Made by a program: the position numbers and the translations under genes
Shown: piece by piece, positions 1 through 64,000 of the stretch
Layout of the letters: each line of letters starts with the position of its first letter
How positions within the stretch are numbered: the stretch's first letter is position 1
Notes under the pieces: generated by a model
What the model saw: only the letters and a program-made list of their open reading frames with translations
Databases searched by the model: none
What the model was told of the DNA's origin: nothing
Assembly: GCA_003281085.1 (NCBI GenBank)
Contig: QCCZ01000004.1
Coordinates: forward strand, 3,419-67,418
Length of the DNA: 64,000 nt
Reading direction: 5' to 3'
Origin: OCS155 cluster bacterium AG-349-E07
GTDB taxonomy: Bacteria > Actinomycetota > Acidimicrobiia > Actinomarinales > Actinomarinaceae

Positions 1-277
1 AGTCGGGATCAGCTTTCAATAATGCACGTGATATTCCAAGTGAGACTGCATCCGCCTGAGCTGATAATCCACTACCACTCACGTTGGCAACGACATCATA
101 CTTTGAATCCAAGTTAACAACTTTAAAAGGTTTTTCAATTGTCATTTTCATAGATGGGCTCGGAAAATATTGTTCTATGTCTTTACCATTGAAAGTAAAT
201 TTACCAGTACCATCAGTCAAAGTTACTCTTGCTACAGAGGTTTTTCTTCTTCCTGTTCCATAAAATGAATTAGCCAT
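1..277 (-). CDS. rpsI: 30S ribosomal protein S9 (N-terminal part; 3' end lies beyond the left edge)
   Basis: Reverse-strand translation from ATG 277-275 reads MANSFYGTGRRKTSVARVTLTDGTGKFTFNGKDIEQYF..., a classic S9 N-terminus. The start overlaps the rplM stop by 8 nt. Confidence 0.9.
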   Translation of the reverse strand, partial: MANSFYGTGRRKTSVARVTLTDGTGKFTFNGKDIEQYFPSPSMKMTIEKPFKVVNLDSKYDVVANVSGSGLSAQADAVSLGISRALLKADPD

Positions 278-731
278 TTTCTTCTACTTTCTTTATGTTA
301 AAACTGAGCTCTTTTGGATCTTGACTTTGATGGGGGTGATTTGCATCTGCGTATATATGTAGTTTTTTTAACATAGACCTTCCTAATCTATTTTTTGGCA
401 ACATGCCCCATACAGCACGTTCAATTATTTTTTCTGGCTTTCTCTGCCTTAGAGAATTAAAACTTTCAGATTTTATACCTCCAGGGAATCCAGAATGTGA
501 ATGATACATTTTTTGTTCAGACTTTTTTGAAGTAATAGATATTTTTGAAGCGTTTATTACAACTACGTGATCTCCTACGTCTAAATGAGGTGCGTATTGA
601 GGTTTATGTTTACCTCTTAAAATCTGTGCAATTTCACTAGCTAGTCTTCCTATAGGTAGCCCACTTGCATCAACTAAGTGCCAGTTGCGTTCAGAGGAAT
701 CTATTCCTTCAAATGTTGTTTTTGTATTCAT
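270..731 (-). CDS. rplM: 50S ribosomal protein L13
   Basis: 153-aa ORF. The block WHLVDA..GRLASEIAQILRGKHKPQYAPHLDVGDHVVVINA is typical of L13. It precedes rpsI as in the conserved rplM-rpsI pair. Confidence 0.95.
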   Translation of the reverse strand: MNTKTTFEGIDSSERNWHLVDASGLPIGRLASEIAQILRGKHKPQYAPHLDVGDHVVVINASKISITSKKSEQKMYHSHSGFPGGIKSESFNSLRQRKPEKIIERAVWGMLPKNRLGRSMLKKLHIYADANHPHQSQDPKELSFNIKKVEENG

Positions 732-791
732 TTATCAATCTTTAGAATTGTAACGAAATACTAGTATAAAGTGCATATATATTTATGAAAA

Positions 792-1517
792 CTAGTATTT
801 AACTTTCCAGAGAGTTAAACCGTTAGCAGGAGCTATATAATTTAAACGATTTCCATCAGGTTTATCTAATTGTGATTTTATTTCTTTTAATGTTAATTTA
901 TTATCATTAAAAGCCAGTTGTACGCCGACTAAATTTCTCACCATATTTCTAAGGAATGAATTTCCAGTAATTGTATATGTAAAAATATGAGAGTTTTTTT
1001 TCCATACACTTTTAAAAATTTCTCTCTCAGGATTTTTATTTTTTTCAACTTTAGCAAATGATGAAAAGTCATTCTTTCCCAAAAATACTTGAGATATTTC
1101 ATTCAACTTATCCAAATCGAGTGATGAATTATGTTGGTGAGTACTATTAAGTAAATATGGTAATTTTTTTTGATTATCCATTGTAGAGTAAACGTAAGTT
1201 CGTTGTTTCGCACTGTACCTAGCATGAAAATCATAACTTATTTGATTAAATGAATTTACTGAAATTTTGTTTCCCAGCAATTTATCAATTGAAGAGATTA
1301 ATTTTTCATTTATTTTAGTATCTGTAAGAATATTCAATATTTGTTCTTTTGCATGAACTCCGGCATCAGTTCTACCAGAATAATTTAAATCGTAATCTTT
1401 AATCAGTAAATCAAGAACTTCTTCTATTTTTCCTTGTACAGTTGGTCTATTTTTTTGTTTTTGAAATCCATAAAAGCTTGAACCATCGTATGCAATACTT
1501 ACTTTGTAATTTTGCAT
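792..1517 (-). CDS. truA: tRNA pseudouridine(38-40) synthase TruA
   Basis: 241 aa. It has the N-terminal SIAYDGSSFYGFQKQ block and the catalytic-Asp motif GRTDAGVHA, and sits in the usual position after rplQ. Confidence 0.9.
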   Translation of the reverse strand: MQNYKVSIAYDGSSFYGFQKQKNRPTVQGKIEEVLDLLIKDYDLNYSGRTDAGVHAKEQILNILTDTKINEKLISSIDKLLGNKISVNSFNQISYDFHARYSAKQRTYVYSTMDNQKKLPYLLNSTHQHNSSLDLDKLNEISQVFLGKNDFSSFAKVEKNKNPEREIFKSVWKKNSHIFTYTITGNSFLRNMVRNLVGVQLAFNDNKLTLKEIKSQLDKPDGNRLNYIAPANGLTLWKVKY

Positions 1518-2063
1518 CTAAACAAAAATACGAATAGGGTCTGAAAATAAAGTTAAGACAAGTAAGAAAGTCACTGTTGTTATACTTGCAACCCTGTCTT
1601 CAAATAAAAATGCCGCGCGTAAAGATTTTGATAATACAAAGTACATCCAAACAAAAATAGATAGAGTTGTGACTTGTAAAAATAGTGCTGGGATATTTAT
1701 GAAAGAATTTATCAATACAACTACGCCAATAAATCCTACAAGTCCATGTGTGTATCCCGTAAAAACTAAAAGAGAAGGTATTTCGACTTGTTGATTAAAT
1801 GCTCTTGATAGTAAAAACCAAATTGCAAGATTAGCAAAAAGCCACGCAAAAATTCCATCAACAACTCCATAAAAAATTATATCTGCAATATTGACTACTG
1901 AAGCATTAATGACCAAAGGTATGTAAATAGACAGCAAGCTCAGCAATACTACTATTAGAGCATTGCCAGATTCATACCTGTCATTACTGATTTCAATAAA
2001 AGTTGACTGATCGAATCTTATAAATTTTTTAAATTGTGACCAAATATTTTTAAGTGAGTTCAC
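1518..2063 (-). CDS. Small polytopic membrane protein (Yip1-like architecture, family uncertain)
   Basis: 181-aa ORF with about five hydrophobic helices. It is packed with no gap between rplQ and truA, so it is co-transcribed with the alpha operon. Confidence 0.6.
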   Translation of the reverse strand: MNSLKNIWSQFKKFIRFDQSTFIEISNDRYESGNALIVVLLSLLSIYIPLVINASVVNIADIIFYGVVDGIFAWLFANLAIWFLLSRAFNQQVEIPSLLVFTGYTHGLVGFIGVVVLINSFINIPALFLQVTTLSIFVWMYFVLSKSLRAAFLFEDRVASITTVTFLLVLTLFSDPIRIFV

Positions 2064-2066
2064 TCT

Positions 2067-2417
2067 TTAAACTAGCTCTAAAATAGCTAATTCTGTTCCA
2101 TCACCCTGTCTATGTCTTGTTCTTGTAATTCTTGTATAACCACCATCACGGTCTTCATACTTGGGACCAATTTCTTCAAATAGTTTTGCTACTACAGATT
2201 TGTCTTGAATCATTTTCAAAACTTGTCTCCTGTCATGTAAAGATCCTTTTTTGGCTTTGGTAATTACTTTTTCAGCGTAAGGCTTTACTGTCTTTGCTTT
2301 AGTAACTGTTGTCTCAATTTTTTCATGTTGAATCAAAGCACTTATCAAATTACTTATAATTTGATCTTCATGGGAAGATGAGCCCCCAAGTCTTTTGCCT
2401 TTAGTTGGTTTAGGCAT
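2067..2417 (-). CDS. rplQ: 50S ribosomal protein L17
   Basis: 116 aa with an L17-like sequence (..[29 protein letters not shown]). It follows rpoA and overlaps its stop. Confidence 0.95.
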
Positions 2418-3369
2418 CAGCCATATCTCCAGAGTCTAGGTCGGAACTTGTTGGTAAACTTAAACCTAATTCATCTAGCTTTGCTACAAGCTCATCTAAG
2501 CTTTTTTGACCAAAGTTAGTTAAGTTCAACAAATCATCTTCTGTATATTCAAGAATTTGTCCTACAGTAGTGATATTTTCTCTTCCAAGACAATTTCTTG
2601 GTCTTTCAGATAAATCTAAAGCATCAACAGATAATGAGAGATCTGGGGAACTGCCTTCAGAAATTGTAAGCTCACCAAGCTCGAGTCCAACACCTTCATC
2701 TATATCAGCAAAAAGCTTCCATAATTCGCCCAAAGTTTTGCCAACTGAAGATATTGCTTCACTAGGCTCAATTGAACCATCAGTTTCAACATCTAAAGTT
2801 AATTTATCATAGTCAGTAACTTGTCCAACTTGAGTAGGGGAAACTCCGTAACTTACGCTTACAATTGGTGAAAAAATCGAGTCGATAGGAATAAAGCTAG
2901 AGTCACTAGTCTTATTTTTATCTGCAAGTCGATATCCGACACCATGAGCGATTGATACTTCCATGTCTAATGTGGCTCCATCTGAAAGCGTACAAACTTT
3001 TAAGTCAGTATTGACAACTTCAACTCCTGCTGGACATTGAATTTGTGCAGCTAGGACATCACCAGGACCCTTAGCTTTGACTGTTAATGTGTGATTTTCT
3101 TGATCTTCGACTTTCAAGACTAATCGTTTTAAATTTAAAAGAAGATCTAAAACATCTTCTACTACACCGGGTATAGATGTAAATTCATGATTCACACCGT
3201 CAATTTTTATTCCAGTTACAGCAACTCCAGGAACTCTTGATAAAAGTGCTCTCCTCATTGTGTTACCAAGTGTTAATCCAAAACCTGGCTCAAGCGGTTC
3301 GATAACAAATTTTGTTCTGTTATTACCAAGGTCTTCTTGAGTAATTTCAGGTCTCTGTAGCATCAACAT
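2410..3369 (-). CDS. rpoA: DNA-directed RNA polymerase subunit alpha
   Basis: The ORF track gives 2410..3387. I place the start at ATG 3369 (MLMLQRPEI..), downstream of a GGAG. The NTD block [24 protein letters not shown] and the CTD block [20 protein letters not shown] are diagnostic. Confidence 0.93.
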
Positions 3370-3390
3370 ATTATTTTCTCCTCTCAAATT

Positions 3391-4005
3391 TTATTTTGAA
3401 TAAAGCTCTACTATTAATTGTTCTTCAATTTGTGAACTTGCATCATTCCTTGTGGGAGATGCAGCAATCTTTACAATTTTCTTTTTACTATCGACATCCA
3501 ACCAAGATGGTATAACGTAGTCTTGACCAGTATCAATGGTGTGTTGAATAACAATTAAATCTTGGCTTGAGTCTTTTATCTCAATTACATCTCCAGCTTT
3601 AACTTGATGCGATGGAACGTCTACGAATTTTCCATTTAATTTGAAATGTCTGTGCGATACAAGCTGTCTTGCTTGAGGTCTAGTAGATGCAAAACCAGCC
3701 CTATAAATTACATTATCAAATCTTGATTCAAGTAAAATTAAAAGGTTCTCACCAGTTATGCCATTCATTCTTGAAGCTTCTTTATAGTAATTTCTAAATT
3801 GCTTTTCTAGGACACCATACATATATCTAACTTTTTGCTTTTCTTTTAATTGGGTGCCGTAATCAGTTTCTCTTGCACGCTTTCTTCCATTTTCTCCAGG
3901 AGGATATGGTCTATCTTGAAGTGCTTTGTCGCCCTTCCTATTTTCAAATACATTAAAGCCTATTCTTCTTGATACTCTAACTCGAGGTCCTGTGTATCTA
4001 GCCAT
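3391..4005 (-). CDS. rpsD: 30S ribosomal protein S4
   Basis: The true start is [14 protein letters not shown].. at ATG 4005, which overlaps the rpsK stop as TAATG. The 10-codon upstream extension in the ORF track is not S4-like. Confidence 0.94.
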   Translation of the reverse strand: MARYTGPRVRVSRRIGFNVFENRKGDKALQDRPYPPGENGRKRARETDYGTQLKEKQKVRYMYGVLEKQFRNYYKEASRMNGITGENLLILLESRFDNVIYRAGFASTRPQARQLVSHRHFKLNGKFVDVPSHQVKAGDVIEIKDSSQDLIVIQHTIDTGQDYVIPSWLDVDSKKKIVKIAASPTRNDASSQIEEQLIVELYSK

Positions 4006-4388
4006 TATCCCCTTCTTCTTTTCTTGGGTCTGCACCCATTGTGAGGTGTTGGTGTTATATCTTTAATAGTCCCTACATCCATTCCCATATTTTGTAGAGT
4101 TCTAACAGCTGTTTCTCTACCAGCACCAGTGCCGCTAATGATAATGTCTAGCTTTTGCACACCGTGCTCTGTAGCTCTTCGAACTGCCTCTTCTGCAGCG
4201 ACTTGAGCAGCATAGGGTGTAGATTTTCTTGAACCTTTAAATCCTACTGAACCACCGGATGTCCAAACTATTGTTTGTCCGGCTGGGTCAGAAATATTAA
4301 TTATTGTGTTGTTGAAACTAGCTTTAATATGAGCTACTCCTGAAGGAACGTTTTTCTTGTTCTTCTTTTTAGTTTTTTGATCTGCCAT
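4005..4388 (-). CDS. rpsK: 30S ribosomal protein S11
   Basis: 127 aa. The block [39 protein letters not shown] is typical of S11. Confidence 0.96.
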
Positions 4389-4390
4389 TA

Positions 4391-4768
4391 TTATTTAGTC
4401 GCTTTCTTTTTTCCGGCAATTGCAAATCTTGGGCCTTTTCGTGTTCTAGCATTAGTGTGAGTTCTCTGTCCTCTGACTGGTAATCCCATCCTGTGCCTTA
4501 ATCCTTGATATGTTCCAATTTCTGTTTTTCTACGAATATTTTGGGACACATCTCGTCTAAGATCTCCTTCAACTCTAAAATTAGCTTCGATGTATTTTCT
4601 AATTTGAGCAACTTCATCGTTTGTTAAATTACTTACTCTTGTGCTGGGGTCAATTTTTAAATCAACACAAATATCATCAGCTCTTTTGGCTCCGATTCCG
4701 TGGATGTATCTCAAAGACGCTATAACTCTCTTGTCCCTTGGGATATCAATACCTGAAATACGTGCCAT
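4391..4768 (-). CDS. rpsM: 30S ribosomal protein S13
   Basis: 125 aa. The sequence [21 protein letters not shown].. is typical of S13. Confidence 0.96.
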
Positions 4769-4774
4769 TATAAA

Positions 4775-4891
4775 TTAACCTTGCCTTTGTTTGTGTCTAG
4801 GATTTCTTTTATTAATTACGTAAAGCTTTCCTTTTCTTCTTACAATTTGGTCATTTGGACCACGCTTTTTAATACTTGCTTTAACTTTCAT
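4775..4891 (-). CDS. rpmJ: 50S ribosomal protein L36, Cys-less (zinc-independent type)
   Basis: Not in the ORF track (38 aa). My reverse translation is [38 protein letters not shown]. It matches L36 end to end, but the three zinc cysteines are replaced by G, D and N. Its ATG overlaps the infA TGA as ATGA. Confidence 0.88.
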
Positions 4892-5112
4892 TTATGTCTC
4901 CAAATAATCCTACCTCTTGTTGGATCATATGGTGAAACTTCCATTTCAACAACATCACCCGGAAGGATTCTAATGTACTTCATTCTCATTTTTCCAGACA
5001 CATGAGCTAATATTTCAGCTCCACTTTCAAGCTGAACCTTAAAAGAGGCATTTGGCAGTGTTTCCATAACTGTCCCTTGGACTTTTATTATGTTTTTTTC
5101 TTTTTCTACCAA
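4888..5112 (-). CDS. infA: Translation initiation factor IF-1
   Basis: 74 aa. The sequence [45 protein letters not shown] is characteristic of IF-1. Confidence 0.96.
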
Positions 5113-5178
5113 AATTAGCCTTGATTATGTGACCGATTTACTAGATTAGTGCGATTTGAAACTATTACAAACACAAAA

Positions 5179-5931
5179 TTAAAATAAGTTTTCAGTAAAA
5201 ACACGTGTTCCTTCCTCGGTAATTCCTATAGTATGTTCCCAATGTGCAGACTTTTTTCCATCTAATGTTCTAACTGTCCAACCATCTTCATCAATAAAAT
5301 TCTCTTCTGTACCAAGATTAAACATTGGCTCAATACATATTGCCATACCTGTTTTTAATTCAAAACCTTGATTCTTCTTACCATAATGGGGTACTTGGGG
5401 TTCTTCGTGCATTTCCTGACCTATTCCATGACCAACATAGTTCATAACATTGCCAAAATTGTTTTTCTTAGCTATTTTGTCAATCTTATGACCAATAGTT
5501 CCCAGTTTTTGACCATCCTTTACAAGTTTTATACCTTCATGAAGTGCATGTTTAGTTTTTGATAATAGATTTTTTTCTTCTTCTGTAATTTCACCAACAC
5601 CAAAACTAAAAGCTGCATCAGCATGATATCCTTCAAAAATAACGCCAACATCAATAGAAATTATATCTCCTTCATTTACAACATAATCATTGGGTATTCC
5701 ATGAACAATTACATCATTTGGTGAAGCACATATATGAGCTGGATAATCGTGATATCCTAAAAAACTAGCTTTTACATTTGACTTCTCAATTATATTTTTG
5801 GCAATATCATCTAAATCAATAAGTGTCATGCCTGCTTTTGTTTTATCATAAATTTCGTAGTGTATATTTGATACAACTTTTCCTGCAGCTTCCATCTTTT
5901 TAAAATCTTCTGGTGTTTTATATGTAATCAT
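5179..5931 (-). CDS. map: Methionine aminopeptidase, type I
   Basis: 250 aa with MetAP metal-site contexts DIISIDVG, GYHADAAF, HGIGQEMHEEP and ICIEPM. It lies between adk and infA as in spc operons. Confidence 0.93.
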   Translation of the reverse strand: MITYKTPEDFKKMEAAGKVVSNIHYEIYDKTKAGMTLIDLDDIAKNIIEKSNVKASFLGYHDYPAHICASPNDVIVHGIPNDYVVNEGDIISIDVGVIFEGYHADAAFSFGVGEITEEEKNLLSKTKHALHEGIKLVKDGQKLGTIGHKIDKIAKKNNFGNVMNYVGHGIGQEMHEEPQVPHYGKKNQGFELKTGMAICIEPMFNLGTEENFIDEDGWTVRTLDGKKSAHWEHTIGITEEGTRVFTENLF

Positions 5932-6491
5932 TATTTAAAGTGTCTAGAAATTGAGTTGTAAATATCCTCTACTTCCCCAACAGCATCTATAACATTTACC
6001 AAGTTTTTTTCATTATAAAAATCAACTAAAGGCTGCGTATCTTTTTTGTAAACTTCAAACCTGACTTTAATTGAATCTTCAGTATCATCGGATCTGCCAG
6101 TCATTTCCCCTCTTAGTAAAATTCTTTTTATTAATTCATCTTCGTTTACTTCAAATACAAAAACTTTCGCAACAGGAAATTCTTTATCTAAACTCTCTAA
6201 GCTTTTAGCTTGGGGTAAGGTTCTGGGAAAGCCATCAAGGATTGCACCATTCTTACAGTCTTCATTATTCAGTCTTTCTAGAAGCATTTCTATAACTAAT
6301 TCGTCAGGGACTAAATTTCCTTCATCAAGAAGACTTTTAGCTATTTTACCTAGTTCAGTTGCACTGCTTACATGTTCTCTCAACATATCACCTGTTGAGA
6401 TGTGGGCTAGGTCAAATTCAGACGCAATTTTCAGAGCTTGAGTTCCTTTTCCTGCACCTGGCGGTCCAAGAAATATATTTAATTCACTCAA
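5931..6491 (-). CDS. adk: Adenylate kinase (short LID, no Cys4 zinc knuckle)
   Basis: 186 aa with the P-loop GPPGAGKGTQ and the motifs ISTGDMLR and DGFPRT. Confidence 0.95.
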   Translation of the reverse strand: MSELNIFLGPPGAGKGTQALKIASEFDLAHISTGDMLREHVSSATELGKIAKSLLDEGNLVPDELVIEMLLERLNNEDCKNGAILDGFPRTLPQAKSLESLDKEFPVAKVFVFEVNEDELIKRILLRGEMTGRSDDTEDSIKVRFEVYKKDTQPLVDFYNEKNLVNVIDAVGEVEDIYNSISRHFK

Positions 6492-7801
6492 TCAATGAAT
6501 CCTTCATAATTTCTCATGCTTAACTGACTTTCAATTTGCTTCATAGTTTCAAGAGCAACACCGACAGTTATTAAGATTGAAATTCCGCTAAAACCTAGAG
6601 GTATATCCCAAATCGCAGAAGCTATCGATGGCAATACTGCGACGGATGCTAAAAATATAGAGCCTGGTAAGGTAATTCTGTTTATTATATGTGACAAATA
6701 ATTTGTTGTTGATATACCCGGCCTTACTCCTGGAACAAAGCCACCCTGCCTACGGATCATGTCTGATTGACGTACTGGATCAAATTGTATAGTTGTATAA
6801 AAATAAGTAAAGAATATTATCAATATCCCTAAAAAGAAAATATAAAACCATGTTGTACCCTGGGAATTAGCCAAGTTAACGTCTATCCAATTTCTAATTG
6901 CTGCAGTAACAGAATTATCCTGTGGTAATGAAGTAGCTACTAACGCGGGAAAAAACAAAATACTTGTCGCAAAAATAACTGGGATAACTCCAGCACTGTT
7001 GACCTTAAGAGGAATATAGGTACTTTGACCACCCATAACTTTTCTTCCTCTTACTCTTTTCGCAAATTGTATAGGGATTCTTCTTTGACCTTGCTCAACA
7101 TAGATTATTCCAACAATCATTAAAAAGAACATAAGCATTAAAAATGTAAATTGTCCGATTCTTCCTTGGCCAGCAGTTACCTGATATGCACCACCAAATT
7201 GTGCAGGAAGCTGGCTTACAATGCTAGCGAAAATAATTAATGACATTCCATTTCCAACTCCTCTTTGAGAAATCAACTCACCAATCCACATAATAAAGGC
7301 AGTCCCTGCAGTCATTGTTAAAACTATCAATCCAACTCTAGATGGTGTGTAATTTGGAATAAGTGAAATACCGCCTGTGAGACTACCTCTAGAAAATAAA
7401 TAAGTTAAGGCAGTTGATTGCAATAGAGCTAAAACTACTGTTATGTACCTTGTCCATTGAGTGATCACTTTTCTACCAGACTCTCCTTCTTCTTGAAGTT
7501 TTTGTAATCTTGGTATCACAACTGTTAAGAGCTGAAGAATGATACTAGCTGTAATGTATGGCATAATTCCTAATGCAAAAACAGAAAAAGTCTCTAAAGC
7601 ACCGCCGGAGAATAAATTTAATAAACCATAAATTCCTGCTTGTGATCCTGAGTCAGTTAGACGTTGAACAGCCTCTAAATCTACTCCTGGTACGGGAACT
7701 GCTGCACCGAGCCTGTAAACAGCAAACATAAAAAGAGTGAAAAATATTCTTTTTCTAAGGTCTGGAATTTTAAATATATATCTAAATATTGAGAGTTGCA
7801 T
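6488..7801 (-). CDS. secY: Preprotein translocase subunit SecY
   Basis: 437 aa with ten hydrophobic segments. It has SecY blocks (GIMPYITASIILQLL, GGFVPGVRPG) and the canonical position after rplO. Confidence 0.95.
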   Translation of the reverse strand: MQLSIFRYIFKIPDLRKRIFFTLFMFAVYRLGAAVPVPGVDLEAVQRLTDSGSQAGIYGLLNLFSGGALETFSVFALGIMPYITASIILQLLTVVIPRLQKLQEEGESGRKVITQWTRYITVVLALLQSTALTYLFSRGSLTGGISLIPNYTPSRVGLIVLTMTAGTAFIMWIGELISQRGVGNGMSLIIFASIVSQLPAQFGGAYQVTAGQGRIGQFTFLMLMFFLMIVGIIYVEQGQRRIPIQFAKRVRGRKVMGGQSTYIPLKVNSAGVIPVIFATSILFFPALVATSLPQDNSVTAAIRNWIDVNLANSQGTTWFYIFFLGILIIFFTYFYTTIQFDPVRQSDMIRRQGGFVPGVRPGISTTNYLSHIINRITLPGSIFLASVAVLPSIASAIWDIPLGFSGISILITVGVALETMKQIESQLSMRNYEGFID

Positions 7802-7803
7802 AA

Positions 7804-8253
7804 TTACTCATTAATTATCTCGACAGACCCGCCAGCACTTTCAATTTTACTTTTAGCTACTTCACTAATCGCGTGAATCTTAAGGTCAATTTTTTTTGTA
7901 ACTTCACCATCACCTAAAACTTTAACAAGACCTTTTTTTCTAGTTAAGCCAAGTTCCCTAAGAACATCAGGATTAACTTCACCTTCAGCAGCTTTTTCTT
8001 CGAGATCACTTACATTTACAACAACATAAGACATTTTAGGTGGATTGTTTAAACCTCTTAATTTAGGAATCCTCCTATATAAAGGAATTTGACCTCCTTC
8101 AAAGTATGCAGGAACGGTTTTCCTAGCACCTGTACCTTTAGTTCCTCTACCTGCGGTCTTTCCTCGCTTCCCAGCTTCACCTCGACCTTTTCTTAATTTC
8201 TGTTTTGTAGATCCAGGCGCTGGTTTTAAATGATGAAAACGTAACTTTTTCAT
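7804..8253 (-). CDS. rplO: 50S ribosomal protein L15
   Basis: 149 aa with a Gly/Lys/Arg-rich N-terminus (GRGEAGKRGKTAGRGTKG) typical of L15. Confidence 0.95.
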   Translation of the reverse strand: MKKLRFHHLKPAPGSTKQKLRKGRGEAGKRGKTAGRGTKGTGARKTVPAYFEGGQIPLYRRIPKLRGLNNPPKMSYVVVNVSDLEEKAAEGEVNPDVLRELGLTRKKGLVKVLGDGEVTKKIDLKIHAISEVAKSKIESAGGSVEIINE

Positions 8254-8429
8254 TAAATTTCCTCAATTTCAACAAGGTGTTCAATTTTGTTAAGCATACC
8301 TTGAATCATAGGGTTCACTTCTCTTTCAGTAAAAGAATTTATCTTTTTTAATCCTAAACTTCTAGCAGTTTCTCTCGCTTTGGGTTTCTCTCCTATCAAG
8401 CTTCGCTTTAAGGTTATTTTAACTTTCAT
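8253..8429 (-). CDS. rpmD: 50S ribosomal protein L30
   Basis: Not in the ORF track (58 aa). My reverse translation is [58 protein letters not shown]. Its stop overlaps the rplO ATG as TAATG. Confidence 0.9.
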
Positions 8430-8970
8430 CAGAAACCTTTACTTTTTTTTCAGCTTTTGTTTTCTCATAAGCCTCAACTAAACCTGGAGGAGCTACCTCA
8501 GAAGACTTCTTGCCCCGTAAACTAGCAACACTGTCAGGCGTTCTTTGGTTGAGAAGGCCATTGATTGTTGCTTTGGCCACATTTAAATGAGTTGGAGATC
8601 CGAGCGATTTTGCTAATATGTCTTTTACTCCAGCAACTTCAAGAACTTGACGAGCGGCCCCTCCGGCTATAACTCCTGTACCTGGTGCGGCAGGTTTTAA
8701 AAGAACTCTTGAAGAGCCGTGTTTTCCAACGATTGAGTGAACTATTGTTGAACCTGCCATAGGTATTTGTGAGATATTCTTTTTTGCATCTTCTATGGCT
8801 TTTTGAATAGCTAATGGGACTTCAGAGCCTTTACCATATCCAATACCAGCATTTCCATTTCCATCACCTACAGCAACTAGAGCTGTAAATGCGAAATTTC
8901 TACCACCTTTAACAACCTTGGCAACTCTGTTAATATGTATAACACTTTCTTGCAGTTCTAATTCAGACAT
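8419..8970 (-). CDS. rpsE: 30S ribosomal protein S5
   Basis: 183 aa. The block [27 protein letters not shown] is typical of S5. Confidence 0.96.
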
Positions 8971-9317
8971 TAAAATTTGATTCCTTTTTCTCTAATTCCA
9001 TCAGCTAAAGATTTAATTCTTCCGTGGTAAACATAGCCGCCTCTGTCAAAAACAGCAGATTTAATTTTTAATCCTGCTAACTTTTCACCCATCACTTCAC
9101 CAACTTCTTTTGCTGACTCTACGGATAGTGTTTTAGTTTTTACCTCTTTAGACAATGTGCTAGCGGAAGCAATAGTTACTTGATTAAGATCATCTATTGC
9201 TTGAACATATATATTGTTGTTGCTTTTAAAAACAGCAAGCCTAGGTACTTTGGATGTGCCAGATATTTTTTTTCTTATTCTAATTTTTCTGTGTATTCTT
9301 TTATCTTTAACTTTCAT
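8970..9317 (-). CDS. rplR: 50S ribosomal protein L18
   Basis: 115 aa. The sequence [18 protein letters not shown]...[26 protein letters not shown] is typical of L18. Confidence 0.96.
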
Positions 9318-9322
9318 AGTTA

Positions 9323-9874
9323 TTAAGCTCCAGCTGTTACAGCAGCCTTACCTGCTTTTCTTCTAACATATTCATCTTTGTATCTTATACCTTTACCTTT
9401 ATATGGTTCAGGTGGTTTAATTGCTCGTATATTTGCAGCAACTTGACCTACTAACGCTTTGTCAATGCCGGAAACTATTATTGTGTTTTGATCAGGCACT
9501 TCATATTTTATTCCCTCAACTTGATTAAACAGTACAGGGTGAGAGAAGCCGCATAAAATTTCAATATCATTGCCCTTTAGAGTGGCTCTGTGTCCAACAC
9601 CTTGAAGTAAAAGTGTTTTACTATATCCTTCTAATACTCCTTCAATATTGTTAGCAACTAAAGATCTGTACAAACCATGTAAGCTTCTGACCTCTGGAGC
9701 TTCGGAAGTTCTTGAGAATAATAATTCATTTTCTTTAATTTCAAATTTAATTCTCTCATCAACAATTTCAGTAGTTAATTCTCCTTTGGGACCTTTAACA
9801 ATAATTGAATTGCCATTTAAATTCATTTCTATTTTTTCAGGGATTAAAACTGGCTTATTTCCTATTCTGCTCAT
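9323..9874 (-). CDS. rplF: 50S ribosomal protein L6
   Basis: I place the start at MSRIGNKPV (ATG 9874), which overlaps the rpsH stop. The rest of the sequence is L6-like throughout. Confidence 0.95.
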   Translation of the reverse strand: MSRIGNKPVLIPEKIEMNLNGNSIIVKGPKGELTTEIVDERIKFEIKENELLFSRTSEAPEVRSLHGLYRSLVANNIEGVLEGYSKTLLLQGVGHRATLKGNDIEILCGFSHPVLFNQVEGIKYEVPDQNTIIVSGIDKALVGQVAANIRAIKPPEPYKGKGIRYKDEYVRRKAGKAAVTAGA

Positions 9875-10269
9875 GACCAAACCTCACAAATAAGCTCTCC
9901 ACCGAGTTTTCGTTTTCTGGCTTCAGAATCAGGAAGCAACCCTCGAGATGTTGAGATAATTACTGTACCTAAACCACCGTTATTTCTTGGAAGTGATTCG
10001 GATCCAACATATAGTCTTCTACCAGGCTTACTTAATCTGTTCAAACCAGCAAGCACAGGTGCACCTTCTTCTGAGTATTTTAAATCAATTTGAATTTCTT
10101 TTTTTGAGGACTCTTCTATTACTTTTACATCACTTATATAGCCCTCATTTTTTAAAAGTTTAGACAGTTCCAACTTGAATTTTGAATGAGGAACGATAAC
10201 TGATGGTTTGTTGACCATTGAAGCATTTCTGATTCGAGTCAAAAAATCTGAAATTGGATCTGAATTCAT
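9871..10269 (-). CDS. rpsH: 30S ribosomal protein S8
   Basis: 132 aa. The N-terminal DPISDFLTRIRNA block and the C-terminal GGELICEVW block are typical of S8. Confidence 0.96.
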   Translation of the reverse strand: MNSDPISDFLTRIRNASMVNKPSVIVPHSKFKLELSKLLKNEGYISDVKVIEESSKKEIQIDLKYSEEGAPVLAGLNRLSKPGRRLYVGSESLPRNNGGLGTVIISTSRGLLPDSEARKRKLGGELICEVWS

Positions 10270-10270
10270 T

Positions 10271-10576
10271 TTACCAAGACGCTTTCTTTATCCCGGGTAG
10301 TTCTCCTTTAAGGGCTAAATCTCTAAACGTATTTCTGGACATACCAAACTTTCTCAGATTACCTCGAGGCCTTCCTGTAACTTCACACCTATTTCTATGC
10401 CTTGTTGGAGAAGCATCTCTTGGCATCTTAGCAATCTTTTTTTGGGCTTCTCTTTTTTCATCATAAGAAGTATTGGGGTCCTTAATAATTTTAAGAAGCT
10501 CTTGACGTCTATCGGAGTAAACACCTATCGTTCTTTTTCTTTGATTGTTTTTAACTATCTTGCTTGTTTTTGCCAT
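10271..10576 (-). CDS. rpsN: 30S ribosomal protein S14, long (101-aa) zinc-independent form
   Basis: It has the S14 C-terminus [41 protein letters not shown] and no CxxC pairs. It sits at the canonical spc-operon position. Confidence 0.94.
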
Positions 10577-10578
10577 AA

Positions 10579-11124
10579 TTAATTCTCCCTAAATGGAAAT
10601 CCTAGCGATTGTAATAATACATAACCTTGGTTGTTATCGTTAGCAGAAGTACAAATAGTAATATTCATACCTCTTATATCACGAACTTTATCGTATTCAA
10701 CTTCTGGAAAAACTAACTGCTCGTTAAGTCCAAGTGTATAATTCCCGTTTCCATCAAATGATTTTTTATTAAAACCTCTAAAGTCTCTGATTCTTGGAAC
10801 AACTACTTGAACAAATCTGTCATAAAATTCCCACATACGATCACCACGAAGTGTTACTGCTACACCAATTGGCATGCCTTCTCGTATTTTAAATCCCGCA
10901 ATTGATTTTTTTGCACGCCTAATTACTGGTTTTTGTCCTGATATAGCTGTTAACTCATCAATCATAGATTCAAGTGCTCTTCCATCTGTAGCAGCTTTAC
11001 CATCACCAATGTTGATAATAATTTTATCAAGTGTTGGTATCTCATTTACATTATTAAGGCTAAGTTGCTCCATAACTGAAGTTTTCAATTCAGTATTAAA
11101 CTGCTCTTTTAATCTTGGTATCAT
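10579..11124 (-). CDS. rplE: 50S ribosomal protein L5
   Basis: 181 aa with L5 blocks ([28 protein letters not shown]). Confidence 0.96.
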
Positions 11125-11423
11125 ACTTCATCACCTGTTTGTGCTAGCACTCGATACTTCTTACCATTTTTATCAAATTTATAACTCACTCTGCCTGACT
11201 TTTTCTTGACAACTAAAGCAACGTTGGAGACATCTATTGGCATACTCTTGTCGATTACACCGCCCTGCATTGTTTGACCTTGTGGTTTTTGATGTTTCTT
11301 TGTAATATTTACACCCTCAACAAGAACAGTCCCTTTTTTTGGAAATGCTTGCAAGACTTTTCCTTGTTTTCCTGAATCTTTACCAGATATGACTTTAACT
11401 AAGTCTCCTTTTTGAATTTTCAT
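11121..11423 (-). CDS. rplX: 50S ribosomal protein L24
   Basis: 100 aa with the KOW motif KGDLVKVISGKDSGKQGKV. Confidence 0.95.
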   Translation of the reverse strand: MKIQKGDLVKVISGKDSGKQGKVLQAFPKKGTVLVEGVNITKKHQKPQGQTMQGGVIDKSMPIDVSNVALVVKKKSGRVSYKFDKNGKKYRVLAQTGDEV

Positions 11424-11791
11424 TACAAAACCTCCGGCGCTAATGAAACTATTCTCATAAATCTTTTTTCTCTAAGTTCACGACCAACTGGGCCAAAAAT
11501 TCTTGTACCTCTAGGTTGATCTTGCTCGTTAATAATGACACAGGCGTTTTCGTCAAATCTAATATATGTACCATCTTTTCTTCTAGTTTCTTTTTTTGTT
11601 CGGACAACTACCGCGTTGACAATATCTCCTTTTTTAATTTGACCTCCAGGAATAGCGTCTTTTACAGTGGCTACAAAAACATCACCTAAGCCTGCATATC
11701 TAATTCTGGAACTACCTTTAACCTTTATACAAAGTACTTCTTTTGCACCTGAATTATCAGCAACTTTTAGTCTTGACTCTTTCTGTATCAT
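11423..11791 (-). CDS. rplN: 50S ribosomal protein L14
   Basis: 122 aa. The sequence [24 protein letters not shown] is typical of L14. Confidence 0.97.
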
Positions 11792-12051
11792 CTTGCTCTT
11801 TCTACAATTTCAGTAATTCTCCAACGCTTTGTTTTTGAATATGGCTTAGTTTCCATAATTTTTACTGTATCACCAATTTTTGCGTCAAAATTTTCATCAT
11901 GTGCATGTAATTTTCTAGTCTTCTTTACAATTTTTTTATATTTTGGATGTGGGAATTGAATTTCAATTGAAACAGTAACTGTTTTTTCTCTTGAATCAGA
12001 AGTGACAATTCCGGTTCTAGTTTTTCTAAAAGATCTTGATTCTTCTACCAT
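11788..12051 (-). CDS. rpsQ: 30S ribosomal protein S17
   Basis: 87 aa. The sequence [13 protein letters not shown]...[19 protein letters not shown] is typical of S17. Confidence 0.95.
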
Positions 12052-12263
12052 TACTCACCTTCCTCAACATTTTCAACACTAAGCTTTTCAGTCAAAACAG
12101 TATTTGCTTGAGCAATCTCTTTTCTAATTTTTTTAAATACAGAGGTGTCTTCTAATTGGCTTGTAGCTAATGCAAACCTTGAATCCATAAGTTCTTTTTT
12201 GAGATCAACTATCTTATTTTTCAATTCAGTGACAGAAAGCTCTCTTAAATCATTCACGCTCAT
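12051..12263 (-). CDS. rpmC: 50S ribosomal protein L29
   Basis: 70-aa helical protein ([20 protein letters not shown]) between rplP and rpsQ. Confidence 0.93.
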
Positions 12264-12673
12264 AAGTTATCCCTTTTTACAAATTTAGTTTTCATTGGTA
12301 ACTTATGACCAGCTTTTCTCATAGCTTCTCTTGCAACATCTTCTGGAACACCAGAAATCTCAAAAATTATGCGACCAGGTTTTACTACAGCTACATAATA
12401 TTCGACGTTTCCTTTACCAGAGCCCATCCTTACCTCAGCAGGTTTTTGAGTTACAGGTTTATGAGGAAAAATGTTGATCCATACTTTTCCACCACGTTTC
12501 ATGGTTCTAGTTATTGTAATTCTTGCAGCTTCTATCTGTCTTCCTGTGACATAGGAAGTTTCAACTGCTTGAATTCCATAGTCACCAAAATTTACAGTGT
12601 TCCCACCTTTAGAGTTTCCTTTTCTTCTTCCTCGATGAGATTTTCTGTATTTTGTCTTTTTAGGCATCAACAT
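12260..12673 (-). CDS. rplP: 50S ribosomal protein L16
   Basis: 137 aa. The sequence [19 protein letters not shown] is typical of L16. Confidence 0.97.
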
Positions 12674-12676
12674 AAT

Positions 12677-13576
12677 TTACTCTTCTTCTAAGATAGATTT
12701 TTCTTCTTCAAATTCAGCTTGAGCAGTTTCTTTTGTAATTTTTTTACCGCCGCCAGCTTCAACTATATTTGAGGTCTTATCTTCTCCAGATTTTTTACCG
12801 CCGCCAGCTTCTAGAATCTTCGATTCTTTTTTCTCTCCCACTGCAGCTTCAGCTCTTGATTTAACTGATTTCACTCTTCCAGCTGCTGGGCCACCACTAG
12901 CTAAATTGGCTTCAGCGGAAATTTTTTCTTGTCTTAACTTGTTTGAACCGACAACATCACCTTTGTAAACCCAAACTTTTACCCCAATTGCTCCTACTGT
13001 AGTATGCGCGGCTGCTCTTCCAAAATCTATATCGGCTCTTAGGGTATGTAATGGTACTCTTCCTTCTCTATACCATTCTCTACGCCCCATTTCAGCACCG
13101 CCAAGTCTGCCTGAACACTCAACTCTGACTCCTTCAGCACCTGCTTTAAGCGCTGCGGAAACAGCTCTTTTCATTGCTCTACGAAATGCAACTCTGTTTT
13201 CTAACTGATCTGCTATACCCCTTGCTAACAATTGTGCGTCTAACTCAGCTTCTCTGATTTCAATGATGTTTAATTTAACAGGTTGTTTTGATAGCTTTTC
13301 AATGCCTTTTCTGAGTCGATCAGCTTCAACACCTTTTCTACCTATTACGACACCTGGTCTTGCAGTATGAATATCAACTGTAAGGGTTCCTCCTTTATCT
13401 CTTCTTTCAATCTCAATTCTTGACACTGCGGCTTTTGGTAGTTCTTTTGAAAGCAACTTTCTTATTTGATAATCTTGATTTACTAAATCCTTGTAGTCTT
13501 TGCTATTAAACCAACGAGACTTCCAATCATTAACGATTCCAATTCTAAATGCATATGGATGAGTTTTTTGACCCAT
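12677..13576 (-). CDS. rpsC: 30S ribosomal protein S3 with a long repetitive Lys/Glu/Gly-rich C-terminal tail
   Basis: 299 aa. The first ~215 aa are canonical S3 ([13 protein letters not shown].., KH domain). The last ~85 aa are a low-complexity extension. Confidence 0.95.
12741..12811. repeat. Direct 20-nt repeat (tttttaccgccgccagcttc) with 51-nt period inside the rpsC tail
   Basis: Identical 20-mers at 12741-12760 and 12792-12811. They encode the duplicated peptide (I/V)(L/V)EAGGGKK. Confidence 0.85.
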
Positions 13577-13923
13577 TATTCACTCACACTTTCTAGTTCA
13601 ATTAATAAATGAGATGTCCTCTTATTAATTCTTCCTGCTCTTCCTCTTGCTCTTGGTCTAAATCTTTTCAATGTGGGACCTTCATCAGCAATAGCTTTTG
13701 ATATATATAAATCAGAAACATTTAGATTATAGTTTGTTTCAGCATTAGATATAGCGCTTTCTAATACTTGTTTAATTTCAACGGCTGCTCTTCTTTTAGT
13801 AAATGTTAAAACATTTAAAGCTTCTTGAACATCAAGACCCCTAATTAAATTAAGAACTAACCTCATTTTATAAGGTGATTGTCTTATATATTTTCCTTGT
13901 GCTTTAACTGTTGTGTTTTCCAT
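13576..13923 (-). CDS. rplV: 50S ribosomal protein L22
   Basis: 115 aa. The sequence [23 protein letters not shown] is typical of L22. Confidence 0.96.
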
Positions 13924-14186
13924 TAGTTTTGTCCCGGATGTCCTTTGAAAGTTCTTGTTGGTGAAAATTCTCCCAGCTTATGACCAACCATTGCTTCAGT
14001 TATAAATACAGGTAGATGCTGTCTCCCATTATGAACTGCAATAGTAAGTCCAACCATTTCAGGAACTACTGTTGATCTTCTGCTCCAAGTTTTAATAACA
14101 GATTTGTTGCCGGTATTTTGAGCATCTTCTACTTTTTTAAGCAGATGTTCATCTACAAATGGTCCTTTTCTTAAACTTCTAGCCAT
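13923..14186 (-). CDS. rpsS: 30S ribosomal protein S19
   Basis: The true start is [19 protein letters not shown] at 14186. The 38-codon upstream extension in the ORF track overlaps the rplB 3' end and is not S19-like. Confidence 0.95.
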
Positions 14187-14187
14187 G

Positions 14188-15021
14188 TTAATTTCTACCT
14201 TTTTGTGATCTTCTTCTAACAATTGATTTATTGCTGTACTTTTTCTTTTTCCTAGTCTTCTTTTCTGGTTTACCCCATGGGCTAACAGGCACTCTACCAC
14301 CAGAGGATTTTCCTTCTCCTCCGCCTAAAGGATGGTCGACAGGGTTCATGGCAACACCTCTTGTCTGTGGCCTAACCCCTTTCCATCTACTTCTACCTGC
14401 TTTACCTAATTTTGTAAGTTCTGCTTCAGCATTTCCCACAATTCCTACAGTTGCTCTGCAATCCATTGGAACTGTTCTCATTTCTCCAGATGGTAAGCGA
14501 AGCAATGCTGAATCACCCTCTTTACTCATAAGCTGAACAGATGATCCTGCTGATCTTGCCATCTTTGCTCCACCACCAGGTCTTAATTCAACGGCATGTA
14601 CAAAAGTACCTGCGGGTATATTTCTTAATGGTAAACAATTGCCATCTTTAATATCTGCTTTTGGTCCTGACTCTACTCTGGAGTCAACGGATATGCCATC
14701 TGGTGCAATAATGTATGACTTTTCTCCATCAACATAGTGCAAAAGAGCAATTCTTGCATTTCTATTTGGATCATATTCAATTCCAGCAACTCGTGCAGGG
14801 ATGCCATCTTTGATTCTTTTGAAATCTATTACTCTATATTTTTGTTTGTGTCCTCCACCTCTGTGTCTTGAAGTAATTCTTCCTTTGTTATTTCGACCAC
14901 CAGATGATTTTTTTGACTCTAAAAGTGATTTTTCAGGTTTCTTTTTTGTAATATCTTTAAAATCTGTAGAAACCTGACCACGCATTCCTGGAGTAACTGG
15001 TCTAATTTTCTTTGAACCCAT
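14188..15021 (-). CDS. rplB: 50S ribosomal protein L2
   Basis: 277 aa with L2 blocks ([29 protein letters not shown]). Confidence 0.97.
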
Positions 15022-15023
15022 TA

Positions 15024-15311
15024 TTAAACTCCAAAAGCCTCAATAGTATCCCCTTCTGCGAGAGTAACTATTGCTATTTTTCTTGTACTTTGTTGGCCAA
15101 TTATATATCCAAATCTTTTTTTCTTTCCTTTTCGATACATTGTGTTGACTCTTAAAACTTTTACACCAAACATTTCTTCAACTGCCTTTTTAATTTGTGG
15201 TTTGTCTGTTTTTGTGTGAACAAAAAAAGAGTAAGAATTTGAATCAGAAATTCTATCATATGATTTTTCTGATATAACTGGAGCGATTAAAACATCTTCT
15301 AAATATTTCAT
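15024..15311 (-). CDS. rplW: 50S ribosomal protein L23
   Basis: 95 aa. The sequence is L23-like ([11 protein letters not shown]...) and the gene sits between rplD and rplB. Confidence 0.94.
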
Positions 15312-15931
15312 TATTCTTCTCCTAAGAATTCTGAGATCGCATCAATAGAAAAAACTGTATCATCTGTTGAAATGATGTCGATAGCAGCTAGTTTTTTTAC
15401 AGATACCAGTCTTGATTTTGGAATATTATTAAAGGATTTGTATAAATTTTCATCGTTATCACTATAAATAAATGTAAAATTTCTTTCTATATTTAACTCA
15501 TTTAGAGAAGCAACTGCTTGTTTGGTAGATGGTGTAGAAAAATCTGATCCATTAACTACAAAAACCGAACTTTCTTCAATTCTTTGTGATATTGCCATAT
15601 CTAGTGCTTTCTTTTTCATTTTTTTTGGAGTTCTGTCTTGATAAACTCTTGTACCAGGTCCATGTGCAACACCACCCCCTGCGAATTGTGGGGATCTAAG
15701 AGAACCTTGTCTAGCCCTACCTGTTCCCTTTTGTGACCAAGGTTTTGCACCTGTTCCAGATACCTGTGCACGTGTTTTAACACTTGCAGTATTATTCCTA
15801 AAATTTGTTCTGCTGCCTTTTACGACTTGATGAAGCAATCCAAGATTTATGTCTTCTAATTTGTTGAACGCATATTGTTTTTTTGAAACTTTGTTATCAG
15901 ATATATTTATGGTATCAAGCTTTACAGTCAT
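15311..15931 (-). CDS. rplD: 50S ribosomal protein L4
   Basis: 206 aa. The sequence GTGAKPWSQKGTGRARQGSLRSPQFAGGGVAHGP is typical of L4. Confidence 0.96.
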   Translation of the reverse strand: MTVKLDTINISDNKVSKKQYAFNKLEDINLGLLHQVVKGSRTNFRNNTASVKTRAQVSGTGAKPWSQKGTGRARQGSLRSPQFAGGGVAHGPGTRVYQDRTPKKMKKKALDMAISQRIEESSVFVVNGSDFSTPSTKQAVASLNELNIERNFTFIYSDNDENLYKSFNNIPKSRLVSVKKLAAIDIISTDDTVFSIDAISEFLGEE

Positions 15932-16560
15932 TAGTTAACCTTCACTGCACTTTGTACTTGAACAATATTGCCTTTATTACCAGGGACAGAACCATTAACT
16001 AGTAAATAATTTTTTTCTTCATTCAAACCTACGATTGTCACAGATTGAGTAGTTGTTTTTTGGTTTCCCATACGACCTGCCATTTTTTGTCCTTTAAAAA
16101 CATGTCCAGGAAAAGAAGCATTTCCAATCGAACCGCCAGCTCTATGAACTTTGTGCACACCGTGGCTAGCTTTTTGTCCAGAAAAGTTATGTCTTTTCAT
16201 AACACCAGCAAAACCTTTCCCTTTCGATATTCCAGTAATGTCTACTTTCTGACCTATCTCAAAAAAATCTTTTACGTTGATCTTCGCTCCTGGATTCAAT
16301 GCAGAGTCTTCATCAACTTTGACTTCATGTAAAACTTCTCCTGGTTCAACATCATATTTTTTGTAGTGACTCTCTAGAGGTTTTGAGAGATTTTTCTTTT
16401 TACCAATAGTTAGTTGAACTGCACTATATCCGTCTGTTTCATTATTTTTAACTTGGACAACTCTGCAGTCTGACACATCCAAAACTGTAACCCCTAGGGA
16501 TTTTGAATTTTCATCATATATTTGAGTCATTCCAACTTTTTTTGCAATTAAAGTTTTCAT
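15931..16560 (-). CDS. rplC: 50S ribosomal protein L3
   Basis: 209 aa. The sequence [25 protein letters not shown]...SHG is typical of L3. Confidence 0.96.
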
Positions 16561-16868
16561 AATTTAATTTCTACCTCAACACCAGCAGGTAAATCGAGTC
16601 TCATTAATGAATCTACAGTTTTTGGTGTTGGTTCTACAATATCAATCAAACGTTTATGAATTCGCATTTCAAAATGTTCTCTTGATTTTTTATCAACATG
16701 AGGTGATCTAATGACACAATATCTATGGATTTTTGTTGGTAGAGGAATTGGACCTTTTACCTTGGCCTGAGTTTTTATGACAGTTTCAGCAATTTTACGT
16801 GCAGACTCGTCTACGACATAATTGTCGTATGCTTTTAGCTTTATTCTAATTTGCTGTTCTTTTGCCAT
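16557..16868 (-). CDS. rpsJ: 30S ribosomal protein S10
   Basis: 103 aa. The sequence [28 protein letters not shown] is typical of S10. Confidence 0.97.
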
Positions 16869-16877
16869 TTTTTCCTC

Positions 16878-16911
16878 AAAAAAAAACCGGGAGTATGAAT
16901 TCTACTCCCGG
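16878..16911 (-). terminator. Intrinsic terminator / attenuator hairpin between tuf and rpsJ
   Basis: The minus strand reads CCGGGAGTA-GAATTCA-TACTCCCGG (9-bp stem) followed by nine U. It begins 10 nt after the tuf stop, and the U-tract abuts the rpsJ GAGGA Shine-Dalgarno. Confidence 0.8.
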
Positions 16912-16921
16912 TTAGTTTTTA

Positions 16922-18106
16922 TTACTCAATAACCTTTGTCACTTGTCCAGCTCCAACTGTTCTTCCGCCTTCTCTAATTGCGAACTTTACACCCTCTTCC
17001 ATAGCAATTGGGGATATAAGCTCAACAGAGATAGCAACGTTGTCACCAGGCATGACCATTTCAGTACCTTCTGAAAGACTGACTTCGCCAGTTACATCAG
17101 TTGTTCTGAAATAAAACTGAGGTCTATAACCTTTAAAGAATGGGTTGTGTCTACCACCCTCTTCTTTTGTAAGCACATAAACTTCAGCTTCAAATTTAGT
17201 ATGAGGTGTGATTGAACCAGGTTTAGCAATAACTTGGCCTCTCTCAACATCATCTTTGTCTACGCCTCTTAAAAGTAGTCCAACATTGTCACCAGCTCTG
17301 CCTTCATCAAGAAGTTTTCTAAACATCTCAACACCAGTACATACTGATTTAGTTGTTTCCCTAATTCCAACAATCTCAACTTCTTCGTTAACGTTGACAA
17401 TACCTTGTTCAATTCTTCCTGTAACAACAGTACCCCTACCAGTGATAGAGAACACATCCTCAACAGGCATCAAAAATGGTTTATCAACTATTCTTGTTGG
17501 TTCTTCGATGTAGGCGTCAACTTGATCCATTAATTCTTTAACAGCGTTTATGCCTTCTTCTTTACCCTCAAGAGCAGCGAGTGCTGAACCTTTTACTACT
17601 GGAACATCATCACCAGGAAAGTCATACTCGTTTAATAATTCTCTAACTTCCATTTCTACAAGATCTAAAAGCTCATCGTCATCAACTTGGTCGACTTTAT
17701 TAAGGAATACTGCAATAGCTGGTACACCAACTTGTCTAGCTAGTAGAACGTGTTCTCGGGTTTGTGGCATAGGACCATCTGCAGCAGATACAACCAAAAT
17801 TGCTCCATCAACTTGTGCCGCACCTGTAATCATGTTTTTAACATAATCAGCGTGACCAGGCATGTCTACGTGAGCATAATGTCTGTTTTCAGTTTCATAC
17901 TCAACGTGAGCGATCTGGATAGTGATTCCTCTTTCCCTCTCTTCAGGGGCTTTGTCAATATCTTCAAAAGCAGTAGCTTCACCACCGCTAGCTTCGGATA
18001 AGACTTTTGTAATAGCGGCCGTCAATGTCGTTTTACCGTGGTCAATGTGTCCCATTGTACCAACGTTCACATGAGGCTTGCTACGGTCAAATTTTTCCTT
18101 TGACAT
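16922..18106 (-). CDS. tuf: Elongation factor Tu
   Basis: 394 aa with the [18 protein letters not shown] and NKVD GTPase motifs. It is EF-Tu-like over its full length. Confidence 0.98.
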
Positions 18107-18126
18107 ATTTTCTCCTTTTTTATAAA

Positions 18127-18148
18127 TTTAAACCCATTCAGGTTTAAA
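18127..18148 (-). other. AT-rich hairpin spanning the fusA stop codon (possible processing or attenuation element)
   Basis: TTTAAACC-6 nt-GGTTTAAA forms an 8-bp stem with only two G:C pairs. On the minus strand it is followed by TTTAT and then the tuf AAGGAG SD. Confidence 0.25.
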
Positions 18149-20231
18149 CTTCTACCTCTACTCCACGAATACTCGCAGTTATTTCTTTAGTTATGCTGTC
18201 TGGTACGTCTTCATAACTATCAAACTGCATCGTAAATGTTGCACGGCCTTGTGTTCGGGAACGCAAATCAGTTGCGTATCCAAACATTTCTGATAATGGT
18301 ACTTTAGCATTGACAACCTTTGCAGATCCTCTTTGCTCCATTTCAGCTATCTTGCCTCTTCTTGAGGAAAGATCTCCGACAACATCTCCCATAAAATCTT
18401 CAGGTGTAACTACTTCTACATTCATTACAGGTTCTAGTAGTTTAACTCCTGCTTTTTTTGCTCCATCTTTTAATGCCATGGAGCCAGCAATTTTAAAAGC
18501 CATTTCAGAGGAGTCTACATCGTGATAAGTTCCGTCCTTTAAAGTTGCTTTTACATTTACTAAAGGATATCCAGCTAACACACCTGTTTCCATTGCAGCT
18601 TCAACACCAGCATTGACAGAAGGAATATATTCTTTCGGAATCCTCCCGCTTTTAATTAAATCTACAAACTCGTAACCATCTTCAATTGGCTCAAATTCCA
18701 TAATGACGTGTCCATACTGACCCCTACCGCCACTTTGACGGATGTATTTTGCCTCAACATCTGTTTTCTTTTTAAGTGCTTCTCTATAGGCTACTTGAGG
18801 CTTACCAATATTAGCTTCAACCTTAAATTCTCGTTTAAGTCTGTCTACAAGTATGTCTAGATGTAACTCTCCCATACCAGAAATAATTGTTTGTCCTGTT
18901 TCTTCATCTGACTGAACTCTAAATGTTGGATCTTCTTCAGCAAGTTTTTGGAGTCCTTCTGAAAGCTTTTCTTCGTCTGCTTTAGATTTTGGCTCAATTG
19001 CTACAGATATTACAGGTTCTGGAAAAGTCATTGATTCTAATTGAATTAAATCTGATGAGGCTGATAAAGTATCTCCCGTCTTAGCATTTTTGAGTCCTAC
19101 GCCAGCAACAATATCTCCAGCGCAAATGAAATCTATATCTTCTCTTGAATTAGAATGCATTCTTAAAATTCTTCCAAGTCTCTCTTCTTTACCTGTTGTT
19201 GTGTTAGTTACTTTGTCTCCTTTATTGAGTGTGCCTGAATAAACTCTAAAGTAAGTCAATTTACCAACATGTGGATCGCTAACTACTTTAAATGCCAAGG
19301 CTGAGAATGGATCTTCGTCACTATGCTCTCTAACAAGTTCATTTTCTTCATCGCCAGGCTTAAATCCTGTTACAGCATCAATATCTAAAGGTGACGGAAG
19401 ATAATCAACAACAGCATCTAATAAAAGTTGTACACCTTTATTCTTAAATGCACTACCAGCTAATACTGGTACAAATAATCCATCAAGCGTACCTTTTCTA
19501 ATAGCTTTTTTAATATCTTCGACTGAAAGTTCTTCATCAGCAAAATATTTTTCTAAAACATCATCATCAGCTTCAGCAACTACATCAAGCAACTCTTGTC
19601 TTTTTAACTGAGCTTCTTCTAATTTATCATCTGGAATATCAGATATATCCCATTCTGTTCCATCATCTTTTGACCATGTATGGGCTTTCATTTCGACAAG
19701 ATCGATCACACCTATAAAATCTGCTTCAGAACCTATTGGAATATGAAGTACTGCGGGCTTTGCTTCTAGCCTTTCAACAATAGATTGAACGTCGAAATCA
19801 AAATCTGCACCAGTACGGTCTAATTTATTTACAAAACATATTCTTGGTACATTATATTTATCTGCTTGTCTCCATACTGTTTCAGACTGAGGCTCTACAC
19901 CAGCAACTCCATCAAAAACTGCAACTGCCCCATCAAGCACTCTTAATGATCTTTCAACCTCGACAGTAAAATCAACGTGTCCAGGAGTATCAATAATATT
20001 AATTGTGTGTTTGTTCCAAGAACATGTTGTTGCAGCAGAAGTAATAGTTATACCTCTTTCTTGCTCCTGTTCCATCCAATCCATAACAGCAGCACCATCA
20101 TGAACTTCTCCAATTTTGTAAGTTTTGCCTGTGTAATATAAAATTCTCTCAGTCAATGTTGTTTTTCCAGCATCTATATGAGCCATGATTCCGATGTTTC
20201 TTAAATTGTTTAGTTCAACTTCTCTACTCAT
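18144..20231 (-). CDS. fusA: Elongation factor G
   Basis: 695 aa with [17 protein letters not shown] and NKLD motifs and EF-G domains IV and V. Confidence 0.98.
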
Positions 20232-20234
20232 TTT

Positions 20235-20702
20235 TTACCACCTGTAATGAGCAAATGCTCTATTTGATTCAGCCATTTTGTGTACATCTTCTCTTTTTTT
20301 AACTGAGGCACCAGTTTTGTTACTAGCATCAAGTATCTCTCTGCCAAGACGCTCTGACATGGTCTTTTCACCTCTTTTTCTTGATGAATCAACAATCCAC
20401 CGGATTGCAAGAGTTGTACTCCTTCTATTTGGAACTTCCATCGGTACTTGGTAGTTTGTTCCGCCTACTCTTCTTGATTTAGTCTCTATTTGAGGTTTAA
20501 CATTTTCAAAGGCATCTTTTAAGACATCCATAGCGTCGGATCCAGCTTGTTTTTGAACTAGTTCCAAAGCGCCATAAACTATACCGCTGGCTAAATCTTT
20601 TTTACCATCTAAAAGAACTTGATTTATTATTTGAGATACTAAAACACTGTTGTAAATGGGATCTGGTTCAGCTTTTCGTTTTATTGATGGTCCTCTTCTC
20701 AT
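20235..20702 (-). CDS. rpsG: 30S ribosomal protein S7
   Basis: 155 aa. The sequence is S7-like (..[16 protein letters not shown]..) with the C-terminal RAFAHYRW. Confidence 0.97.
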
Positions 20703-20705
20703 AAC

Positions 20706-21074
20706 TTAACCTTTTTTACTACCGTACCTTGACCTAGCTTGTTTTCTATCAGAAACTCCGGATGTGTCTAATGCACCTCTAATAACTTTATATCTAACGC
20801 CAGGAAGGTCTTTAACTCTTCCACCTCTTACTAGTACTATAGAATGTTCCTGTAAGTTGTGTCCTTCTCCTGGTATATACGCAGTTACCTCAGTACCGGT
20901 TGAAAGTCTTACTCTACATACTTTCCTTAATGCAGAGTTTGGTTTTTTTGGTGTCACAGTATATACACGAGTACAAACACCTCTTCTTTGAGGCGAACCT
21001 TTAAGTCCAGGTGTCTTTTCTTTTGACACTTTGGACTTTCTTCCTTTTCTGACCAACTGTTGTATAGTAGGCAT
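20706..21074 (-). CDS. rpsL: 30S ribosomal protein S12
   Basis: 122 aa. The sequence [12 protein letters not shown]...[15 protein letters not shown] is typical of S12. Confidence 0.98.
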
Positions 21075-21119
21075 AAATTATCCAATCAATTTTTTGTATT
21101 ATTGGCTTACCGAAAAAGT

Positions 21120-21148
21120 AGTATATGACGAATTTAAACTTACAACAA
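21120..21148 (-). promoter_or_regulatory. Candidate sigma-70-type promoter for rpsL-rpsG-fusA-tuf
   Basis: The minus strand reads TTGTTG-17 nt-TATACT, about 45 nt upstream of the rpsL ATG in the 92-nt rpoC-rpsL spacer. Such hexamers arise easily in AT-rich DNA. Confidence 0.3.
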
Positions 21149-21166
21149 CCTTTTCTTTATAAGTTT

Positions 21167-24100
21167 TTACTCGTTTTCTTCCTCTTTTTCCTCACCTAAC
21201 ATAGCTAACCATTGCGCAGGATTTGGCAAAGCATCTTCGTCAGATTCCTCCGTAGTAGATGTCATAAACCCTAATTCTGAAACCTCAGGAGCATCTGGTA
21301 AAGATGGCTTATAAGATTGATAAGCTTCTGATCCAGTACCAGCTGGAATCAAAGTACCAATAATAACATTCTCTTTTAAGCCGCTCAGAGAATCATTACT
21401 TCTCTTCATTGCTGCTTCAGTTAGTACTCTTGTGGTTTCTTGGAAAGATGCTGCTGATAACCATGAGTCTGTTGCAAGGCTAGCTTTTGTGATACCCATA
21501 AGCTCTGGTCTTCCTTCAGCAGGTACTTTTCCATCTTTGACTAACTCTTGGTTAGTCTTTCTAAACAATGTTGCATCAACAAGTTCGTTTGGTAAGAAAT
21601 CAGAATTGTTTGATTTAACAATTCTTACCCTTCTTAACATTTGTCGAACTATCATTTCAACATGCTTGTCATGAACTTCAACTCCTTGGTCTCTGTAAGT
21701 CTTTTGGACTTCATCAACCAGATATTCTTGACAAGTTTTTACACCGTTTATTTGTAAAACTTCTTTAGGGTCTTTAGGCCCTGTAGTTAGAGAATCTCCA
21801 GCGTTGACACTATCTCCTTGATTAATTAAAAGAGTCTGCCTTCTTAAAACTAATAACTCAACCTCTTCTTTTTCATTTGAAATAAAAACATTTTTGTTGC
21901 CTTCAGGGGTTACATCAACAGATTTAACTTTTCCATTTATTGGAGATAGTACAGCCTTACCTTTTGGGGTTCTTGCTTCAAAAAGCTCTACTATTCTTGG
22001 AAGCCCAGATGTGATATCTAACCCGACAACTCCACCAGTGTGAAAAGTCCTCATTGTTAATTGAGTTCCAGGCTCACCGATTGATTGGGCTGATATGATA
22101 CCAACTGCTTCACCTACCTCAACAGGTTTTCCAGTGGCCAAACTGAATCCATAGCAAAGTGGATCCATAGATTCAGGATGTAATGAGTTGAACGGTGTCA
22201 AAACTTTAACACTTTCTACACCAGACTTACCAATTGCATCTAAAACTTCCGCATCTATGAAAGTACCTTTAGATAATTTTGTACCATCATCAAGCTCTAC
22301 AATTTTTTTATCTACTTTTACATCTTCGGAAAGCACTCTACCGTATAGTGTTGAATGCAAATAACGGGTAGCTTTACCGTCATGCATAACTTTCTTTGTC
22401 GTACCTCTCCAGTCAATATTTTCATCTCCTAAATCTTTTACAACAATTCCAGCAGCAACATCAACGAGTCTTCTTGTAAGGTATCCTGAGTCTGCAGTTC
22501 TGAGCGCAGTATCAGCCAAACCTTTTCTAGCACCATGAGTAGAAATGAAATACTCAAGAACTGACATGCCTTCTCGGAAGTTACTCTTAATAGGCCTTTC
22601 AATAATGTCACCTTTTGGATTTGCAACAAGACCTCTCATACCAGCTAACTGCCTGACCTGCATCATATTTCCACGAGCTCCAGACTTAACCATCATATCA
22701 ACAGGGTTAAATTTTTCTGATTCAAGTTCAGCGCTCATGGCATATTGGACTTGATCTGTTGCTTCATTCCAAATTTCAATTATTTTTTGTTTTCTCTCTG
22801 TTTCAGTAATAATGTCTTCTTTATAAAGTTTTTCAACTTTTTCAGCTTCATTTTCATATTTTTCTAAAATTTGATTTTTGCTTGGAGGTGTTTTTACATC
22901 ATTCATTGCAACTGTGAGGCCAGCCTTTGCACCATATTTAAACCCAACTGATTTCATGGAATCAAGGAATATTCTTAATTCCGCTTTATTATATCTTTCA
23001 ATTACTTCAGAAATAATTTTTTTCATTTCTGGTTTTCTTACAGAAGCTTGAACATAAGGAAAGTCTTTAGGAAGTACTGAATTAAAGTGCATTCTACCTA
23101 ATGTAGTTTTTATTAACTTTGTACCATCTACTGGTTCTTCAGTAATTAACTCTGAAAATCTTCCTTTTAAATCACTATGCATTTCAGAACTTCCTGCTAG
23201 GTCACCAACTCGAACATTAATAGGCGTTTGTAGTCCAATATGACCACTTTCATAAGCTATCTGAGCCTCATTAAAGTCAACAAAGTTTAAACTTGCTGAT
23301 TCTAGGTCATCATGACACTCAGTTATGTAATAGAGACCAATAACCATATCTTGACTTGGAGAAACAATCGGGTTTCCAGAAGCTGGTGATAATACATTAT
23401 TAGTTGATAGCATTAAAACTCTTGCTTCAGCTTGGGCTTCAGCAGAAAGTGGGACGTGAACTGCCATTTGGTCACCATCAAAGTCAGCATTGAAAGCCTC
23501 ACAAACTAATGGATGAACTTGAATTGCTTTGCCTTCAACCAATATTGGTTCAAATGCTTGGATGCCTAATCTGTGCAAAGTTGGAGCTCTATTAAGTAAG
23601 ACTGGGTGTTCTTCAATTACTTCTGCCAAAACATCCCAAACTTGCGCTCGTGATCTTTCCACCATACGCTTTGCAGATTTGATATTTTGGGCTAAACCAA
23701 GTTCAACCAATCTTTTCATTACAAACGGTTTAAAAAGTTCTAAAGCCATCATTTTGGGTAAGCCACATTGTTGTAGTTCGAGATGAGGACCAACAACAAT
23801 TACAGATCTAGCTGAGTAATCAACTCTTTTTCCTAGAAGATTCTGACGGAACCTACCTTGCTTTCCTTTTAACATATCAGAAAGTGACTTTAGACCTCTA
23901 CCTCCAGCACCTGCAACTGCTCTGCCTCTTCTTCCATTGTCGAATAAAGCATCAACGGACTCTTGCAACATTCTCTTTTCATTACTTATAATTATTTCTG
24001 GAGCACCGAGTTCAATTAATTTTTTAAGTCTGTTATTTCTATTAATTAGTCTCCTGTATAAGTCATTTAAATCTGATGTTGCAAATCTTCCACCATCAAG

Positions 24101-25081
24101 TTGAACCATTGGTCGTAGTTCTGGAGGGATAACGGGTATAACCTCAAGGATCATTGCTTCTGGAGGGTTCTTTCCATCAGCAAATGGCTTAATTACTTTC
24201 ATTCTTTGAATTGCGCGCTGTCTTCTTTGTGCAGACTTTGACTCTAGATCACTTTCGAGCTTTTCCATTTCTGCTTTCAAATCTACTAATTGTACAAGTT
24301 CTCTTACTGCTTCAGCTCCCATACCACCAGTGAAGTATTCGTCATACTTATCTATCATTTCTCGCCATAATGTATCATTTTCAATTAATGTCTTCGGCTT
24401 AAGAGTCTTTAAAGTTGAGAATGCCTCTTCAATAACTTTAATTTCAGCATCTGACTTAACTTTTTTTTGCTTTATTTCTTTCTCAACTTCTTTTTTTCTA
24501 AGTTGGATCTCAGGTTCTGGAATTTTGGCATTTTCCATCGCTTTAATTTCTGTATCCATTTGTTTAATTCTTTTTTGTTCCCATTCTTCAAAATCTTCAT
24601 TAACAATCTCTACTTCTGCAACAACAGCTTCTTCAAGTTCTGCTAAATCTTTTGTTCGCTTCTTGGCGTCAATAGAAACTACTAAATAAGCTGCAAAATA
24701 AATAACTTTTTCTAATTCTTTTGGAGACATATCAAGAAAATAACCTAAACGACTTGGTACACCTTTAAAATACCAAATATGAGTCACTGGAGCAGCTAGT
24801 TCTATATGCCCCATTCTTTCACGCCTTACTTCTCTTCTTGTTACCTCAACTCCGCATCTCTCACAAACAATGCCCCTATATCTGATTCTTTTATATCTGC
24901 CACATGAACATTCCCAATCTTTAGTTGGTCCAAATATTCTTTCATCAAAAAGTCCGTCTTTTTCAGGCTTCAAAGTTCTGTAGTTAATTGTTTCGGGCTT
25001 CTTTACTTCTCCAAATGACCAACTTCTCATTTGATCAGATGTTGCAAGACTAATACTTAACTCATCAAATATTTTTTCCAT
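21167..25081 (-). CDS. rpoC: DNA-directed RNA polymerase subunit beta-prime
   Basis: 1304 aa with the N-terminal Zn motif [16 protein letters not shown], the catalytic [12 protein letters not shown] motif, and bridge-helix and trigger-loop blocks. Confidence 0.98.
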
Positions 25082-25084
25082 TAT

Positions 25085-28000
25085 TTATACCTCAGCCTCA
25101 TCTTGTTCTGGTCTTGTCATATCAATTCCTAATGTTTCAGCTGTTTTTACATATTCATCGCTAATATCCTTCATTGAAATTTCTTCTCCAGCAGATAGGA
25201 TTTCAACATTTAAGCAAAGGCTTTGCATCTCTTTAAGGAGGACTTTAAATGATTCAGGAATTCCTGGTTCTGGTATATTGTCACCTTTAACTATTGATTC
25301 ATAAACTTTTACCCTTCCAACAGTATCGTCAGATTTAATTGTCAGCAGTTCCTGTAGAGCATAGCTTGCACCATAAGCTTCTAGAGCCCAAACTTCCATT
25401 TCACCAAATCTTTGACCTCCAAATTGAGCTTTGCCTCCAAGTGGTTGTTGAGTAATCATTGAATAAGGTCCGGTTGATCTTGCATGAATTTTTTCATCAA
25501 CTAAATGTATAAGTTTTAATATATATGTGTACCCAACAGTAATCTTTGAATCAAAAGCTTCTCCTGTTCTGCCATCAAACAAGGTTGCTTTTCCATCTTC
25601 ATCAACAAGCAAGTTTCCATCTCTATTAGGGTTCACATTTCTTAAAATTTCATGTATTTCATCTTCATCAGCTCCATCAAATACAGGAGTTGAAATTAAT
25701 GTTCCAGGTTTTGCACCTTTAGCTGCTTTTGTTCCACCTTTATATTCACCCCAACCTTGGTCTGCAGCCCAACCTAAATGGGTTTCTAATATTTGACCAA
25801 GATTCATTCGACTAGGAACACCTAATGGTGAGAGCATAATATCAAGTGGTCTGCCGTCTTCCATGTAAGGCATATCTTCAACAGGTAGTATTTTTGAAAT
25901 CACTCCCTTGTTACCATGTCTTCCTGATAACTTATCTCCAACTTGTATTTTTCTTTGTATTGCGACGTAAACTCGTACTTTTTGATTAACACCTGGTGGC
26001 AAATCGGCGCCTTCGTCTCTCTTTAAGATTTGTACATCAATTACTTTTCCTCTTTCACCATGAGGAACTCGTAATGAAGTATCTCTTACTTCTCTAGCTT
26101 TCTCTCCAAATATTGCTCTTAAAAGTCTCTCTTCTGGAGTAAGTTCTGTCTCACCTTTCGGAGTTACTTTTCCAACCAAATAATCTCCAGGCGATACTTC
26201 AGCACCAATTCTTACAATACCCATTTCATCAAGGTCCATTAAAACTTCTTCCGCAACATTAGGAATATCTCTAGTTATTTCTTCTTCACCTAATTTTGTA
26301 TCCCTAGCTTCAATTTCGTGTTCAGCTATGTGGACAGATGTAAGAACATCTTCTTTGACTAATCTTTCAGAAATAACAATTGAATCTTCAAAATTGTATC
26401 CATCCCACGGCATATATCCAACTAGTAAGTTTTTCCCCAATGCTAATTCTCCACCTTGGGTACTTGGCCCATCAGCTAAAACATCACCGGGCTTTACTTT
26501 TGTTCCAACTTTAACTAATGGTTTTTGATTCCAACTAGTTGCTTGATTTGAACGCTTAAATTTGAGTACCTGGTATCTATACTTTTTATTTGTTCCATCT
26601 TCTTTGACAGTTATTTCATCACCTGTTACAGCCTCAACGATTCCTGCAATATTTGAAATTAGTGCTTCTCCAGAATCTCTAGCTACATTTTCTTCCATGC
26701 CAGTTCCAACGTAAGGTGCTTCTGTTTTTACAAGAGGAACTGCTTGTCGTTGCATGTTTGAACCCATTAAGGCTCTATTTGCATCATCGTGTTCAAGAAA
26801 AGGTATTAACGCAGTAGTTACGGAACAGATTTGTTTAGGACTAACATCCATGTAATCTATGTCTTTGTCTGAGACGAAAGCGACTGATCCCCCATCTTGT
26901 CTTGCAAGCACCCTTTTGTTTTGAAAGGTTCCGTCTTCATTTAATGGTGCATTAGCCTGTGCTATTGTATATATGTCTTCTTGTGCAGCAGTGAGGTAAA
27001 CTGCTCTACTTGTTTTTACTACACCATTTTCAACTTTCCAATATGGCGTTTCAATAAAACCAAATTTATTGACTCTTCCGTAAGTTGCCAATGTACCAAT
27101 AAGTCCAATATTTGGACCTTCTGGAGTCTCAATTGGACACATTCTTCCGTAATGAGATGGATGAACGTCTCGGACTTCAAAACCAGCTCTCTCCCTAGAA
27201 AGACCTCCTGGTCCAAGGGCTGAAAGTCTTCTTCTATGAGTAAGTCCAGCAATCGGGTTTGGTTGATCCATAAATTGACTTAATTGACTTGTTCCAAAAA
27301 ATTCTTTTAAGGAAGCTTGGATAGGTCTTATGTTTATTAATGATTGTGGAGTAATTGCTTCTGGTTCCTGGGTAGTCATTCTTTCTCTAACAACTCTCTC
27401 TAGTCTACTAAGACCGACACGTACCTGATTTTGAATTAATTCTCCAACTGTCCTGATTCTTCTATTTCCAAAATGATCAATATCATCTAGTTTGACCGGA
27501 ATTTCTTTTCCTAAATTGTTTTTAAAACTTTCTTCACCTGAATGCAGGGCAATTACATATTTAATTGAGTCAATCATGTCTTCTATTCTTAACATGCCGT
27601 CAACTTCAGTAGAGTATGTTTCAGCATCTTTCTCGCCGTATTCACGTCCAAGTTTTTGCTCAACCTTATATCTTCCAACCTTTGTTAGGTCATATCTTTT
27701 AGGAGTGTAGAACATCTGCTTTACCAGATTTCTAGCTGATTCAACTGAGGCAGGTTCTCCTGGACGAAGCTTTCTATATAAGTCAATTAGCGCTGCTTCT
27801 CTAGTAGTATCAGGATCTCTTTCAATAGTGTTATGAACTGATGGATAGTCTCCAAGAAGCTCAATAGCATCTTCTTTGTTTTCAATTACATCCAAAGCCA
27901 TTAAAAACCCAGTAATGTGCTGTCTTCTTTTTCTATCTACTCTTACACCTAAAGTGTCTCTTTTATCTGTGTCAAATTCAAGCCATGCACCTCTTCCAGG

Positions 28001-28474
28001 AATCATTTTTCCAATAAAAACTTCTTTGTCTGAAGTCTTATCAATTTCTTGAGAAAAATATACACCTGGAGATCTAACTAGCTGACTTACAATTACTCTT
28101 TCTGTACCATTTATAACGAATGTACCCGTATCAGTCATAATTGGGAAATCGCCTAAAAATACTGTCTGTTGTTTAATTTGGCCTGTTTCTCTATCAAGAA
28201 ATTGGGCAGTTACATATAAAGGTTGTGAATAAGTAGAGTCTGTTACTCTGCAGTCTTCAAGAGTCTTTAGCGGTTCTTCAAAATAATGGTTCAAAAATTC
28301 TAATGAAAAACGACCAGAGAAATCTTCAATAGGTGAAATTTCTTCAAGTATTTCTTTTAGACCTTCTTCAATAAACCACTTGAAGGAATCTTTTTGTATA
28401 ATTAATAAGTCTGGAATATCTAGAACTTTTGGAATTTTTGCAAACGAAAGTCTAGAATTCTGAACAGCGGACAA
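25085..28474 (-). CDS. rpoB: DNA-directed RNA polymerase subunit beta
   Basis: The ORF track runs to 28501, but that extension translates an AGGAGG box (28479-28484). I place the start at TTG 28474 (or 28477), giving [15 protein letters not shown]... The sequence is RpoB-like throughout. Confidence 0.95.
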
Positions 28475-28560
28475 CAAGCCTCCTAAAAAAATTAATAACA
28501 ACTACCCGAAAGGTAGAGTATATTAGTACTTTTTATTTAAGCAAACAAATAATAATAAAA

Positions 28561-28947
28561 TTATTTCAATTCTACAGTTGCGCCAGCACCTTCTAGGGCT
28601 TCTTTAGCTTTTTCAGCATCTTCTTTGGAAGCACCAGAAAGTATATCTGAAGGAGCGTTATCAACAAGTTCTTTGGCTTCTTTTAGTCCTAAACTAGTTA
28701 AGCCTCTAACTTCTTTGATAACTTGTATCTTTTGTGAACCTGCATCTGCAAGAACAACATCAAAAGAATCTTTTTCTTCTCCCGCTCCTGCGTCATCTCC
28801 TCCCCCTGCTGGTGCAGCGGCAACAGCGATAGGGGCTGCAGCAGTAACATCAAACTTTTCTTCAAAAGCGTCTAAGAATTCTTTTAATTCTAATACTGTC
28901 ATCTCCTCAAATACGCCAAGCAACTCATCAGTTGTCATTTTAGCCAT
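28561..28947 (-). CDS. rplL: 50S ribosomal protein L7/L12
   Basis: 128 aa with an Ala/Gly-rich hinge and the C-terminal domain [23 protein letters not shown]. Confidence 0.97.
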
Positions 28948-28950
28948 TTG

Positions 28951-29544
28951 TTATTCCTCCTCATTTTTAACTTCTTCAGAAATTGCAACATCCTCATCAG
29001 GAGAGGCAACTTCAGAAACTTCTTCTGTCGATGCTTTTTTATCGACCAATGCGCTCAAAGCATAAGATGCTTTATTGATAATAGCTTTTGTGCCCGCAGC
29101 CACTTTTACTAGAGGGGCATTAAATCCTCCAGCAATTTTGGCAAGAAGTACATCTCTAGGTTCAATATTCGCAAGCACATTAATTTGTTCAACAGTTAAA
29201 GGTTCTGAATTCATTAATCCACCTTTAACTACAAAGGCATCATTTTCTTTTGAAAAATCTTTTAATACTTTTGCAGCTTCCACAGGATCAGAATCAATAA
29301 TTGTGACACCAGTAGGTCCTGCAAAATAATCTGAGAGCGAATCTAGTCCAATATTTTCAGCTGCTCTTTTAGCAAGCGACATTTTTACTACATTAAAAGA
29401 CGCGCCTGCATTTTTTAAAGATCTTCTAAGCTTAGTTTGTTGAGATACAGTAAGGCCTCTATATTCTGCCAGTACCAAAGCGTTTGCAGACTTAAATAAA
29501 TCTTCTAAGTCTTTAACAGCTTTAACTTTATCTTCTCTTACCAT
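28951..29544 (-). CDS. rplJ: 50S ribosomal protein L10
   Basis: 197 aa. The sequence VLAEYRGLTVSQQTKLRRSL is typical of L10, and the gene precedes rplL. Confidence 0.95.
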   Translation of the reverse strand: MVREDKVKAVKDLEDLFKSANALVLAEYRGLTVSQQTKLRRSLKNAGASFNVVKMSLAKRAAENIGLDSLSDYFAGPTGVTIIDSDPVEAAKVLKDFSKENDAFVVKGGLMNSEPLTVEQINVLANIEPRDVLLAKIAGGFNAPLVKVAAGTKAIINKASYALSALVDKKASTEEVSEVASPDEDVAISEEVKNEEE

Positions 29545-29552
29545 ATAAAAAA

Positions 29553-29569
29553 TCCTTGCACACCAAGGA
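29553..29569 (-). promoter_or_regulatory. SD-sequestering hairpin in the rplJ leader (possible L10-L12 autoregulatory element)
   Basis: The minus strand reads TCCTTG-GTGTG-CAAGGA. The 3' arm contains the only AAGGA, 8 nt before the rplJ ATG, within a 131-nt leader. Confidence 0.35.
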
Positions 29570-29675
29570 CCATAATCACTTTACCTGCGTTAGATTTACA
29601 ATAAATGACTAACGGTCTTTGGTTTTAATTGTCTTTTAATAATATAAACTTCTTTTAATTTTAAATACAAATAAA

Positions 29676-30362
29676 TTACAGATTTATATCAACTGGTATT
29701 GATGGTCCCATAGTTGATGAAATGTAAACACTTTTTATGAATTCACCTTTTGAAGAAGCTGGTTTAGATTTTAAGACTTCTGCAATAACTTCATCAAAGT
29801 TTTGTAAAATGCTATCTGCATCAAATGAAACTTTGCCTATGGACATTTGTAAATTTCCAAATTTATCATTTTTAATTTCTATCTTTCCTTTTTTAAAGTC
29901 CTCAACAGCTTTCGCAACATTAGGAGTTACTGTACCGGTTTTTGGATTAGGCATGAGTCCTTTAGGTCCAAGAATTTTTCCTAATTGACCAACTTCAGCC
30001 ATCATTTCAGGTGTAGAAATTACAATATCAACATCTAACTTTTCTTCTGAAGCAATTTTTGTAGCCAATTCTTTACCACCAACTATGTCTGCTCCTGCTT
30101 CCTCAGCTTGTGTTAGGGCCTCTCCACCAGCAAAAACAGCGATTTTTACTTCTTTACCAGTTCCATTTGGTAAAGAAACTGTACTTCTAATATTTTGTTC
30201 TGCATCTTTTGCATCGATACCTAAAGAAAAAGAAACGTCAATAGATTCATCAAATTTTGCTGATGCTATCTCTTTGCAGGTTTTAATAGCTTCTGATTTC
30301 GATTGTTTAGTCTCAGATATTTTCTCTTTGGCTTGTACGTATTTTTTTCCGTGTTTTTTCAT
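29676..30362 (-). CDS. rplA: 50S ribosomal protein L1
   Basis: 228 aa. The sequence FDESIDVSFSLGID....NIRSTVSLPNGTGK is typical of L1. Confidence 0.96.
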   Translation of the reverse strand: MKKHGKKYVQAKEKISETKQSKSEAIKTCKEIASAKFDESIDVSFSLGIDAKDAEQNIRSTVSLPNGTGKEVKIAVFAGGEALTQAEEAGADIVGGKELATKIASEEKLDVDIVISTPEMMAEVGQLGKILGPKGLMPNPKTGTVTPNVAKAVEDFKKGKIEIKNDKFGNLQMSIGKVSFDADSILQNFDEVIAEVLKSKPASSKGEFIKSVYISSTMGPSIPVDINL

Positions 30363-30412
30363 TTATACTCCTTTGGTTCGAACGATTTTAATCTCCCAAA
30401 TATTACTAGTCT

Positions 30413-30838
30413 TTAATTTTCTACAGTCACTCCCATTGATCTGGCAGTTCCTGCAATAATATTTATAGCTGCGTCAATATCATTTGCATTCAAATCTTGC
30501 ATTTTCACTTCAGCAATATTTTTTAGTTGATCTTTAGTGATTGAGCCAACTTTTTCTTTATGCGGTTCTGGAGATCCTGATTCTAGACCTATTGCCTTTT
30601 TAATTAAATATGAAGCTGGAGCAGTTTTTGTAACAAAAGTGAATGAATTGTCTTCATATATAGTTATTTCTACTGGCACAGTTTCTCCCTGTCTGCTTGC
30701 GGTATCATTGTTAAATGCTTGAACAAAATCCATGATGTTTACACCATATTGACCCAACGCTGAACCAACTGGCGGTGCTGGTGTAGCTCCTCCGCCAGGT
30801 ATTTGTAATTTAAGTAATGCTTTAATTGGTTTTGACAT
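30413..30838 (-). CDS. rplK: 50S ribosomal protein L11
   Basis: 141 aa. The sequence [28 protein letters not shown] is typical of L11. Confidence 0.97.
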
Positions 30839-30846
30839 TTGTATCC

Positions 30847-31467
30847 TTAATTTTTCACTATATCTGTAAAGCCAAGCTCTACAGGAGTTTCTCGTCCAAA
30901 TATATTAACTAGAACTGTAACTTTTGATTGGTCTAAATTAATTTCCTCAATGATGCCGTTGAAGTCTGCAAAAGGACCTGTTGTGACTCTTACTGTTTCT
31001 CCAATTTCAAAATCTGGCTTGAATTTTGGAGACTCTTTTTTGACTTCTACCTCTTCGTTAGATCCTAAAATGCGTTCAATCTCTCTTCTAGATAAAGGGA
31101 TAGGTCTTTTCCCAGAACCAACAAACCCAATGATTGAAGGTGTGTTCCTAATTTCATACCAAGTAGTATCATCCAGATCCATCCTTACTAGTACATATCC
31201 AGGAAAAGTCTTTTTTTCTAAATTAACTTTTTTACCGTTTCTAATTTCTACAACTTCATCAGTGGGAATTACTACATCATATACTTTGTCTTCTAAATGA
31301 AGATTCTTTATTCTAGTTAAAATATTTGTTCTTACTTTTTTTTCATGTCCAGATTGTGCGTTTAATACAAACCACTCACCTGGCAGGTCATAAGGATGTG
31401 AAGGTGAATCCTCTATTTCATCACTTAATTCATTTGTTTCTTCTGTTGTAACTGTGTCTTCTACCAT
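30847..31467 (-). CDS. nusG: Transcription termination/antitermination factor NusG
   Basis: 206 aa with an acidic N-terminal tail, then [14 protein letters not shown] (NGN domain) and a C-terminal KOW ([16 protein letters not shown]). Confidence 0.94.
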
Positions 31468-31769
31468 TATTCACCAAAGGTTAATAGGTTAATCAAAGAA
31501 TTTTTAAAACTAAAGTCCATTCCAAAAATAAATGTAGTAAAAAATGCAATTGTAATAATTGTTACAAGTGTGAATGAAGTTAGAGTTGAATATGTAGGCC
31601 AGTTAACTCTTTTTAATTCGGTCCTAACCTCTCCAAGATAATTTGTAATTCTCTTAAATCTAGAAACTTTTTCTCCGGATTGATATTTGCCAATATTTCT
31701 TTCAGCTTTTTTTGCCAAACGCTCTTCACGTTCGGACATTCTCCTCATTTCTCTGTTCATTTCATTCAT
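31467..31769 (-). CDS. secE: Preprotein translocase subunit SecE
   Basis: I place the start at ATG 31769 (MNEMNREM..), after AGAGG. The longer track ORF would run into tRNA-Trp. It has a C-terminal TM plus the motif YLGEVRTELKRVNWP. Confidence 0.88.
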   Translation of the reverse strand: MNEMNREMRRMSEREERLAKKAERNIGKYQSGEKVSRFKRITNYLGEVRTELKRVNWPTYSTLTSFTLVTIITIAFFTTFIFGMDFSFKNSLINLLTFGE

Positions 31770-31780
31770 AATTACCTCTG

Positions 31781-31854
31781 CAGGGGCGGTGAGACTCGAA
31801 CTCACAACCTACGGTTTTGGAGACCGTCGCTCTGCCAATTAGAGCTACACCCCT
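31781..31854 (-). tRNA. trpT: tRNA-Trp (anticodon CCA)
   Basis: I folded the 74-nt cloverleaf by hand: acceptor AGGGGTG/CGCCCCT, anticodon arm ACGGT-CTCCAAA-ACCGT, T arm GTGAG-TTCGAGT-CTCAC. No CCA is encoded. Confidence 0.92.
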
Positions 31855-31857
31855 AAG

Positions 31858-32232
31858 TTACTGCTCCTTCTCTAATTTATTAGACGAGCGTTTTCTTCCA
31901 AATATTAAAAATACAATTGATAATATTCCAAGCAATGTCAATAATATTATTTTTGTGCTCTTACTTGTAGTTGTTTTTACTTTTTTATCAAGTGAAGACA
32001 TTACTTTTGAAGCAAAATCTGTTGGAACCTCTACATCTTTTTGAAATTCATTATCTAACTCCTCTTTAAAGGCTTTGTATCTTTTTCCAGATACCTGACA
32101 CTTGATGCATGAAGATGCATGTAAGTTGTCGTCGAAACCAAAATATTCGTTACTTAAATATGCTGAAAGCATCTTATTTCTTGTTCTTCTACACAGAATA
32201 TTTTTTTTCAAATCATTAAAAAAATCTCTCAT
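31858..32232 (-). CDS. Membrane-anchored zinc-binding (ZAS-type) anti-sigma factor
   Basis: 124 aa with Cys14 and H38-x3-C42-x2-C45 (LHASSCIKC), the ZAS signature. It has one C-terminal TM helix and a 4-nt overlap with the upstream ECF sigma gene. Confidence 0.75.
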   Translation of the reverse strand: MRDFFNDLKKNILCRRTRNKMLSAYLSNEYFGFDDNLHASSCIKCQVSGKRYKAFKEELDNEFQKDVEVPTDFASKVMSSLDKKVKTTTSKSTKIILLTLLGILSIVFLIFGRKRSSNKLEKEQ

Positions 32233-32813
32233 CGCTCAACTTCCTCTAAAATCTGTCTTAGCTTTTGATGGGCTCTATGAAGTCTAACCTTTGCAGCGGT
32301 GACACTTATATCCAAGTAATCTGCAATCTCTTTATGAGATCTTCCTTCTATATTTTTTAGTTCAACGATAATTCTCTGCTCAATTGGAATTTTATCTAAT
32401 GCATTAATTAATACTGACGATAGGTCGGAGTTTATAGCAACTAACTCTGGATCTTTTTTCTCATCAATTACGATTGGTTCATAAGTGTCGTCAATATTTA
32501 AAGTATTGTGCTTCTTAGCTTTCTTTCTCAAAGTCCAGGCAGTATTAACTGTGATTCTATAAATCCAAGTGCTAAAAGTGGAATCACCTCTAAATTTTTC
32601 AATAGCTTTCCAAGCCCTAATAAAAGCCTCTTGTGCTACATCGTTTGCCATTTCTCTATTTCCTGTAAGTTTATAAGCAAGAGAAAAAACTAAATCTTGA
32701 TGCCTAATAACAAGCTGTTCAAATGCAGCTTTATCTCCAAGTTGTGATTTTCTAACTAGCTCCGAATTAGAAATTTCATCACTATGGTTGCTCACCTCTG
32801 ATGTACTACTCAT
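32229..32813 (-). CDS. ECF-type RNA polymerase sigma factor
   Basis: 194 aa with sigma-70 region 2 (FEQLVIRHQDLVFSLAYKLTGN...AQEAFIRAWK) and region 4 (SHKEIADYLDISVTAAKVRLHRA). Confidence 0.9.
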   Translation of the reverse strand: MSSTSEVSNHSDEISNSELVRKSQLGDKAAFEQLVIRHQDLVFSLAYKLTGNREMANDVAQEAFIRAWKAIEKFRGDSTFSTWIYRITVNTAWTLRKKAKKHNTLNIDDTYEPIVIDEKKDPELVAINSDLSSVLINALDKIPIEQRIIVELKNIEGRSHKEIADYLDISVTAAKVRLHRAHQKLRQILEEVER

Positions 32814-32850
32814 TATCTATATCAAGAATAATTAGGAAATCTTAATAAAT

Positions 32851-33012
32851 CTATCTTTTTTCTCGATGCAGTGTATGTTTTCTCAATCTTGGACTATATT
32901 TCATCATCTCCAATCTATCTGGAGTGTTTGTTTTATTTTTTGTGGTCACGTAATTGTGATCACCAGTTTCAGTACAGACCAAAGTTATTGGTGGTCTCTT
33001 ATCTGAAGCCAT
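32851..33012 (-). CDS. rpmG: 50S ribosomal protein L33, Cys-poor (zinc-independent type)
   Basis: Not in the ORF track (53 aa). My reverse translation is [53 protein letters not shown]. An AAGGAG SD lies upstream, and only 1 of the 4 canonical Cys is retained. Confidence 0.88.
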
Positions 33013-33034
33013 TTTTTCTCCTTTTATTAACTTG

Positions 33035-33108
33035 TAGCGGCGGGCAGACTTGAACTGCCGACCTCACGATTATGAGTCGTGCGCTCTTACCAACTGAGCT
33101 ACGCCGCC
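33035..33108 (-). tRNA. metT: tRNA-Met, elongator type (anticodon CAT; Ile2/lysidine identity not excluded)
   Basis: 74-nt cloverleaf: GGCGGCG acceptor, D arm GCTC/GAGC, anticodon arm CACGA-CTCATAA-TCGTG, T arm GGCAG-TTCAAGT-CTGCC. It lacks the three G:C pairs of initiator tRNA. Confidence 0.88.
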
Positions 33109-33129
33109 ATAAGACTTATTTTAGCCTCT

Positions 33130-33202
33130 GAGCCCTCTTCCGGGATTGAACCGGAGACCTCTTCCTTACCATGGAAGTGCTCTACCGACTGAGCTAAGAG
33201 GG
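33130..33202 (-). tRNA. thrT: tRNA-Thr (anticodon GGT)
   Basis: 73-nt cloverleaf: acceptor GCCCTCT/AGAGGGC, anticodon arm CTTCC-ATGGTAA-GGAAG, T arm TCCGG-TTCAATC-CCGGA. Confidence 0.92.
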
Positions 33203-33206
33203 CAAA

Positions 33207-33289
33207 GTGCCGAGAGTAGGATTCGAACCTACGAAGGCGTAGCCGGCAGATTTACAGTCTGCTCCCTTTGGCCGCTCGGGCATCTCGGC
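33207..33289 (-). tRNA. tyrT: tRNA-Tyr (anticodon GTA), long variable arm
   Basis: 83 nt: acceptor GCCGAGA/TCTCGGC, anticodon arm GCAGA-CTGTAAA-TCTGC, long variable arm, T arm GTAGG-TTCGAAT-CCTAC. Confidence 0.92.
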
Positions 33290-33368
33290 ATAACAATAAA
33301 GTCTCTATTGATTTTAGATTATAAATAAAAATTAGTGAGATGAATTTTTAATTGATTAGGATTATTTT

Positions 33369-34355
33369 ATGGACAAAAAAGTAAGAGAATTGTTAAATAG
33401 ATGGCTAGAAAATGGTCTAATTAATCAAGCTTCTTATGAAAAAATATTAAAGTTTGAAGATGAGTCAAATCCAAATCAAAAATCTAAAGTTGCAAGAGCA
33501 ATAACTTTAATTGGAGGTTTATTTCTTTTATCTGGTCTTCTTGGAACAATACCTTTATTGTGGATGAATCTTGCATACTGGGCGCAACTAGGACTTTTAG
33601 TAGCAACTACTTACTTCTTATTTTATGCAGCTACTTATAGTGAAAAATTAGAAGATGAAAAACTATTCATTTTTAAATCAACAGAAAGAGTTAGCTCATT
33701 TCTTTTCTTGATTTCAAATATTTCATTTGGGGCCTCGGTAACTTTTGCTATAAATATTCTCCAAGAAACAGGAATCGTAAATTTTAGTGAAGAGATATCC
33801 TTTGTTGTTGTTTCGTTTTTTGTTTTACTTTATGCTATTTATTTGTTTTTAAGAACAAAATTAATTTTTCAACATGCAGCATTATTTTATTGTATATGTT
33901 TTCATCTGGGTGCTGTTGGGAATTTATTATTTCCGAATATCGAACCTTGGGCTGCTGGACTTTTTTTAATTGCTATTGGAAGCATTTGGGGTATAAATAC
34001 TTACTCAACACTTCTGAAACCAAGCTGGTTAGGATATTTACTATCAGCATCTACTGTTTCCATTGGCACAATAATTTTGATAGAAGACCTCATTCAAGTT
34101 GAAATAATTAGTATTTTAATTTTAATTTTGGGATCAATATTTTATGTTTGGGCAAGTATTCAGCTTTCTGAACAAGTGATATTTTTTATTGGTGGTTTGG
34201 GCCTAGTTATAAACCTTCCGAGGTTGATAACTGAAATATTGCCAGACAACATATGGCCACCTTTAATTCTTTTCCTAGTGGGAGGAGTGCTTGTAGTAGT
34301 AGGTTTATATTTAAATTCAATAAGAGAGAATATTATATCTACTGATACAGAATAA
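33369..34355 (+). CDS. Polytopic membrane protein (DUF2157-like N-terminus; family uncertain)
   Basis: 328 aa with a soluble N-terminal helix pair (LLNRWLENGLINQASYEKILKFE) followed by about 9 hydrophobic helices. Confidence 0.6.
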   Translation: MDKKVRELLNRWLENGLINQASYEKILKFEDESNPNQKSKVARAITLIGGLFLLSGLLGTIPLLWMNLAYWAQLGLLVATTYFLFYAATYSEKLEDEKLFIFKSTERVSSFLFLISNISFGASVTFAINILQETGIVNFSEEISFVVVSFFVLLYAIYLFLRTKLIFQHAALFYCICFHLGAVGNLLFPNIEPWAAGLFLIAIGSIWGINTYSTLLKPSWLGYLLSASTVSIGTIILIEDLIQVEIISILILILGSIFYVWASIQLSEQVIFFIGGLGLVINLPRLITEILPDNIWPPLILFLVGGVLVVVGLYLNSIRENIISTDTE

Positions 34356-34359
34356 AAAA

Positions 34360-35130
34360 ATGAAGCAAAGAAATACTCCTTTATTCCTATCGCTAGGAAT
34401 ACTTCTTATAACTACAATCATTGTTGCTATATTTGGAGTCGTACCTTTACCGAAATATGAAATCTTAGAGAATGAAGACGGACTCAGAGGAAAATTAATT
34501 TATCATGTTCAGGTTCAAAGTCAAAATTTAATTCCTCCCGCACCAGATATTATGGACGAATGTATTTTATTGATTGATCTTGAAGCTAATTCATTTAAAG
34601 AAGAAAAAATAATTTGTAGTAGCGACCTTTACGATATGTCATATGATATTTACTTTTACAATACTGAAATTTTTGAAGATGAAAATATCTTACTCAAATA
34701 TTGGGATGAATCATCAGGTGACGAAATGGGGCTAATAATAAATATAGAGACAAAAAAAGTAGTTGATAAGGTACAGCAACCAAATTTTTACTCTGAAGAC
34801 AGAAATAGGATGAATGTATATGGTGAAAAACTTATTGACCCATGGGACACGTCTGATTATAACTCAAGGGTAATTGGAGTCTACTATGCAAATAGAATGG
34901 AGAATATAGAAGTTTTCAAATCGAAAGCACCCACAAACTATTACTTTGAGTCTCTTCACTGGTCTCCAAATGGTGACTATATTGCAGCATTAGACTCGGA
35001 GGAAAATTTTATAATTTTTTCCAAAAATAAGAAATCCAAACCAGGAATAATACAATTTTCAGAAGTAAATTTGAAAATTTTTGATGATGAAGAAAGAGAA
35101 ATACAAAATTTAATAGGTTGGACTGATTAA
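34360..35130 (+). CDS. Membrane-anchored hypothetical protein
   Basis: 256 aa with one N-terminal TM, then an acidic Tyr/Asp-rich extracytoplasmic domain. It starts 4 nt after the upstream gene. I recognise no family. Confidence 0.5.
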   Translation: MKQRNTPLFLSLGILLITTIIVAIFGVVPLPKYEILENEDGLRGKLIYHVQVQSQNLIPPAPDIMDECILLIDLEANSFKEEKIICSSDLYDMSYDIYFYNTEIFEDENILLKYWDESSGDEMGLIINIETKKVVDKVQQPNFYSEDRNRMNVYGEKLIDPWDTSDYNSRVIGVYYANRMENIEVFKSKAPTNYYFESLHWSPNGDYIAALDSEENFIIFSKNKKSKPGIIQFSEVNLKIFDDEEREIQNLIGWTD

Positions 35131-36083
35131 TTAAATTTACTTTTAGGCCTTACTCCAATCTCACTAATGACATGTGCAGCACTTTTATTAGCAAAGTTAG
35201 CTGACTTATCTAAAGAGAATTCCTTTTGTAAACCATAGAGATATCCTGCTGCAAAGAAGTCGCCTGCACCTGTTTTATCAATAACTTTTGTTTCGGTAGC
35301 TTCAAAAAAATGTCTTTCACTATTCTTTAAAATTACCGCTCCGTCTGATCCTAAAGTACAAATTAATTCTTTAACTTTAGGAAAATTTTCTTCAAAATAT
35401 TTAAATGATTCATTTGTAGAACTTTGAAGACATAGAGAATTTAATTCATCTTCATTGCAAAACACATAATCAATATCATCTGCAATAAAGCTAATAAAAC
35501 TATCTCGATGCATCTCAACACAAAATACATCTGATAGGCTTATTGAATTTAGACCCCCAGATTCTTTATTAATCTTTGCTGCATTTAGAAAAGCAGATTT
35601 ACTTGAAGGTTTATCCCATAAGTAACCTTCCATATATAAAATTTTTGCTTCTTTAATTGCATCCATGTGTAAGTCGTCAACTGAGAGATGTTCACCAGCT
35701 CCAAGATAAGTGTTCATCGTTCTTTCACCATCAGGCGTAATAAAGATTGCACATAATCCAGTTTGATTATCTTCACTTTCAAGAACTGTATAATCACTTA
35801 GGCCAGAATCTTTTAAACTTGACTTAAATTTTTTACCTAAATCATCATTTGAGATTTTTCCAATAAATCCCACTTTTCCGCCCAATTGTGAGATCCAATA
35901 TGCTGTATTGGCTGCAGAACCTCCAGCTTCGTAAATTGGATTTTTCATATTTTGAAGAAGAAAATTTGAACGTTCTTTATCTACCAAAGTCATTCTTGCT
36001 TTGTTTAAATTTAATTCATCGATTACAAATTCTTCAATTTGTTCTAAAGAATCAACTAACGCATTTCCAATACAAATAATCAC
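35127..36083 (-). CDS. PfkB-family carbohydrate/nucleoside kinase (adenosine-kinase-like)
   Basis: 318 aa with the N-terminal GNALVD-type motif (IGNALVD) and the C-terminal DKTGAGDFFAAGYLYG anion-hole motif. Confidence 0.8.
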   Translation of the reverse strand: MIICIGNALVDSLEQIEEFVIDELNLNKARMTLVDKERSNFLLQNMKNPIYEAGGSAANTAYWISQLGGKVGFIGKISNDDLGKKFKSSLKDSGLSDYTVLESEDNQTGLCAIFITPDGERTMNTYLGAGEHLSVDDLHMDAIKEAKILYMEGYLWDKPSSKSAFLNAAKINKESGGLNSISLSDVFCVEMHRDSFISFIADDIDYVFCNEDELNSLCLQSSTNESFKYFEENFPKVKELICTLGSDGAVILKNSERHFFEATETKVIDKTGAGDFFAAGYLYGLQKEFSLDKSANFANKSAAHVISEIGVRPKSKFN

Positions 36084-36092
36084 AAATAAAGT

Positions 36093-36443
36093 TTAAATGA
36101 TTTGTCCTGGATTGCCTTCAGAGTCATAAATTTCTTTAGTAAAGTTTCTTAACTCTTTCATTCCGCCAGACATGTTATAGGCTTCTAAATCTTGTGAAAT
36201 CATATAGTTAGTTACCCTGGCTGATCTTGAACCAGACCGACATACAAATATATATTTTTCATTTTGGTGAAAACTATTCATATTATCCATTATTTCTCCC
36301 ATTGGAATATGAATAGCATTTACGTGGTGGCCAGATGTCCATTCATCGTTTTCTCTGACATCAACAAGTACACATCCTTCTTGTATCAAATTTTCAACTT
36401 CATTTGGTTGAACCGATGGAGTACTATTAATACCTAATTCCAC
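36093..36443 (-). CDS. Single-domain rhodanese-like sulfurtransferase
   Basis: 116 aa with VDVRENDEWTSGH and the active-site loop CRSGSRS. Confidence 0.8.
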   Translation of the reverse strand: MELGINSTPSVQPNEVENLIQEGCVLVDVRENDEWTSGHHVNAIHIPMGEIMDNMNSFHQNEKYIFVCRSGSRSARVTNYMISQDLEAYNMSGGMKELRNFTKEIYDSEGNPGQII

Positions 36444-37263
36444 TTTGAGCTTGCCTTAGTCGTCTTACTCTTTCGATTGTTGGGGGATGAGTTGAAAATA
36501 ATTTACTAAAACTATTGCCAGAAAAAGCCTTTAATGGATCAGATATAAAAAGTTGACTAACTGCAGGGTTAACATTCATTGGAACTTTTGAGTATCGATC
36601 AATTTTTTCTAGAGCTGACGCTAAAGCTAATGGGTTACCTGAGATTTCTGCACCTGTTTTGTCAGCACCAAATTCTCTAGTCCTCGATATTGCCATTCTT
36701 ATGATTAAAGAAGCTATAGGGGCTGCAATAAATGCCAAAATTATTATTGCAGGATGTGTGTTTCTATTTCTGCTTCCACCACCCCAAAAAGCCATCCTAG
36801 ACATAAAAGAAACTGCAGCTGCCAACATTGCAGCAATACTAGATACTAAAATATCTCTGTTTTTTATATGTGATAATTCATGGGCCAAAACGCCTTCTAA
36901 CTCATCTCTATTAAGAAGGTTTAATATACCTGTAGTTACTGCAACTTTTGCGTTTTTTGGATTTCTACCTGTTGCGAATGCATTTGGTTGATCGCTATTA
37001 ATAACATACAGTTCTGGCATTGGCATCTTTTCTTTTTGAGTTAGGTGAGAAATAATTTGAGTTACTTCACTAAATTGTCCATCTTTTATTGGCTGAGCAC
37101 GAGTTGATTTTATAGCTAAATTGCCTGAGAAAAAATAGATGAATCCATTAAAAATTAAAGCAAAAAAAAGTGCTGAAACAAGATCAAAACCAAAAGCTGT
37201 TGCAGAAAACATTACTACTAGAGTCATAAGCGTTAGTAGAGCGGTAGTTTTTACAAAATTCAT
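36427..37263 (-). CDS. htpX: Zinc metalloprotease HtpX (M48 family)
   Basis: 278 aa with four TM segments, the HELSHIKNRD (HExxH) motif and the downstream EFGAD motif. Confidence 0.88.
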   Translation of the reverse strand: MNFVKTTALLTLMTLVVMFSATAFGFDLVSALFFALIFNGFIYFFSGNLAIKSTRAQPIKDGQFSEVTQIISHLTQKEKMPMPELYVINSDQPNAFATGRNPKNAKVAVTTGILNLLNRDELEGVLAHELSHIKNRDILVSSIAAMLAAAVSFMSRMAFWGGGSRNRNTHPAIIILAFIAAPIASLIIRMAISRTREFGADKTGAEISGNPLALASALEKIDRYSKVPMNVNPAVSQLFISDPLKAFSGNSFSKLFSTHPPTIERVRRLRQAQSGIRY

Positions 37264-37287
37264 AATTTAATTATAAAAACTTTAAAT

Positions 37288-38304
37288 TTATAACTTTTCT
37301 GCAATTAAACAGTAAAAGCCTCCTAAACCATTTGAATCAACAATTGCTTTCATTCCATTCAACTCAGAATTAATCTTTAATTTTTCAATTCCTTCAGCGT
37401 ATATATACTTTTCTTGCAATTCATCAAAAAAAATATTGAATCCATTATCAAGTAAAAAATCTCTTTGTAGTTTTAAAGTCACATCATAACCAAGGTATTT
37501 TAGTTCTCTAGATATAGAGGAGAAGTTTACGTCGTAAGTAATATCTAAGTTTCCTGGATCTTCAATAGGGTCAACAGATAAATGATGATTTTTGTATGTT
37601 CTTAACAATGAACTATACACTCTCTTATCCCTGTTTTGCTGTTCGTAACCATAATCAAAAAGTAAAATTTTTCCAGGATTGATTTTTTTAATGACTGAAT
37701 TTAAAAATTTATCAATATTGACTTGAATCTCGAACTCATAATCCTCATTTGGAACAATATTATTTTTATTTACCCAATCAAGTTCTAAATTTCTCATAGG
37801 TTTTAAGTCATATGCCAGTGAAGCCTCCTCAAGTAACACTACTTTTTCATACCAAATTTCATCTTTATATAATCCGATAGAGCATGGTATATTGTCTAAT
37901 ATTTCATTTCCAAAAATTAAATCAGATGTTTTGGTAGTTAATTCATCAAAACTTGTATGTGTGTTTATCCCTTTATTAATTAATTCTTTTCTTGCAGTAG
38001 AAGATAGTTCAACAGCAGTAATTTCTTTTATACCTATTTGTTCTATCAAGGAACCTGTACCAGAGCCTATTTCAATAATATTTTTTAAATTACTTTCAGA
38101 ATTGATCCAATTTCGTATTATTTTTCCAAAATATTTCGAAACTTCGGGAGATGTTAAAAAATCACCATCTTTATCAGACCTTACTTGATCAGTATTAAAA
38201 AATCCTAGTCTCGAATATAAAGCTTCCTCCATAAAAGTGTCGAAATATATAAATTCTGTGTCATATTTTTCATGTAAATAAGAGAAAAAGTTTTGTTTCG
38301 GCAA
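37288..38304 (-). CDS. SAM-dependent methyltransferase of the DUF185 / NDUFAF7 (MidA) family
   Basis: 338 aa with GDFLTSPEVSKYFGKIIRNW (the family TSPE(I/V)S..FG motif) and the SAM motif EIGSGTGSL. Its TTG start lies 3 nt after the nuoN stop. Confidence 0.65.
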   Translation of the reverse strand: MPKQNFFSYLHEKYDTEFIYFDTFMEEALYSRLGFFNTDQVRSDKDGDFLTSPEVSKYFGKIIRNWINSESNLKNIIEIGSGTGSLIEQIGIKEITAVELSSTARKELINKGINTHTSFDELTTKTSDLIFGNEILDNIPCSIGLYKDEIWYEKVVLLEEASLAYDLKPMRNLELDWVNKNNIVPNEDYEFEIQVNIDKFLNSVIKKINPGKILLFDYGYEQQNRDKRVYSSLLRTYKNHHLSVDPIEDPGNLDITYDVNFSSISRELKYLGYDVTLKLQRDFLLDNGFNIFFDELQEKYIYAEGIEKLKINSELNGMKAIVDSNGLGGFYCLIAEKL

Positions 38305-38307
38305 ATC

Positions 38308-39786
38308 TTAATTGCCAAAAAATATCGAGGATACTTCTCCGAGATAACTGAAAATCCCTGGAAAGATTCCAGAAACAAATGTTATTAGAACAGTGAATAC
38401 ACCAACCACTTTAAGAGGATTTTCAAATTGAAAAATTTTCTCCTCATTGATAGATTTAGGTTCATCCATCCATATAACTTTTGATATTCTCGCATAATAA
38501 ACTAAAGCAATTACAGCATTTATTGCACCAACAACTCCGAGAGCAATTCCAATTGAATTTGCAGAGCCTAATAAGCTTCTAAATACTACAAACTTTGCGA
38601 ACCAACCACCTAAAGGTGGTATTCCCGCAAGTGAGAAAAAGAAGATTGTTGTTAAGACTCCGGCTAGAGGTGATTTTCTCGCAGCCCCTCCCCACTCATA
38701 GAAGTTTGTTGATCCGGCATAATTACTAAAAAGATGCACGGACAAGAATGCTCCTAAATTCATAAATGCGTAAATAATCAGATAAGTAACACTTGCAAAA
38801 ATTCCATCTTGATAATCTCCGGTAATTCCAGATATTGCAATTGGGGCTAATATAAAACCAGCTTGCGAAATAGATGAATAAGCTAAAAGTCTAACTGGGT
38901 TATTTTGTTGCAATGCGACCAAATTACCAAGTGTCATGGTCAAGCCTGAGATAATCACAAGAATTATCCCCCAGCTTGATCCTGATCCTGCAAAAACTTT
39001 GGTTAATAAAATTATGAGAGCAACAAAACCAGTTGCTTTTGAACTTACAGATAGATATGCAGTTACAGGTAAGGGTGCTCCCTCGTAAGTGTCTGGTGCC
39101 CATGAATGAAAAGGAACTACGGAAATCTTAAATCCAATTCCAGATATTACTAATATTGCACTCAGTAATACTACTGGAGAATTAGCAAGTGATGCACCAA
39201 GCAAATATGAAGAGATCTCGGAAAAAACTAGTTTGCCTGAAAGACCATACAGAAGCGAAAATCCATACAATATAAGAGAAGCTGATAATACGCCTAAGAG
39301 AAAAAACTTAATTGCACCCTCATTTGATTTTCGATCACCTTTTTTCCATCCAGAAAGTAAAAACATCGGAGTAGAGGCAAGTTCAATACCAATAAATATA
39401 GTTAACAAATCCCTAGAAGAACTGACTATTAGTGCACCTAAAAGAGAACTTAATAATAAGTAGTAATATTCTCCTTGGTAATACTTATCGCTTTCAATGA
39501 AGTTAATTGAGAGAAGGAAGGTTAAATAAGTAATTAATATAAATAATCCTTTTAAAATAATTGAAAATTTGTCAATAACAAAGCTATTTTCAAAAGCATA
39601 TATAGGTGTCGTATAGCTTGCCCATTGAATTACTAAAGGTGCCAAAGAAAATAAAGTTCCAAGAAGTGCAAAAGCAGCTACATAATATTTTGATTTTCTT
39701 GGAAGAATCAAATCAAGAACTAGTGTTCCAACTATGGTAAAAACTACAATAAGTTCAGTAGATATTGCAAAATAATTTATAGAAAT
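38308..39786 (-). CDS. nuoN: NADH-quinone oxidoreductase subunit N (start probably non-canonical, upstream of the track's TTG 39711)
   Basis: Antiporter-like protein with FKISVVPFHSWAPDTYEGAP. The frame stays open upstream to 39828 and encodes a TM1-like KISINYFAISTELIVVFTIVGTLVLD with no ATG/GTG/TTG. ATT at 39786 follows GGGGG. Confidence 0.85.
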   Translation of the reverse strand: MSINYFAISTELIVVFTIVGTLVLDLILPRKSKYYVAAFALLGTLFSLAPLVIQWASYTTPIYAFENSFVIDKFSIILKGLFILITYLTFLLSINFIESDKYYQGEYYYLLLSSLLGALIVSSSRDLLTIFIGIELASTPMFLLSGWKKGDRKSNEGAIKFFLLGVLSASLILYGFSLLYGLSGKLVFSEISSYLLGASLANSPVVLLSAILVISGIGFKISVVPFHSWAPDTYEGAPLPVTAYLSVSSKATGFVALIILLTKVFAGSGSSWGIILVIISGLTMTLGNLVALQQNNPVRLLAYSSISQAGFILAPIAISGITGDYQDGIFASVTYLIIYAFMNLGAFLSVHLFSNYAGSTNFYEWGGAARKSPLAGVLTTIFFFSLAGIPPLGGWFAKFVVFRSLLGSANSIGIALGVVGAINAVIALVYYARISKVIWMDEPKSINEEKIFQFENPLKVVGVFTVLITFVSGIFPGIFSYLGEVSSIFFGN

Positions 39787-39788
39787 TT

Positions 39789-41357
39789 TTAACCCCCAAA
39801 GGCTTTGGATAGCATGGCTATAACTGCATCATTCGTTGCACCAAATATTAATTTAGGAAATACCCCAATTAATACTGTTAAAACAACTAGTGGAATCCAT
39901 GCTGAAAGCTCATAAACATCTGCATCATGAAGATCTTTGTCTAACCATTCATCTGATGGCTCTCCTAAATTAACTCTTTGTAACATCCAAAGTAAATAAC
40001 CTGCGGTTAAGACAGTTCCAATAGCACCGGCAACCATCGAAGTTCTAAATACAGTTATATTTAAACCATCTAATGGATTGTAAGCTCCTAATAAAGCCAT
40101 GAATTCTCCCCAAAAGCCAGCAAGGCCTGGGAGGCCTAATGAAGCCATCGCAGTAAACCCTAACAATGCACCCGTTTTTGGGAGTAACTTCATGTTTCCT
40201 CCTAATCTGCCCATATCTCTTGTGTGGTAAGTATGTGCCATAGAGCCTGACAAGAAGAAAAGTAATCCAGTGATTACCCCATGAGCAACCATTCCTATCA
40301 TTGCGGCATTAATTCCTATAGGCGTTAAAGATGCTATTCCTAACATAACAAAACCCATATGACCGACTGATGAAAAAGCGATTAGTCTCTTTAAATCTGT
40401 CTGTGCAAGGCAAGCCAAAGATCCATATATAATTCCAATTGCCGAAAGAATGGCTATTGCTGGAGCCCATGCTTTTGCCTGATCTGGAAGTATAGGTATT
40501 GCAATTCTGACAAAACCGTATGATCCAAGCTTCAATAAAATTGCTGCCAGTAATACTGAGCCAACAGTCGGTGCTGCTGTGTGAGCATCTGGAAGCCATG
40601 TGTGAAGAGGCCACATTGGGACTTTTACAGCAAAACCCAAAAATAATACTGCAAATACCAGCGTTGCAAATGTTCCTGTAAATGCGCCTGAGGTTCCCAA
40701 CTCAATTAACTCAGGAATACTAAATGTTTTATTTCCCCGATAATAAAGTCCCAAAAAACCAAGAAGCATAAAAGCAGATCCAAATAATGTGAAAACAAAA
40801 AACTTAATACTTGCATAAAGCCTCGTCTCTATTTGATTTTTAAATCCAGATACAGTCCTTACAGTTTTATCGCCCCATATTCCGATCATAAAATACATAG
40901 GTAGTAATACAATTTCAAAAAATACGAAGAAAAGAATCAAATCTAAAGCTACAAATGTTCCATTCATTCCTGTTTCAAGAACGAGTATTAAAGCTAAAAA
41001 ACCTTTAGGACTTTTTGGTTCAGGTAAATGCTCTATTGAATAAATTATTGCTAGTACGGTAATAAAAGTTGATAACACTAAAAGAGGGAGAGATATACCG
41101 TCTATGCCAATTTCATAATTTGCATTTATACTTTTTATCCATGATATTTTATTACCAAGTTGGAGTTTGTCGGCTGAGGAAAAATCAAATTGAAATAGTA
41201 AGACTGCACTTAAAACAAAAGTGATGAGTGAAGAAACTAATGCAAACCTTTTAATTAATTGTTCCTGAGCTTTTGGTATCAATGTAATTATAAATGCACT
41301 AATCAAAGGGAAAAAGACTACAACAGAAAGCCCCATACCATTTGTCAATAATTCCAC
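39789..41357 (-). CDS. nuoM: NADH-quinone oxidoreductase subunit M
   Basis: 522 aa, antiporter-like, about 14 TM, with the block VPMWPLHTWLPDAHTAAPT. Confidence 0.93.
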   Translation of the reverse strand: MELLTNGMGLSVVVFFPLISAFIITLIPKAQEQLIKRFALVSSLITFVLSAVLLFQFDFSSADKLQLGNKISWIKSINANYEIGIDGISLPLLVLSTFITVLAIIYSIEHLPEPKSPKGFLALILVLETGMNGTFVALDLILFFVFFEIVLLPMYFMIGIWGDKTVRTVSGFKNQIETRLYASIKFFVFTLFGSAFMLLGFLGLYYRGNKTFSIPELIELGTSGAFTGTFATLVFAVLFLGFAVKVPMWPLHTWLPDAHTAAPTVGSVLLAAILLKLGSYGFVRIAIPILPDQAKAWAPAIAILSAIGIIYGSLACLAQTDLKRLIAFSSVGHMGFVMLGIASLTPIGINAAMIGMVAHGVITGLLFFLSGSMAHTYHTRDMGRLGGNMKLLPKTGALLGFTAMASLGLPGLAGFWGEFMALLGAYNPLDGLNITVFRTSMVAGAIGTVLTAGYLLWMLQRVNLGEPSDEWLDKDLHDADVYELSAWIPLVVLTVLIGVFPKLIFGATNDAVIAMLSKAFGG

Positions 41358-41367
41358 TTTTCCCCTC

Positions 41368-43383
41368 CTATGTTATAAATAAAATTAATAAACTAATTGT
41401 CACTACGCCACCTAAAAATAGCATTAAATATTGTTGTGTCTTGCCCGTTTGTAACAATTTAACCTTACCGCCAAAATTATCAGTTCCGGTTGAAGACATG
41501 TTTAACAATTTATCAATTCCATTTTGATCAAAATTATTGTACACAACACTACCCATTAAGGAAGCAACTTGTCCAAAACCATTTACAAATCTATCAATTA
41601 CATTTGTGTTAAATTTATCTACGGCTTTAGAAATATTAATTTTTACTGGATCAATTACAAACTTGAAATAAAAGTGATCTAGATAATATTTGTTTTCAAG
41701 AACTGACCATATAGGTTGAATTTTAATTTTATTATCACCTGTTTCTGCGCTTCCTTGCAACTGATATAAGTAATATCCAAGTGCGATACCTAGCAAACCA
41801 GCTAATAAGCCACTCGATAGTGCGAATAAGTCAAAGCTTTCCGGATGGTATTCAACAATTTTATTCTTCCTTGTTGTAACCCAGTCTGTAAATCCTGTGT
41901 AAACCCCAGGAATATTTACCCAACCTGAGGCTATTGCAAAGACAGACAGTGTTAGAAGCGGAGTTGTCATGAGATTGTGTGATTCGTGAGGATGGCCATG
42001 GCCTCTATACTCTCCAAGGAATGTTAAAGAAACTGCTCGAGTCATATAAAATGCTGTTATAAATGCACCTAAAACTGCTATAAAAAAGAAAGTAGTTTCT
42101 CCCTCATGATTAAATGAAGCAAGAATTTCATCTTTAGAGAAAAAACCTGCAAATGGTGGGAGTCCAGCTAAAGCAATAGTTCCAATTATGAATGTAGCAA
42201 ATGTCTTTGGCATAACTTTTCTCAAACCACCCATTTCTAACATACTATTGCTATGAACAGAGTGGATTACAGAACCTGCTCCTAAAAACAATAAAGCTTT
42301 GAAAAATGCGTGTGTCCACAAATGAAATAATGCAGCGGTATATGCGCCTGAACCAATTGCAGCAACCATATATCCCAACTGACTTACTGTTGAGTATGCA
42401 AGTACCTTTTTTAGATCGTCTTGTACAACCGCAATTAATCCAGCAGCTAATAAAGTAATAACACCGAAAAGCATCACAACATCTAATGCATCTGGTGCCA
42501 TTGCTTTATAAAATGGAAACATTCTTGCTAATAAATAAACACCAGCTGTGACCATTGTTGCTGCATGCATTAGTGCAGAGACAGGTGTTGGACCAGCCAT
42601 AGCATCAGGCAACCAAACATGTAATGGAAATTGAGCACTCTTACCCATCGCACCAACAAATAATAAAATTGCAGCAACAAACGCAACGGTAGATAACTTT
42701 TCATAATCATGTGTTGACTGATAAAGAATTTTAGAAATTCTCAATGTTCCAGTGTTTAAAGCTAAAATGATTATTCCAATCATCAACCCTACATCAGCTA
42801 TTTTATTTGTAATAAAAGCTTTCATGGCTGCAGAGGAATTATCTTTCTTCTCCCAGTAGTGACCTATTAGTAAGTAAGAGCAGACTCCAACAAGTTCCCA
42901 TCCAATTAAAATTTGAATAAGAGTTGGAGAAGATACTAAAACTAACATGCTTCCGGCAAATAGAGTTAGCGATGTAAAGAAAAAAGTATATCTAATTTCA
43001 CCTTCCATATAATTTGTTGCATAAATGAAAACAAGTAACGCAACCGTTCCAACAACAAAATACATCATTATTGATAGTCCGTCGACTACCCAGCCAAACT
43101 CAATATCAAATACACCAATACTTCCAACGTTTATAAAAAATTCATTTACAACACCACTTGTGATGTGTAAGTACATTAGTGCGGCACTGTACAAAAATAT
43201 TATTCCAATAGTAGTTAGGGCTACTTCTGCTCCTTTCAAAGGTAAATATTTACCTGTAAAAGTTATGACTAATGCAGCCACAAAGGGTAACACTACTAAT
43301 AACCAAGCATACTCTGCTAAGATTCCCCCGTCGGTGTAAACTAATTCACCTTCAGCAAAAACAGTGGGTTTGAAATTTACCAT
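41368..43383 (-). CDS. nuoL: NADH-quinone oxidoreductase subunit L
   Basis: 671 aa with the block SAQFPLHVWLPDAMAGPTPVSALMHAATMV and a long C-terminal extension typical of NuoL. Confidence 0.93.
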   Translation of the reverse strand: MVNFKPTVFAEGELVYTDGGILAEYAWLLVVLPFVAALVITFTGKYLPLKGAEVALTTIGIIFLYSAALMYLHITSGVVNEFFINVGSIGVFDIEFGWVVDGLSIMMYFVVGTVALLVFIYATNYMEGEIRYTFFFTSLTLFAGSMLVLVSSPTLIQILIGWELVGVCSYLLIGHYWEKKDNSSAAMKAFITNKIADVGLMIGIIILALNTGTLRISKILYQSTHDYEKLSTVAFVAAILLFVGAMGKSAQFPLHVWLPDAMAGPTPVSALMHAATMVTAGVYLLARMFPFYKAMAPDALDVVMLFGVITLLAAGLIAVVQDDLKKVLAYSTVSQLGYMVAAIGSGAYTAALFHLWTHAFFKALLFLGAGSVIHSVHSNSMLEMGGLRKVMPKTFATFIIGTIALAGLPPFAGFFSKDEILASFNHEGETTFFFIAVLGAFITAFYMTRAVSLTFLGEYRGHGHPHESHNLMTTPLLTLSVFAIASGWVNIPGVYTGFTDWVTTRKNKIVEYHPESFDLFALSSGLLAGLLGIALGYYLYQLQGSAETGDNKIKIQPIWSVLENKYYLDHFYFKFVIDPVKINISKAVDKFNTNVIDRFVNGFGQVASLMGSVVYNNFDQNGIDKLLNMSSTGTDNFGGKVKLLQTGKTQQYLMLFLGGVVTISLLILFIT

Positions 43384-43682
43384 TTCATTAAATCAAATTC
43401 GTTTATGTTAGCTGTTTGTCTGTTTCTAAATAACATGAGTACAATCGCTAATCCTATGCCTACTTCAGCTGCTGCAATCGTAATAATAAAAATCGTAAAA
43501 ATTTGTCCCTGCATTAAAGTATCAGCGAGCATCGTATCAAACAAGATGAAATTAATATTTACAGAGTTAAGAATGAGTTCGATAGATAAGAGAACCATTA
43601 CAGCATTCCTTCTGACTAATATTCCATAAATGCCTAGCGAAAATAAAGCAGCTGCTACTACTAAAACGGGTTGGACAATCAA
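43377..43682 (-). CDS. nuoK: NADH-quinone oxidoreductase subunit K
   Basis: 101 aa, three TM, with the block SIELILNSVNINF..AAAEVGIGLAI. Confidence 0.92.
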   Translation of the reverse strand: MIVQPVLVVAAALFSLGIYGILVRRNAVMVLLSIELILNSVNINFILFDTMLADTLMQGQIFTIFIITIAAAEVGIGLAIVLMLFRNRQTANINEFDLMKW

Positions 43683-44197
43683 ACTTGATCCTCATCAATT
43701 AGTGCTTCATCTTTTCTAGCTAATGTTATTCCTCCAATTAGAGCAGCAAGTAAAACAAACGAAACTAATTCAAAGGGAAAAACAAATCTACTAAGCAGTA
43801 TTTCTCCTAGCAGTTCAGTAGAAGAGCCGGAAGTTACGACAACTTGGCCATCAAATCCATTTACTAATATGTATGAAAACAAGAAAAATATTGAGCCTGC
43901 GATTGCCGCCCCTAATTTTTTATTTTTATCGTTATCAAGCTCGGCATTTTTTCCTAATGGTGCCCGAGTAATCATAATTCCGAATAAAAAGAGAACTATA
44001 ACCGCGCCAATATATACAAGCACTAATACAAGAGCAACAAACTCCGTTGAAAGAAGTAAAAATAATACAGAAGTCAAGGCTAGTGTAAACACAAGGGATA
44101 TAGCAGCATGAATCACGTTTGAAGTTGTTACTACCCTAAGAGCGGTTGAAACCAATAAAAGAAGAACGAAGTAAGTTACAATCTCAAAAATTTCCAT
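43679..44197 (-). CDS. nuoJ: NADH-quinone oxidoreductase subunit J
   Basis: 172 aa, five TM. Its position between nuoI and nuoK and its YIGAVIVLFLFGIM block support the call. Confidence 0.88.
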   Translation of the reverse strand: MEIFEIVTYFVLLLLVSTALRVVTTSNVIHAAISLVFTLALTSVLFLLLSTEFVALVLVLVYIGAVIVLFLFGIMITRAPLGKNAELDNDKNKKLGAAIAGSIFFLFSYILVNGFDGQVVVTSGSSTELLGEILLSRFVFPFELVSFVLLAALIGGITLARKDEALIDEDQV

Positions 44198-44199
44198 TT

Positions 44200-44685
44200 T
44201 TAACTTTCGAGTCCCTCAGGATCTGGAACAGTTTGGAGCCAATCGTCTAGGCGTTCTTTGTCGTGCAACATGTCACCCATGTTGAATTCAGAATATTCAT
44301 ATTCTGGTGACCAAAACAAAGCATCGAATGGGCAAACTTCTACACAAATTCCACAATACATACATAGTGCATAGTCAATGTCAAACCTGTCCAAGACAGC
44401 TCTACTTCTTTGTCTACCTCCAGGTTTTGAAGGAGGTTGTAATTCTTTATGGCCTTCTATATAAATACACCAATCAGGGCACTGTCGTGCACACAACATA
44501 CAACTGGTGCATGCTTCTTGGTCTAAAGCAATAACCCCTCTTGCTCTTGGTGCGACTTTTTCTTTTTCAAATGGATAGTTGACATTTGGTTTTGAATGGA
44601 ATGGAGATAAAGTTTTAAGCATATTTACAATGACAATTTTTATTCCGATTAAAAATCCTGGTATTTTTGGCTTGAATGTCTTCAT
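44200..44685 (-). CDS. nuoI: NADH-quinone oxidoreductase subunit I
   Basis: 161 aa with two 4Fe-4S ferredoxin motifs, CTSCMLCARQCP and CMYCGICVEVCP. Confidence 0.93.
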   Translation of the reverse strand: MKTFKPKIPGFLIGIKIVIVNMLKTLSPFHSKPNVNYPFEKEKVAPRARGVIALDQEACTSCMLCARQCPDWCIYIEGHKELQPPSKPGGRQRSRAVLDRFDIDYALCMYCGICVEVCPFDALFWSPEYEYSEFNMGDMLHDKERLDDWLQTVPDPEGLES

Positions 44686-45656
44686 TAAAATCCAACTTTC
44701 ATAATTGCAGTTACAAGAATATTAACTAAAGATGCCGGAATAAGTATCTTCCAAGCAAGGTTTTGTAATTGATCTTCTCTAAATCTTGGTTGTGACCACC
44801 TTATTGCTACCAAGATAAAACCTAAAATAGCAGTTTTAGTTAAGAGAACAACAGGTCCATAAAAGTTTACCCATTCTGTTGGTAGTAGAGGCACATGATA
44901 ACCACCAAGAAATAGTGTTGAAGCAATAGCACATAAAATGAACATATTCATGTATTCAGAAATATAAAAAATAAGAAATCTAATCCCAGAATATTCTGTC
45001 ATAAATCCCATAGTTAATTCTGATTCACCAATTGGCATATCAAATGGCACTCTCATCATTTCAGCTGTTGCGGCAACCATAAAAATTAGAAAACCAACTA
45101 TCTGTCCACCAACAACAAAAGGAACTCCCCATTCAATTTGTTTCTCTACGATCCCAACTAATGACATAGTTTCAGCTTGAATAACAACCCCGACTACAGC
45201 AAGTATCAGTGGGAGTTCGTATGCTATGAGCTGTCCTGCCGCTCTTAGTCCTCCCATAAGGGAGTATTTATTTGCTGATGACCATCCAGCAGTTAATACA
45301 CCTATGGTTCCTAAAGAGCTAATTGCAAGTGCAAAGAAAACACCTAGTTCTAAATCTGCAACTACTAATGTAGGACTCATTGGAACTACAGCAAAAAGAG
45401 CAACACAAGAAACCATAACATACGCAGGTGCCCATTTAAATACTGGCCTGTCAACTTCAGTTGGAATTATGTCTTCTTTTTGAACAAATTTTAGTATTTC
45501 AGCTAACGGAAATATAAAACCTCTAAGTCCAACATGTAAAGGCCCTGGCCTTCTCTGCATCCAGGAGGCACCTTTAACATCCATAATTGTAAAAATGATT
45601 GCGCCATTTAATGCAGCAAGTGCAAGAAAGCCAACTTTTGCTAAGACGTCTGTCAT
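44685..45656 (-). CDS. nuoH: NADH-quinone oxidoreductase subunit H
   Basis: 323 aa, eight TM, with NuoH/ND1 blocks (MQRRPGP..G, EFMTEYSG variant GFMTEYSG). Its start overlaps the nuoD stop by 4 nt. Confidence 0.93.
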   Translation of the reverse strand: MTDVLAKVGFLALAALNGAIIFTIMDVKGASWMQRRPGPLHVGLRGFIFPLAEILKFVQKEDIIPTEVDRPVFKWAPAYVMVSCVALFAVVPMSPTLVVADLELGVFFALAISSLGTIGVLTAGWSSANKYSLMGGLRAAGQLIAYELPLILAVVGVVIQAETMSLVGIVEKQIEWGVPFVVGGQIVGFLIFMVAATAEMMRVPFDMPIGESELTMGFMTEYSGIRFLIFYISEYMNMFILCAIASTLFLGGYHVPLLPTEWVNFYGPVVLLTKTAILGFILVAIRWSQPRFREDQLQNLAWKILIPASLVNILVTAIMKVGF

Positions 45657-46861
45657 CTGTCAACATCTCCCAACACAAAATCTAAACTACCCATTATTGC
45701 AATTAAGTCTGGTAGTAATGCACCCTCAAGCATAATAGGTAAAATTGAAACATTGCTAAATGAAGCTGTTCGAACTTTAAGCCTGTATGGTCCAAGCCCT
45801 CCATCTGAAATTATGTAGTAACCCATTTCTCCCTTTGGATTTTCAGCTCTTACATAAGTACGACCTTTAGGGACTTTTATAACTTTAGGAACTTTTGCTT
45901 GTAGCGGTCCAGAAGGCATTGAATCAATTGCTTGCAAAACTATTTTTGCTGACTCAACCATTTCTTTTACCCTGACGTCCCATCGATCGTAACAATCTCC
46001 ATTCTCTCCAACAGGAATATCGTAATCAAATTGATCATATGGCAAATAATCTGTTTGTGTTCTGAGGTCAGACTTAACTCCTGAAGCTCTAAGTATTGGC
46101 CCTGAAACACCATAGGCTTCTGCTGTCTCAGCAGTTAGTACTCCAACATTTTTTGTTCTTTTTTTAAATACTTCATTTCCACCTATTAAGTTCTGAAATT
46201 GATCAGCAGCTTCTATTACTTTTTCCATTGCAACTTTGGTATCTCTATAAAATCCAGCAGGTAAATCTTGAATATTTTTTTTCGAAGTAGGACCTGCTCC
46301 AGCTGCTGGTTTTACTCCACCTATTCGATTAAAGTTTGGATGAAAGCGACCACCAGTAACTGACTCAATTAAATCTAAAACTCTTTCTCTATCTTCCATC
46401 GCATAAAAAATCGGAGTTAATGCACCAACTTCAAGAGCATAAGCTCCATTAAATACAAAATGTGAAGAAATTCTAGCCATTTCAGTAAGAATTAATCTGA
46501 TATGTTTAGCTCTTTCAGGCACTTCAATTTCCATTAATCTTTCAGCACCAGCAATAAAAGGAATTTCATTAGAAAACCCTGCAACCCAATCAATACGGTT
46601 TACAAGTGTGGTTATCTGGGGATATGTTCTAACCTCTGCTAATTTTTCATATCCACGATGCATGTATCCAAGTACGGGTTTGACATCATGAACTTTTTCT
46701 CCATCTACTTTAGCGACCAATCTAAGTACTCCATGGGTTGATGGATGTTGAGGTCCAATGTTCAGCGTCATGTCTTCAGTTTCAATTTCTACTGATACAG
46801 ATGCCTCAGAAAAGTTATTCATATTTTGAGGATCTAGTGCATTAATCATCAGTTGTTTCAT
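45653..46861 (-). CDS. nuoD: NADH-quinone oxidoreductase subunit D
   Basis: 402 aa with NIGPQHPSTHGVLRLV, GYMHRGYEKL and the C-terminal SLDFVLGDVDR. Confidence 0.95.
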   Translation of the reverse strand: MKQLMINALDPQNMNNFSEASVSVEIETEDMTLNIGPQHPSTHGVLRLVAKVDGEKVHDVKPVLGYMHRGYEKLAEVRTYPQITTLVNRIDWVAGFSNEIPFIAGAERLMEIEVPERAKHIRLILTEMARISSHFVFNGAYALEVGALTPIFYAMEDRERVLDLIESVTGGRFHPNFNRIGGVKPAAGAGPTSKKNIQDLPAGFYRDTKVAMEKVIEAADQFQNLIGGNEVFKKRTKNVGVLTAETAEAYGVSGPILRASGVKSDLRTQTDYLPYDQFDYDIPVGENGDCYDRWDVRVKEMVESAKIVLQAIDSMPSGPLQAKVPKVIKVPKGRTYVRAENPKGEMGYYIISDGGLGPYRLKVRTASFSNVSILPIMLEGALLPDLIAIMGSLDFVLGDVDR

Positions 46862-47387
46862 CGCTTTCTGATTCTTCAGGCATTCCTTCTACATCAACAT
46901 CTCCCGGCCAAGGCTTTACTTCCCTACTAATTAGTTCAAAAGATTTAAGCATAGGATTGCCTTCGTATCCGTCAGGAAGATATAATTTTTCAAGATTTGG
47001 ATGATTTTCAAAATTTATTCCAAACATTTCGTGTGCTTCTCTCTCATGCCAGTTTGCTCCTGCATACACTTCTATAAGAGAGTCAATCTTTGGATCTGAT
47101 TTACCAATACTTGTCGAAACAACAATTAAATTAGTATTTGCTAAGTCCGATAAGCATGTAATTACTTCGAAACAGGGTGAAACGCTTTCTTTAGGAGCTT
47201 CACCAACAGAAACATCATTGTCCCAATCTACTGCTGAAAGCCAGGAGAAAAATTTCAAATTAAATTCATCTCTAAGTTTTTTATGTGCTTCAATCCACTC
47301 TGTTGAGTCAACTTTAATATTTATTGTTTCAAACTCTAATACAGCGTCTTTAAAGCTTTCTTTTATATTGTTATAAAATTCTTCCAT
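46842..47387 (-). CDS. nuoC: NADH-quinone oxidoreductase subunit C
   Basis: 181 aa with the 30-kDa subunit motif ANWHEREAHEMFGINFENHP and an acidic C-terminal tail. Confidence 0.92.
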   Translation of the reverse strand: MEEFYNNIKESFKDAVLEFETINIKVDSTEWIEAHKKLRDEFNLKFFSWLSAVDWDNDVSVGEAPKESVSPCFEVITCLSDLANTNLIVVSTSIGKSDPKIDSLIEVYAGANWHEREAHEMFGINFENHPNLEKLYLPDGYEGNPMLKSFELISREVKPWPGDVDVEGMPEESESDETTDD

Positions 47388-47388
47388 C

Positions 47389-47886
47389 TTAAATTGGCTC
47401 AGTTTGAACTTCTGTCCATTTTTCTTTCATATCTTCTCCACGAATTTTTTTCTGAAGAAGAATTATGCCCTCCTGAAGTGCTTCTGGTCTTGGCGGACAA
47501 CCTGGAACGTAGACATCTACAGGAATTAGTTGATCGACGCCCTTGGTGACTGAGTAAGAATCCCAATATGGACCGCCACTATTAGAGCAAGAGCCCATTG
47601 AAATAACATACTTTGGTTCTGGCATTTGATCATAGAGCCTTTTGACAGAAGGAGCCATTTTGTCTGTTACTGTTCCAGCTACAATCATGAAATCAGCCTG
47701 TCGCGGAGATGCGGGAAGTGGAATTACTCCTAATCTCATAAAATCGTGCCTAGGTCCACTTACAGCCATAACTTCAATGGCGCAACATGCTAATCCGAAT
47801 TGAAAATACCAAAGTGAATATGATCTAGCCCAGTTAAAAACTGATGATATAGGTTTTGGAAGACCAAATTTGTCTATGACTCCCAC
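47389..47886 (-). CDS. nuoB: NADH-quinone oxidoreductase subunit B
   Basis: 165 aa with cluster-N2 ligand contexts [16 protein letters not shown] and VPGCPPRPE. Confidence 0.95.
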
Positions 47887-48242
47887 TTAAGCACATCCTT
47901 TCTTATTGCATATATAAGACCAATTAAAAGAATGAATATAAAAACAAACATTTCAATTAATCCAAAATAACCCAGCTTTTCTAAATTAATAGCCCATGGA
48001 AATATGAAGACTGCTTCAACATCAAAAATTACGAAAAGTAAACCAAATATATAGTATCTAACATATGTTTGACTCCATCCTGTACCTACAGGGTCTACAC
48101 CACATTCATAAGTTTGCAGTTTTTCAGGATAAGGCTTGTTTGGTCTGAGCACAGAGGCCACCCCGAGTAATAATACAACAAGAAATAAGCCGAATCCCAG
48201 CACTGCTCCTATGGTCACGTAGTCTTGAAAATAAGAAATCAT
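47874..48242 (-). CDS. nuoA: NADH-quinone oxidoreductase subunit A
   Basis: 122 aa, three TM, with the YECGVDP motif. An in-frame stop lies two codons upstream of the ATG. Confidence 0.92.
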
Positions 48243-48249
48243 AATTTAT

Positions 48250-48283
48250 AGTTTAGTTAAGCCTCTAAAAAGTTTAGTTTTTT
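48250..48283 (-). promoter_or_regulatory. Two copies of AGTTTAGTT (plus-strand spelling), 21 bp apart, upstream of nuoA
   Basis: Copies lie at 48250-48258 and 48271-48279. The distal copy extends to the 14-mer AAGTTTAGTTTTTT (48270-48283), which is also found upstream of the heliorhodopsin gene. On the coding strand it contains the -10-like TAAACT. Confidence 0.35.
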
Positions 48284-48323
48284 CTCAAACTTCAGTGTAA
48301 TTTTTTTGTAAGATTTTTTATAA

Positions 48324-49412
48324 GTGATTAATAAAAATTTTTTAGAAGAACCCAACATAGTAGATCTTGCCAAAGAAATCTTTAAAGAAGTGGTTCAAAA
48401 TAAATTAGAAATAAATACAAGATTTAGTCTATTGTCAGATGATCTATATGAGGCAGACACTATAAACTTCATACTGGCTGACGGACTCGGTTATGAAAAT
48501 CTAAACAGTACAGATTCTTATCTAAATAAAAATGTTACAAAATCTATTAATACAACATTTCCTTCCTCAACAAACGTGGCTTTATCATCAATTTCGTTTA
48601 TGAAAAATCCGATTGAGCACGGGCTGATAGGTTACTACATGTATGACAAATCACAATACGGACTAATAAATGCATTAAATTGGAATGAAGATAATAAAAA
48701 TTTATTATTAGGTAATCATTTTCAAAAACAAAATTCAATTTGGAAAATTTTTAAAGAAAATAAAATTTATGCTTCTAATTTTCAGCCTAGAAATCTAGTA
48801 GGAACTCCTCTCTCAGATTGTCTATATGAGTTATCGAGCACTATTCCATATGACGATGAGCAAAATCTTTTAGAATTACTTTCAGAATCGACAATTTTGG
48901 AAAATAGATTTAATTTTATCTATTATCCCCTAATTGATGTTACGGCTCATATATTTGGGGTGAATTCAGAAGAGTGGCAGATAGAAATAACTAAATTTGA
49001 AAAATTGGTTAATGAGATTACAAATATAAGTAATAAGAAAACAAAAACTATTATTTCTGCTGATCACGGTCTTGTAAATATTAATACAGAAAATCGTCAT
49101 GATCTGAATTACAATGATGATTTACAAATATATGGAGATCAACGTTCAGTTTATATAAATGGATCTAAAGAGAGTGTTTTAGAAGCTTTTTCTCAAATAC
49201 CTGGTGTCTTATTGGAGAAACAAGAGTTATCTTGTCTCCTAGGTGAACCTACAAATGAATTTTTAGAATCAATTTATCCTGATTTTTGTTTTTTAGTTGA
49301 AGATAAAAATATTATTTATCCAAAACACCTTTCTGCACAGTTGAAGGGTTACCATGGAGGTTTGTCTAAAGAAGAAATAAAAATTCCAATAATTGAATTA
49401 TCTAACTACTAA
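48324..49412 (+). CDS. Alkaline-phosphatase-superfamily protein (nucleotide pyrophosphatase/phosphodiesterase-like)
   Basis: 362 aa with a GTG start. The N-terminal FILADGLGYENL and the later ISADHGL resemble the metal-site motifs of the AP superfamily. The subfamily is not assignable by eye. Confidence 0.55.
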   Translation: MINKNFLEEPNIVDLAKEIFKEVVQNKLEINTRFSLLSDDLYEADTINFILADGLGYENLNSTDSYLNKNVTKSINTTFPSSTNVALSSISFMKNPIEHGLIGYYMYDKSQYGLINALNWNEDNKNLLLGNHFQKQNSIWKIFKENKIYASNFQPRNLVGTPLSDCLYELSSTIPYDDEQNLLELLSESTILENRFNFIYYPLIDVTAHIFGVNSEEWQIEITKFEKLVNEITNISNKKTKTIISADHGLVNINTENRHDLNYNDDLQIYGDQRSVYINGSKESVLEAFSQIPGVLLEKQELSCLLGEPTNEFLESIYPDFCFLVEDKNIIYPKHLSAQLKGYHGGLSKEEIKIPIIELSNY

Positions 49413-49430
49413 ATTACTTATACTTGACAT

Positions 49431-50219
49431 GTGAAAAATCTTAAACTTTTATTTTTTCTTTTAACTTTTTCTTTTTGTTCCCAATCAAGTGAGATGACAA
49501 TGGGAATGCCTGAACCGTATTTTGGAGGAACTGAGGACATAGCTTTTTCTGAAACTTCTTTATCACGAGACGGGTCTTTTTCACAAGGCGACTATATTAT
49601 TAAAACTGCTTATGCAAGCACAGACGTAAGTTCCTCTAATTTTGAAAATACAATCGATGAAGTAGAAGATTTAGTTAAGAACTACAACGGCAATATTTCT
49701 AATACTTATCTTTCAACTAATTATCAAGGTCTTAAAAGTTATAACCTAACAATGAACATTCCAGCAGAAGAGTTTGAAAGTTTCCTATTGAAAGTAGAAG
49801 AAATTTCCAAATTTACAAATATCAATTTGAACGCAAATGATGTAACTAAATATGTGCTTGATATTGATTCAAGATTGAAATCATTAAAAGATGAGAAGAA
49901 AGCGCTTGAAGAAATAAAAGAAGAGGCAGTATCAACATCTGACAAACTTCAAGTACAATCTCAGCTTCGGTACATCAATCAAGATATACAAGTGCTTGAA
50001 GGACAAAAAGAATATTATGAAAATTCAGTATCGTACTCTACTTTGACTCTAGATATCAGAGAAGGTTCAGGAGTTTCATTATTTTCTTGGAATTATTATG
50101 TTCAAAGAGCTTTAAATTGGATTGAATCAATAATTGGTTTTGGTGTGTCATTTGGCATAATTGCTGTTCCATTGTTGCTGTTATTACTAGGGTTTAAAAA
50201 ATTTAGGTCTAAAAGCTAA
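49431..50219 (+). CDS. Lipoprotein with coiled-coil and C-terminal TM anchor (DUF4349-like)
   Basis: 262 aa with a GTG start and a signal peptide ending in the lipobox-like FSFC. It has a central coiled coil (LKSLKDEKKALEEIKEE) and a hydrophobic C-terminus. Confidence 0.55.
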   Translation: MKNLKLLFFLLTFSFCSQSSEMTMGMPEPYFGGTEDIAFSETSLSRDGSFSQGDYIIKTAYASTDVSSSNFENTIDEVEDLVKNYNGNISNTYLSTNYQGLKSYNLTMNIPAEEFESFLLKVEEISKFTNINLNANDVTKYVLDIDSRLKSLKDEKKALEEIKEEAVSTSDKLQVQSQLRYINQDIQVLEGQKEYYENSVSYSTLTLDIREGSGVSLFSWNYYVQRALNWIESIIGFGVSFGIIAVPLLLLLLGFKKFRSKS

Positions 50220-50290
50220 TGGCACTGTCTTACATTGGATTATTTTTAATCATTATTCTGCTTATAGTTTTTGGAAAAAAAATTAAATAA
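50219..50290 (+). CDS. Candidate 23-codon hydrophobic micro-ORF
   Basis: MALSYIGLFLIIILLIVFGKKIK. Its ATG overlaps the upstream stop as TAATG. It is a single TM-like helix with a Lys-rich end and was too short for the ORF track. Confidence 0.3.
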   Translation: MALSYIGLFLIIILLIVFGKKIK

Positions 50291-50294
50291 GAGC

Positions 50295-51098
50295 TTAATT
50301 TGGTTGATACGTTCCAAAAAATACTTGCCAGGCAAGACAAGTCTTTGCTAACAAACTAAGCCAAATGTAAGCTCTTTCTCCATATAAATAATCTTTCCAT
50401 TTACCTACTTGCTTGTATTGCAATATCATATTTATTGAAAAAGTATTAAAGAATAAAAATATACTTACAAAAATCCATACTACAAATTGTGGAACTCCCT
50501 GAGGGTTAGAGTCAGTTGCAACACCATCACCTATTAGATTTATAAATATAAAAATCCACGGGGCAACGCCAACTAAGCAGCCCATTATATAGCTTGTCCA
50601 GTCAACTTTTTCAGTATATTGATTATTAACTTCCATCATCCAACCAAACCAACACATTGCAGCATTCATGAAAAATATTCCAGCTAATGCCCATACGTCA
50701 TAAATTCCTACTAATAGAGCAATAAGAACAATCATCACTGATGCACTAATTGAGTATTCAATCCAACGCACCTTATTTATTCCTTTTGATAGGTCTTCTT
50801 TATATTTGTTGTAAAAAGGTCCAGAAATAAGGTAGTGAGCAACTGCTGAAGCAAGTAAGAAGGTTGCTACTGCTGGACCGAAGTTTGTAATCTCTCTCCA
50901 TACTTCAAGTTCAGGAACCAATGCAAAGCTTGAGGGATCTTCAGGAGAACCTACTCCTACTAATTGGGTTAATGTTACAGGTACAACAAAATCTGAGTTT
51001 ACGACAGTACCCAACCAAAAAAGTAAGCCACCCTGCAAAAGGTGTACAGTGCCCATGATGATATTGAATCTTTTAAGTTTCTTAATCTTAAGTTCCAT
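50295..51098 (-). CDS. Heliorhodopsin-family retinal-binding seven-helix membrane protein
   Basis: 267 aa, seven TM. The blocks HLLQ (His19), AHYLIS (His88), RWIEYSISASVMIVLIA (Glu114) and GERAYIWLSLLAKTCLAWQVF (Lys252) match my recollection of heliorhodopsin 48C12. A GAGGGA SD lies 4 nt before the ATG. Confidence 0.88.
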   Translation of the reverse strand: MELKIKKLKRFNIIMGTVHLLQGGLLFWLGTVVNSDFVVPVTLTQLVGVGSPEDPSSFALVPELEVWREITNFGPAVATFLLASAVAHYLISGPFYNKYKEDLSKGINKVRWIEYSISASVMIVLIALLVGIYDVWALAGIFFMNAAMCWFGWMMEVNNQYTEKVDWTSYIMGCLVGVAPWIFIFINLIGDGVATDSNPQGVPQFVVWIFVSIFLFFNTFSINMILQYKQVGKWKDYLYGERAYIWLSLLAKTCLAWQVFFGTYQPN

Positions 51099-51126
51099 GT
51101 TTCCCTCAATTAGAAATAATTAATAT

Positions 51127-51140
51127 AAGTTTAGTTTTTT
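51127..51140 (-). promoter_or_regulatory. 14-nt motif AAGTTTAGTTTTTT upstream of the heliorhodopsin gene (identical to 48270-48283)
   Basis: It is an exact 14/14 match to the nuoA-upstream copy. It lies 28 nt before the ATG here and 27 nt before the nuoA ATG, in the same orientation relative to the gene. Confidence 0.35.
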
Positions 51141-51152
51141 ATTTAGAATTAA

Positions 51153-51350
51153 ATGATGGATAAACAACTAATTTTTTCAGAAATTGAATCAATGATTTTT
51201 GACATTGAAACCGCAATTAAATCTCTTGCAAATTCAAGAGAGTATATCGCAGAAGATAATTACTCAAGAGCATTTACTCACTTGGCAGAAATAGAAATTG
51301 AATTGCAGACTTTGGCTGGAAGAGTGGCTTATATTAAATCAAGCCTTTGA
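51153..51350 (+). CDS. Small helical hypothetical protein (65 aa)
   Basis: The ORF is divergent from the heliorhodopsin gene across a 54-nt spacer. It has amphipathic, coiled-coil-like composition, and its 3' end overlaps the convergent ABC ATPase gene by 12 nt. I recognise no family. Confidence 0.4.
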   Translation: MMDKQLIFSEIESMIFDIETAIKSLANSREYIAEDNYSRAFTHLAEIEIELQTLAGRVAYIKSSL

Positions 51351-52364
51351 AGGAAAAGTAGTTACCTCAGAAATTTCAATATTAATTCTGTCACCAGCTT
51401 CATAAATAGTGTTTGGTAGTGATCTAGCTCTAAAAATTTCGCCCTTGCTATTTTGAAAGGATATGACTTGATCGTGTCCATAAAATGTACATTCCTTGAC
51501 TACATAATTTCCTTCTGTGTCTAAATTAAGTTCAATACACTCTGGCCTTATTGAAACATCTAAGGCACCGTCATAAGCTGAAACAAAAGTACCGAGAGAA
51601 GTCTCTACCATTCCATTCACAGAAAATCCTTTAAGAATATTAGGGTCACCAACTGAATTAGCGACTGTCTGACTTACTGGATTGAGATAAATCTCTTGTG
51701 GAGTCGCACTTTGAATAACACTTCCATTTTCTAAAACACTTACAACATCACATACAGAAAGTGCTTCCTCCTGATCGTGTGTGACTATTATTGCTGTTGT
51801 TTCTGTTTCTCTAAGAAGCAACATAACTTCATCTCTTAAATCTCTAGCCATGTGCGCATCTAAGCTTGTAAAAGGTTCATCTAAAAGAATAACTTCGGGA
51901 TTCGGTGCTATTGCTCTTGCAAGAGCGACTCTCTGCTGTTGGCCGCCTGAAAGTTCTTGTGGCAACTTGTTTCTATAACTACTTAAATTACACATATCAA
52001 TAACTTCTTCCAATCTTCCACTTTTAATTTGATGTTTTGATAAGCCAAATGCAATATTATCTTTTACATTTAAATGAGGAAATAATGCATAATCTTGAAA
52101 CACCATTCCAACATTTCTTTGTTCAGGTGGCAAATAAGTTTCATCACTAGAAATAACTTCATTCCTCATTTCAATTATTCCACTATCAGGTTTTTCAAAT
52201 CCAGCGATTAATCTAAGTGCTGTTGTTTTTCCTGAACCAGATACACCTAAAATTCCTACTATGGCGCCATTCCAAACATCAAGATTAAAATCAACAAGAA
52301 CTTTTTCAGATCCATAAGACTTAGCTACGGAACGAGCCCTAATTATTAAGCTATCATATACCAT
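51339..52364 (-). CDS. ABC importer ATP-binding protein (FbpC/PotA-like, with C-terminal regulatory/TOBE-type domain)
   Basis: 341 aa with Walker A GVSGSGKTT, signature LSGGQQQRVALARA and Walker B ILLDEP. Confidence 0.88.
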   Translation of the reverse strand: MVYDSLIIRARSVAKSYGSEKVLVDFNLDVWNGAIVGILGVSGSGKTTALRLIAGFEKPDSGIIEMRNEVISSDETYLPPEQRNVGMVFQDYALFPHLNVKDNIAFGLSKHQIKSGRLEEVIDMCNLSSYRNKLPQELSGGQQQRVALARAIAPNPEVILLDEPFTSLDAHMARDLRDEVMLLLRETETTAIIVTHDQEEALSVCDVVSVLENGSVIQSATPQEIYLNPVSQTVANSVGDPNILKGFSVNGMVETSLGTFVSAYDGALDVSIRPECIELNLDTEGNYVVKECTFYGHDQVISFQNSKGEIFRARSLPNTIYEAGDRINIEISEVTTFPSKA

Positions 52365-53920
52365 TAGTTATCTAAATTCCTTGTACTAAGTATATATGTA
52401 GGGAAAGCACTTATTGCCAAAAGAATAAATCCAGAAAAAGCTGCTTGTGTAAACAATGCTTCTGATGCATAAGACCATATGTCTACGGCCATTGTACTGA
52501 AGCCAGTTGGTCTTAATAATAATGTCTGGGGCAACTCTTTCATTGTTGAAAGAAACACTAATGCGGCACCAGCAAAAAGCCCCTTATAAATCAAGGGAAA
52601 TGTAACTTTAAAAAATGTATCTAATCTTGATAATCCAAGCCCTGCACTTGCTTCAATATAAGATACTTTTACTTGTTCCATTGATGCTTGTCCCCCTCCA
52701 ACAGCCTGTGGCAAAAATACAATCAAGTATGAGATTATTAGAGTTATAAAAGTTTGATAAATTGTAGGAAATATTTTTATCGTTATAAATAACATTGAAA
52801 TCCCAACTGCAATATGCGGTAGCCCATAAAGAGTAAGTGTGACTTTCTCAAATAAATCTCCAAATTTTGATTTGTATTGGGAAATCATTACAACTATTGG
52901 GGTAGCTATGATCATCGCAAAAAAAGATGTAACTGTTGCTGCGGTTAAAGAACCAGCAATGCCTGCTAACGATCCTGTAATTGGATTTCCATTAGATATA
53001 CCTCGAATTAACCAGTATGAGAGTACACAAACAGGTAAAAGTAAACTGAAAAAAATTAAAGTACCAAAAAATAGTAGAACTAAATATTTATTTCTTTTTG
53101 AGAGTTCTAACCTAACCGGCTCTCTAGGTGTGCCGGATACTTTTGCTGACTTACTCATCTCACTTCCTCTTTGAGCAAAACTTATGATCAGGGCAAGAAC
53201 AATTAAAATCGTTGAGTAAAAAATGACTGGATCACCATTTATATTTATTACATAATAAGAGTAGATTGCTTTTGTCATAGTTCCATACTTCATCAACGAA
53301 ACAGCACCAAAATCAGAAATAACATACAAACCTACTAAGAGTGATGAATATATCATAGGTTTTTTTAACCTTGGAATGACTACACTTGTATACATTTTTA
53401 TTCGTTTTACACCTAAAGATCTCGCAGCATCTTCTACTGTTGAATCTAAATTTCTTAAGGCACTACTGCAAATTAATTGAACATAAGGATATGTAAATAA
53501 TGTTAAAACAATCCAGCTTCCAACAAACCCTTCTATTCCAATTATTTCAGACAAACCATATCTAGAAAATATTTCAACAAATAAACCCTTAGGAGAAAAA
53601 ACAGATACATACGTTAAAGCTCCAATATAAGACGGAATTACTAGCGGTAAAATTGTTAAACTAAATAAAATTTTTGATCCAGGGAATTTATATCTAACAG
53701 TTAGGACAGAAATTGTTAAGCCAAGTAAAAGGCTTGTAAAAACAACTGCAAAAAAAAGCAATACGGTATTGAATAAAAGAGTCGATACATCCCATGAATT
53801 TAAAAAACGAGATAAATTTTTTGATAAATCTGCAAAACGCCAAAATAAATAAAAAAGTGGCATTAAAAATAAAGATAGGATTATAACGTTAGTTGTTAAT
53901 AAAAGTTTAGGTGTTTTCAC
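52364..53920 (-). CDS. Two-domain ABC importer permease (FbpB-like, Fe3+ type)
   Basis: 518 aa with two tandem 6-TM MetI-like halves, as in Fe(III)/thiamine-type permeases. Confidence 0.8.
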   Translation of the reverse strand: MKTPKLLLTTNVIILSLFLMPLFYLFWRFADLSKNLSRFLNSWDVSTLLFNTVLLFFAVVFTSLLLGLTISVLTVRYKFPGSKILFSLTILPLVIPSYIGALTYVSVFSPKGLFVEIFSRYGLSEIIGIEGFVGSWIVLTLFTYPYVQLICSSALRNLDSTVEDAARSLGVKRIKMYTSVVIPRLKKPMIYSSLLVGLYVISDFGAVSLMKYGTMTKAIYSYYVININGDPVIFYSTILIVLALIISFAQRGSEMSKSAKVSGTPREPVRLELSKRNKYLVLLFFGTLIFFSLLLPVCVLSYWLIRGISNGNPITGSLAGIAGSLTAATVTSFFAMIIATPIVVMISQYKSKFGDLFEKVTLTLYGLPHIAVGISMLFITIKIFPTIYQTFITLIISYLIVFLPQAVGGGQASMEQVKVSYIEASAGLGLSRLDTFFKVTFPLIYKGLFAGAALVFLSTMKELPQTLLLRPTGFSTMAVDIWSYASEALFTQAAFSGFILLAISAFPTYILSTRNLDN

Positions 53921-53961
53921 TTATTTAAGAATATATTGAAAAATTAGATAATAAAAGAAAA

Positions 53962-53991
53962 AATTCTGGTCAGATTTCTCTGACCAGAATT
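53962..53991 (-). terminator. Hairpin with flanking T-run between the binding-protein and permease genes (partial terminator or mRNA stabiliser)
   Basis: AATTCTGGTCAGA-TTTC-TCTGACCAGAATT forms a 13-bp perfect stem. It is followed by a T-run on the minus strand and lies 30 nt after the binding-protein stop. Confidence 0.6.
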
Positions 53992-54020
53992 TTTGGCTTA
54001 TGTTGATGCTGACCGAAGGA

Positions 54021-55139
54021 TTAATATCCTGCCTGAGCAATTAGTTCAACAGCTTTTTCTTGCCATAACGCTAATGCAGACCAGTTTAAGTTTGAAGGAG
54101 AGTTCAAGCTGTTTATATCTGGCAACAATTCGTTTGGCTCAATTCCTGCTACAAGAGGGAACTCATATACAGTGTTTGTAAATGTTTCTTGAGCTGATTT
54201 TGAATGTAAAAATTCAATGAACGCCATAGCTGCTGGTTTATTCTGGCTTGAGGACAAAATTCCAACACCTGCAGGCATAACCATTGCTCCACAACCACCA
54301 TCTAGGTACACATTCTTAATTGGAGCAGAAGAATCTTCTGCTAAAACTCTTAATGTGTAGTAATGGTTAATCATCCCAATATCAAGTTCTCCTGCAGCTG
54401 CAGCAGCAACTTGTGGAGAGTTCTTTGGATATTCTCCGTATCCAAGACCATTAATTGTTGTTAACCAATCTAGAACTTTTTCTTCACCATCTGATTCGAT
54501 CATACATGCAACCATTGCAATGAAAGATCCATTAGTTGGTGCTAAACCTAATCTATTTCTAAACTTTTCATCAGCAAGACCATAAATATCACTTGGCAAC
54601 TCTGCATCAGTGACGTCTCTTGTATCAACAACTAGAGACCTTGATCTTCCAGAAGTACCAACCCAGTATCCGTTTTTGTCTACCGCCCATGCTGGAACAT
54701 TGTCTAGAACGCTATCCGGAAGTCGGTCAAATAATCCTTCTTTGGCAATTACACCAAGGCTTACAGGATCTTGTGAAAAGAACACGTCTGCAGGACTAAT
54801 GGCACCTTCAAGAACAACTGTTCCTGCTAATGCCGGGCTTTTTGCATATCTTACTTCAACTTCAACACCTGAAGTTGCAGCAAATTCTGCAATGATATCT
54901 GCGACTAAGCTTTCTTTTCTACCACTATAAATTACTAGTGTTCCACCTACTTCGGCTTCTGGTTCAGAAAGTGCTGCTTCAACAGCAGCATCTATAGCTT
55001 CTTGTGATACTTCACCTGCTGGTCCTTGCGCACCTGCTGGTCCTTGCTCTCCTGCTGGTCCTTGCTCTCCTGCTGTTGGAGTACAAGCAGTTAAAACCAT
55101 CATTAAAGCAATCAAAGTAACTGTTAATTTTTTATTCAT
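54021..55139 (-). CDS. Fe(III)-type ABC substrate-binding lipoprotein (FbpA-like)
   Basis: I place the start at MNKKLTVTLIALMMVLTAC (ATG 55139; lipobox LTAC). After a GEQGPA-repeat linker comes GTLVIYSGRKESL...SPADVFFSQDP, typical of iron-binding SBPs. Confidence 0.78.
   Translation of the reverse strand: MNKKLTVTLIALMMVLTACTPTAGEQGPAGEQGPAGAQGPAGEVSQEAIDAAVEAALSEPEAEVGGTLVIYSGRKESLVADIIAEFAATSGVEVEVRYAKSPALAGTVVLEGAISPADVFFSQDPVSLGVIAKEGLFDRLPDSVLDNVPAWAVDKNGYWVGTSGRSRSLVVDTRDVTDAELPSDIYGLADEKFRNRLGLAPTNGSFIAMVACMIESDGEEKVLDWLTTINGLGYGEYPKNSPQVAAAAAGELDIGMINHYYTLRVLAEDSSAPIKNVYLDGGCGAMVMPAGVGILSSSQNKPAAMAFIEFLHSKSAQETFTNTVYEFPLVAGIEPNELLPDINSLNSPSNLNWSALALWQEKAVELIAQAGY
55014..55077. repeat. 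About 3.5 tandem copies of an 18-nt unit encoding GPAGEQ
   Basis: The plus strand reads acctgctggtccttgcgc / acctgctggtccttgctc / tcctgctggtccttgctc / tcctgctg.. It lies inside the SBP linker and is GC-rich relative to its surroundings. Confidence 0.85.
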
Positions 55140-55261
55140 TTTAACCTTTATTCGCTTAACTTTGTTAATAGTACTTAACAAATATAGTTAATGGTAATTT
55201 ATTTTTAGTTTTTTTTAAATTATAATTTATCCTTAGAAAGAGAATATTTTAATATAATAAA

Positions 55262-56281
55262 ATGGACTTACTTGAAAACGAAGGTGTACTGCTAATCAAC
55301 CTAGGGTCACCAAAAGAGCTAAACAAAAAATCCGTTAAAGAATATCTCCGTGTTTTTCTTTCAGATGACAATGTTGTAGATATACCAAAGTTTTTTCAAC
55401 AACTCATACTTCGTTTGTTCATTCTCCCCTTTCGACCAAAGAATACTTTAGAAGCTTATGAAAAAATTTGGACTAAAAATGGTTCACCATTAATTATTTC
55501 TACTGAAAGTATTGCGAATAAATTAACTAAAAAAACTGGCTGGCAAGTTGAGTATGCAATGAGATACGAAGAACCGAGTATTGAACAAGCATTAAATAGC
55601 TTCAAAAGAAAGGGTGTAAATAAAATTTATGTTATTTCTTTATACCCACACAACGCAATGGCGACAACTATAACCACAGAATTAGAAACTAGAAATGTGG
55701 CAATGAATATAGCAAATGACACTGAGTTAATATTTACAAAGCCATTTTTTGATAATGAAGAGTATATAAATGCAATGGTAAATTCAATTAAGCCCTTTGT
55801 TGAAAATCAATCATTTGACAAAATTATCTTTAGTTACCATGGGATACCTAAAAGGCAAGCAAAAAAGACAGACGGAACGGGTGAGCATTGTTTTTCAGTT
55901 TCCAATTGTTGTGAAATTGAAAACGAAGGTTCTAAAGACTGCTACAGGTCTCATACTCGAATAGCATCTGACTTAACCGCAAAGAAACTTGGTTTAAAAG
56001 ATGATCAGTGGGAAATAGCTTATCAATCAAGAATTGGTCCTGGATGGTTGACTCCATTTACTGACAAGAGATTAGCTAAACTTCCAGAAGAAGGTAAAGA
56101 CAATATTGCCATTTTATGTCCATCATTTATATCTGACTGTTTAGAAACTCTTGAAGAAATTGACATTCGTGGTAGAGAGACTTTTTTTAATGCAGGAGGT
56201 AAGAATATGACATACATACCTTGCTTGAATGATTCTGAAGATACGATAAATTTACTTGAAAACTTAGTGAGAGCTAGCTGA
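55262..56281 (+). CDS. hemH: Ferrochelatase (proto- or coproporphyrin type) with an internal 4-Cys insert
   Basis: 339 aa with GVLLINLGSP, the SYHGIP catalytic-His context and the C-terminal CPSFISDCLETLEEI. An insert C210-x5-C216-C217-x9-C227 is present. Confidence 0.9.
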   Translation: MDLLENEGVLLINLGSPKELNKKSVKEYLRVFLSDDNVVDIPKFFQQLILRLFILPFRPKNTLEAYEKIWTKNGSPLIISTESIANKLTKKTGWQVEYAMRYEEPSIEQALNSFKRKGVNKIYVISLYPHNAMATTITTELETRNVAMNIANDTELIFTKPFFDNEEYINAMVNSIKPFVENQSFDKIIFSYHGIPKRQAKKTDGTGEHCFSVSNCCEIENEGSKDCYRSHTRIASDLTAKKLGLKDDQWEIAYQSRIGPGWLTPFTDKRLAKLPEEGKDNIAILCPSFISDCLETLEEIDIRGRETFFNAGGKNMTYIPCLNDSEDTINLLENLVRAS

Positions 56282-56534
56282 TTTTACAGGTTTTTTTAAG
56301 CTTAAAGATTTAACAACAAACTTGCCTCCATTGCGGACAAACCACATAAAGCCAGCAAGAATATATGCATATGGACACATCATATTACTGATATTATACA
56401 TCAAATAGTAGAATACTAATAATGCAAAAAGATCCAAAGCTCGTTAGAAAATATGAACCAATCCTATGGTTGTTATTTTTTGGACTTACTTTTGCAGTTG
56501 GGTGTCCTGCATTTTAAAATTTTTATACTTTGAA

Positions 56535-56550
56535 GTTAACAGGTGTTAAC
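56535..56550. promoter_or_regulatory. Perfect palindrome GTTAACA-GG-TGTTAAC just upstream of the DtxR-family gene (candidate operator)
   Basis: The inverted repeat has 7-bp arms and a 2-bp spacer. It ends 10 nt before the ATG at 56561. Confidence 0.35.
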
Positions 56551-56560
56551 ATGAACAGTA

Positions 56561-57250
56561 ATGAATAACAACCCATACATTTTTACCGAAAAAGAAATAG
56601 AAAAATTACCAAATTCTTTTTACTCACATGCTGAAGCTATTTTTCACTTGACTGAAGTTGGAATAGAAGTCAAACAAACTCGTGTTGCCGAATGGCTGGG
56701 TGTTAGTAGAGCAAATGTTTCTCAGGTAATTGGAAGAATGCAAAACAGTGGTCTCATAAAAATGCAAGATGAATTGGAGCTGTCTGAAAAGGGAACATAC
56801 CTAGCGAAGATGATAGCAAGAAGACATAGAATAGTTGAGAGATTTCTATCTGAAGTTTTAGATTTGCCATGGGAACAAGTTTATAGGGAGACAAAAAAAT
56901 GGGAAAATGTTTTAAGTTCTGTAACTGAAGATGCCATGCTTAAAGTTTTAGGTTATCCAAAAACTGGAATTTTTGGTAACCCGATACCCTATTCAAGCTA
57001 CTTTGAAGGCCCAATGACTAGATTGATTGATGCAAAAGGTGATACAAATAAAAAATATTCCATTGTAAAAATATCAGAAGAGCTAAAAAGGGACAGTTCA
57101 ATAATATCTTTTCTTCAAAAGAATAATATTTTACCTGGAAATCAAATAAATATTTATGATGCGAACGATTACTCAATTACAGTCAGTGTTGTTAAAAATC
57201 AATTTTTTGGGTTAGATCAATTTATTGCTGAGAGAGTTTTTATCAGTTGA
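56561..57250 (+). CDS. DtxR/IdeR-family transcriptional regulator with C-terminal SH3-like (FeoA-type) domain
   Basis: 229 aa with the wHTH VAEWLGVSRANVSQVIGRMQNSGLI, the dimerisation helix RRHRIVERFLSEVL and the FGNPIP linker. Several canonical metal ligands are substituted. Confidence 0.85.
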   Translation: MNNNPYIFTEKEIEKLPNSFYSHAEAIFHLTEVGIEVKQTRVAEWLGVSRANVSQVIGRMQNSGLIKMQDELELSEKGTYLAKMIARRHRIVERFLSEVLDLPWEQVYRETKKWENVLSSVTEDAMLKVLGYPKTGIFGNPIPYSSYFEGPMTRLIDAKGDTNKKYSIVKISEELKRDSSIISFLQKNNILPGNQINIYDANDYSITVSVVKNQFFGLDQFIAERVFIS

Positions 57251-57290
57251 TTAAATTTATGTTTACGCATAGAAATTTTATAATTTTACT

Positions 57291-57773
57291 ATGAGTAATT
57301 TAATTGAAAACATTCCCTATGAGCTTTTCAGCTATATAGGTGGTGGTATATTTCTTTTCATTATTTTATACAAATTTTTTCCAAAATTATTTGTAAAGAT
57401 TCATAAACCGATTTTTTTTACAATAGGTATTCTTTCACTTTCATTAGGCTACGTAGGTATTGTGGTTCCGGGCTTGCCTACAACTGTATTTATATTGATT
57501 GCAGCTTGGGCTTTTTCAAAGTGTTCGGAAAGGTTTACTTTATGGCTTGAAAATCATAGAATATTTGGGCCAATAATTTTAAATTGGCAGACTTATAAAG
57601 GTCTGTCAAGAAGAGCAAAAAAATTGGCAATTTCAATGATTGTGCCTACATTCGCATTAACTATTTACTTTGTATTTTCGCTAGTAGGAGATTTAATCTT
57701 TGGTTCTTTTGGTTTAGCTCTATGTATTTGGTTAGCTACCAGACCGGAACCACCTTTAGAAAATAGAGCTTAA
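57291..57773 (+). CDS. YbaN/DUF454-family inner-membrane protein
   Basis: 160 aa. The block GIVVPGLPTTVFILIAAWAFSKCSERFTLWLENHRIFGP is characteristic of DUF454. Confidence 0.65.
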   Translation: MSNLIENIPYELFSYIGGGIFLFIILYKFFPKLFVKIHKPIFFTIGILSLSLGYVGIVVPGLPTTVFILIAAWAFSKCSERFTLWLENHRIFGPIILNWQTYKGLSRRAKKLAISMIVPTFALTIYFVFSLVGDLIFGSFGLALCIWLATRPEPPLENRA

Positions 57774-57774
57774 A

Positions 57775-58377
57775 TCAATTAGCCTCGGGGATTTGATAGC
57801 CAATTGGTGAAACCTTATCTAATTCAAAAATATCTCTTGCCTGAGCTTCGTAGTTCAAACCTATAGATATCTGGTCACCTTCTGTAACTCTATTTCCTTT
57901 TTCGTCTAATCTTGCATTCATAGTTGCTTTTTTCCCCGATTTGCATATAGTTTTAATTTCAGTCATTTCATCTGACCAAGCTAGTAGATATGCACTTCCA
58001 GGAAAGGGCTCTCCTCTAAAATCTGTTCTCAATCCGTAACATAAAACTGGTATTTTTAATTTATCCACCACCAAAGTAAGCTGTAGAACTTGTTTTGGGC
58101 TTAAAAACTGCGCTTCATCTACTAGAATACATGACACACTTTCTCTTTGGTGTTCATGTGCTGTCCAGACGTACAAGTCGTCATCTGATGTAAATATTTC
58201 ACAATCTCTATCTAAACCAATACGAGAAGTTATTCTTCCTTCACCGAATCTATCATCTAATTTTGGAGTAAATAATAGAGTTCTCATATCTCTCTCTTCA
58301 TAGTTATGAGCAGATTGAAGAAGAGTAGTGCTTTTTCCTGCATTCATTGCTGAGTAATAAAAATATAATTTTGCCAT
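57775..58377 (-). CDS. tdk: Thymidine kinase
   Basis: 200 aa. [33 protein letters not shown].. and [18 protein letters not shown] closely resemble E. coli-type Tdk. Confidence 0.93.
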
Positions 58378-58409
58378 TTCTTATATATTAGTTCTTAAAT
58401 AAAAAGTTT

Positions 58410-59405
58410 CTATCTAAGTGCTACTATTCTTCCAATTGTTTTTCTACTACCAATAAGTTCTAGATACTTAATAATTTCATCAAAATTTATTGTCTCGTAT
58501 ACAGGTTTAATAGTTTTATTCAAATAGCGATCAAATATAATCTTCATCCTTGTTTCTAAATACTCTTTATCATCATTTTCAAAACTAATCATAAAAACAC
58601 CCATTATTGAAATATTTTTGACCAAAAGATAACTAAGTAGCTGAGAGGGAATATTTCCGCTCGCAAAACCTACAATAAGTGCCCTGCCTTCAGATGATAA
58701 AAGCCTTATTCCTTCTTCATAAGGTTCGCCTCCAACTTGATCATAAAATACATTTACTGATCTTTTGCCAAATTTTTCTTCAACAACATCTTTAAGATTT
58801 TCCTTTTGATAATTAATAACTAGATCTGGTTCAAATTGTTGAATAAACTTCTTTTTTTCATCTGAACCTACAGCAGCTATAACTCTTGCACCTTCAATTT
58901 TTGCTAGTTGCACAGCAGAAATTCCTACTCCACCTGCGGCAGCATTAACTAAAACAATCTCATCATTTTTTAATTGAGCTCGTCTGTGGAGAGCAAAATC
59001 TGATGTTAAATAAGACATAAGGATTGCAGCGCCAACTTCATAAGAAATTTCTTCAGGGAGTTTATATGCTAAATTTTCTGAAGCAACGCAGTATTCGCCA
59101 AAGCTACCATGTCTTCCTGATCTAAATACTGTAGTTGCTGCAACTACTCTATCTCCTACGGCAAATTTGCTGTCAGCACTGCACTCTTTAACAGTACCTG
59201 CAACTTCAAAGCCAGGAACAAAAGGTGTTTTAGGGTTTGATTGATACATGCCACTTGATAAAAGTAAATCTGCAAAATTTAACGTTGCTGCTTTTGTTTC
59301 AATTATCAATTCTTTTTCTCTAATTGCTGGGTACTTGATTGATTTATATTTTAAATTCGAAAATGGTGCAATATCGTCTTGTACCCATGCATGGTAATTC
59401 TCCAT
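58410..59405 (-). CDS. MDR-superfamily NAD(P)H:quinone oxidoreductase-like dehydrogenase
   Basis: 331 aa with a GroES-like N-domain and the Rossmann motif VNAAAGGVGISAVQLAK. It lacks the Cys/His zinc site of alcohol dehydrogenases. Confidence 0.75.
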   Translation of the reverse strand: MENYHAWVQDDIAPFSNLKYKSIKYPAIREKELIIETKAATLNFADLLLSSGMYQSNPKTPFVPGFEVAGTVKECSADSKFAVGDRVVAATTVFRSGRHGSFGEYCVASENLAYKLPEEISYEVGAAILMSYLTSDFALHRRAQLKNDEIVLVNAAAGGVGISAVQLAKIEGARVIAAVGSDEKKKFIQQFEPDLVINYQKENLKDVVEEKFGKRSVNVFYDQVGGEPYEEGIRLLSSEGRALIVGFASGNIPSQLLSYLLVKNISIMGVFMISFENDDKEYLETRMKIIFDRYLNKTIKPVYETINFDEIIKYLELIGSRKTIGRIVALR

Positions 59406-59446
59406 ATGAATATTTTAAATGAATTGCCCTATGGTATCATTTTGCT

Positions 59447-59827
59447 ATGGAAAATATCTTAAAATACCTACTCATGGTTGGATTGTCAATTTGGATTGGT
59501 TCGATGGTTACTTGGGCAGTTTTTGCACCAAAACTTAATAAATTTGATCCTACAAAAAATACAACAAGTGTGCTCCGAGACTCTTTTAGTAAAATTTCTT
59601 GGATTTCTTATGCTGTTGCTTTAATCGCAAGTATAACAATTAGATTTACAATAGAAAGTGGCACATCAGATTGGTCAATAGTGATAGGTGCCTTACTTTT
59701 AGCGGGAGCAGTTATAGCATTTCACAGTGTAGCAACAAATGTAAGTGATGCAGTAAGAGGTATCTTTAATGGCTTAATGCTCTTATTGGCTCTAGTAGCA
59801 CTGTATCTTGCAACAATATATATCTAA
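59447..59827 (+). CDS. Small four-helix membrane protein, unknown function
   Basis: 126-aa hydrophobic ORF. I recognise no motif with confidence. Confidence 0.5.
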   Translation: MENILKYLLMVGLSIWIGSMVTWAVFAPKLNKFDPTKNTTSVLRDSFSKISWISYAVALIASITIRFTIESGTSDWSIVIGALLLAGAVIAFHSVATNVSDAVRGIFNGLMLLLALVALYLATIYI

Positions 59828-60369
59828 AAAGAATTTATTAAATCTAAATCTTCTTCTGCAATAATTCCATATCCTCGAGTAAGAATATTTTTAGTATCTT
59901 TTTCAATCAAAAACCAATATATTGTTTCGTTAGAAGGTATGTCTAAGTGTGTTAAAAACTGATCTAGGTCAACATAAGCAGTAATTGTTCTATCTCTTAT
60001 TCTGTCATCTCTAATTCCTGCCCGCATTATTCCGTCTAAGTAGACTTCAAATAATTTTGAACTCTTTTGTACAGTTGGAACCTCAATAATGTTATGTGTG
60101 TCACCAAATCCATTATTTTCTAGCAAAGATATTGATTCATCTACTAAAGGTTGATGCCATTGTTGAAACGCAACAATAATAATTAAATTTTTATCAACAA
60201 AATCATCTGGTACAACTTTGTCTCTTTTATTTAAATCTCTTCCATTTATCTCTGGAAACTCTCCATATTCAACAGTCACTTCATTCTCCTGTTCTGCCTG
60301 ACAACTTACAGAAAAAAATAAAATTAATACAAGGAAGCTAGTCTTGAACCGGACCAAGGACTGCCTCAA
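59824..60369 (-). CDS. Putative lipoprotein, unknown function
   Basis: 181 aa with a signal peptide and lipobox-like FFSVSC. It overlaps the upstream SRPBCC gene by 32 nt. Confidence 0.55.
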   Translation of the reverse strand: MRQSLVRFKTSFLVLILFFSVSCQAEQENEVTVEYGEFPEINGRDLNKRDKVVPDDFVDKNLIIIVAFQQWHQPLVDESISLLENNGFGDTHNIIEVPTVQKSSKLFEVYLDGIMRAGIRDDRIRDRTITAYVDLDQFLTHLDIPSNETIYWFLIEKDTKNILTRGYGIIAEEDLDLINSF

Positions 60370-60775
60370 GATTTTTAATTTGTTTATCCATTAATTTGTT
60401 AAAAATAGGTCTTATAAAGATTCCCAATACAAAAAAAGGAAAATTGTATTTAATATCTACAGAATAAGTAACTTCAGTACCTCTTGAATTTGCTGACAAA
60501 AAAATAGTGTCAACAATTGTAAATATAGAAGTGCTTGCTTGTAAAGAGACTCTTAAAGGTGGGCCCCATTCAATAATCTCATAGTTATATTCTCTTGGCT
60601 TATTATTAAAATGTGTTTTTACTTTGAAGACTGAGCCTTGTCTTAAAGGTTCTTTTGTAATAAGTTCACCTTCGTCGCCTTCAGCCCATTTTTCTAAATT
60701 TCTAAAATCTGATAAAAAACCATAAGCTGAATCAATATCTGTATTAACTGTTACTGTTCTTGAAAAGTTTGGCAT
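60338..60775 (-). CDS. SRPBCC-superfamily (polyketide cyclase/START-like) ligand-binding protein
   Basis: 145 aa. The N-terminus FSRTVTVNTDIDSAYGFLSDFRNLEKW is typical of SRPBCC proteins. Confidence 0.65.
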   Translation of the reverse strand: MPNFSRTVTVNTDIDSAYGFLSDFRNLEKWAEGDEGELITKEPLRQGSVFKVKTHFNNKPREYNYEIIEWGPPLRVSLQASTSIFTIVDTIFLSANSRGTEVTYSVDIKYNFPFFVLGIFIRPIFNKLMDKQIKNLEAVLGPVQD

Positions 60776-60815
60776 ACGTTTATATTAAGTTGATTAAATT
60801 TTTGTAGGAAATTGT

Positions 60816-61640
60816 TTATCTAAGATTTAAAGATCTATTTCTAAATCCTATAAATCCTATTGCCAAAAATATTGCTATTTTACCAATGACGAGTAACAAG
60901 TCTTCAGCAAATAATCCATCTTGATAAGGGTTGCCATATGCTCCAAAAGAAGAAAGGTTATCATCAAACCACTGAAAGAAATCATTTGTTCCAGCTAGTG
61001 AGTTAGTTAAATATTCAAATGCCATTAAACCTCCACCAAAAGCCCAAGCCATTGAAGATTTTCCAGTAAATGCTCCGAGCGCAAATCCAAGAGCACCATA
61101 GGTAACTCCAGCCAAAGCAGCTTGAAGTGTTGCTTTCATAAGTGGAACATAATCAAGTGTTTGACTAAGTTCTATAGTTGCAATTGGAATAAACATAATA
61201 TTTGTCCATGCAAAAGTTACAAATAAACCGAATACAACAACAACAATTGATTGTGTTAAATACACAGAAGTTCTTGTCATTGGTAAAGCAGCAACAAATT
61301 CAAAAGTCCCATCCTCTTCTGCTTTTGAACCTAATTTATTTAAAAGAATTATTGTGGCTGTACCAATTAAAAGAGGAACAAAGGGAACTAAAAAATAAGT
61401 TGTTACCATTCCTTCTAATGTAAAAACATTGTCCCAATCCGAAATTCCCAATAAATTCATCATTGTTTCATTTTCTGACATTCCTCTAAAAGCTTCTCTT
61501 TGTGTGTCAATAAGCAAGCTTTCTACACTTGAATTTGCAAATGCTAGTGGAAGTATTAATAAGTAAACTCCTCCAGAAATTGCCCAATTTAAAATAAATT
61601 TTCTTGGAACTGTAATCATATATTTGAAATAATTAAACAT
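60816..61640 (-). CDS. ABC-2-type exporter permease
   Basis: 274 aa, six TM. Its start overlaps the stop of the upstream ATPase gene by 1 nt. Confidence 0.7.
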   Translation of the reverse strand: MFNYFKYMITVPRKFILNWAISGGVYLLILPLAFANSSVESLLIDTQREAFRGMSENETMMNLLGISDWDNVFTLEGMVTTYFLVPFVPLLIGTATIILLNKLGSKAEEDGTFEFVAALPMTRTSVYLTQSIVVVVFGLFVTFAWTNIMFIPIATIELSQTLDYVPLMKATLQAALAGVTYGALGFALGAFTGKSSMAWAFGGGLMAFEYLTNSLAGTNDFFQWFDDNLSSFGAYGNPYQDGLFAEDLLLVIGKIAIFLAIGFIGFRNRSLNLR

Positions 61641-62353
61641 TATCCCTCTCTTCTATCATAGAATGTAAAAAAAGCATCTTCTAAATCTTGACCTTCTTCT
61701 TTTGCTTTAATTAAAAATGTCTCATATGTTTCGTCATATACTTTTGCACCTTCTCTTAAAACAGCCATCGAGTCGGCAACTTTTTCAACCTCAGAAATAA
61801 TATGTGATGATAAAAGTATCGCTGAACCATTTTTAGCAAATTCTTTTACAATTTCAAAAAAAGTTCTTTGATGAAAGGGGTCTAGGCCTGAAGTTGGTTC
61901 ATCTAAAATTAATGCCTTTGGCTTATGAAGTACCGCAAGTATCAATGCAACTTTTTGTCTGTTACCTTTAGATAATTCTTTGAGAGTTTGATCAACCTCC
62001 AATTCAAACTTTTCTGCTAATTCCATAGCATAATCAGTTGATTGACCTCTCATGTCTGCACCAAGTTTAAATAGTGACTTTGAATTTAAATTTTGTGGAA
62101 GTTGAGGATCTCCAGGTAAATATCCTATTATTTTCTTTGCCTCAACAGGGTTTTCAATTGTATCAATTCCCTCAACTGAAAGTGAACCTTCAGAGGGCAT
62201 CAAAAATCCCATAAGACTTCTCATTGTTGTAGATTTGCCCGCCCCATTAGGACCAAGAAGCCCTTTAACTTCGCCATTATCTACAGAGATATTGATATCT
62301 CCAACACCTTTTCCATTTTTGTATCTCATAGTGAGATTGTTAATTTGAATCAC
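61640..62353 (-). CDS. ABC exporter ATP-binding protein
   Basis: 237 aa with Walker A GPNGAGKST, signature LSKGNRQKVALILA and Walker B LILDEP. Confidence 0.9.
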   Translation of the reverse strand: MIQINNLTMRYKNGKGVGDINISVDNGEVKGLLGPNGAGKSTTMRSLMGFLMPSEGSLSVEGIDTIENPVEAKKIIGYLPGDPQLPQNLNSKSLFKLGADMRGQSTDYAMELAEKFELEVDQTLKELSKGNRQKVALILAVLHKPKALILDEPTSGLDPFHQRTFFEIVKEFAKNGSAILLSSHIISEVEKVADSMAVLREGAKVYDETYETFLIKAKEEGQDLEDAFFTFYDRREG

Positions 62354-62389
62354 AAATATATTTTAAGCTAAAAGATTAAATTAAATATT

Positions 62390-62524
62390 TTATTCTTCAG
62401 ATTTTTCATTTTTTTGTTTATTTCTTAACCAAGTTAAAAGTAAAGCTGGTATTAAAAACATTAGCATTTCATCCCAGCCACCTTGGTGTTGAAAGGCTGG
62501 CGGGGGTATTATCTTAATAAGCAT
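62390..62524 (-). CDS. Candidate 44-aa membrane micro-protein immediately downstream of the second nuoN
   Basis: My translation is MLIKIIPPPAFQHQGGWDEMLMFLIPALLLTWLRNKQKNEKSEE. The ATG lies 3 nt after the nuoN-paralogue stop. It has one TM helix and a charged tail and was too short for the ORF track. Confidence 0.45.
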   Translation of the reverse strand: MLIKIIPPPAFQHQGGWDEMLMFLIPALLLTWLRNKQKNEKSEE

Positions 62525-62527
62525 TTT

Positions 62528-64000
62528 CTAAAGATAGTTTTCTACCATCCATCTTGTGATGTTTACAAGAGTATTTGGTAAAAGTCCAAAATAAATTGTC
62601 GAAGCAGCCATAAATCCAAGTAAGACTTTATCAGAAATGCTAATTTTTATCTTTTCAATTGAATTATCAGTTTTTTCAATTGCAGCTACCCAAATTGGTC
62701 TTAAGTAAAAATAGAACCCAGCAACCGTTGTAAGCATTAACACAGTCACAATTAAATATTTTTCATATGACCATAAATTCGTAATCAAAATAAATTTTGA
62801 AACGAAACCACTAGTTAGAGGGAGCCCTGCAATGCCAAGCATGAATATAGAAAATGTAATGGTTAAAAATTTATTTTCTTTAAACAATCCTGACAAATTT
62901 GAGATTTTAAAATCTGAACTCAATTGTCCGCTTATGATTGAAAATACTGTAAAAACTCCAATTAATTGTATGATGTACGTGATTAAATAAAATATAGATG
63001 CACTTATGCCATAGACACCAAAAGAGATCCCCGAAAGTATAAATCCAGACTGTATGACTCCACTGTATGCAATCAGCCTTTTAATATCAGTTTGATTTGT
63101 AGCGAATAATGCGCCAGCTAAAACTGACAAAATTACAATTGCTGTAAAAAATAAATCAAATTTATCAAGGATGAATCTTAATGAAATAGCGGAAAGCCTT
63201 GCTAAAACTATAAATGATGCGGCTTTCGCAACAGCAGCCATATACCCAACATATCCTGTTGGAGAACCTTGGTAGACATCAGGTGCCCATGCTTGAAATG
63301 GTGCGGCCGCAACCTTAAATAAAAGTCCAACTAGTACCATTATCAAGCCAATCAAACTTGTTAACGGAACATTGTCAGGGCCAATAAAACTGATTGCGAT
63401 GCTTGTTTCGTATACTCCACTTATTGATAAAGAGACATATAAAAGTGCAACACCATAAATTAAAATACAAGAAGCTAATGATCCTAAAAGAAAATACTTT
63501 AAAGATGCCTCGTTACTGAGTTGATCACCTCTATTTAATCCAGCCAATGCATACAGACTTATTGATCCAATTTCTAAACCAATAAATAACATTATGAAGT
63601 TTTCTGCATCCACCATAAGTAGAAATCCAGATGCAGACATCAAAATTAAAATCAAAGCTTCTGTAGTTTTATTATCAATTACTTCTGAAGTTTTCCAAAA
63701 GGAATTAAATGTTAACAGTAAAACTAATCCAATAAGAACATTTCCGACTAAAGAGAACTCATCAAGAAGTATCTTCTCTGAAAAATAAGACGTTATACCA
63801 TCTCTTGCAAAAAGTCCAAATTTAAGAAAAATTGTAAATAATGTAATAAGAATTCCAACAAATGAAATATATTTTTTAACATAAACGGGTGTTGAGATTG
63901 TAATTGTGCAAAAAAGCAACACTAGAGTTGTAAATAGCAGTGCTAGGGTTGGACCAATCACAACAAAATTAATACCTAAGAATTCAGAAATACCGTTCAT
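62528..64000 (-). CDS. nuoN: NADH-quinone oxidoreductase subunit N paralogue (last gene of a second nuo-type operon)
   Basis: 490 aa with the NuoN block FKVAAAPFQAWAPDVYQGSP. The ATG occupies 63998-64000, exactly at the window edge, and the upstream genes are out of view. Confidence 0.85.
   Translation of the reverse strand: MNGISEFLGINFVVIGPTLALLFTTLVLLFCTITISTPVYVKKYISFVGILITLFTIFLKFGLFARDGITSYFSEKILLDEFSLVGNVLIGLVLLLTFNSFWKTSEVIDNKTTEALILILMSASGFLLMVDAENFIMLFIGLEIGSISLYALAGLNRGDQLSNEASLKYFLLGSLASCILIYGVALLYVSLSISGVYETSIAISFIGPDNVPLTSLIGLIMVLVGLLFKVAAAPFQAWAPDVYQGSPTGYVGYMAAVAKAASFIVLARLSAISLRFILDKFDLFFTAIVILSVLAGALFATNQTDIKRLIAYSGVIQSGFILSGISFGVYGISASIFYLITYIIQLIGVFTVFSIISGQLSSDFKISNLSGLFKENKFLTITFSIFMLGIAGLPLTSGFVSKFILITNLWSYEKYLIVTVLMLTTVAGFYFYLRPIWVAAIEKTDNSIEKIKISISDKVLLGFMAASTIYFGLLPNTLVNITRWMVENYL

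Follow-up and report, generated by a model that had tools for sequence, protein, structure and literature searches.

Human complex I does not assemble without dimethylation of the NDUFS2 arginine that lies next to cluster N2. NDUFAF7, a protein arginine methyltransferase that produces symmetric dimethylarginine, acts early in mitochondrial Q-module assembly. The methylation of NDUFS2 Arg85 by NDUFAF7 was described previously (PMC3829151), and MidA from Dictyostelium methylated an NDUFS2 peptide in vitro (PMC9006661). Among bacteria, complex I of Paracoccus denitrificans has a documented modification, since symmetric dimethylarginine was measured at the equivalent residue of Nqo4 (PMC3750175); the complexes of Paracoccus and Rhodopseudomonas palustris have 14 subunits. 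Furthermore, bioinformatic and structural evidence for alpha-proteobacterial homologues mediating NDUFS2 methylation was put forward in a review (PMC9006661), while for the MidA proteins of prokaryotes a function has "only been inferred in silico" (PMC12455994). In addition, the nuo cluster of Rhodobacter capsulatus contains urf7, a SAM-dependent methyltransferase gene whose role was predicted in silico (PMC9036352). Like the gene studied here, urf7 encodes a methyltransferase from within the nuo operon of a bacterium, but its product is of 257 aa, and the paper assigns no PF02636 membership to it.

The closest described locus is that of the marine bacterium Ca. Actinomarina (TMED189; class Acidimicrobiia). 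The genomic context given by Bulzu et al. 2021 (bioRxiv 10.1101/2021.02.01.429150) runs afuABC, heliorhodopsin, an 11-subunit nuo operon, NDUFAF7 (K18164/PF02636), htpX, pspE and adenosine kinase. In the same account, NDUFAF7, htpX and pspE (rhodanese) are termed accessory components of the complex, and a 14-subunit nuo operon is placed near the 11-subunit one. The DNA analyzed in our study, hereafter the window, is a stretch of 64,000 nucleotides from OCS155 cluster bacterium AG-349-E07. It holds the same locus, and all the elements listed in that account are present. Genes for an afuABC-like iron transporter were found at 51339-55181 and heliorhodopsin at 50295-51098, further upstream of the nuo operon. 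A second NuoN paralogue at the right window edge (62528-64000; TIGR01770 at 316 bits) matches the published remark on a nearby 14-subunit operon, whose NuoD lies outside the window, past its right end. The gene after this paralogue encodes an ABC transporter rather than a methyltransferase. The window differs from the cluster as published in two plus-strand genes between heliorhodopsin and nuoA, a phosphodiesterase (48324-49412) and a DUF4349 gene (49431-50219).

Accordingly, both the Actinomarina nuo-NDUFAF7 locus and its interpretation have been published before, and the family is a known one. The genomic-context section of Bulzu et al. mentions the methyltransferase only in passing, without the 3-nt junction described below or its conservation beyond the cluster. 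The first-pass annotation of the window had presented the gene as a prokaryotic counterpart of a mitochondrial assembly step. The novelty of that proposal is reduced by the published locus and by the known dimethylarginine of Paracoccus Nqo4, and it holds in so far as the bacterial members are uncharacterised (PMC12455994). For the window itself, the value of our results is mostly confirmatory, as the gene is already annotated publicly and noted in the literature. What is added here is that the nuoN-midA linkage extends across the class, accompanies only the 11-subunit operon and was lost in one subclade.

The nuo operon of the window occupies 38308-48242 on the minus strand, and every subunit was assigned by Pfam. 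The genes are nuoA (47874-48242), nuoB (47389-47886), nuoC (46842-47387), nuoD (45653-46861), nuoH (44685-45656), nuoI (44200-44685), nuoJ (43679-44197), nuoK (43377-43682), nuoL (41368-43383), nuoM (39789-41357) and nuoN (38308-39711), the last also matching TIGR01770 at 348.8 bits. When the operon genes were checked by Pfam, no nuoE, nuoF or nuoG was found between nuoD and nuoH. The operon thus lacks these three genes, because nuoD overlaps the start of nuoH. We take the order nuoABCDHIJKLMN to be the 11-subunit, "ancestral" type of complex I. This NuoEFG-less nature of the operon had been overlooked in the first-pass annotation.

The midA gene (37288-38304, minus strand) is the twelfth cistron, after the eleven nuo genes, and the last but three in the transcription unit. 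Tight packing on the same strand continues through htpX, which encodes an M48 zinc metalloprotease (36427-37263; PF01435, NF002826) and begins 24 nt downstream of midA. It is followed by a rhodanese gene (36093-36443; PF00581) overlapping htpX by 17 nt, and by a pfkB-family kinase gene (35127-36083; PF00294) after a 9-nt gap, both on the minus strand. The order of the rhodanese-pfkB tail was the same in the Actinomarina loci.

The presumed target of the methyltransferase was read from the NuoD translation. Arg69 lies in GYMHRGYEKL (NuoD residues 65-74), with its codon at 46655-46657 on the minus strand, as the earlier reading of the sequence had indicated. Its position is the counterpart of the dimethylated arginine in the HRGXE motif of NDUFS2 (PMC8042128), and the HRGxEK target motif in the partner subunit is a point of likeness to the NDUFAF7 and Dictyostelium MidA systems. 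NuoB retains all four cysteine ligands of cluster N2 (CC...C...C; translation and PF01058), and the surroundings of the target arginine are thus in place. In the operons with linked nuoN and midA, the HRG arginine was present in every readable NuoD (14/14). Hameedi et al. (PMC8042128), citing Carroll et al., report that in complex I of E. coli this arginine is unmodified; the HRG arginine is therefore necessary, not discriminating, and its presence is not diagnostic of methylation.

The family of the midA product was examined by profile, sequence and fold. The protein matched Pfam PF02636 (Methyltransf_28, called DUF185 in the first-pass annotation) at residues 63-267 with a score of 87.1 bits (E=1.7e-24), the gathering threshold being 23.3. 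Sequence matches to solved structures included the Burkholderia COG1565 protein 4f3n (E=4e-14, residues 18-329), Dictyostelium MidA 5ztz (2e-10) and the R. palustris DUF185 protein 1zkd (6e-10). A word-indexed search gave 757 homologues, and 3725 cluster representatives (50% clustering) were found at E<=1e-3. Because of the PF02636 match and these two sets of relatives, the midA ORF is not a chance reading frame. The product belongs to a divergent clade, as only 18 of the 3725 representatives scored better than 1e-30. NCBIfam holds no model for the midA family, and the sole match there was a sub-threshold one to KsgA. Close relatives carry the IMG name "SAM-dependent MidA family methyltransferase".

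Two motifs described in the first-pass annotation were both present in the translation. The SAM-binding motif I, EIGSGTGSL (residues 78-86; 38047-38073, minus strand), follows the class I (Rossmann) pattern E/DxGxGxG, and the family signature GDFLTSPEVSKYFGKIIRNW covers residues 47-66 (38107-38166, minus strand). Conservation was assessed in an alignment of the midA product with 28 diverse relatives at 25-57% identity. Within motif I, G80, G82 and G84 were invariant; within GDFLTSPEVSKYFGKIIRNW, D48 and T51 were invariant, and P53 and F59 were at least 90% conserved. All 17 invariant columns of the alignment were retained in the midA product, those outside motif I being L29, Y30, G34, D48, T51, N133, E134, D137, P140, D217, Y218, G251, D254 and L284.

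The AlphaFold2 (AF2) model of the midA product had a mean pLDDT of 73.9 and a pTM of 0.77. Residues 220-258 were of low confidence (pLDDT <50), and this segment holds the conserved RTY, DP, PG and DIT motifs. The top six Foldseek matches of the model were 4f3n, 5zu0, 4g67, 5ztz and two chains of 1zkd (TMq 0.63-0.72, E from 1e-15 to 1e-13). After a large gap, the next matches were generic methyltransferases (E=5e-5, TMq 0.34). The predicted structure thus matched over its full length only COG1565/MidA structures. Membership of the midA product in the PF02636/COG1565 family (MidA, NDUFAF7, DUF185) is secure, and the DUF185/NDUFAF7 assignment made earlier was upheld by the HMM search as well as by sequence and fold matches to solved MidA/COG1565 structures.

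Compared with the described members, the best match of midA in both sequence and fold was the Burkholderia thailandensis COG1565 protein (4F3N/4G67; E=1.6e-15, TMq 0.70). The likeness to NDUFAF7 and Dictyostelium MidA (5ZTZ, 5ZU0) covers PF02636, motif I, the family-invariant residues and, in the model, the full-length fold (TMq 0.70, E=4e-15). Identity in the structural alignment was about 22%, however, and midA encodes 338 aa without a targeting peptide, against about 400 aa. Furthermore, midA is encoded in the nuo operon, and its partner complex, of 11 subunits, lacks the NADH-oxidising NuoEFG module. For midA the link to complex I comes from the operon, whereas for NDUFAF7 and Dictyostelium MidA it comes from knock-down and knock-out phenotypes. 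The R. palustris protein 1ZKD has the same family and fold, with 18% identity to midA in the structural alignment. On the PDB sequence matches given above, the midA product is about equally far from the beta-proteobacterial, eukaryotic and alpha-proteobacterial members, and orthology to NDUFAF7 proper is therefore not established.

The junction between nuoN and midA was read from the raw sequence. On the minus strand it is ...GGC AAT TAA GAT TTG CCG AAA, in which the nuoN stop TAA (38310-38308) is separated by the 3-nt spacer GAT from the midA start TTG (38304-38302). The first description, of a 338-aa ORF whose TTG start lies 3 nt beyond the stop of nuoN, was borne out by this sequence and by the ORF listing of the window. 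No Shine-Dalgarno-like sequence was found upstream of the TTG when AGGA and GGAG were sought at positions -30 to -1. The only possible starts of midA are this TTG (codon 1) and an ATG at codon 25. The ATG was ruled out by the homology of residues 5-24 to the conserved N-terminal helix of the family. The TTG is taken as the real start because residues 5-24 align to this helix and contain F21, at least 90% conserved among the 29 aligned homologues. Many gene callers pick the ATG, which yields 314-aa products among the homologues.

The same arrangement was observed in the relatives. A TTG or GTG start lay 2-4 nt past the nuoN stop in 12 of 12 Actinomarina loci (11 contigs, as L001 and L006 are one contig), and in five distant loci of clade A, described below, a GTG that may serve as the start lies 17 nt inside the end of nuoN. 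A TTG without Shine-Dalgarno sequence that abuts the nuoN stop fits termination-reinitiation coupling. The abutting start and the lack of a ribosome-binding site of its own are the sequence features of a translationally coupled pair, and from these we infer that midA is coupled to nuoN. The promoter scan gave 54 sites against 65 expected from shuffled controls and the terminator scan gave 5 against 7.7, and both were uninformative on transcription units; a hairpin at 38376-38354, within the nuoN 3' end, was not above chance.

Some features of the gene might be taken to mean that midA is decaying or non-catalytic, either as a scaffold-type assembly chaperone or as a gene under relaxed selection. 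Its G+C content of 28% is the lowest in the operon (34.7% for the window), and its product is shorter than most relatives (345-400 aa). Moreover, its start is a weak TTG without Shine-Dalgarno sequence, and it diverges far faster than its neighbors, with 60-64% identity between Actinomarina species, where most Nuo subunits reach 85-99% and HtpX about 90%. Against this, the 12 Actinomarina loci and hundreds of metagenomic copies have an intact ORF, neither motif I (GxGxG) nor any of the family-invariant residues was lost, and the full-length fold is retained in the predicted model. Since the reading frame and all the catalytic motifs are preserved throughout, a decaying or non-catalytic midA is very improbable.

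The conservation of the nuoN-midA linkage was surveyed with a family pattern, which was run against GTDB genomes, one for each species. The scan was seeded with a 9-sequence alignment, the 29-sequence alignment used for conservation being too divergent as a seed; the pattern GDF[LV]T[SA]PE[VI] gave 558 confirmed relatives, and the best 80 loci were kept. Homologues of the Nuo, HtpX, rhodanese and PfkB proteins of the window were located in these loci by tblastn. The closest relatives were single-cell genomes and MAGs of Ca. Actinomarina. Among the best 80 loci, 58 were of Acidimicrobiia type: nuoN lay at most 410 nt upstream of midA in 24 and 1.3-8.8 kb upstream in 5, and none was seen in 29, of which 18 offered 9.4 kb or more of sequence upstream. 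The 24 loci with direct linkage comprised all seven Actinomarina representatives and 17 others, in which MidA shares only 23-34% identity with the query. In every operon in which nuoD and nuoH could both be read they were adjacent, and the linked operon was thus always the 11-subunit one. For the 22 beta/gamma-proteobacterial loci in the same set, nuoN was found neither within 410 nt nor at 1.3-8.8 kb (0/22 for both), and nuo genes were seen in the flanks of none.

An alpha-proteobacterial control was provided by a Rhodopseudomonas locus carrying a close homologue of 1ZKD. No nuo genes were found within 10 kb of the midA homologue, and the order was lgt-midA-Cu-oxidase_4. The homology search seeded with the 1ZKD fragment gave only Rhodopseudomonas or Bradyrhizobium names, all at least 76% identical, so this control represents a single lineage. 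Two loci labeled "Kiloniellales" (L042 and L046) were considered as an alpha-proteobacterial link to nuo and rejected; the Nuo and MidA sequences of both group with Acidimicrobiia, and the contigs have thus probably been mis-binned.

The distribution was then compared with a neighbor-joining tree of MidA built from Acidimicrobiia-type and beta/gamma-proteobacterial sequences alone. Three deep Acidimicrobiia clades were resolved, with the beta/gamma-proteobacterial COG1565 sequences forming a separate clade, and nuoN linkage occurred in all three. In clade A (Ilumatobacter/Microthrix-like), 13 of 14 loci were nuoN-linked, and in the remaining one no more than 48 nt of sequence lie upstream of midA; the Ilumatobacter-type loci of this clade (L061 and L075) come from uncultured MAGs. 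Clade C, with Actinomarina and its allies, shows nuoN-midA-htpX. Clade B has mostly midA-htpX without nuo, and in its early branches (L029, L030, L042 and L048) nuoN still adjoins midA or lies near it, as is also the case for L045. Most simply, the nuoN-midA(-htpX) order would be ancestral and was broken in one derived Acidimicrobiia subclade. The first-pass annotation had argued from the in-operon placement for a link between the methyltransferase and complex I. As regards adjacency in relatives, this holds for every Actinomarina representative and for 17 further Acidimicrobiia loci, with all three clades represented, and fails for one Acidimicrobiia subclade, the 22 proteobacterial loci and Rhodopseudomonas.

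The survey also bears on the possibility that the product is a MidA-family methyltransferase with some other substrate, such as another Nuo subunit, a client or partner of HtpX, another protein or a nucleic acid, and that its position after nuoN is synteny inherited in compact genomes. Adjacency of midA and htpX (within 800 nt) was found in 28 of the 58 Acidimicrobiia-type loci among the best 80, at least as often as the direct linkage to nuoN, and it persists where the nuo linkage is lost. In one clade B locus (L017) the upstream genes are tsaE, tsaD and groEL, unrelated to respiration, and neither the beta/gamma-proteobacterial members nor that of R. palustris are nuo-linked. The family is also very large, as the number of cluster representatives indicates. 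Moreover, Wolbachia MidA was reported to methylate DNA when expressed in E. coli, but this result is preliminary by the authors' own account (PMC12455994). The arginine of NDUFS2/Nqo4 is the only experimentally supported substrate in the family. In addition, adjacency to nuoN recurs in three clades that are only about 25-30% identical to one another, with starts that abut or possibly overlap the nuoN stop, which exceeds the prediction of passive synteny. We regard a different substrate as the less likely case, though one of real weight.

Adjacency to nuo genes alone is weak evidence of a functional link here, because the genome is streamlined and the gaps at the operon tail are only 3-24 nt. 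Taken with the family, the target motif and the recurrent junction, and by analogy with NDUFAF7 and Paracoccus Nqo4, the reading we prefer, with a probability of roughly 60%, is that the midA enzyme methylates NuoD Arg69 next to cluster N2 and is produced from the nuo mRNA by reinitiation at the nuoN stop. Ribosomes ending nuoN would probably reinitiate at the midA TTG, and a small, sub-stoichiometric amount of enzyme would thereby be made from the mRNA of the structural subunits. As in the analogous systems, the enzyme would symmetrically dimethylate the guanidino group of the HRGxE arginine, Arg69. Its substrate would be NuoD that is still free, prior to the docking of NuoB, by which Arg69 becomes buried next to the Fe-S cluster N2. 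Dimethylation of NuoD may then promote Q-module assembly, tune N2, or both.

A broader and more tentative proposal, to which we give somewhat less than even odds, is that the nuoN-midA(-htpX) order is ancestral to the class Acidimicrobiia and tied to the 11-subunit, NuoEFG-less complex I, and that methylation of the NuoD arginine is an ancient trait of the Q-module. The linkage gives a hint of a modification that predates the alpha-proteobacterial lineage and extends beyond it. A methyltransferase and its presumed substrate would be carried on one mRNA with a minimal 11-subunit enzyme, an arrangement conserved across much of Acidimicrobiia. Co-expression of NuoB, NuoD and MidA in E. coli, whose own arginine is reported as unmodified in the account cited above, would offer a simple heterologous test bed. 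If the preferred reading is true, this would be the first bacterial system in which the modification can be dissected in a genetically compact setting, both enzyme and substrate being encoded on one transcript. Arginine methylation beside N2 would then belong to the ancient Q-module instead of having arisen in proteobacteria or mitochondria, which would contradict the framing of a "proteobacterial origin".

The second NuoN paralogue of the window was located at its edge (62528-64000, minus strand; TIGR01770, 316 bits). Presumably, it closes the 14-subunit nuo operon that Bulzu et al. 2021 (bioRxiv 10.1101/2021.02.01.429150) mention for Actinomarina. Within the window, no MidA gene followed this paralogue; an ABC ATPase and an ABC-2 permease (60816-62353, minus strand) were found instead, indicating that the methyltransferase accompanied only the 11-subunit operon.

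Upstream of this 11-subunit operon, on the same strand, the heliorhodopsin gene (50295-51098, minus strand; PF18761, E=8e-88) immediately followed the genes of an ABC iron-uptake-like system, which encode an ATPase, a permease, and a binding protein (51339-55181, minus strand). This arrangement was in agreement with the published 'C11' heliorhodopsin context of Actinomarina. However, compared with that context, the window possessed two plus-strand genes between heliorhodopsin and nuoA, namely a phosphodiesterase (48324-49412) and a DUF4349 gene (49431-50219). In addition, two plus-strand genes adjoined the iron ABC transporter and were divergent from its genes; one encodes a ferrochelatase (55262-56281), the other a DtxR-type iron-dependent repressor (56561-57250). 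The ferrochelatase, the repressor, and the heliorhodopsin/nuo unit form an iron-themed neighbourhood. The left part of the window (1-32800) was a long, dense run of minus-strand ORFs. It looks like a putative rpoBC and ribosomal-protein superoperon, because it held two very large minus-strand ORFs (21167-25081, 1304 aa, and 25085-28501, 1138 aa) and syntenic loci carried SecE/NusG/L11/L1/L10 genes.

The longest nuoN ORF (38308-39711, minus strand) encoded 467 aa from a candidate TTG start at 39711, and the products of relatives were called at 442-485 aa. The nuoM-nuoN gap was at least 77 nt, depending on the candidate nuoN start chosen. A terminator-like hairpin with a T-rich tail (38354-38376, minus strand; 10 pairs, 3 of them G-C) lay within nuoN near its 3' end, some 45 nt ahead of the stop. 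It was probably due to chance, because fewer terminator-like sites were found in the region than in shuffled controls.

Between Actinomarina species (loci L006-L012 of the survey), MidA diverged far faster than its operon neighbours, with identities of 44-64%, compared with 70-99% for the Nuo subunits and 76-93% for HtpX. At 28.0%, midA (37288-38304) also had the lowest G+C content; nuoN had 34.5%, and the window as a whole 34.7%. Furthermore, two loci labelled 'uncultured Kiloniellales' (Alphaproteobacteria; L042 and L046) had MidA and 11-subunit Nuo proteins that clustered with Acidimicrobiia, the Nuo proteins being 42-74% identical to those of the window; these are probably mis-binned contigs in their MAGs.

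In clade B, a large Acidimicrobiia subclade of the MidA tree (loci L014-L047), the nuo linkage was lost and the midA-htpX adjacency was kept, for example at 9980-11906 of L017, where the gene order was tsaE-tsaB-tsaD-groEL-?-midA-htpX. Therefore, MidA and HtpX might be a functional pair independent of nuo.

What the first reader, a model, noticed from the sequence alone, without database searches (positions are those of the whole stretch)
38308..48242. Eleven-gene nuoABCDHIJKLMN operon with no NADH-oxidising module (nuoEFG absent)
Seen: the genes run A-B-C-D-H-I-J-K-L-M-N with overlaps or gaps of 10 nt or less. The nuoD stop overlaps the nuoH start by 4 nt (45653-45656), so there is physically no room for nuoE, F or G. 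NuoB (N2 cysteines), NuoI (two 4Fe-4S motifs) and NuoD look intact.

Established: NuoEFG carry the FMN/NADH site. Eleven-subunit complex-I-like enzymes without them, such as cyanobacterial/plastid NDH-1 and archaeal Fpo-type complexes, take electrons from other donors such as ferredoxin or F420H2 through different accessory subunits.

Inference: this enzyme either uses a non-NADH donor or borrows an N-module encoded elsewhere. A second nuo-type operon ends at 62528-64000 and could be that source. No candidate donor-docking subunit is visible next to the operon.
Basis: partly seen in the sequence, partly recalled or inferred. Interest (0 to 1): 0.6.

Follow-up and report, generated by a model that had tools for sequence, protein, structure and literature searches.

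The report
Known EFG-less complex-I paralog in Actinomarina
This is a real, intact eleven-gene complex-I-like proton pump without the NADH-binding module, sitting beside a complete 14-gene complex I in the marine actinobacterium Candidatus Actinomarina; it has already been described in the literature, and its electron donor is still unknown.

Summary
Window 38308-48242 (minus strand) encodes nuoA-B-C-D-H-I-J-K-L-M-N. nuoD and nuoH overlap by 4 nt, and no NuoE/F/G homologue occurs anywhere in the 64 kb.

The window comes from Ca. Actinomarina (Acidimicrobiia). The second operon ending at 62528-64000 is a complete 14-gene nuoA-N with its own E, F and G in the closest available contigs. The two are therefore ancient paralogs (29-51% identity), not halves of one set.

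The 11-gene order is conserved in 70 of 70 Acidimicrobiia species loci that span both nuoD and nuoI (72 of 72 that reach nuoH), under strong purifying selection (dN/dS 0.00-0.10).

This arrangement is already published for Actinomarinales (López-Pérez 2020; Bulzu 2021), and 11-subunit complex I is a known class.

- NuoD is not canonical. The quinone-ligating Tyr (Thermus Tyr87) is Trp and Asp139 is Glu, and this defines an Actinobacteriota-wide NuoD clade.
- An NDUFAF7-family arginine methyltransferase gene follows nuoN by 3 nt.
- nuoN probably starts at ATT.

The donor is unresolved. Ferredoxin-type input at NuoI is the most likely. F420H2 or a borrowed NuoEFG is not excluded.

The parts
47874..48242 (-). 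nuoA (122 aa)
   Evidence: NCBIfam NuoA NF005839, E 6.5e-38. Orthologue conserved in Acidimicrobiia loci.
47389..47886 (-). nuoB (165 aa), carries cluster N2
   Evidence: NF005012 scores 232.8 bits, above its 116-bit cutoff. The tandem CC, the C in GSCSN and the C in PGCPP align with the PSST cysteines.
46842..47387 (-). nuoC (181 aa), with an acidic C-terminal tail
   Evidence: PF00329, E 1.5e-31. TIGR01961, 93 bits.
45653..46861 (-). nuoD (402 aa), W-type. H43 = Thermus His38. R69 (46655-46657) = NDUFS2 Arg85. W92 (46586-46588) sits in place of Tyr87. E144 sits in place of Asp139. A 13-aa insert covers residues 185-197 (46271-46309).
   Evidence: NF004739 scores 417 bits, above its 360-bit cutoff. 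Residue-level alignment to Nqo4, NdhH and the 49-kDa subunit. Motif survey. Coordinates checked.
44685..45656 (-). nuoH (323 aa). Its start overlaps the nuoD stop by 4 nt.
   Evidence: NF004741, E 7e-85. Coordinates.
44200..44685 (-). nuoI (161 aa), two [4Fe-4S] motifs; the likely electron entry point
   Evidence: TIGR01971, E 1.9e-25. All 8 Cys align with TYKY.
43679..44197 (-). nuoJ (172 aa)
   Evidence: NF005168, E 5e-28.
43377..43682 (-). nuoK (101 aa)
   Evidence: NF004320 scores 96.9 bits, above its 57-bit cutoff. Both membrane Glu residues are visible in the sequence.
41368..43383 (-). nuoL (671 aa), antiporter-like subunit with a long C-terminal extension
   Evidence: NF005141 scores 610.7 bits, above its 556-bit cutoff, and the match covers profile positions 3-582 of 615.
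39789..41357 (-). nuoM (522 aa)
   Evidence: TIGR01972 scores 542.8 bits, above its 263.8-bit cutoff.
38308..39786 (-). nuoN (492 aa if it starts at the conserved ATT at 39784-39786; 467 aa from TTG 39711)
   Evidence: TIGR01770 scores 348.8 bits, above its 332.6-bit cutoff. The in-frame conserved N-terminus has no canonical start in any Actinomarina species, and an SD-like GGAGG/GGGGG lies 6 nt upstream of the ATT. The homology to NuoN2 begins at 39786.
37288..38304 (-). NDUFAF7/MidA-family methyltransferase (338 aa), 3 nt after nuoN; a probable 12th gene of the operon
   Evidence: PF02636 scores 87.1 bits, above its 23.3-bit cutoff. PDB relatives 4f3n, 5ztz (NDUFAF7 homologue) and 1zkd. The gene follows nuoN in 32 of the 33 Actinomarina loci that extend past nuoN (the exception, L031, ends 2 bp after nuoN) and in a second lineage, L167/L168. 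It also lies next to orphan W-type nuoD genes in L164-L166.
35127..37263 (-). htpX (36427-37263), rhodanese (36093-36443) and PfkB kinase (35127-36083). Same strand, with 24 nt gap, 17 nt overlap and 9 nt gap; possibly co-transcribed.
   Evidence: NCBIfam. Synteny conserved within Actinomarina only.
48324..50219 (+). Divergent neighbours: PF01663 phosphodiesterase-family gene (48324-49412) and DUF4349 (49431-50219)
   Evidence: Pfam. The PF01663 gene lies divergently upstream of nuoA in almost all Acidimicrobiia loci.
50295..51098 (-). Heliorhodopsin, between the two nuo operons
   Evidence: NF038020 scores 306 bits, above its 100-bit cutoff. This position was described in PMC7771536.
62528..64000 (-). 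nuoN of the second, canonical 14-gene operon (NuoN2, 490 aa)
   Evidence: TIGR01770-family hit. The exact protein occurs on L083 preceded by nuoM2 and nuoL2. Closely related contigs L121 and L085 show A-B-C-D-E-F-G-H-I-J-K-L-M-N.

Best explanation
[quoted passage not shown] It is an ancient paralog of the canonical 14-subunit NADH:quinone oxidoreductase encoded about 14 kb away in the same Ca. Actinomarina genome.

**Shown.**
- All eleven Q-module and membrane-arm subunits are present.
- The ligands for cluster N2 (NuoB) and for the two NuoI clusters are present.
- The lysine- and glutamate-bearing motifs of NuoL, M, N and K are present.
- NuoE, F and G are absent from the operon and from the window.
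- Selection on all eleven genes is strongly purifying.

**Inferred.**
- Without an FMN/NADH site, electrons enter directly at the exposed distal [4Fe-4S] cluster of NuoI. The donor is a soluble low-potential carrier, most probably a ferredoxin, as in cyanobacterial NDH-1 and in FpoF-less Fpo.
- Electrons then pass through NuoI and N2 to the membrane quinone, presumably menaquinone.
- This drives proton pumping through NuoH/A/J/K and NuoL/M/N.

**Remodelled quinone site.** Trp replaces the Tyr that normally hydrogen-bonds and protonates the quinone headgroup. Glu replaces Asp139, and Ile replaces Phe146. Quinone binding, protonation and sensitivity to inhibitors are therefore expected to differ from the co-resident canonical enzyme.

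**Role of the downstream methyltransferase.** The NDUFAF7-family enzyme encoded 3 nt downstream most likely dimethylates NuoD Arg69, the Arg of the HRGxE motif next to N2, during assembly. Only this NuoD paralog has that Arg; the canonical copy has Thr.
For: **Gene identities and order:**

**No E, F or G in the window:**

**Fe-S ligands:**

**Second operon is complete:**

**Paralog identity of 29-51%:**

**Conserved order.** A-B-C-D-H-I-J-K-L-M-N is kept in every Acidimicrobiia species locus that is long enough, with no room for inserted genes between D and H.

**Purifying selection.** dN/dS is 0.00-0.10 for all eleven genes and 0.15-0.26 for the methyltransferase.

**Family scoring.** Nuo-type NCBIfam models score above the Ndh and Fpo models for every subunit, and the Fpo models fall far below their cutoffs.

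**W-type NuoD.** Alignment to Thermus Nqo4. Trp is present in all 80 genome loci L003-L082. Tyr and Thr (HTG...RMDY) are found in the canonical copy. The W-type sequences form one clade in a neighbour-joining tree.

**Methyltransferase.** Pfam and PDB matches. Its link to W-type NuoD is seen in three lineages.

**Literature.**
- NDUFAF7 dimethylates the HRGxE Arg (PMC9006661, PMC8042128).
- The Tyr binds the quinone headgroup (PMC8119997).
- Ferredoxin, F420H2 and flavodoxin are donors of other EFG-less enzymes (PMC4453560, PMC11238625).
Against: - No ferredoxin gene, ferredoxin-reducing enzyme or NdhS-like docking subunit is encoded in the window or in any related locus, so the donor assignment rests on analogy only.
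- Actinomarina is described as an aerobe, and the source of reduced ferredoxin in it is not established.
- The authors who first described the cluster favoured F420 (PMC7771536).
- Mutating the equivalent Tyr to Trp in model enzymes severely lowers decylubiquinone reduction (cited in PMC4758237). Quinone reduction by this enzyme is therefore assumed, not shown.
- The methyltransferase is not adjacent to the operon in the 41 non-Actinomarina Acidimicrobiia loci.
Confidence: 0.55

Rival explanations
1. An F420H2:quinone oxidoreductase working like archaeal Fpo. An F420H2-oxidising input subunit encoded elsewhere docks on the 11-subunit core.
For: López-Pérez et al. report a complete F420 biosynthesis pathway and F420-dependent oxidoreductases in Actinomarinales. 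They proposed this function on the basis of up to 35% identity to M. mazei Fpo (PMC7771536).
Against: - Every subunit scores higher against Nuo models than against Fpo models.
- The Fpo-specific NCBIfam models are far below their cutoffs: FpoD 339 vs 600, FpoH 237 vs 475, FpoL 376 vs 1050, FpoI 50 vs 180.
- About 35% identity is the background level across the whole complex I family.
- No FpoF/FrhB-like or FpoO gene lies next to the operon here. None showed up in the limited checks of related loci: similarity searches with this window's own genes across the 80 genome loci, ORF inspection of two and Pfam tables for L001/L002 and L167/L168. No FpoF/FrhB profile was run on them.
Confidence: 0.15
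2. An NADH-dependent isoenzyme that borrows NuoE, F and G from the neighbouring 14-gene operon. One N-module gene set serves two membrane and Q modules.
For: - The two operons always co-occur about 14 kb apart in Actinomarina.
- In two other Acidimicrobiia loci (L044 and L077), nuoM/N-like genes also lie just upstream.
- Spero et al. list genomes with one nuoEFG set and two copies of the other genes (PMC4453560).
Against: - The subunits that would have to dock NuoG/E/F are only 51%, 30%, 40% and 29% identical to their canonical paralogs (B, C, D and I respectively).
- NuoD carries a clade-specific 13-aa insert.
- The divergence is ancient and the NuoD clades are separate in the tree.
- The same 11-gene type occurs as a compact operon without EFG in a separate lineage, L167/L168.
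Confidence: 0.15
3. Not a forward quinone reductase. Because of the remodelled quinone site, the enzyme either runs in reverse or uses a non-standard acceptor. Running in reverse would mean proton-motive-force-driven reduction of ferredoxin or another low-potential carrier by quinol, with the force supplied for example by the cell's proton-pumping rhodopsin.
For: - The strictly conserved quinone-ligating Tyr is Trp, Asp139 is Glu or Gln and Phe146 is Ile or Val across the clade.
- Equivalent Tyr-to-Trp mutants lose most decylubiquinone activity (PMC4758237).
- The canonical enzyme in the same cell keeps the Tyr, so the change is not explained simply by the type of quinone.
- The organism is a rhodopsin photoheterotroph.
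Against: - His38, the N2 ligands, NuoH and the full antiporter set are conserved and under strong purifying selection. That fits an ordinary coupled quinone enzyme.
- There is no direct evidence for reversal.
- Short-chain quinones are still reduced by Tyr mutants.
Confidence: 0.1
4. A decaying or non-functional duplicate of complex I that has lost nuoEFG.
For: It is a second copy in a 1.1-Mb streamlined genome. nuoN lacks a canonical start codon.
Against: - dN/dS is 0.00-0.10 for all 11 genes.
- The order and motifs are conserved across the class.
- The ATT start and its Shine-Dalgarno sequence are conserved.
- Retaining about 10 kb in a highly streamlined genome argues for function.
Confidence: 0.02

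Closest known systems
The 'truncated nuo paralog' of Ca. Actinomarinales described by López-Pérez et al. 2020 (PMC7771536) and Bulzu et al. 2021 (bioRxiv 10.1101/2021.02.01.429150)
   Same: It is the same locus. An 11-gene nuoABCDHIJKLMN lies next to heliorhodopsin and the afu iron-uptake genes, with a 14-gene nuo nearby. It is followed by NDUFAF7, htpX, pspE (rhodanese) and an adenosine-kinase-like gene.
   Different: The gene content is identical. In this window two plus-strand genes separate heliorhodopsin from nuoA, so the two cannot be a single transcript. The passages of those papers retrieved by my term searches do not mention the Tyr-to-Trp quinone site, the Arg/Thr difference between the NuoD paralogs or the ATT start of nuoN. 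I did not read either paper in full.
Bacterial 11-subunit complex-I-like enzymes (NUO11) of Bacillus cereus, Desulfitobacterium, Chlorobi and Bacteroides (Moparthi & Hägerhäll 2011, PMC3144371; PMC11238625)
   Same: Same gene order, no N-module, no NiFe-ligand cysteines in NuoD, and an unknown soluble donor with ferredoxin suspected. The best NuoD NCBIfam model is a bacterial NuoD equivalog (NF008974), not NdhH or FpoD.
   Different: The nearest NuoD outside the Actinobacteriota clade is at most 50% identical. Here the enzyme co-exists with a canonical complex I in an aerobe and has a W-type quinone site. Of the 126 nearest cluster representatives of at least 340 aa that were aligned, 98 keep Tyr.
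Cyanobacterial and plastid NDH-1
   Same: An eleven-subunit homologous core without NuoEFG. Ferredoxin donates to the NdhI clusters.
   Different: The Ndh-specific models are below their cutoffs (NdhH 354 vs 583). No NdhS/V/O/L-N type accessory genes are adjacent. NdhH keeps the Tyr.
Archaeal Fpo (F420H2:methanophenazine oxidoreductase)
   Same: A homologous 11-subunit core with a modular input.
   Different: No FpoF or FpoO is present, and the Fpo models are far below their cutoffs. Fpo keeps Tyr87 but lacks His38 and Asp139 (PMC4758237), which is the opposite pattern to this enzyme.
Streptomyces NuoD with Tyr87-to-Trp, reported in piericidin producers (Degli Esposti 2015, PMC4758237)
   Same: The same substitution at the same residue, in Actinobacteria. 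It was interpreted as conferring resistance to quinone-site inhibitors.
   Different: That paper called the substitution rare and producer-specific. Here it is invariant in a whole NuoD clade that spans the Acidimicrobiia NUO11 operons, a second NUO11 lineage and orphan nuoD genes of Nocardioidaceae. Whether the Streptomyces sequences belong to this clade was not tested.

Membership tests
Canonical 14-subunit NADH:quinone oxidoreductase (complex I, Nuo14) | NADH-oxidising N-module (NuoE, NuoF, NuoG) encoded with the other subunits | tested here: not met
   D and H overlap by 4 nt. tblastn with NuoE, F and G finds nothing in the window. No extra domains are present.
Canonical 14-subunit NADH:quinone oxidoreductase (complex I, Nuo14) | Quinone headgroup ligands Tyr87 and His38 (Thermus Nqo4 numbering) with Asp139 | tested here: not met
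   His is present (H43), but Tyr is replaced by Trp (W92) and Asp by Glu (E144).
[quoted passage not shown] | nuoA-B-C-D-H-I-J-K-L-M-N in one cluster without E, F or G | tested here: met
   The order is conserved in related loci.
[quoted passage not shown] | Cluster N2 ligands in NuoB and two [4Fe-4S] motifs in NuoI; NuoD lacks the NiFe-ligand cysteine pairs of hydrogenases | tested here: met
   Alignments. The NuoD N- and C-terminal motifs (QHPSTHG and LDFVLGDVDR) contain no cysteine.
[quoted passage not shown] | Three antiporter-like subunits plus NuoH/A/J/K with the conserved membrane charges | tested here: met
   NuoL, M and N score above the curated cutoffs. The conserved Glu and Lys motifs were read directly from the sequences, judged against motifs recalled from established knowledge of E. 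coli and Thermus.
Archaeal Fpo F420H2 dehydrogenase | FpoF (F420H2-oxidising) subunit, and Fpo-type orthology of the core subunits | tested here: not met
   No FpoF- or FpoO-like gene is in the operon or its flanks. FpoC, D, H, I, J, K and L models are all far below their cutoffs. A copy elsewhere in the genome could not be checked.
Cyanobacterial/plastid NDH-1 | Ndh-type orthology and oxygenic-photosynthesis-specific subunits (NdhL-S, V) | tested here: not met
   NdhH, I, F, D and B models are below their cutoffs. No such small genes are adjacent. The rest of the genome is not testable here.
NDUFAF7/MidA arginine methyltransferase family (PF02636, COG1565) | Methyltransf_28 domain with a SAM-binding glycine motif | tested here: met
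   PF02636 scores 87.1 bits, above its 23.3-bit cutoff. The sequence aligns with 4f3n, 5ztz and 1zkd, including the EIGSGTG motif.
NDUFAF7/MidA arginine methyltransferase family (PF02636, COG1565) | A substrate Arg in the HRGxE motif of the partner NuoD/NDUFS2 | tested here: met
   The operon's NuoD has HRGYE (R69). The canonical paralog has HTGME. The spacing to the His and Tyr positions matches NDUFS2 (PMC8042128).
NDUFAF7/MidA arginine methyltransferase family (PF02636, COG1565) | Symmetric dimethylation of that Arg | not testable with these tools
   This needs mass spectrometry of the native protein.

The most novel reading that the evidence does not exclude
Actinobacteriota possess a distinct 'W-type' lineage of the complex I quinone-module subunit NuoD.

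**Sequence signature.** The motif is HRG...NR[IH]DW. Trp replaces the otherwise strictly conserved quinone-ligating Tyr, Asp139 becomes Glu or Gln, and Phe146 becomes Ile or Val.

**Genetic link.** The lineage is coupled to an NDUFAF7-type arginine methyltransferase gene.

**Where it occurs.**
- As the NuoD of EFG-less 11-subunit operons, in Actinomarina and other Acidimicrobiia, and in a second abundant lineage.
- As an orphan gene next to the methyltransferase in Nocardioidaceae.

**Reading.** These enzymes have a different quinone chemistry from the canonical complex I in the same cell. The difference could be a distinct acceptor, a reversed direction or intrinsic insensitivity to inhibitors. 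On this reading, the Tyr87Trp earlier seen in piericidin-producing Streptomyces is a member of this clade rather than a producer-specific resistance mutation.
Probability: 0.3. Interest if true: 0.55.

Novelty: already known. Interest (0 to 1): 0.3.

Why it matters
Ca. Actinomarina is among the most abundant photoheterotrophs of the surface ocean, and its genome is only about 1.1 Mb. Keeping a second, roughly 10-kb complex-I-like operon in so small a genome implies an important role.

The electron donor of bacterial 11-subunit complex I is a long-standing open question. This locus does not answer it, and its existence is already in the literature.

What this analysis adds are several concrete, testable handles:
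- a clade-wide Tyr-to-Trp change in the quinone site;
- a partner arginine methyltransferase whose only plausible substrate Arg is in this paralog;
- related orphan nuoD genes in Nocardioidaceae, a family with cultured members in which the biochemistry might be done, although the three loci examined here are metagenome contigs.

Tried and rejected
- **Exact-protein look-up** of the ABC ATPase at 61640-62353 found nothing, probably because of the start-codon choice. NuoN2 and the ABC permease worked, but their contig stops inside nuoL2. I therefore used the metagenome scan with NuoL2.
- **Word-indexed protein search** with NuoD was saturated by Actinomarina sequences and gave no outgroup information. 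The exhaustive representative search was the informative one.
- **Cluster look-up** gave little taxonomy.
- **Sigma-70 promoter and terminator scan** of 34.5-51.5 kb returned fewer sites than the shuffled controls, so it says nothing about transcription units.
- **tRNA and Rfam scans** found only four tRNAs far from the operon.
- **HMM search for the methyltransferase** in the 41 non-Actinomarina Acidimicrobiia loci found none within about 10 kb. Inspection of ORFs downstream of nuoN in two of those loci (L050, L044) shows opposite-strand ORFs, so there is no conserved extra subunit.
- **'Split canonical set' and 'EFG fused into another gene'** are both rejected.
- **Fpo and NDH-1 membership** is rejected on the curated model scores.
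- **Open-access literature search** for a described natural Tyr-to-Trp NuoD clade found only the Streptomyces note.
- **Not done:** structure prediction. No complex modelling is available, and a monomer model would not discriminate between donors.

Full report
**1. What is in the sequence**

The window has about 35% G+C. On the minus strand between 38308 and 48242 there are eleven tightly packed ORFs. NCBIfam identifies them, in order, as NuoA, B, C, D, H, I, J, K, L, M and N.
- NuoB, D, K, L, M and N each exceed the curated cutoff of at least one Nuo model. The others match Nuo models at E-values between 1e-25 and 1e-85.
- The other junctions are overlaps of 1-20 nt or gaps of 1-10 nt.
- None of the eleven proteins has an extra domain.
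- tblastn with NuoE, F and G from the sister operon finds nothing anywhere in the 64 kb (best E 0.57-2.7).
- The four N2 cysteines of NuoB and both CxxCxxCxxxCP motifs of NuoI align residue for residue with mitochondrial PSST and TYKY.

**2. A detail at the M/N junction**

The first canonical start of nuoN is TTG at 39711, 77 nt after nuoM. The NuoN profile match then begins only at profile position 33.
- The upstream in-frame peptide KISINYFAISTELIVVFTIVGTLVLD contains no ATG, GTG or TTG.
- In every Actinomarina locus where the junction could be aligned, this N-terminus is conserved in frame. It begins at an ATT (ATC in one species) 6 nt after a GGAGG or GGGGG.
- High-G+C Acidimicrobiia have ATG or GTG at the homologous place.
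- Homology to the paralogous NuoN2 also starts at 39786.

nuoN therefore most likely starts at ATT 39786, 2 nt after the nuoM stop.

**3. Organism and the second operon**

A scan of one genome per species returned 80 loci encoding NuoD relatives.
- The closest (81-100% identity) are all Ca. Actinomarina / OCS155.
- The rest (68-73%) are other Acidimicrobiia.

The ORF at 62528-64000 is a second NuoN. The identical protein occurs on a contig where nuoM and nuoL precede it. In metagenome contigs with 98-99% identical NuoL (L121, L085), the upstream genes are nuoA, B, C, D, E (2Fe-2S thioredoxin-like), F (FMN domain plus 4Fe-4S), G (Fer2_4, NADH-G_4Fe-4S_3, molybdopterin domains), H, I, J, K, L, M and N. 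L121 is 89% identical at the nucleotide level to the window over NuoN2 and the downstream genes, so it comes from a close relative, not the same genome.

The genome type therefore has a complete canonical complex I plus this 11-gene paralog. Subunit identities between the two sets are 29-51%.

**4. Conservation**

- In all 70 species loci that span nuoD through nuoI (72 of 72 that reach nuoH), the order is A-B-C-D-H-I... with nothing between D and H.
- Against three Actinomarina orthologous loci, dN/dS is 0.00-0.10 for all eleven genes.

This is a functional enzyme, not a decaying duplicate.

**5. It is already described**

- López-Pérez et al. 2020 (PMC7771536) state that in Ca. Actinomarinales the heliorhodopsin gene always lies between two nuo operons. 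One of these lacks subunits EFG. They suggest F420 as the donor because of up to 35% identity to M. mazei Fpo and the presence of F420 biosynthesis genes.
- Bulzu et al. 2021 (bioRxiv 10.1101/2021.02.01.429150) list the same context: afuABC, heliorhodopsin, an 11-subunit nuo, NDUFAF7, htpX, pspE and an adenosine kinase. They note the nearby 14-subunit copy.
- Eleven-subunit complex I is a recognised class that includes Actinobacteria (PMC3144371). Its donor is generally unknown (PMC11238625; PMC4453560).

The window matches this description.

One correction applies to this window. Two plus-strand genes (PF01663 family, 48324-49412; DUF4349, 49431-50219) lie between heliorhodopsin (50295-51098, minus strand) and nuoA. 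Heliorhodopsin and nuo therefore cannot be one transcript here.

**6.

Alignment with Thermus Nqo4, cyanobacterial NdhH and the mitochondrial 49-kDa subunit gives these correspondences:

| Residue here | Equivalent | Status |
|---|---|---|
| H43 | Thermus His38 | conserved |
| R69 | Arg of the HRGxE motif (NDUFS2 Arg85) | present |
| W92 | Thermus Tyr87 | Tyr replaced by Trp |
| E144 | Thermus Asp139 | Asp replaced by Glu |
| I151 | Thermus Phe146 | Phe replaced by Ile |
| residues 185-197 | none | 13-residue insert |

Codon coordinates were checked.

That Tyr is described as strictly conserved and as binding the quinone headgroup (PMC8119997).
- The motif HRGYEK...NRIDW is present in all 80 genome loci L003-L082 (plus the two exact-match contigs L001 and L002).
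- The canonical paralog has HTGMEK...RMDY in all 27 contigs that cover it.

An exhaustive search of 1.84 billion cluster representatives shows that the Acidimicrobiia clade collapses into one 50% cluster. Its nearest full-length outsiders are at most 50% identical. Of the best 150 representatives, I aligned the 124 of at least 340 aa, plus the two window-lineage NuoD paralogs (126 in all): 98 have Tyr and 15 have Trp.

The W-type sequences with the NR[IH]DW motif form one clade in a neighbour-joining tree, apart from the canonical Actinomarina NuoD. The tree has no support values. Three other Trp-bearing sequences (P0133, P0166, P0185) fall elsewhere in it; two of them (P0133, P0166) are archaeal NuoCD fusions.

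The actinobacterial W-type clade also shows Asp139 changed to Glu or Gln and Phe146 changed to Val or Ile.

Degli Esposti (PMC4758237) had noted Tyr87-to-Trp in NuoD of piericidin-producing Streptomyces. He read it as a rare resistance change and recalled that the same mutation in model enzymes strongly lowers decylubiquinone reduction and confers inhibitor resistance. I found no description of it as a clade-wide trait, although my literature access is limited to open-access text.

**7.

The ORF 3 nt after nuoN (37288-38304) is a PF02636 Methyltransf_28 protein (87 bits). It is related to PDB 4f3n, 1zkd and the Dictyostelium NDUFAF7 homologue 5ztz, and its SAM motif is intact.

NDUFAF7 symmetrically dimethylates the HRGxE Arg of NDUFS2, next to cluster N2, and is needed for assembly. 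The modification also occurs in Paracoccus but not in E. coli, and Thermus has Thr at that position (PMC9006661 and PMC8042128). Here only the 11-gene operon's NuoD has that Arg. The canonical copy has Thr, as in Thermus.

The gene's distribution is as follows:
- It follows nuoN in 32 of the 33 Actinomarina loci that extend past nuoN; the exception, L031, ends 2 bp after nuoN.
- It overlaps the end of nuoN in a second W-type NUO11 lineage (L167/L168, 51% G+C).
- In three Nocardioidaceae-type genomes, a W-type nuoD homologue is an orphan gene lying 0-4 kb from a PF02636 gene and outside any nuo operon.
- It is not within about 10 kb of the operon in the other 41 Acidimicrobiia loci.
- Its dN/dS of 0.15-0.26 shows weaker but real constraint.

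The inference that it methylates NuoD R69 is well motivated but untested.

**8. Mechanism**

Shown: a complete Q-module and membrane arm with all Fe-S ligands, and no NADH site.

Inferred: electrons enter at the NuoI cluster that NuoG would otherwise cover, from a soluble low-potential carrier. They then pass via N2 to the membrane quinone, with proton pumping.

I favour ferredoxin as the donor, by analogy with NDH-1 and FpoF-less Fpo. Nothing in the sequence supports the alternatives, for these reasons:
- Every subunit scores higher on Nuo models than on Ndh or Fpo models, and the Fpo models are far below their cutoffs.
- No FpoF-like gene accompanies the operon here, and none turned up in the limited checks made on related loci.

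F420H2 (as the original authors proposed) and a shared NuoEFG remain possible. The remodelled quinone site leaves open a non-standard acceptor, a reversed direction or inhibitor insensitivity.

**9. Verdict**

The finding is real but already known for this organism, and it belongs to a known class.

This analysis adds three things: the W-type quinone site, the methyltransferase-Arg logic and the ATT start of nuoN. They make the open question more testable but do not change the category.

Noticed in passing
window 39784-39786 (minus strand), nuoM/nuoN junction: nuoN appears to start at a non-canonical ATT codon. The conserved N-terminus has no ATG, GTG or TTG in any Actinomarina species examined, and the ATT (ATC in one species) lies 6 nt after a GGAGG or GGGGG. 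High-G+C relatives have ATG or GTG at the same place.
   Followed up: yes
L164 8596-11203; L165 4033-9206; L166 3054-9224: In Nocardioidaceae/Propionibacteriales-type genomes, a W-type NuoD homologue (motif NRHDWLSA, about 400 aa) is an orphan gene. It lies outside any nuo operon, near panC/panD and cell-envelope glycosyl- and sulfotransferase genes, and always within 0-4 kb of a PF02636 (NDUFAF7-family) methyltransferase gene. Its role is unknown. It could be an alternative Q-module subunit.
   Followed up: partly
L167 and L168, 8446-19998: A second lineage, abundant in metagenomes (51% G+C, labelled only 'Actinobacteria bacterium'), has the same nuoABCDHIJKLMN with a W-type NuoD (NRIDWLGS; Asp139 is Gln). 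A PF02636 methyltransferase gene overlaps the end of nuoN. NuoL is unusually long there (773 aa).
   Followed up: partly
window 48324-49412 (+): A PF01663 (type I phosphodiesterase / nucleotide pyrophosphatase family) gene is divergently transcribed from nuoA. A homologue (21-28% identity in the non-Actinomarina loci) sits in the same position in almost all Acidimicrobiia NUO11 loci. This conservation is unexplained.
   Followed up: partly
window 48324-51098: Heliorhodopsin (50295-51098, minus strand) is separated from nuoA by two plus-strand genes. It therefore cannot be co-transcribed with the nuo operon in this genome, although a single transcriptional unit has been suggested in the literature.
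   Followed up: yes
window 45653-46861, NuoD residues 185-197 (46271-46309): A 13-residue insert (PAAGAGPTSKKNI) is present, among the aligned sequences, only in the query and two other NRIDW-type representatives (P0108, P0154). All other aligned NuoD sequences lack it, including those from solved structures and the NRIDWLGS (L167-type) and NRHDW groups. Its position relative to the NuoG docking surface was not determined.
   Followed up: no
P0133, P0166 (archaeal NuoCD fusions): Trp at the Tyr87 position also occurs in NuoCD fusion proteins labelled Methanofastidiosia and Methanonatronarchaeales. In the tree these fall outside the actinobacterial W clade, which suggests independent origins.
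   Followed up: no
window 1-33300: The rest of the window looks like the conserved ribosomal-protein and RNA-polymerase region, judged only from ORF sizes and order (ORFs of 1304 and 1138 aa at 21167-28501; not scanned against any family library), plus four tRNA genes (Trp 31780-31854; Met, Thr and Tyr at 33034-33289). Nothing unusual was seen. No Rfam families other than tRNA were found.
   Followed up: partly

Follow-up and report, generated by a model that had tools for sequence, protein, structure and literature searches.

A canonical heliorhodopsin gene of Candidatus Actinomarina, bracketed by two conserved opposite-strand micro-genes

The heliorhodopsin locus

The window, by which we mean the whole 64,000-nucleotide stretch of DNA that was analysed, comes from Candidatus Actinomarina (GC ~34%) and carries on its minus strand a gene for a heliorhodopsin (HeR) that starts with ATG and stops with TAA. 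The HeR lies downstream of an iron importer and upstream of a nuo operon, both encoded on its own strand, and is flanked by a very small gene on either side. The main features are as follows:

37288..48242, minus strand: 11-subunit nuo operon (A, B, C, D, H, I, J, K, L, M, N) with an NDUFAF7-like methyltransferase gene, downstream of HeR
50219..50290, plus strand: 23-aa single-pass membrane micro-ORF MALSYIGLFLIIILLIVFGKKIK, convergent with HeR
50295..51098, minus strand: HeR coding sequence, 267 aa plus stop, with profile, PDB and fold matches
50343..50345, minus strand: codon of Lys252, the retinal Schiff-base lysine in helix 7 (48C12 K241)
50652..50654, minus strand: codon of Cys149, which aligns with I142 of the beta-ionone pocket in 48C12
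50757..50759, minus strand: codon of Glu114, the Schiff-base counterion in helix 3 (48C12 E107)
50835..50837, minus strand: codon of His88, Schiff-base cavity (48C12 H80)
51042..51044, minus strand: codon of His19, Schiff-base cavity (48C12 H23)
51099..51152, no strand: 54-nt divergent intergenic spacer, with GAGGG at 51103-51107 as the ribosome-binding site of HeR, and with an AT-rich -10-like element
51153..51350, plus strand: 64/65-aa orphan gene, divergent from HeR, predicted to encode a helical hairpin
51339..55139, minus strand: afuA-afuB-afuC, an Fe(III) ABC importer, upstream of HeR

The importer genes encode a substrate-binding lipoprotein (probable start 55139) that matches FbpA-family structures (best E=2.7e-63), a fused double permease and an ATPase, and they keep this position in 53 Actinomarinales loci wherever the contig reaches. 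Near them are hemH (ferrochelatase) and a gene for a DtxR-like repressor (dtxR), both of which are missing from many Actinomarinales species. On the other side, the nuo operon begins with nuoA at 48242, lacks nuoE, F and G, and is accompanied on the same strand by htpX and rhodanese genes. The original prediction, made from the letters of the DNA, had the 267-aa ORF on the minus strand and the Lys252 codon in the right places; the peptides that it quoted (HLLQ, AHYLIS, RWIEYSISASVMIVLIA and GERAYIWLSLLAKTCLAWQVFFG) are all in the translation, and the neighbours that it named (DUF4349, the FbpA-type Fe(III) ABC importer, nuoA and two tiny ORFs) were all found. It had also reported that the window holds no transducer, kinase or retinal-synthesis gene, and this is borne out among the ORFs scanned with Pfam and NCBIfam, which include no type-1 rhodopsin, transducer, kinase or carotenoid/retinal gene; for the ORFs of the 33-64 kb segment, the same two libraries gave no sensory-rhodopsin transducer (MCP-like Htr or ASRT). 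The missing retinal genes, while true of the window, are an order-wide trait according to PMC7771536 and not a peculiarity of this locus.

The HeR gene and its neighbourhood in Actinomarina have already been described in three papers, Kovalev 2020 (PMC7049168), Lopez-Perez 2020 (PMC7771536) and Bulzu 2021 (C11), which place HeR between two nuo operons and next to afuABC, ferrochelatase and an iron repressor. The window is thus one more genome of a known clade and no new kind of object. HeRs occur widely and few of them have a settled physiological role, and Candidatus Actinomarina is among the most abundant photoheterotrophs of the surface ocean. Every Actinomarina genome keeps its HeR under very strong constraint despite having no retinal synthesis, and the function of this protein would matter for marine microbial physiology.

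Family membership, fold and retinal pocket

The gene is a genuine, intact and canonical heliorhodopsin. The protein matches Pfam PF18761 with 294.3 bits (cut-off 26.7; E=8e-88) over model positions 1-241 of 242, and the HeR equivalog NCBIfam NF038020 with 306.4 bits (cut-off 100), which agrees with the family originally called. All sequence matches in the PDB are HeRs (TaHeR 6is6, E=1e-65; 48C12 6su3, E=1.7e-55). An AlphaFold model (pLDDT 84.6) has seven long helices and two strands (46-51 and 54-62), the latter forming a beta-hairpin in an AB loop that is modelled at lower confidence (pLDDT 57-78). With this model as query, the top 10 Foldseek hits are all HeR structures (TM 0.75-0.86); type-1 rhodopsins give TM values of ~0.5-0.6 with E>1e-3, and SRII and HtrII structures reach ~0.57, the level of a generic 7TM protein. 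Lysines and arginines are very unevenly distributed: the N-terminus together with the BC, DE and FG loops has 15 (five in BC and four in FG), the C-terminus together with the AB, CD and EF loops a single one, and this charge pattern predicts a cytoplasmic N-terminus, i.e. an inverted topology. Both the fold and this predicted N-in orientation are consistent with a HeR. In this clade, the AB region is ~10 residues longer and the EF loop 3-5 residues longer.

Residues were mapped to 48C12 by HMMER alignment. Lys252 falls on the Schiff-base lysine of 48C12 and Glu114 on its counterion, the two matches on which the original prediction had staked its family call. The blocks of 48C12 that it quoted agree with the PDB sequence as well, but the proteins as wholes are only 49% identical. 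At the key positions defined by structures, 34 of 39 residues are the same as in 48C12, including the entire Schiff-base and cavity sets, and all of these are invariant, without indels, across 53 species-level orthologues. Lys252 is likewise invariant in all 53 Actinomarinales orthologues and in alignment A1. The helix-3 counterion is a single Glu, with Ser (S248) where type-1 rhodopsins have a second carboxylate, and the DTD/DTE/NTQ motif of the latter is absent from the Actinomarina HeR. S237, S111 and S76 of 48C12, whose roles, along with that of E107, are described in Kovalev 2020 (PMC7049168), correspond to S248, S118 and S84. All 12 residues of the cavity and cytoplasmic cluster (48C12 H23, H80, N101, Y108, N16, E230, R104, Y92, E149, Q216, Y226 and W105) are identical, and the polar Schiff-base cavity, which in 48C12 is filled with water, is conserved in full and comprises, in Actinomarina numbering, His19, His88, Asn108, Tyr115, Asn12, Glu241, Arg111 and Tyr99. 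A neighbour of the cavity set, Q213 of 48C12, is replaced by Met224, and Met is often found at this position (Kovalev 2020, PMC7049168).

The retinal pocket differs from that of the aligned outgroup HeRs at Cys149. All 53 Actinomarinales orthologues have Cys at this site, all 28 outgroup HeRs of alignment A1 have Ile, a finding that is new here, and its counterpart in 48C12, I142, belongs to the beta-ionone pocket (Kovalev 2020, PMC7049168). Judged from these aligned sequences, Cys149 is an order-specific substitution, and being invariant in the clade it may affect colour tuning. Cys149, Met224 in place of Gln213 and the longer AB region and EF loop are features of the clade's own.

Throughout the order, purifying selection on HeR is very strong. 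Its 53 Actinomarinales orthologues are 84-98% identical without indels (98% for the closest species representatives), and its codon-position entropy is 0.26/0.10/1.04, which at positions 1 and 2 is below that of afuC and comparable to that of nuoA. The neighbours outside nuo span 43-98% identity, as against 84-98% for HeR, and afuABC (46-98%) diverge far faster than HeR does.

Flanking micro-genes and transcription

A new observation is that two conserved micro-genes on the opposite strand bracket HeR in 53/53 species. The 64-aa gene, whose 3' end overlaps the afuC stop by 12 nt, is present with the same length in all 53 loci, and its entropy has a maximum at the third codon position and a minimum at the second, which is a coding pattern. 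The family has matches in only 13 representative clusters among 1.84 billion and thus appears to be essentially confined to Actinomarinales. AlphaFold models the protein with a pLDDT of 94.7, Foldseek with the hairpin returns generic two-helix matches only (E>0.8), and an HMM of the family gave nothing below E=0.07 beside HeR in 26 distant and 6 outgroup loci. The possibility that the ORF is a mere terminator hairpin of afuC was considered and ruled out by its fixed length and codon-position entropy. The 23-aa ORF ends 4 nt from the HeR stop, and its start overlaps the stop of DUF4349 (TAATG). It is found in 53/53 loci at fixed length with a coding-type codon pattern and an ATG or GTG start, and is either start/stop-coupled to DUF4349 or placed after a phosphodiesterase-like gene. 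The accessible portions of Kovalev 2020, Lopez-Perez 2020 and Bulzu 2021 mention neither these flanking micro-ORFs nor the invariant Cys149.

The arrangement of these genes bears on how HeR is transcribed. Bulzu 2021 proposed afuABC-HeR-nuo as a single transcription unit. For HeR operons, Cho et al. 2024 require that the partner be encoded in the same direction, behind one promoter and with a gap of about -20 to +30 bp. Neither afuABC nor nuo stands in such a relation to HeR, because the 240-nt gap to afuC holds a conserved opposite-strand gene; the gap to nuoA measures ~2 kb and contains three opposite-strand genes, and both arrangements recur in all 53 loci. Across loci, HeR is preceded by a conserved ribosome-binding site and a divergent spacer of 35-55 nt, and its promoter is presumed to lie inside 51099..51152. 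Going by gene arrangement, HeR looks monocistronic, with a ribosome-binding site of its own and a promoter region that is short and divergent, and is probably co-transcribed with neither afuABC nor nuo; read-through from afuC into HeR across the antisense micro-gene may occur. This evidence against co-transcription is also new, as is the finding that no afuABC or nuo adjoins any outgroup HeR examined. A promoter consensus scan returned 26 sites vs. 29 expected by chance in this AT-rich DNA (34% GC), and terminator-like hairpins near HeR fall within coding sequence. Rfam models gave no match between 47 and 58 kb at E<=1, nor did a search for the DtxR/IdeR operator TWAGGTWAGSCTWACCTWA with <=3 mismatches anywhere in the window. 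Short palindromes are present in the afuA-hemH and orf64-HeR spacers.

What, then, is the likely function of this protein? We consider it fairly probable that the gene encodes a canonical and functional HeR, which acts as a non-pumping light sensor through a partner and is expressed from a stand-alone transcription unit. As in other members of the family, the protein would bind all-trans retinal, which would have to be scavenged from outside because Actinomarinales have no retinal biosynthesis (PMC7771536), and it would be a dimer without ion pumping. "Non-pumping" is an extrapolation here, since a viral HeR does transport protons. Absorption of light would lead to a signalling state lasting ~1 second, and this state could, by analogy, alter the activity of a partner protein via the positively charged cytoplasmic loops. 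Regulation through a partner has precedents in glutamine synthetase, photolyase and an ABC exporter (PMC11109279, PMC12873467). The original statement that HeRs have no generally agreed role still holds broadly, but some have by now been shown to bind or modulate these three proteins. The "no visible partner" of the original prediction is better put as a set of candidate partners, in view of the afuABC-HeR-nuo unit proposed by Bulzu et al. A light sensor or regulator with an unknown partner, as originally proposed, is still the best reading, and the computational checks named with it came out in agreement. A literature search found no pigment, photocycle or pumping data for HeRs of Actinomarinales.

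Several more specific proposals have to be weighed against this one. HeR could be a light-dependent modulator of AfuABC that contacts AfuB/AfuC in the membrane or on the cytoplasmic face and adjusts iron uptake to light, perhaps so that Fenton damage is kept low or haem demand is matched, considering the ferrochelatase and DtxR-like repressor genes nearby. We regard this as unlikely. In the 53 loci, as far as each contig extends, the afuA-afuB-afuC genes do directly precede HeR on its strand, yet Actinomarinales genomes are highly syntenic (PMC7771536), and the conservation of gene order therefore says little. The single transcription unit of Bulzu 2021 is hard to reconcile with the 240-nt gap and its opposite-strand gene, and the iron-related hemH and dtxR cluster at the locus is dispensable in many species, with no DtxR/IdeR box in the window. 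There is a HeR that binds and up-regulates an ABC transporter, OmrDE, but this is a type-IV-like heterodimeric exporter and not a binding-protein-dependent importer. Moreover, afuABC adjoin HeR in 0/26 distant loci and 0/3 nearest-outgroup contexts; the distant loci show only generic similarities to ABC ATPases, once directly beside HeR (L075) and otherwise >2 kb away, and the faster divergence of afuABC also speaks against the proposal. A switch on respiratory electron input, via the downstream NuoEFG-less complex-I-like enzyme of 11 subunits, is in our view very unlikely. The published descriptions always have HeR between two nuo clusters in the order, and HeR is followed on its own strand by the 11-subunit operon with the NDUFAF7-like, htpX and rhodanese genes; this association is confounded by the order-wide synteny, and nuoA lies ~2 kb away from HeR, beyond three opposite-strand genes. 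Outside the order, nuoAB occur ~6 kb downstream of HeR in a distant Coriobacteriia locus (L078), which is the only one of 26 distant loci with nuo near HeR; the nearest-outgroup HeRs have photolyase or unrelated genes as neighbours and no nuo, and the literature search gave no experimental precedent for an interaction of HeR with complex I.

The micro-genes invite a different kind of partner. That HeR is a light switch with lineage-specific partners encoded beside it, namely the 23-aa peptide and/or the 64-aa hairpin protein, seems quite unlikely, and it is highly improbable that the two products (a cytoplasmic hairpin and a membrane peptide) are accessory subunits or transducers of HeR. Their presence in 53/53 species with fixed lengths and coding-type codon patterns would fit such a role, as would the 35-55 nt divergent control region shared by the hairpin gene and HeR, the near-confinement of the hairpin family to the order, which parallels the clade-specific loop extensions of HeR, and the use of membrane-helix or small soluble transducers by known sensory rhodopsins (Kovalev 2020, PMC7049168). 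With near-perfect synteny and spacers of ~3 bp, however, adjacency is expected for any gene, and the 23-aa ORF belongs to the DUF4349/phosphodiesterase-like operon, because it is TAATG-coupled to DUF4349 or follows the phosphodiesterase-like gene. No homologue was found beside HeR in other lineages (26 distant and 6 outgroup loci), and Foldseek finds generic hairpins only. The two flanking micro-genes are nevertheless candidates to test as HeR partners. The least credible proposal is that HeR is itself a transporter, with a proton path that light drives or gates, as in viral V2HeR3, or an enzyme whose substrate is a triangular anion (carbonate or nitrate) held in the Schiff-base cavity. The viral HeR does transport protons, but the bacterial and archaeal HeRs tested to date do not pump, and the present protein is ~50% identical to the non-pumping 48C12/TaHeR group. 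The hydrophobic extracellular half typical of the family offers no conduction path, and the aligned columns of that half are largely hydrophobic here. For the enzyme, the cavity of 48C12 contains acetate or another triangular anion and an enzymatic role has been hypothesised in the literature, with the cavity residues all conserved in the Actinomarina HeR; no HeR is known to catalyse a reaction.

Comparison with known systems

The gene belongs to the Actinomarinales clade that is shown in Bulzu 2021 (C11), Lopez-Perez 2020 (Fig. 5) and Kovalev 2020 (SI Fig. S22), and the single-amplified genome drawn in the latter, AG-333-G23, is locus L050 of our set. Orthologues from SAGs and MAGs of Candidatus Actinomarina are 84-98% identical. 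The gene order is the same as here (afuABC, HeR, 11-subunit nuo, NDUFAF7-like, htpX, rhodanese and pfkB kinase), a second nuo cluster lies on the other side of HeR, and there is no substantive difference between the published clade and the window. Among characterised proteins, 48C12, the HeR of a freshwater actinobacterial fosmid (PDB 6su3, 6uh3), aligns over its full length with the Actinomarina HeR (TM 0.75-0.84) and shares the Schiff-base Lys, the Glu counterion, the Ser triad, both His residues and the Arg/Glu/Tyr cytoplasmic cluster. The two differ in overall sequence (49% identity), in having M for Q213, C for I142, A for S112, T for S242 and N for Y179, the last being a dimer-interface residue in 48C12, and in the AB and EF loops, which are longer in Actinomarina. 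The best solved match, in sequence as well as in fold, is TaHeR from a Thermoplasmatales archaeon (PDB 6is6; 51% identity, TMq 0.81, TMt 0.86), an archaeal protein whose AB and EF loops are shorter than those of the Actinomarina HeR. Finally, OcHeR-OmrDE (Cho et al. 2024) resembles the present locus in that the HeR gene lies beside ABC-transporter genes, and positively charged cytoplasmic loops are common to OcHeR and the Actinomarina HeR. However, OmrDE is a heterodimeric multidrug exporter that is co-transcribed with helR, whereas the neighbour in Actinomarina is a binding-protein-dependent Fe(III) importer, set apart from HeR by an opposite-strand gene.

Family assignment and topology of the heliorhodopsin

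The minus-strand ORF at 50295-51098 that the original prediction assigned to the heliorhodopsins (HeRs) is present as described, with 267 codons, an ATG start, a TAA stop and a GAGGG ribosome-binding site 4 nt 5' of the ATG. Its translation contains every peptide block quoted in that prediction, and the codon for Lys252 lies at 50343-50345 as claimed. The family assignment holds as well. The protein matches Pfam PF18761 end to end (model positions 1-241 of 242, E=8e-88, 294 bits vs. a cut-off of 26.7 bits) and, with 306 bits (cut-off 100 bits), the NCBIfam equivalog for HeR, NF038020, and HeRs are the only matches in a search of PDB sequences: the archaeal TaHeR (6is6) at E=1e-65 and 48C12, the founding HeR (6su3, 6uh3, 9ljj), at about 1e-55. 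An AlphaFold2 model built from a 33-sequence alignment (mean pLDDT 84.6) has seven long helices and a beta-hairpin in the AB loop. In a Foldseek comparison of this model with the PDB, the first ten chains are all HeRs (E 1e-15 to 1e-12, TM 0.75-0.86), whereas type-1 rhodopsins rank after them, with only E>1e-3 and TM of about 0.5-0.6. Lys and Arg residues number 15 on the predicted cytoplasmic side (N-terminus; loops BC, DE and FG) vs. 1 on the predicted outer side (loops AB, CD and EF; C-terminus); from this positive-inside tally, the topology is predicted to be inverted, with the N-terminus inside, as in the family and as had been proposed. The original observation is thus confirmed and its interpretation supported: the gene product is almost certainly a HeR, and is predicted to be dimeric, N-in and retinal-binding.

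Scanning one genome per prokaryotic species yielded 53 loci with an orthologue (84-98% identity, without indels), all from Candidatus Actinomarina, Actinomarinales or OCS155 single-cell and metagenome-assembled genomes. The next-best matches, from Thermoplasmatales, Bathyarchaeia, Patescibacteria and other Actinomycetota, are about 50% identical.

Gene neighbourhood and flanking micro-genes

The window has a GC content of about 34% and contains four tRNAs, a thymidine kinase gene and, beside the HeR gene, an FbpA-type Fe(III) ABC importer (afuABC). Its main features are:

1-33 kb: ribosomal-protein, EF-Tu/EF-G, rpoA, secY and nusG genes
37288-48242 (-): 11-subunit nuo operon without nuoE, F and G
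49431-50219 (strand opposite HeR): DUF4349 gene
50219-50290 (+): 23-aa single-pass membrane micro-ORF (MALSYIGLFLIIILLIVFGKKIK), ending 4 nt from the convergent HeR stop
51153-51350 (+): 64/65-aa orphan gene, divergent from HeR and overlapping the afuC stop by 12 nt
54021-55181 (-): afuA, Fe(III)-binding protein
55262-56281 (strand opposite HeR): hemH, ferrochelatase
56561-57250 (strand opposite HeR): dtxR, DtxR-family repressor
62528-64000 (-): nuoN, last gene of a second nuo cluster, at the window's right edge

The second nuo cluster is full-length according to the literature. The 11-subunit operon is followed by genes for an NDUFAF7-like methyltransferase, HtpX, a rhodanese and a pfkB kinase. 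AfuA, whose translation probably starts at 55139, carries an N-terminal lipoprotein signal (MNKKLTVTLIALMMVLTAC) and then a collagen-like linker (GEQGPAGEQGPAGAQGPAGE); its FbpA-like domain starts near residue 80. Between the genes for this binding protein and the permease (afuB), a gap of 100 nt holds a perfect inverted repeat of 16 bp with a 4-nt loop (53959-53994). The repeat is bordered on either side by runs of A and T and may serve as an attenuator within the operon or as a hairpin that stabilises the mRNA and favours excess binding protein.

The one-strand order afuA-afuB-afuC, HeR, nuoA, nuoB is kept in the 53 loci wherever contigs reach, and HeR is the most constrained gene of the immediate neighbourhood, the nuo core excepted. 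Its codon-position entropy is 0.26/0.10/1.04, and identities are 63-98% for afuC, 55-96% for afuB and 46-98% for afuA, falling to 43-44% for nearby opposite-strand genes. Such opposite-strand genes insulate HeR on both sides. The 240 nt from the afuC stop to the HeR start are occupied by the 64/65-aa ORF, which leaves a divergent spacer of only 35-55 nt to the HeR ribosome-binding site, and downstream, past the 23-aa ORF, lie DUF4349 and a phosphodiesterase-like gene, both on the opposite strand. Cho et al. 2024 take genes as an operon when they share a direction and lie about -20 to +30 bp apart; on that measure this HeR falls under 'helR alone', and a strict afuABC-HeR-nuo operon is unlikely.

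Both micro-genes appear to be real; a tie of either to HeR is putative. The 64/65-aa ORF occurs in 53/53 Actinomarinales loci with its length unchanged (44-98% identity), with a conserved KSLANSRE...LQ..AG motif and a codon-position entropy (0.76/0.42/1.13) typical of coding sequence. The 64-aa protein is predicted to form an antiparallel two-helix hairpin (pLDDT 94.7) for which Foldseek gave no specific structural relative and Pfam no match. Among 1.84 billion proteins it matches only 13 representative clusters, almost all of about 64 aa; judged by these searches, the family is confined to the order Actinomarinales. The 23-aa ORF is likewise conserved across 53/53 loci, where it starts with ATG or GTG. 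Its product carries a conserved MxLSYIG at the N-terminus, followed by a hydrophobic core and then a basic tail, G(K/R)(K/R)I(K/R). Because its start overlaps the DUF4349 stop (TAATG), the sequence suggests translational coupling to the DUF4349 operon.

Candidate partners and previous descriptions

The locus has already been described in three papers, so that the finding is a correct re-discovery of a known family member. A drawing of this neighbourhood in SAG AG-333-G23 (our locus L050) is given by Kovalev et al. 2020 (PMC7049168). Lopez-Perez et al. (PMC7771536) report one nuo copy without EFG, a match of the key HeR residues to 48C12, and the absence of retinal biosynthesis from the order. 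Bulzu et al. 2021 place the Actinomarinales HeRs in cluster C11 and proposed a unit of afuA-afuB-afuC-HeR-11-subunit nuo-NDUFAF7-htpX-pspE-adenosine kinase, every gene of which is recovered in our annotation. They also describe gains and losses only on the strand opposite HeR, in agreement with the variable hemH (absent from roughly 40% of the loci reaching that far), dtxR (absent from L022-L025 and L052) and DUF4349 (absent from L006, L011, L026-L041 and L050). A 2026 preprint ('Actinomarina, resolved') still calls the gene 'a heliorhodopsin of unknown function'. The claim that HeRs have no agreed role largely stands, but experimental work on other HeRs now exists. Glutamine synthetase, a photolyase and the ABC exporter OmrDE have each been reported as a protein that a HeR binds or regulates, and one viral HeR is a proton transporter. 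The window makes the role of HeR in Actinomarina no more tractable than before.

By analogy with the family, HeR probably acts through a long-lived light-induced state that modulates a bound partner. All-trans retinal, scavenged or common to the cell's type-1 pump, would isomerise in light, the Schiff-base proton would pass into the conserved water cavity, and a long-lived intermediate would alter the cytoplasmic face, to which the BC and FG loops contribute 9 Lys/Arg, and so modulate the partner. We rank first a partner encoded elsewhere in the genome, e.g. glutamine synthetase or the photolyase adjoining the type-1 rhodopsin (Lopez-Perez et al.).

The neighbours rank behind it. AfuABC and nuo remain candidates, but adjacency is all that recommends them; since Actinomarinales are highly syntenic overall (Lopez-Perez et al.), neighbour conservation within the order carries little weight. 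Among 26 distant HeR loci, afuABC adjoins HeR in none and nuoAB lies near it in only one, 6 kb off; the three nearest outgroup HeRs adjoin a photolyase gene (in an Acidimicrobiia bacterium) or unrelated genes, and no DtxR/IdeR box ties HeR to the iron regulon. We consider AfuABC an unlikely partner and the 11-subunit complex I an improbable one. The flanking micro-proteins are very improbable partners, and intrinsic transport or catalysis by HeR itself, for which the viral proton transporter is a precedent, seems most improbable.

In the Acidimicrobiia bacterium (loci L081-L083, HeR P0070), a convergent DNA photolyase gene follows HeR, a placement that fits the published HeR-photolyase link; upstream lie same-strand sortase and DUF4397 genes and a divergent ECF sigma/anti-sigma (RskA) pair.

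Comparison with known heliorhodopsins

Relative to 28 outgroup HeRs, the Actinomarinales proteins are extended by about 10 residues in the AB region and by 3-5 residues in the EF loop, and they have Trp246. In the HMMER alignment with 48C12, Lys252 corresponds to the Schiff-base K241, Glu114 to the counterion E107, His19 to H23 and His88 to H80, all as originally predicted, and none of the mapped key residues varies among the 53 orthologues. The classes of position that define the HeR interior in Kovalev et al. 2020 (PMC7049168) are Schiff-base stabilisers, the polar Schiff-base cavity, the hydrophobic barrier, the Glu149 region, surface polar clusters and the retinal pocket. At 34 of 39 mapped interior positions our HeR is identical to 48C12; the five changes are Q213 to M224, where Met is a frequent variant according to the same authors, I142 to C149, S112 to A119, S242 to T253 and Y179 to N187. 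Cys149 (codon 50652-50654, minus strand) is Cys in 53/53 Actinomarinales orthologues vs. Ile in 28/28 aligned outgroup HeRs, and I142 of 48C12 is part of the retinal-pocket wall at the beta-ionone end (PMC7049168); we infer from the alignment a putative effect on spectral tuning. Cys254, two residues past the Schiff-base Lys, occurs in 35/53 orthologues, and both substitutions may be relevant to colour tuning or redox sensitivity. The 48C12 blocks given in the original prediction agree with the PDB sequence, but over the whole protein 48C12 is only 49% identical; among solved structures the archaeal TaHeR is the closest relative (51% identity).
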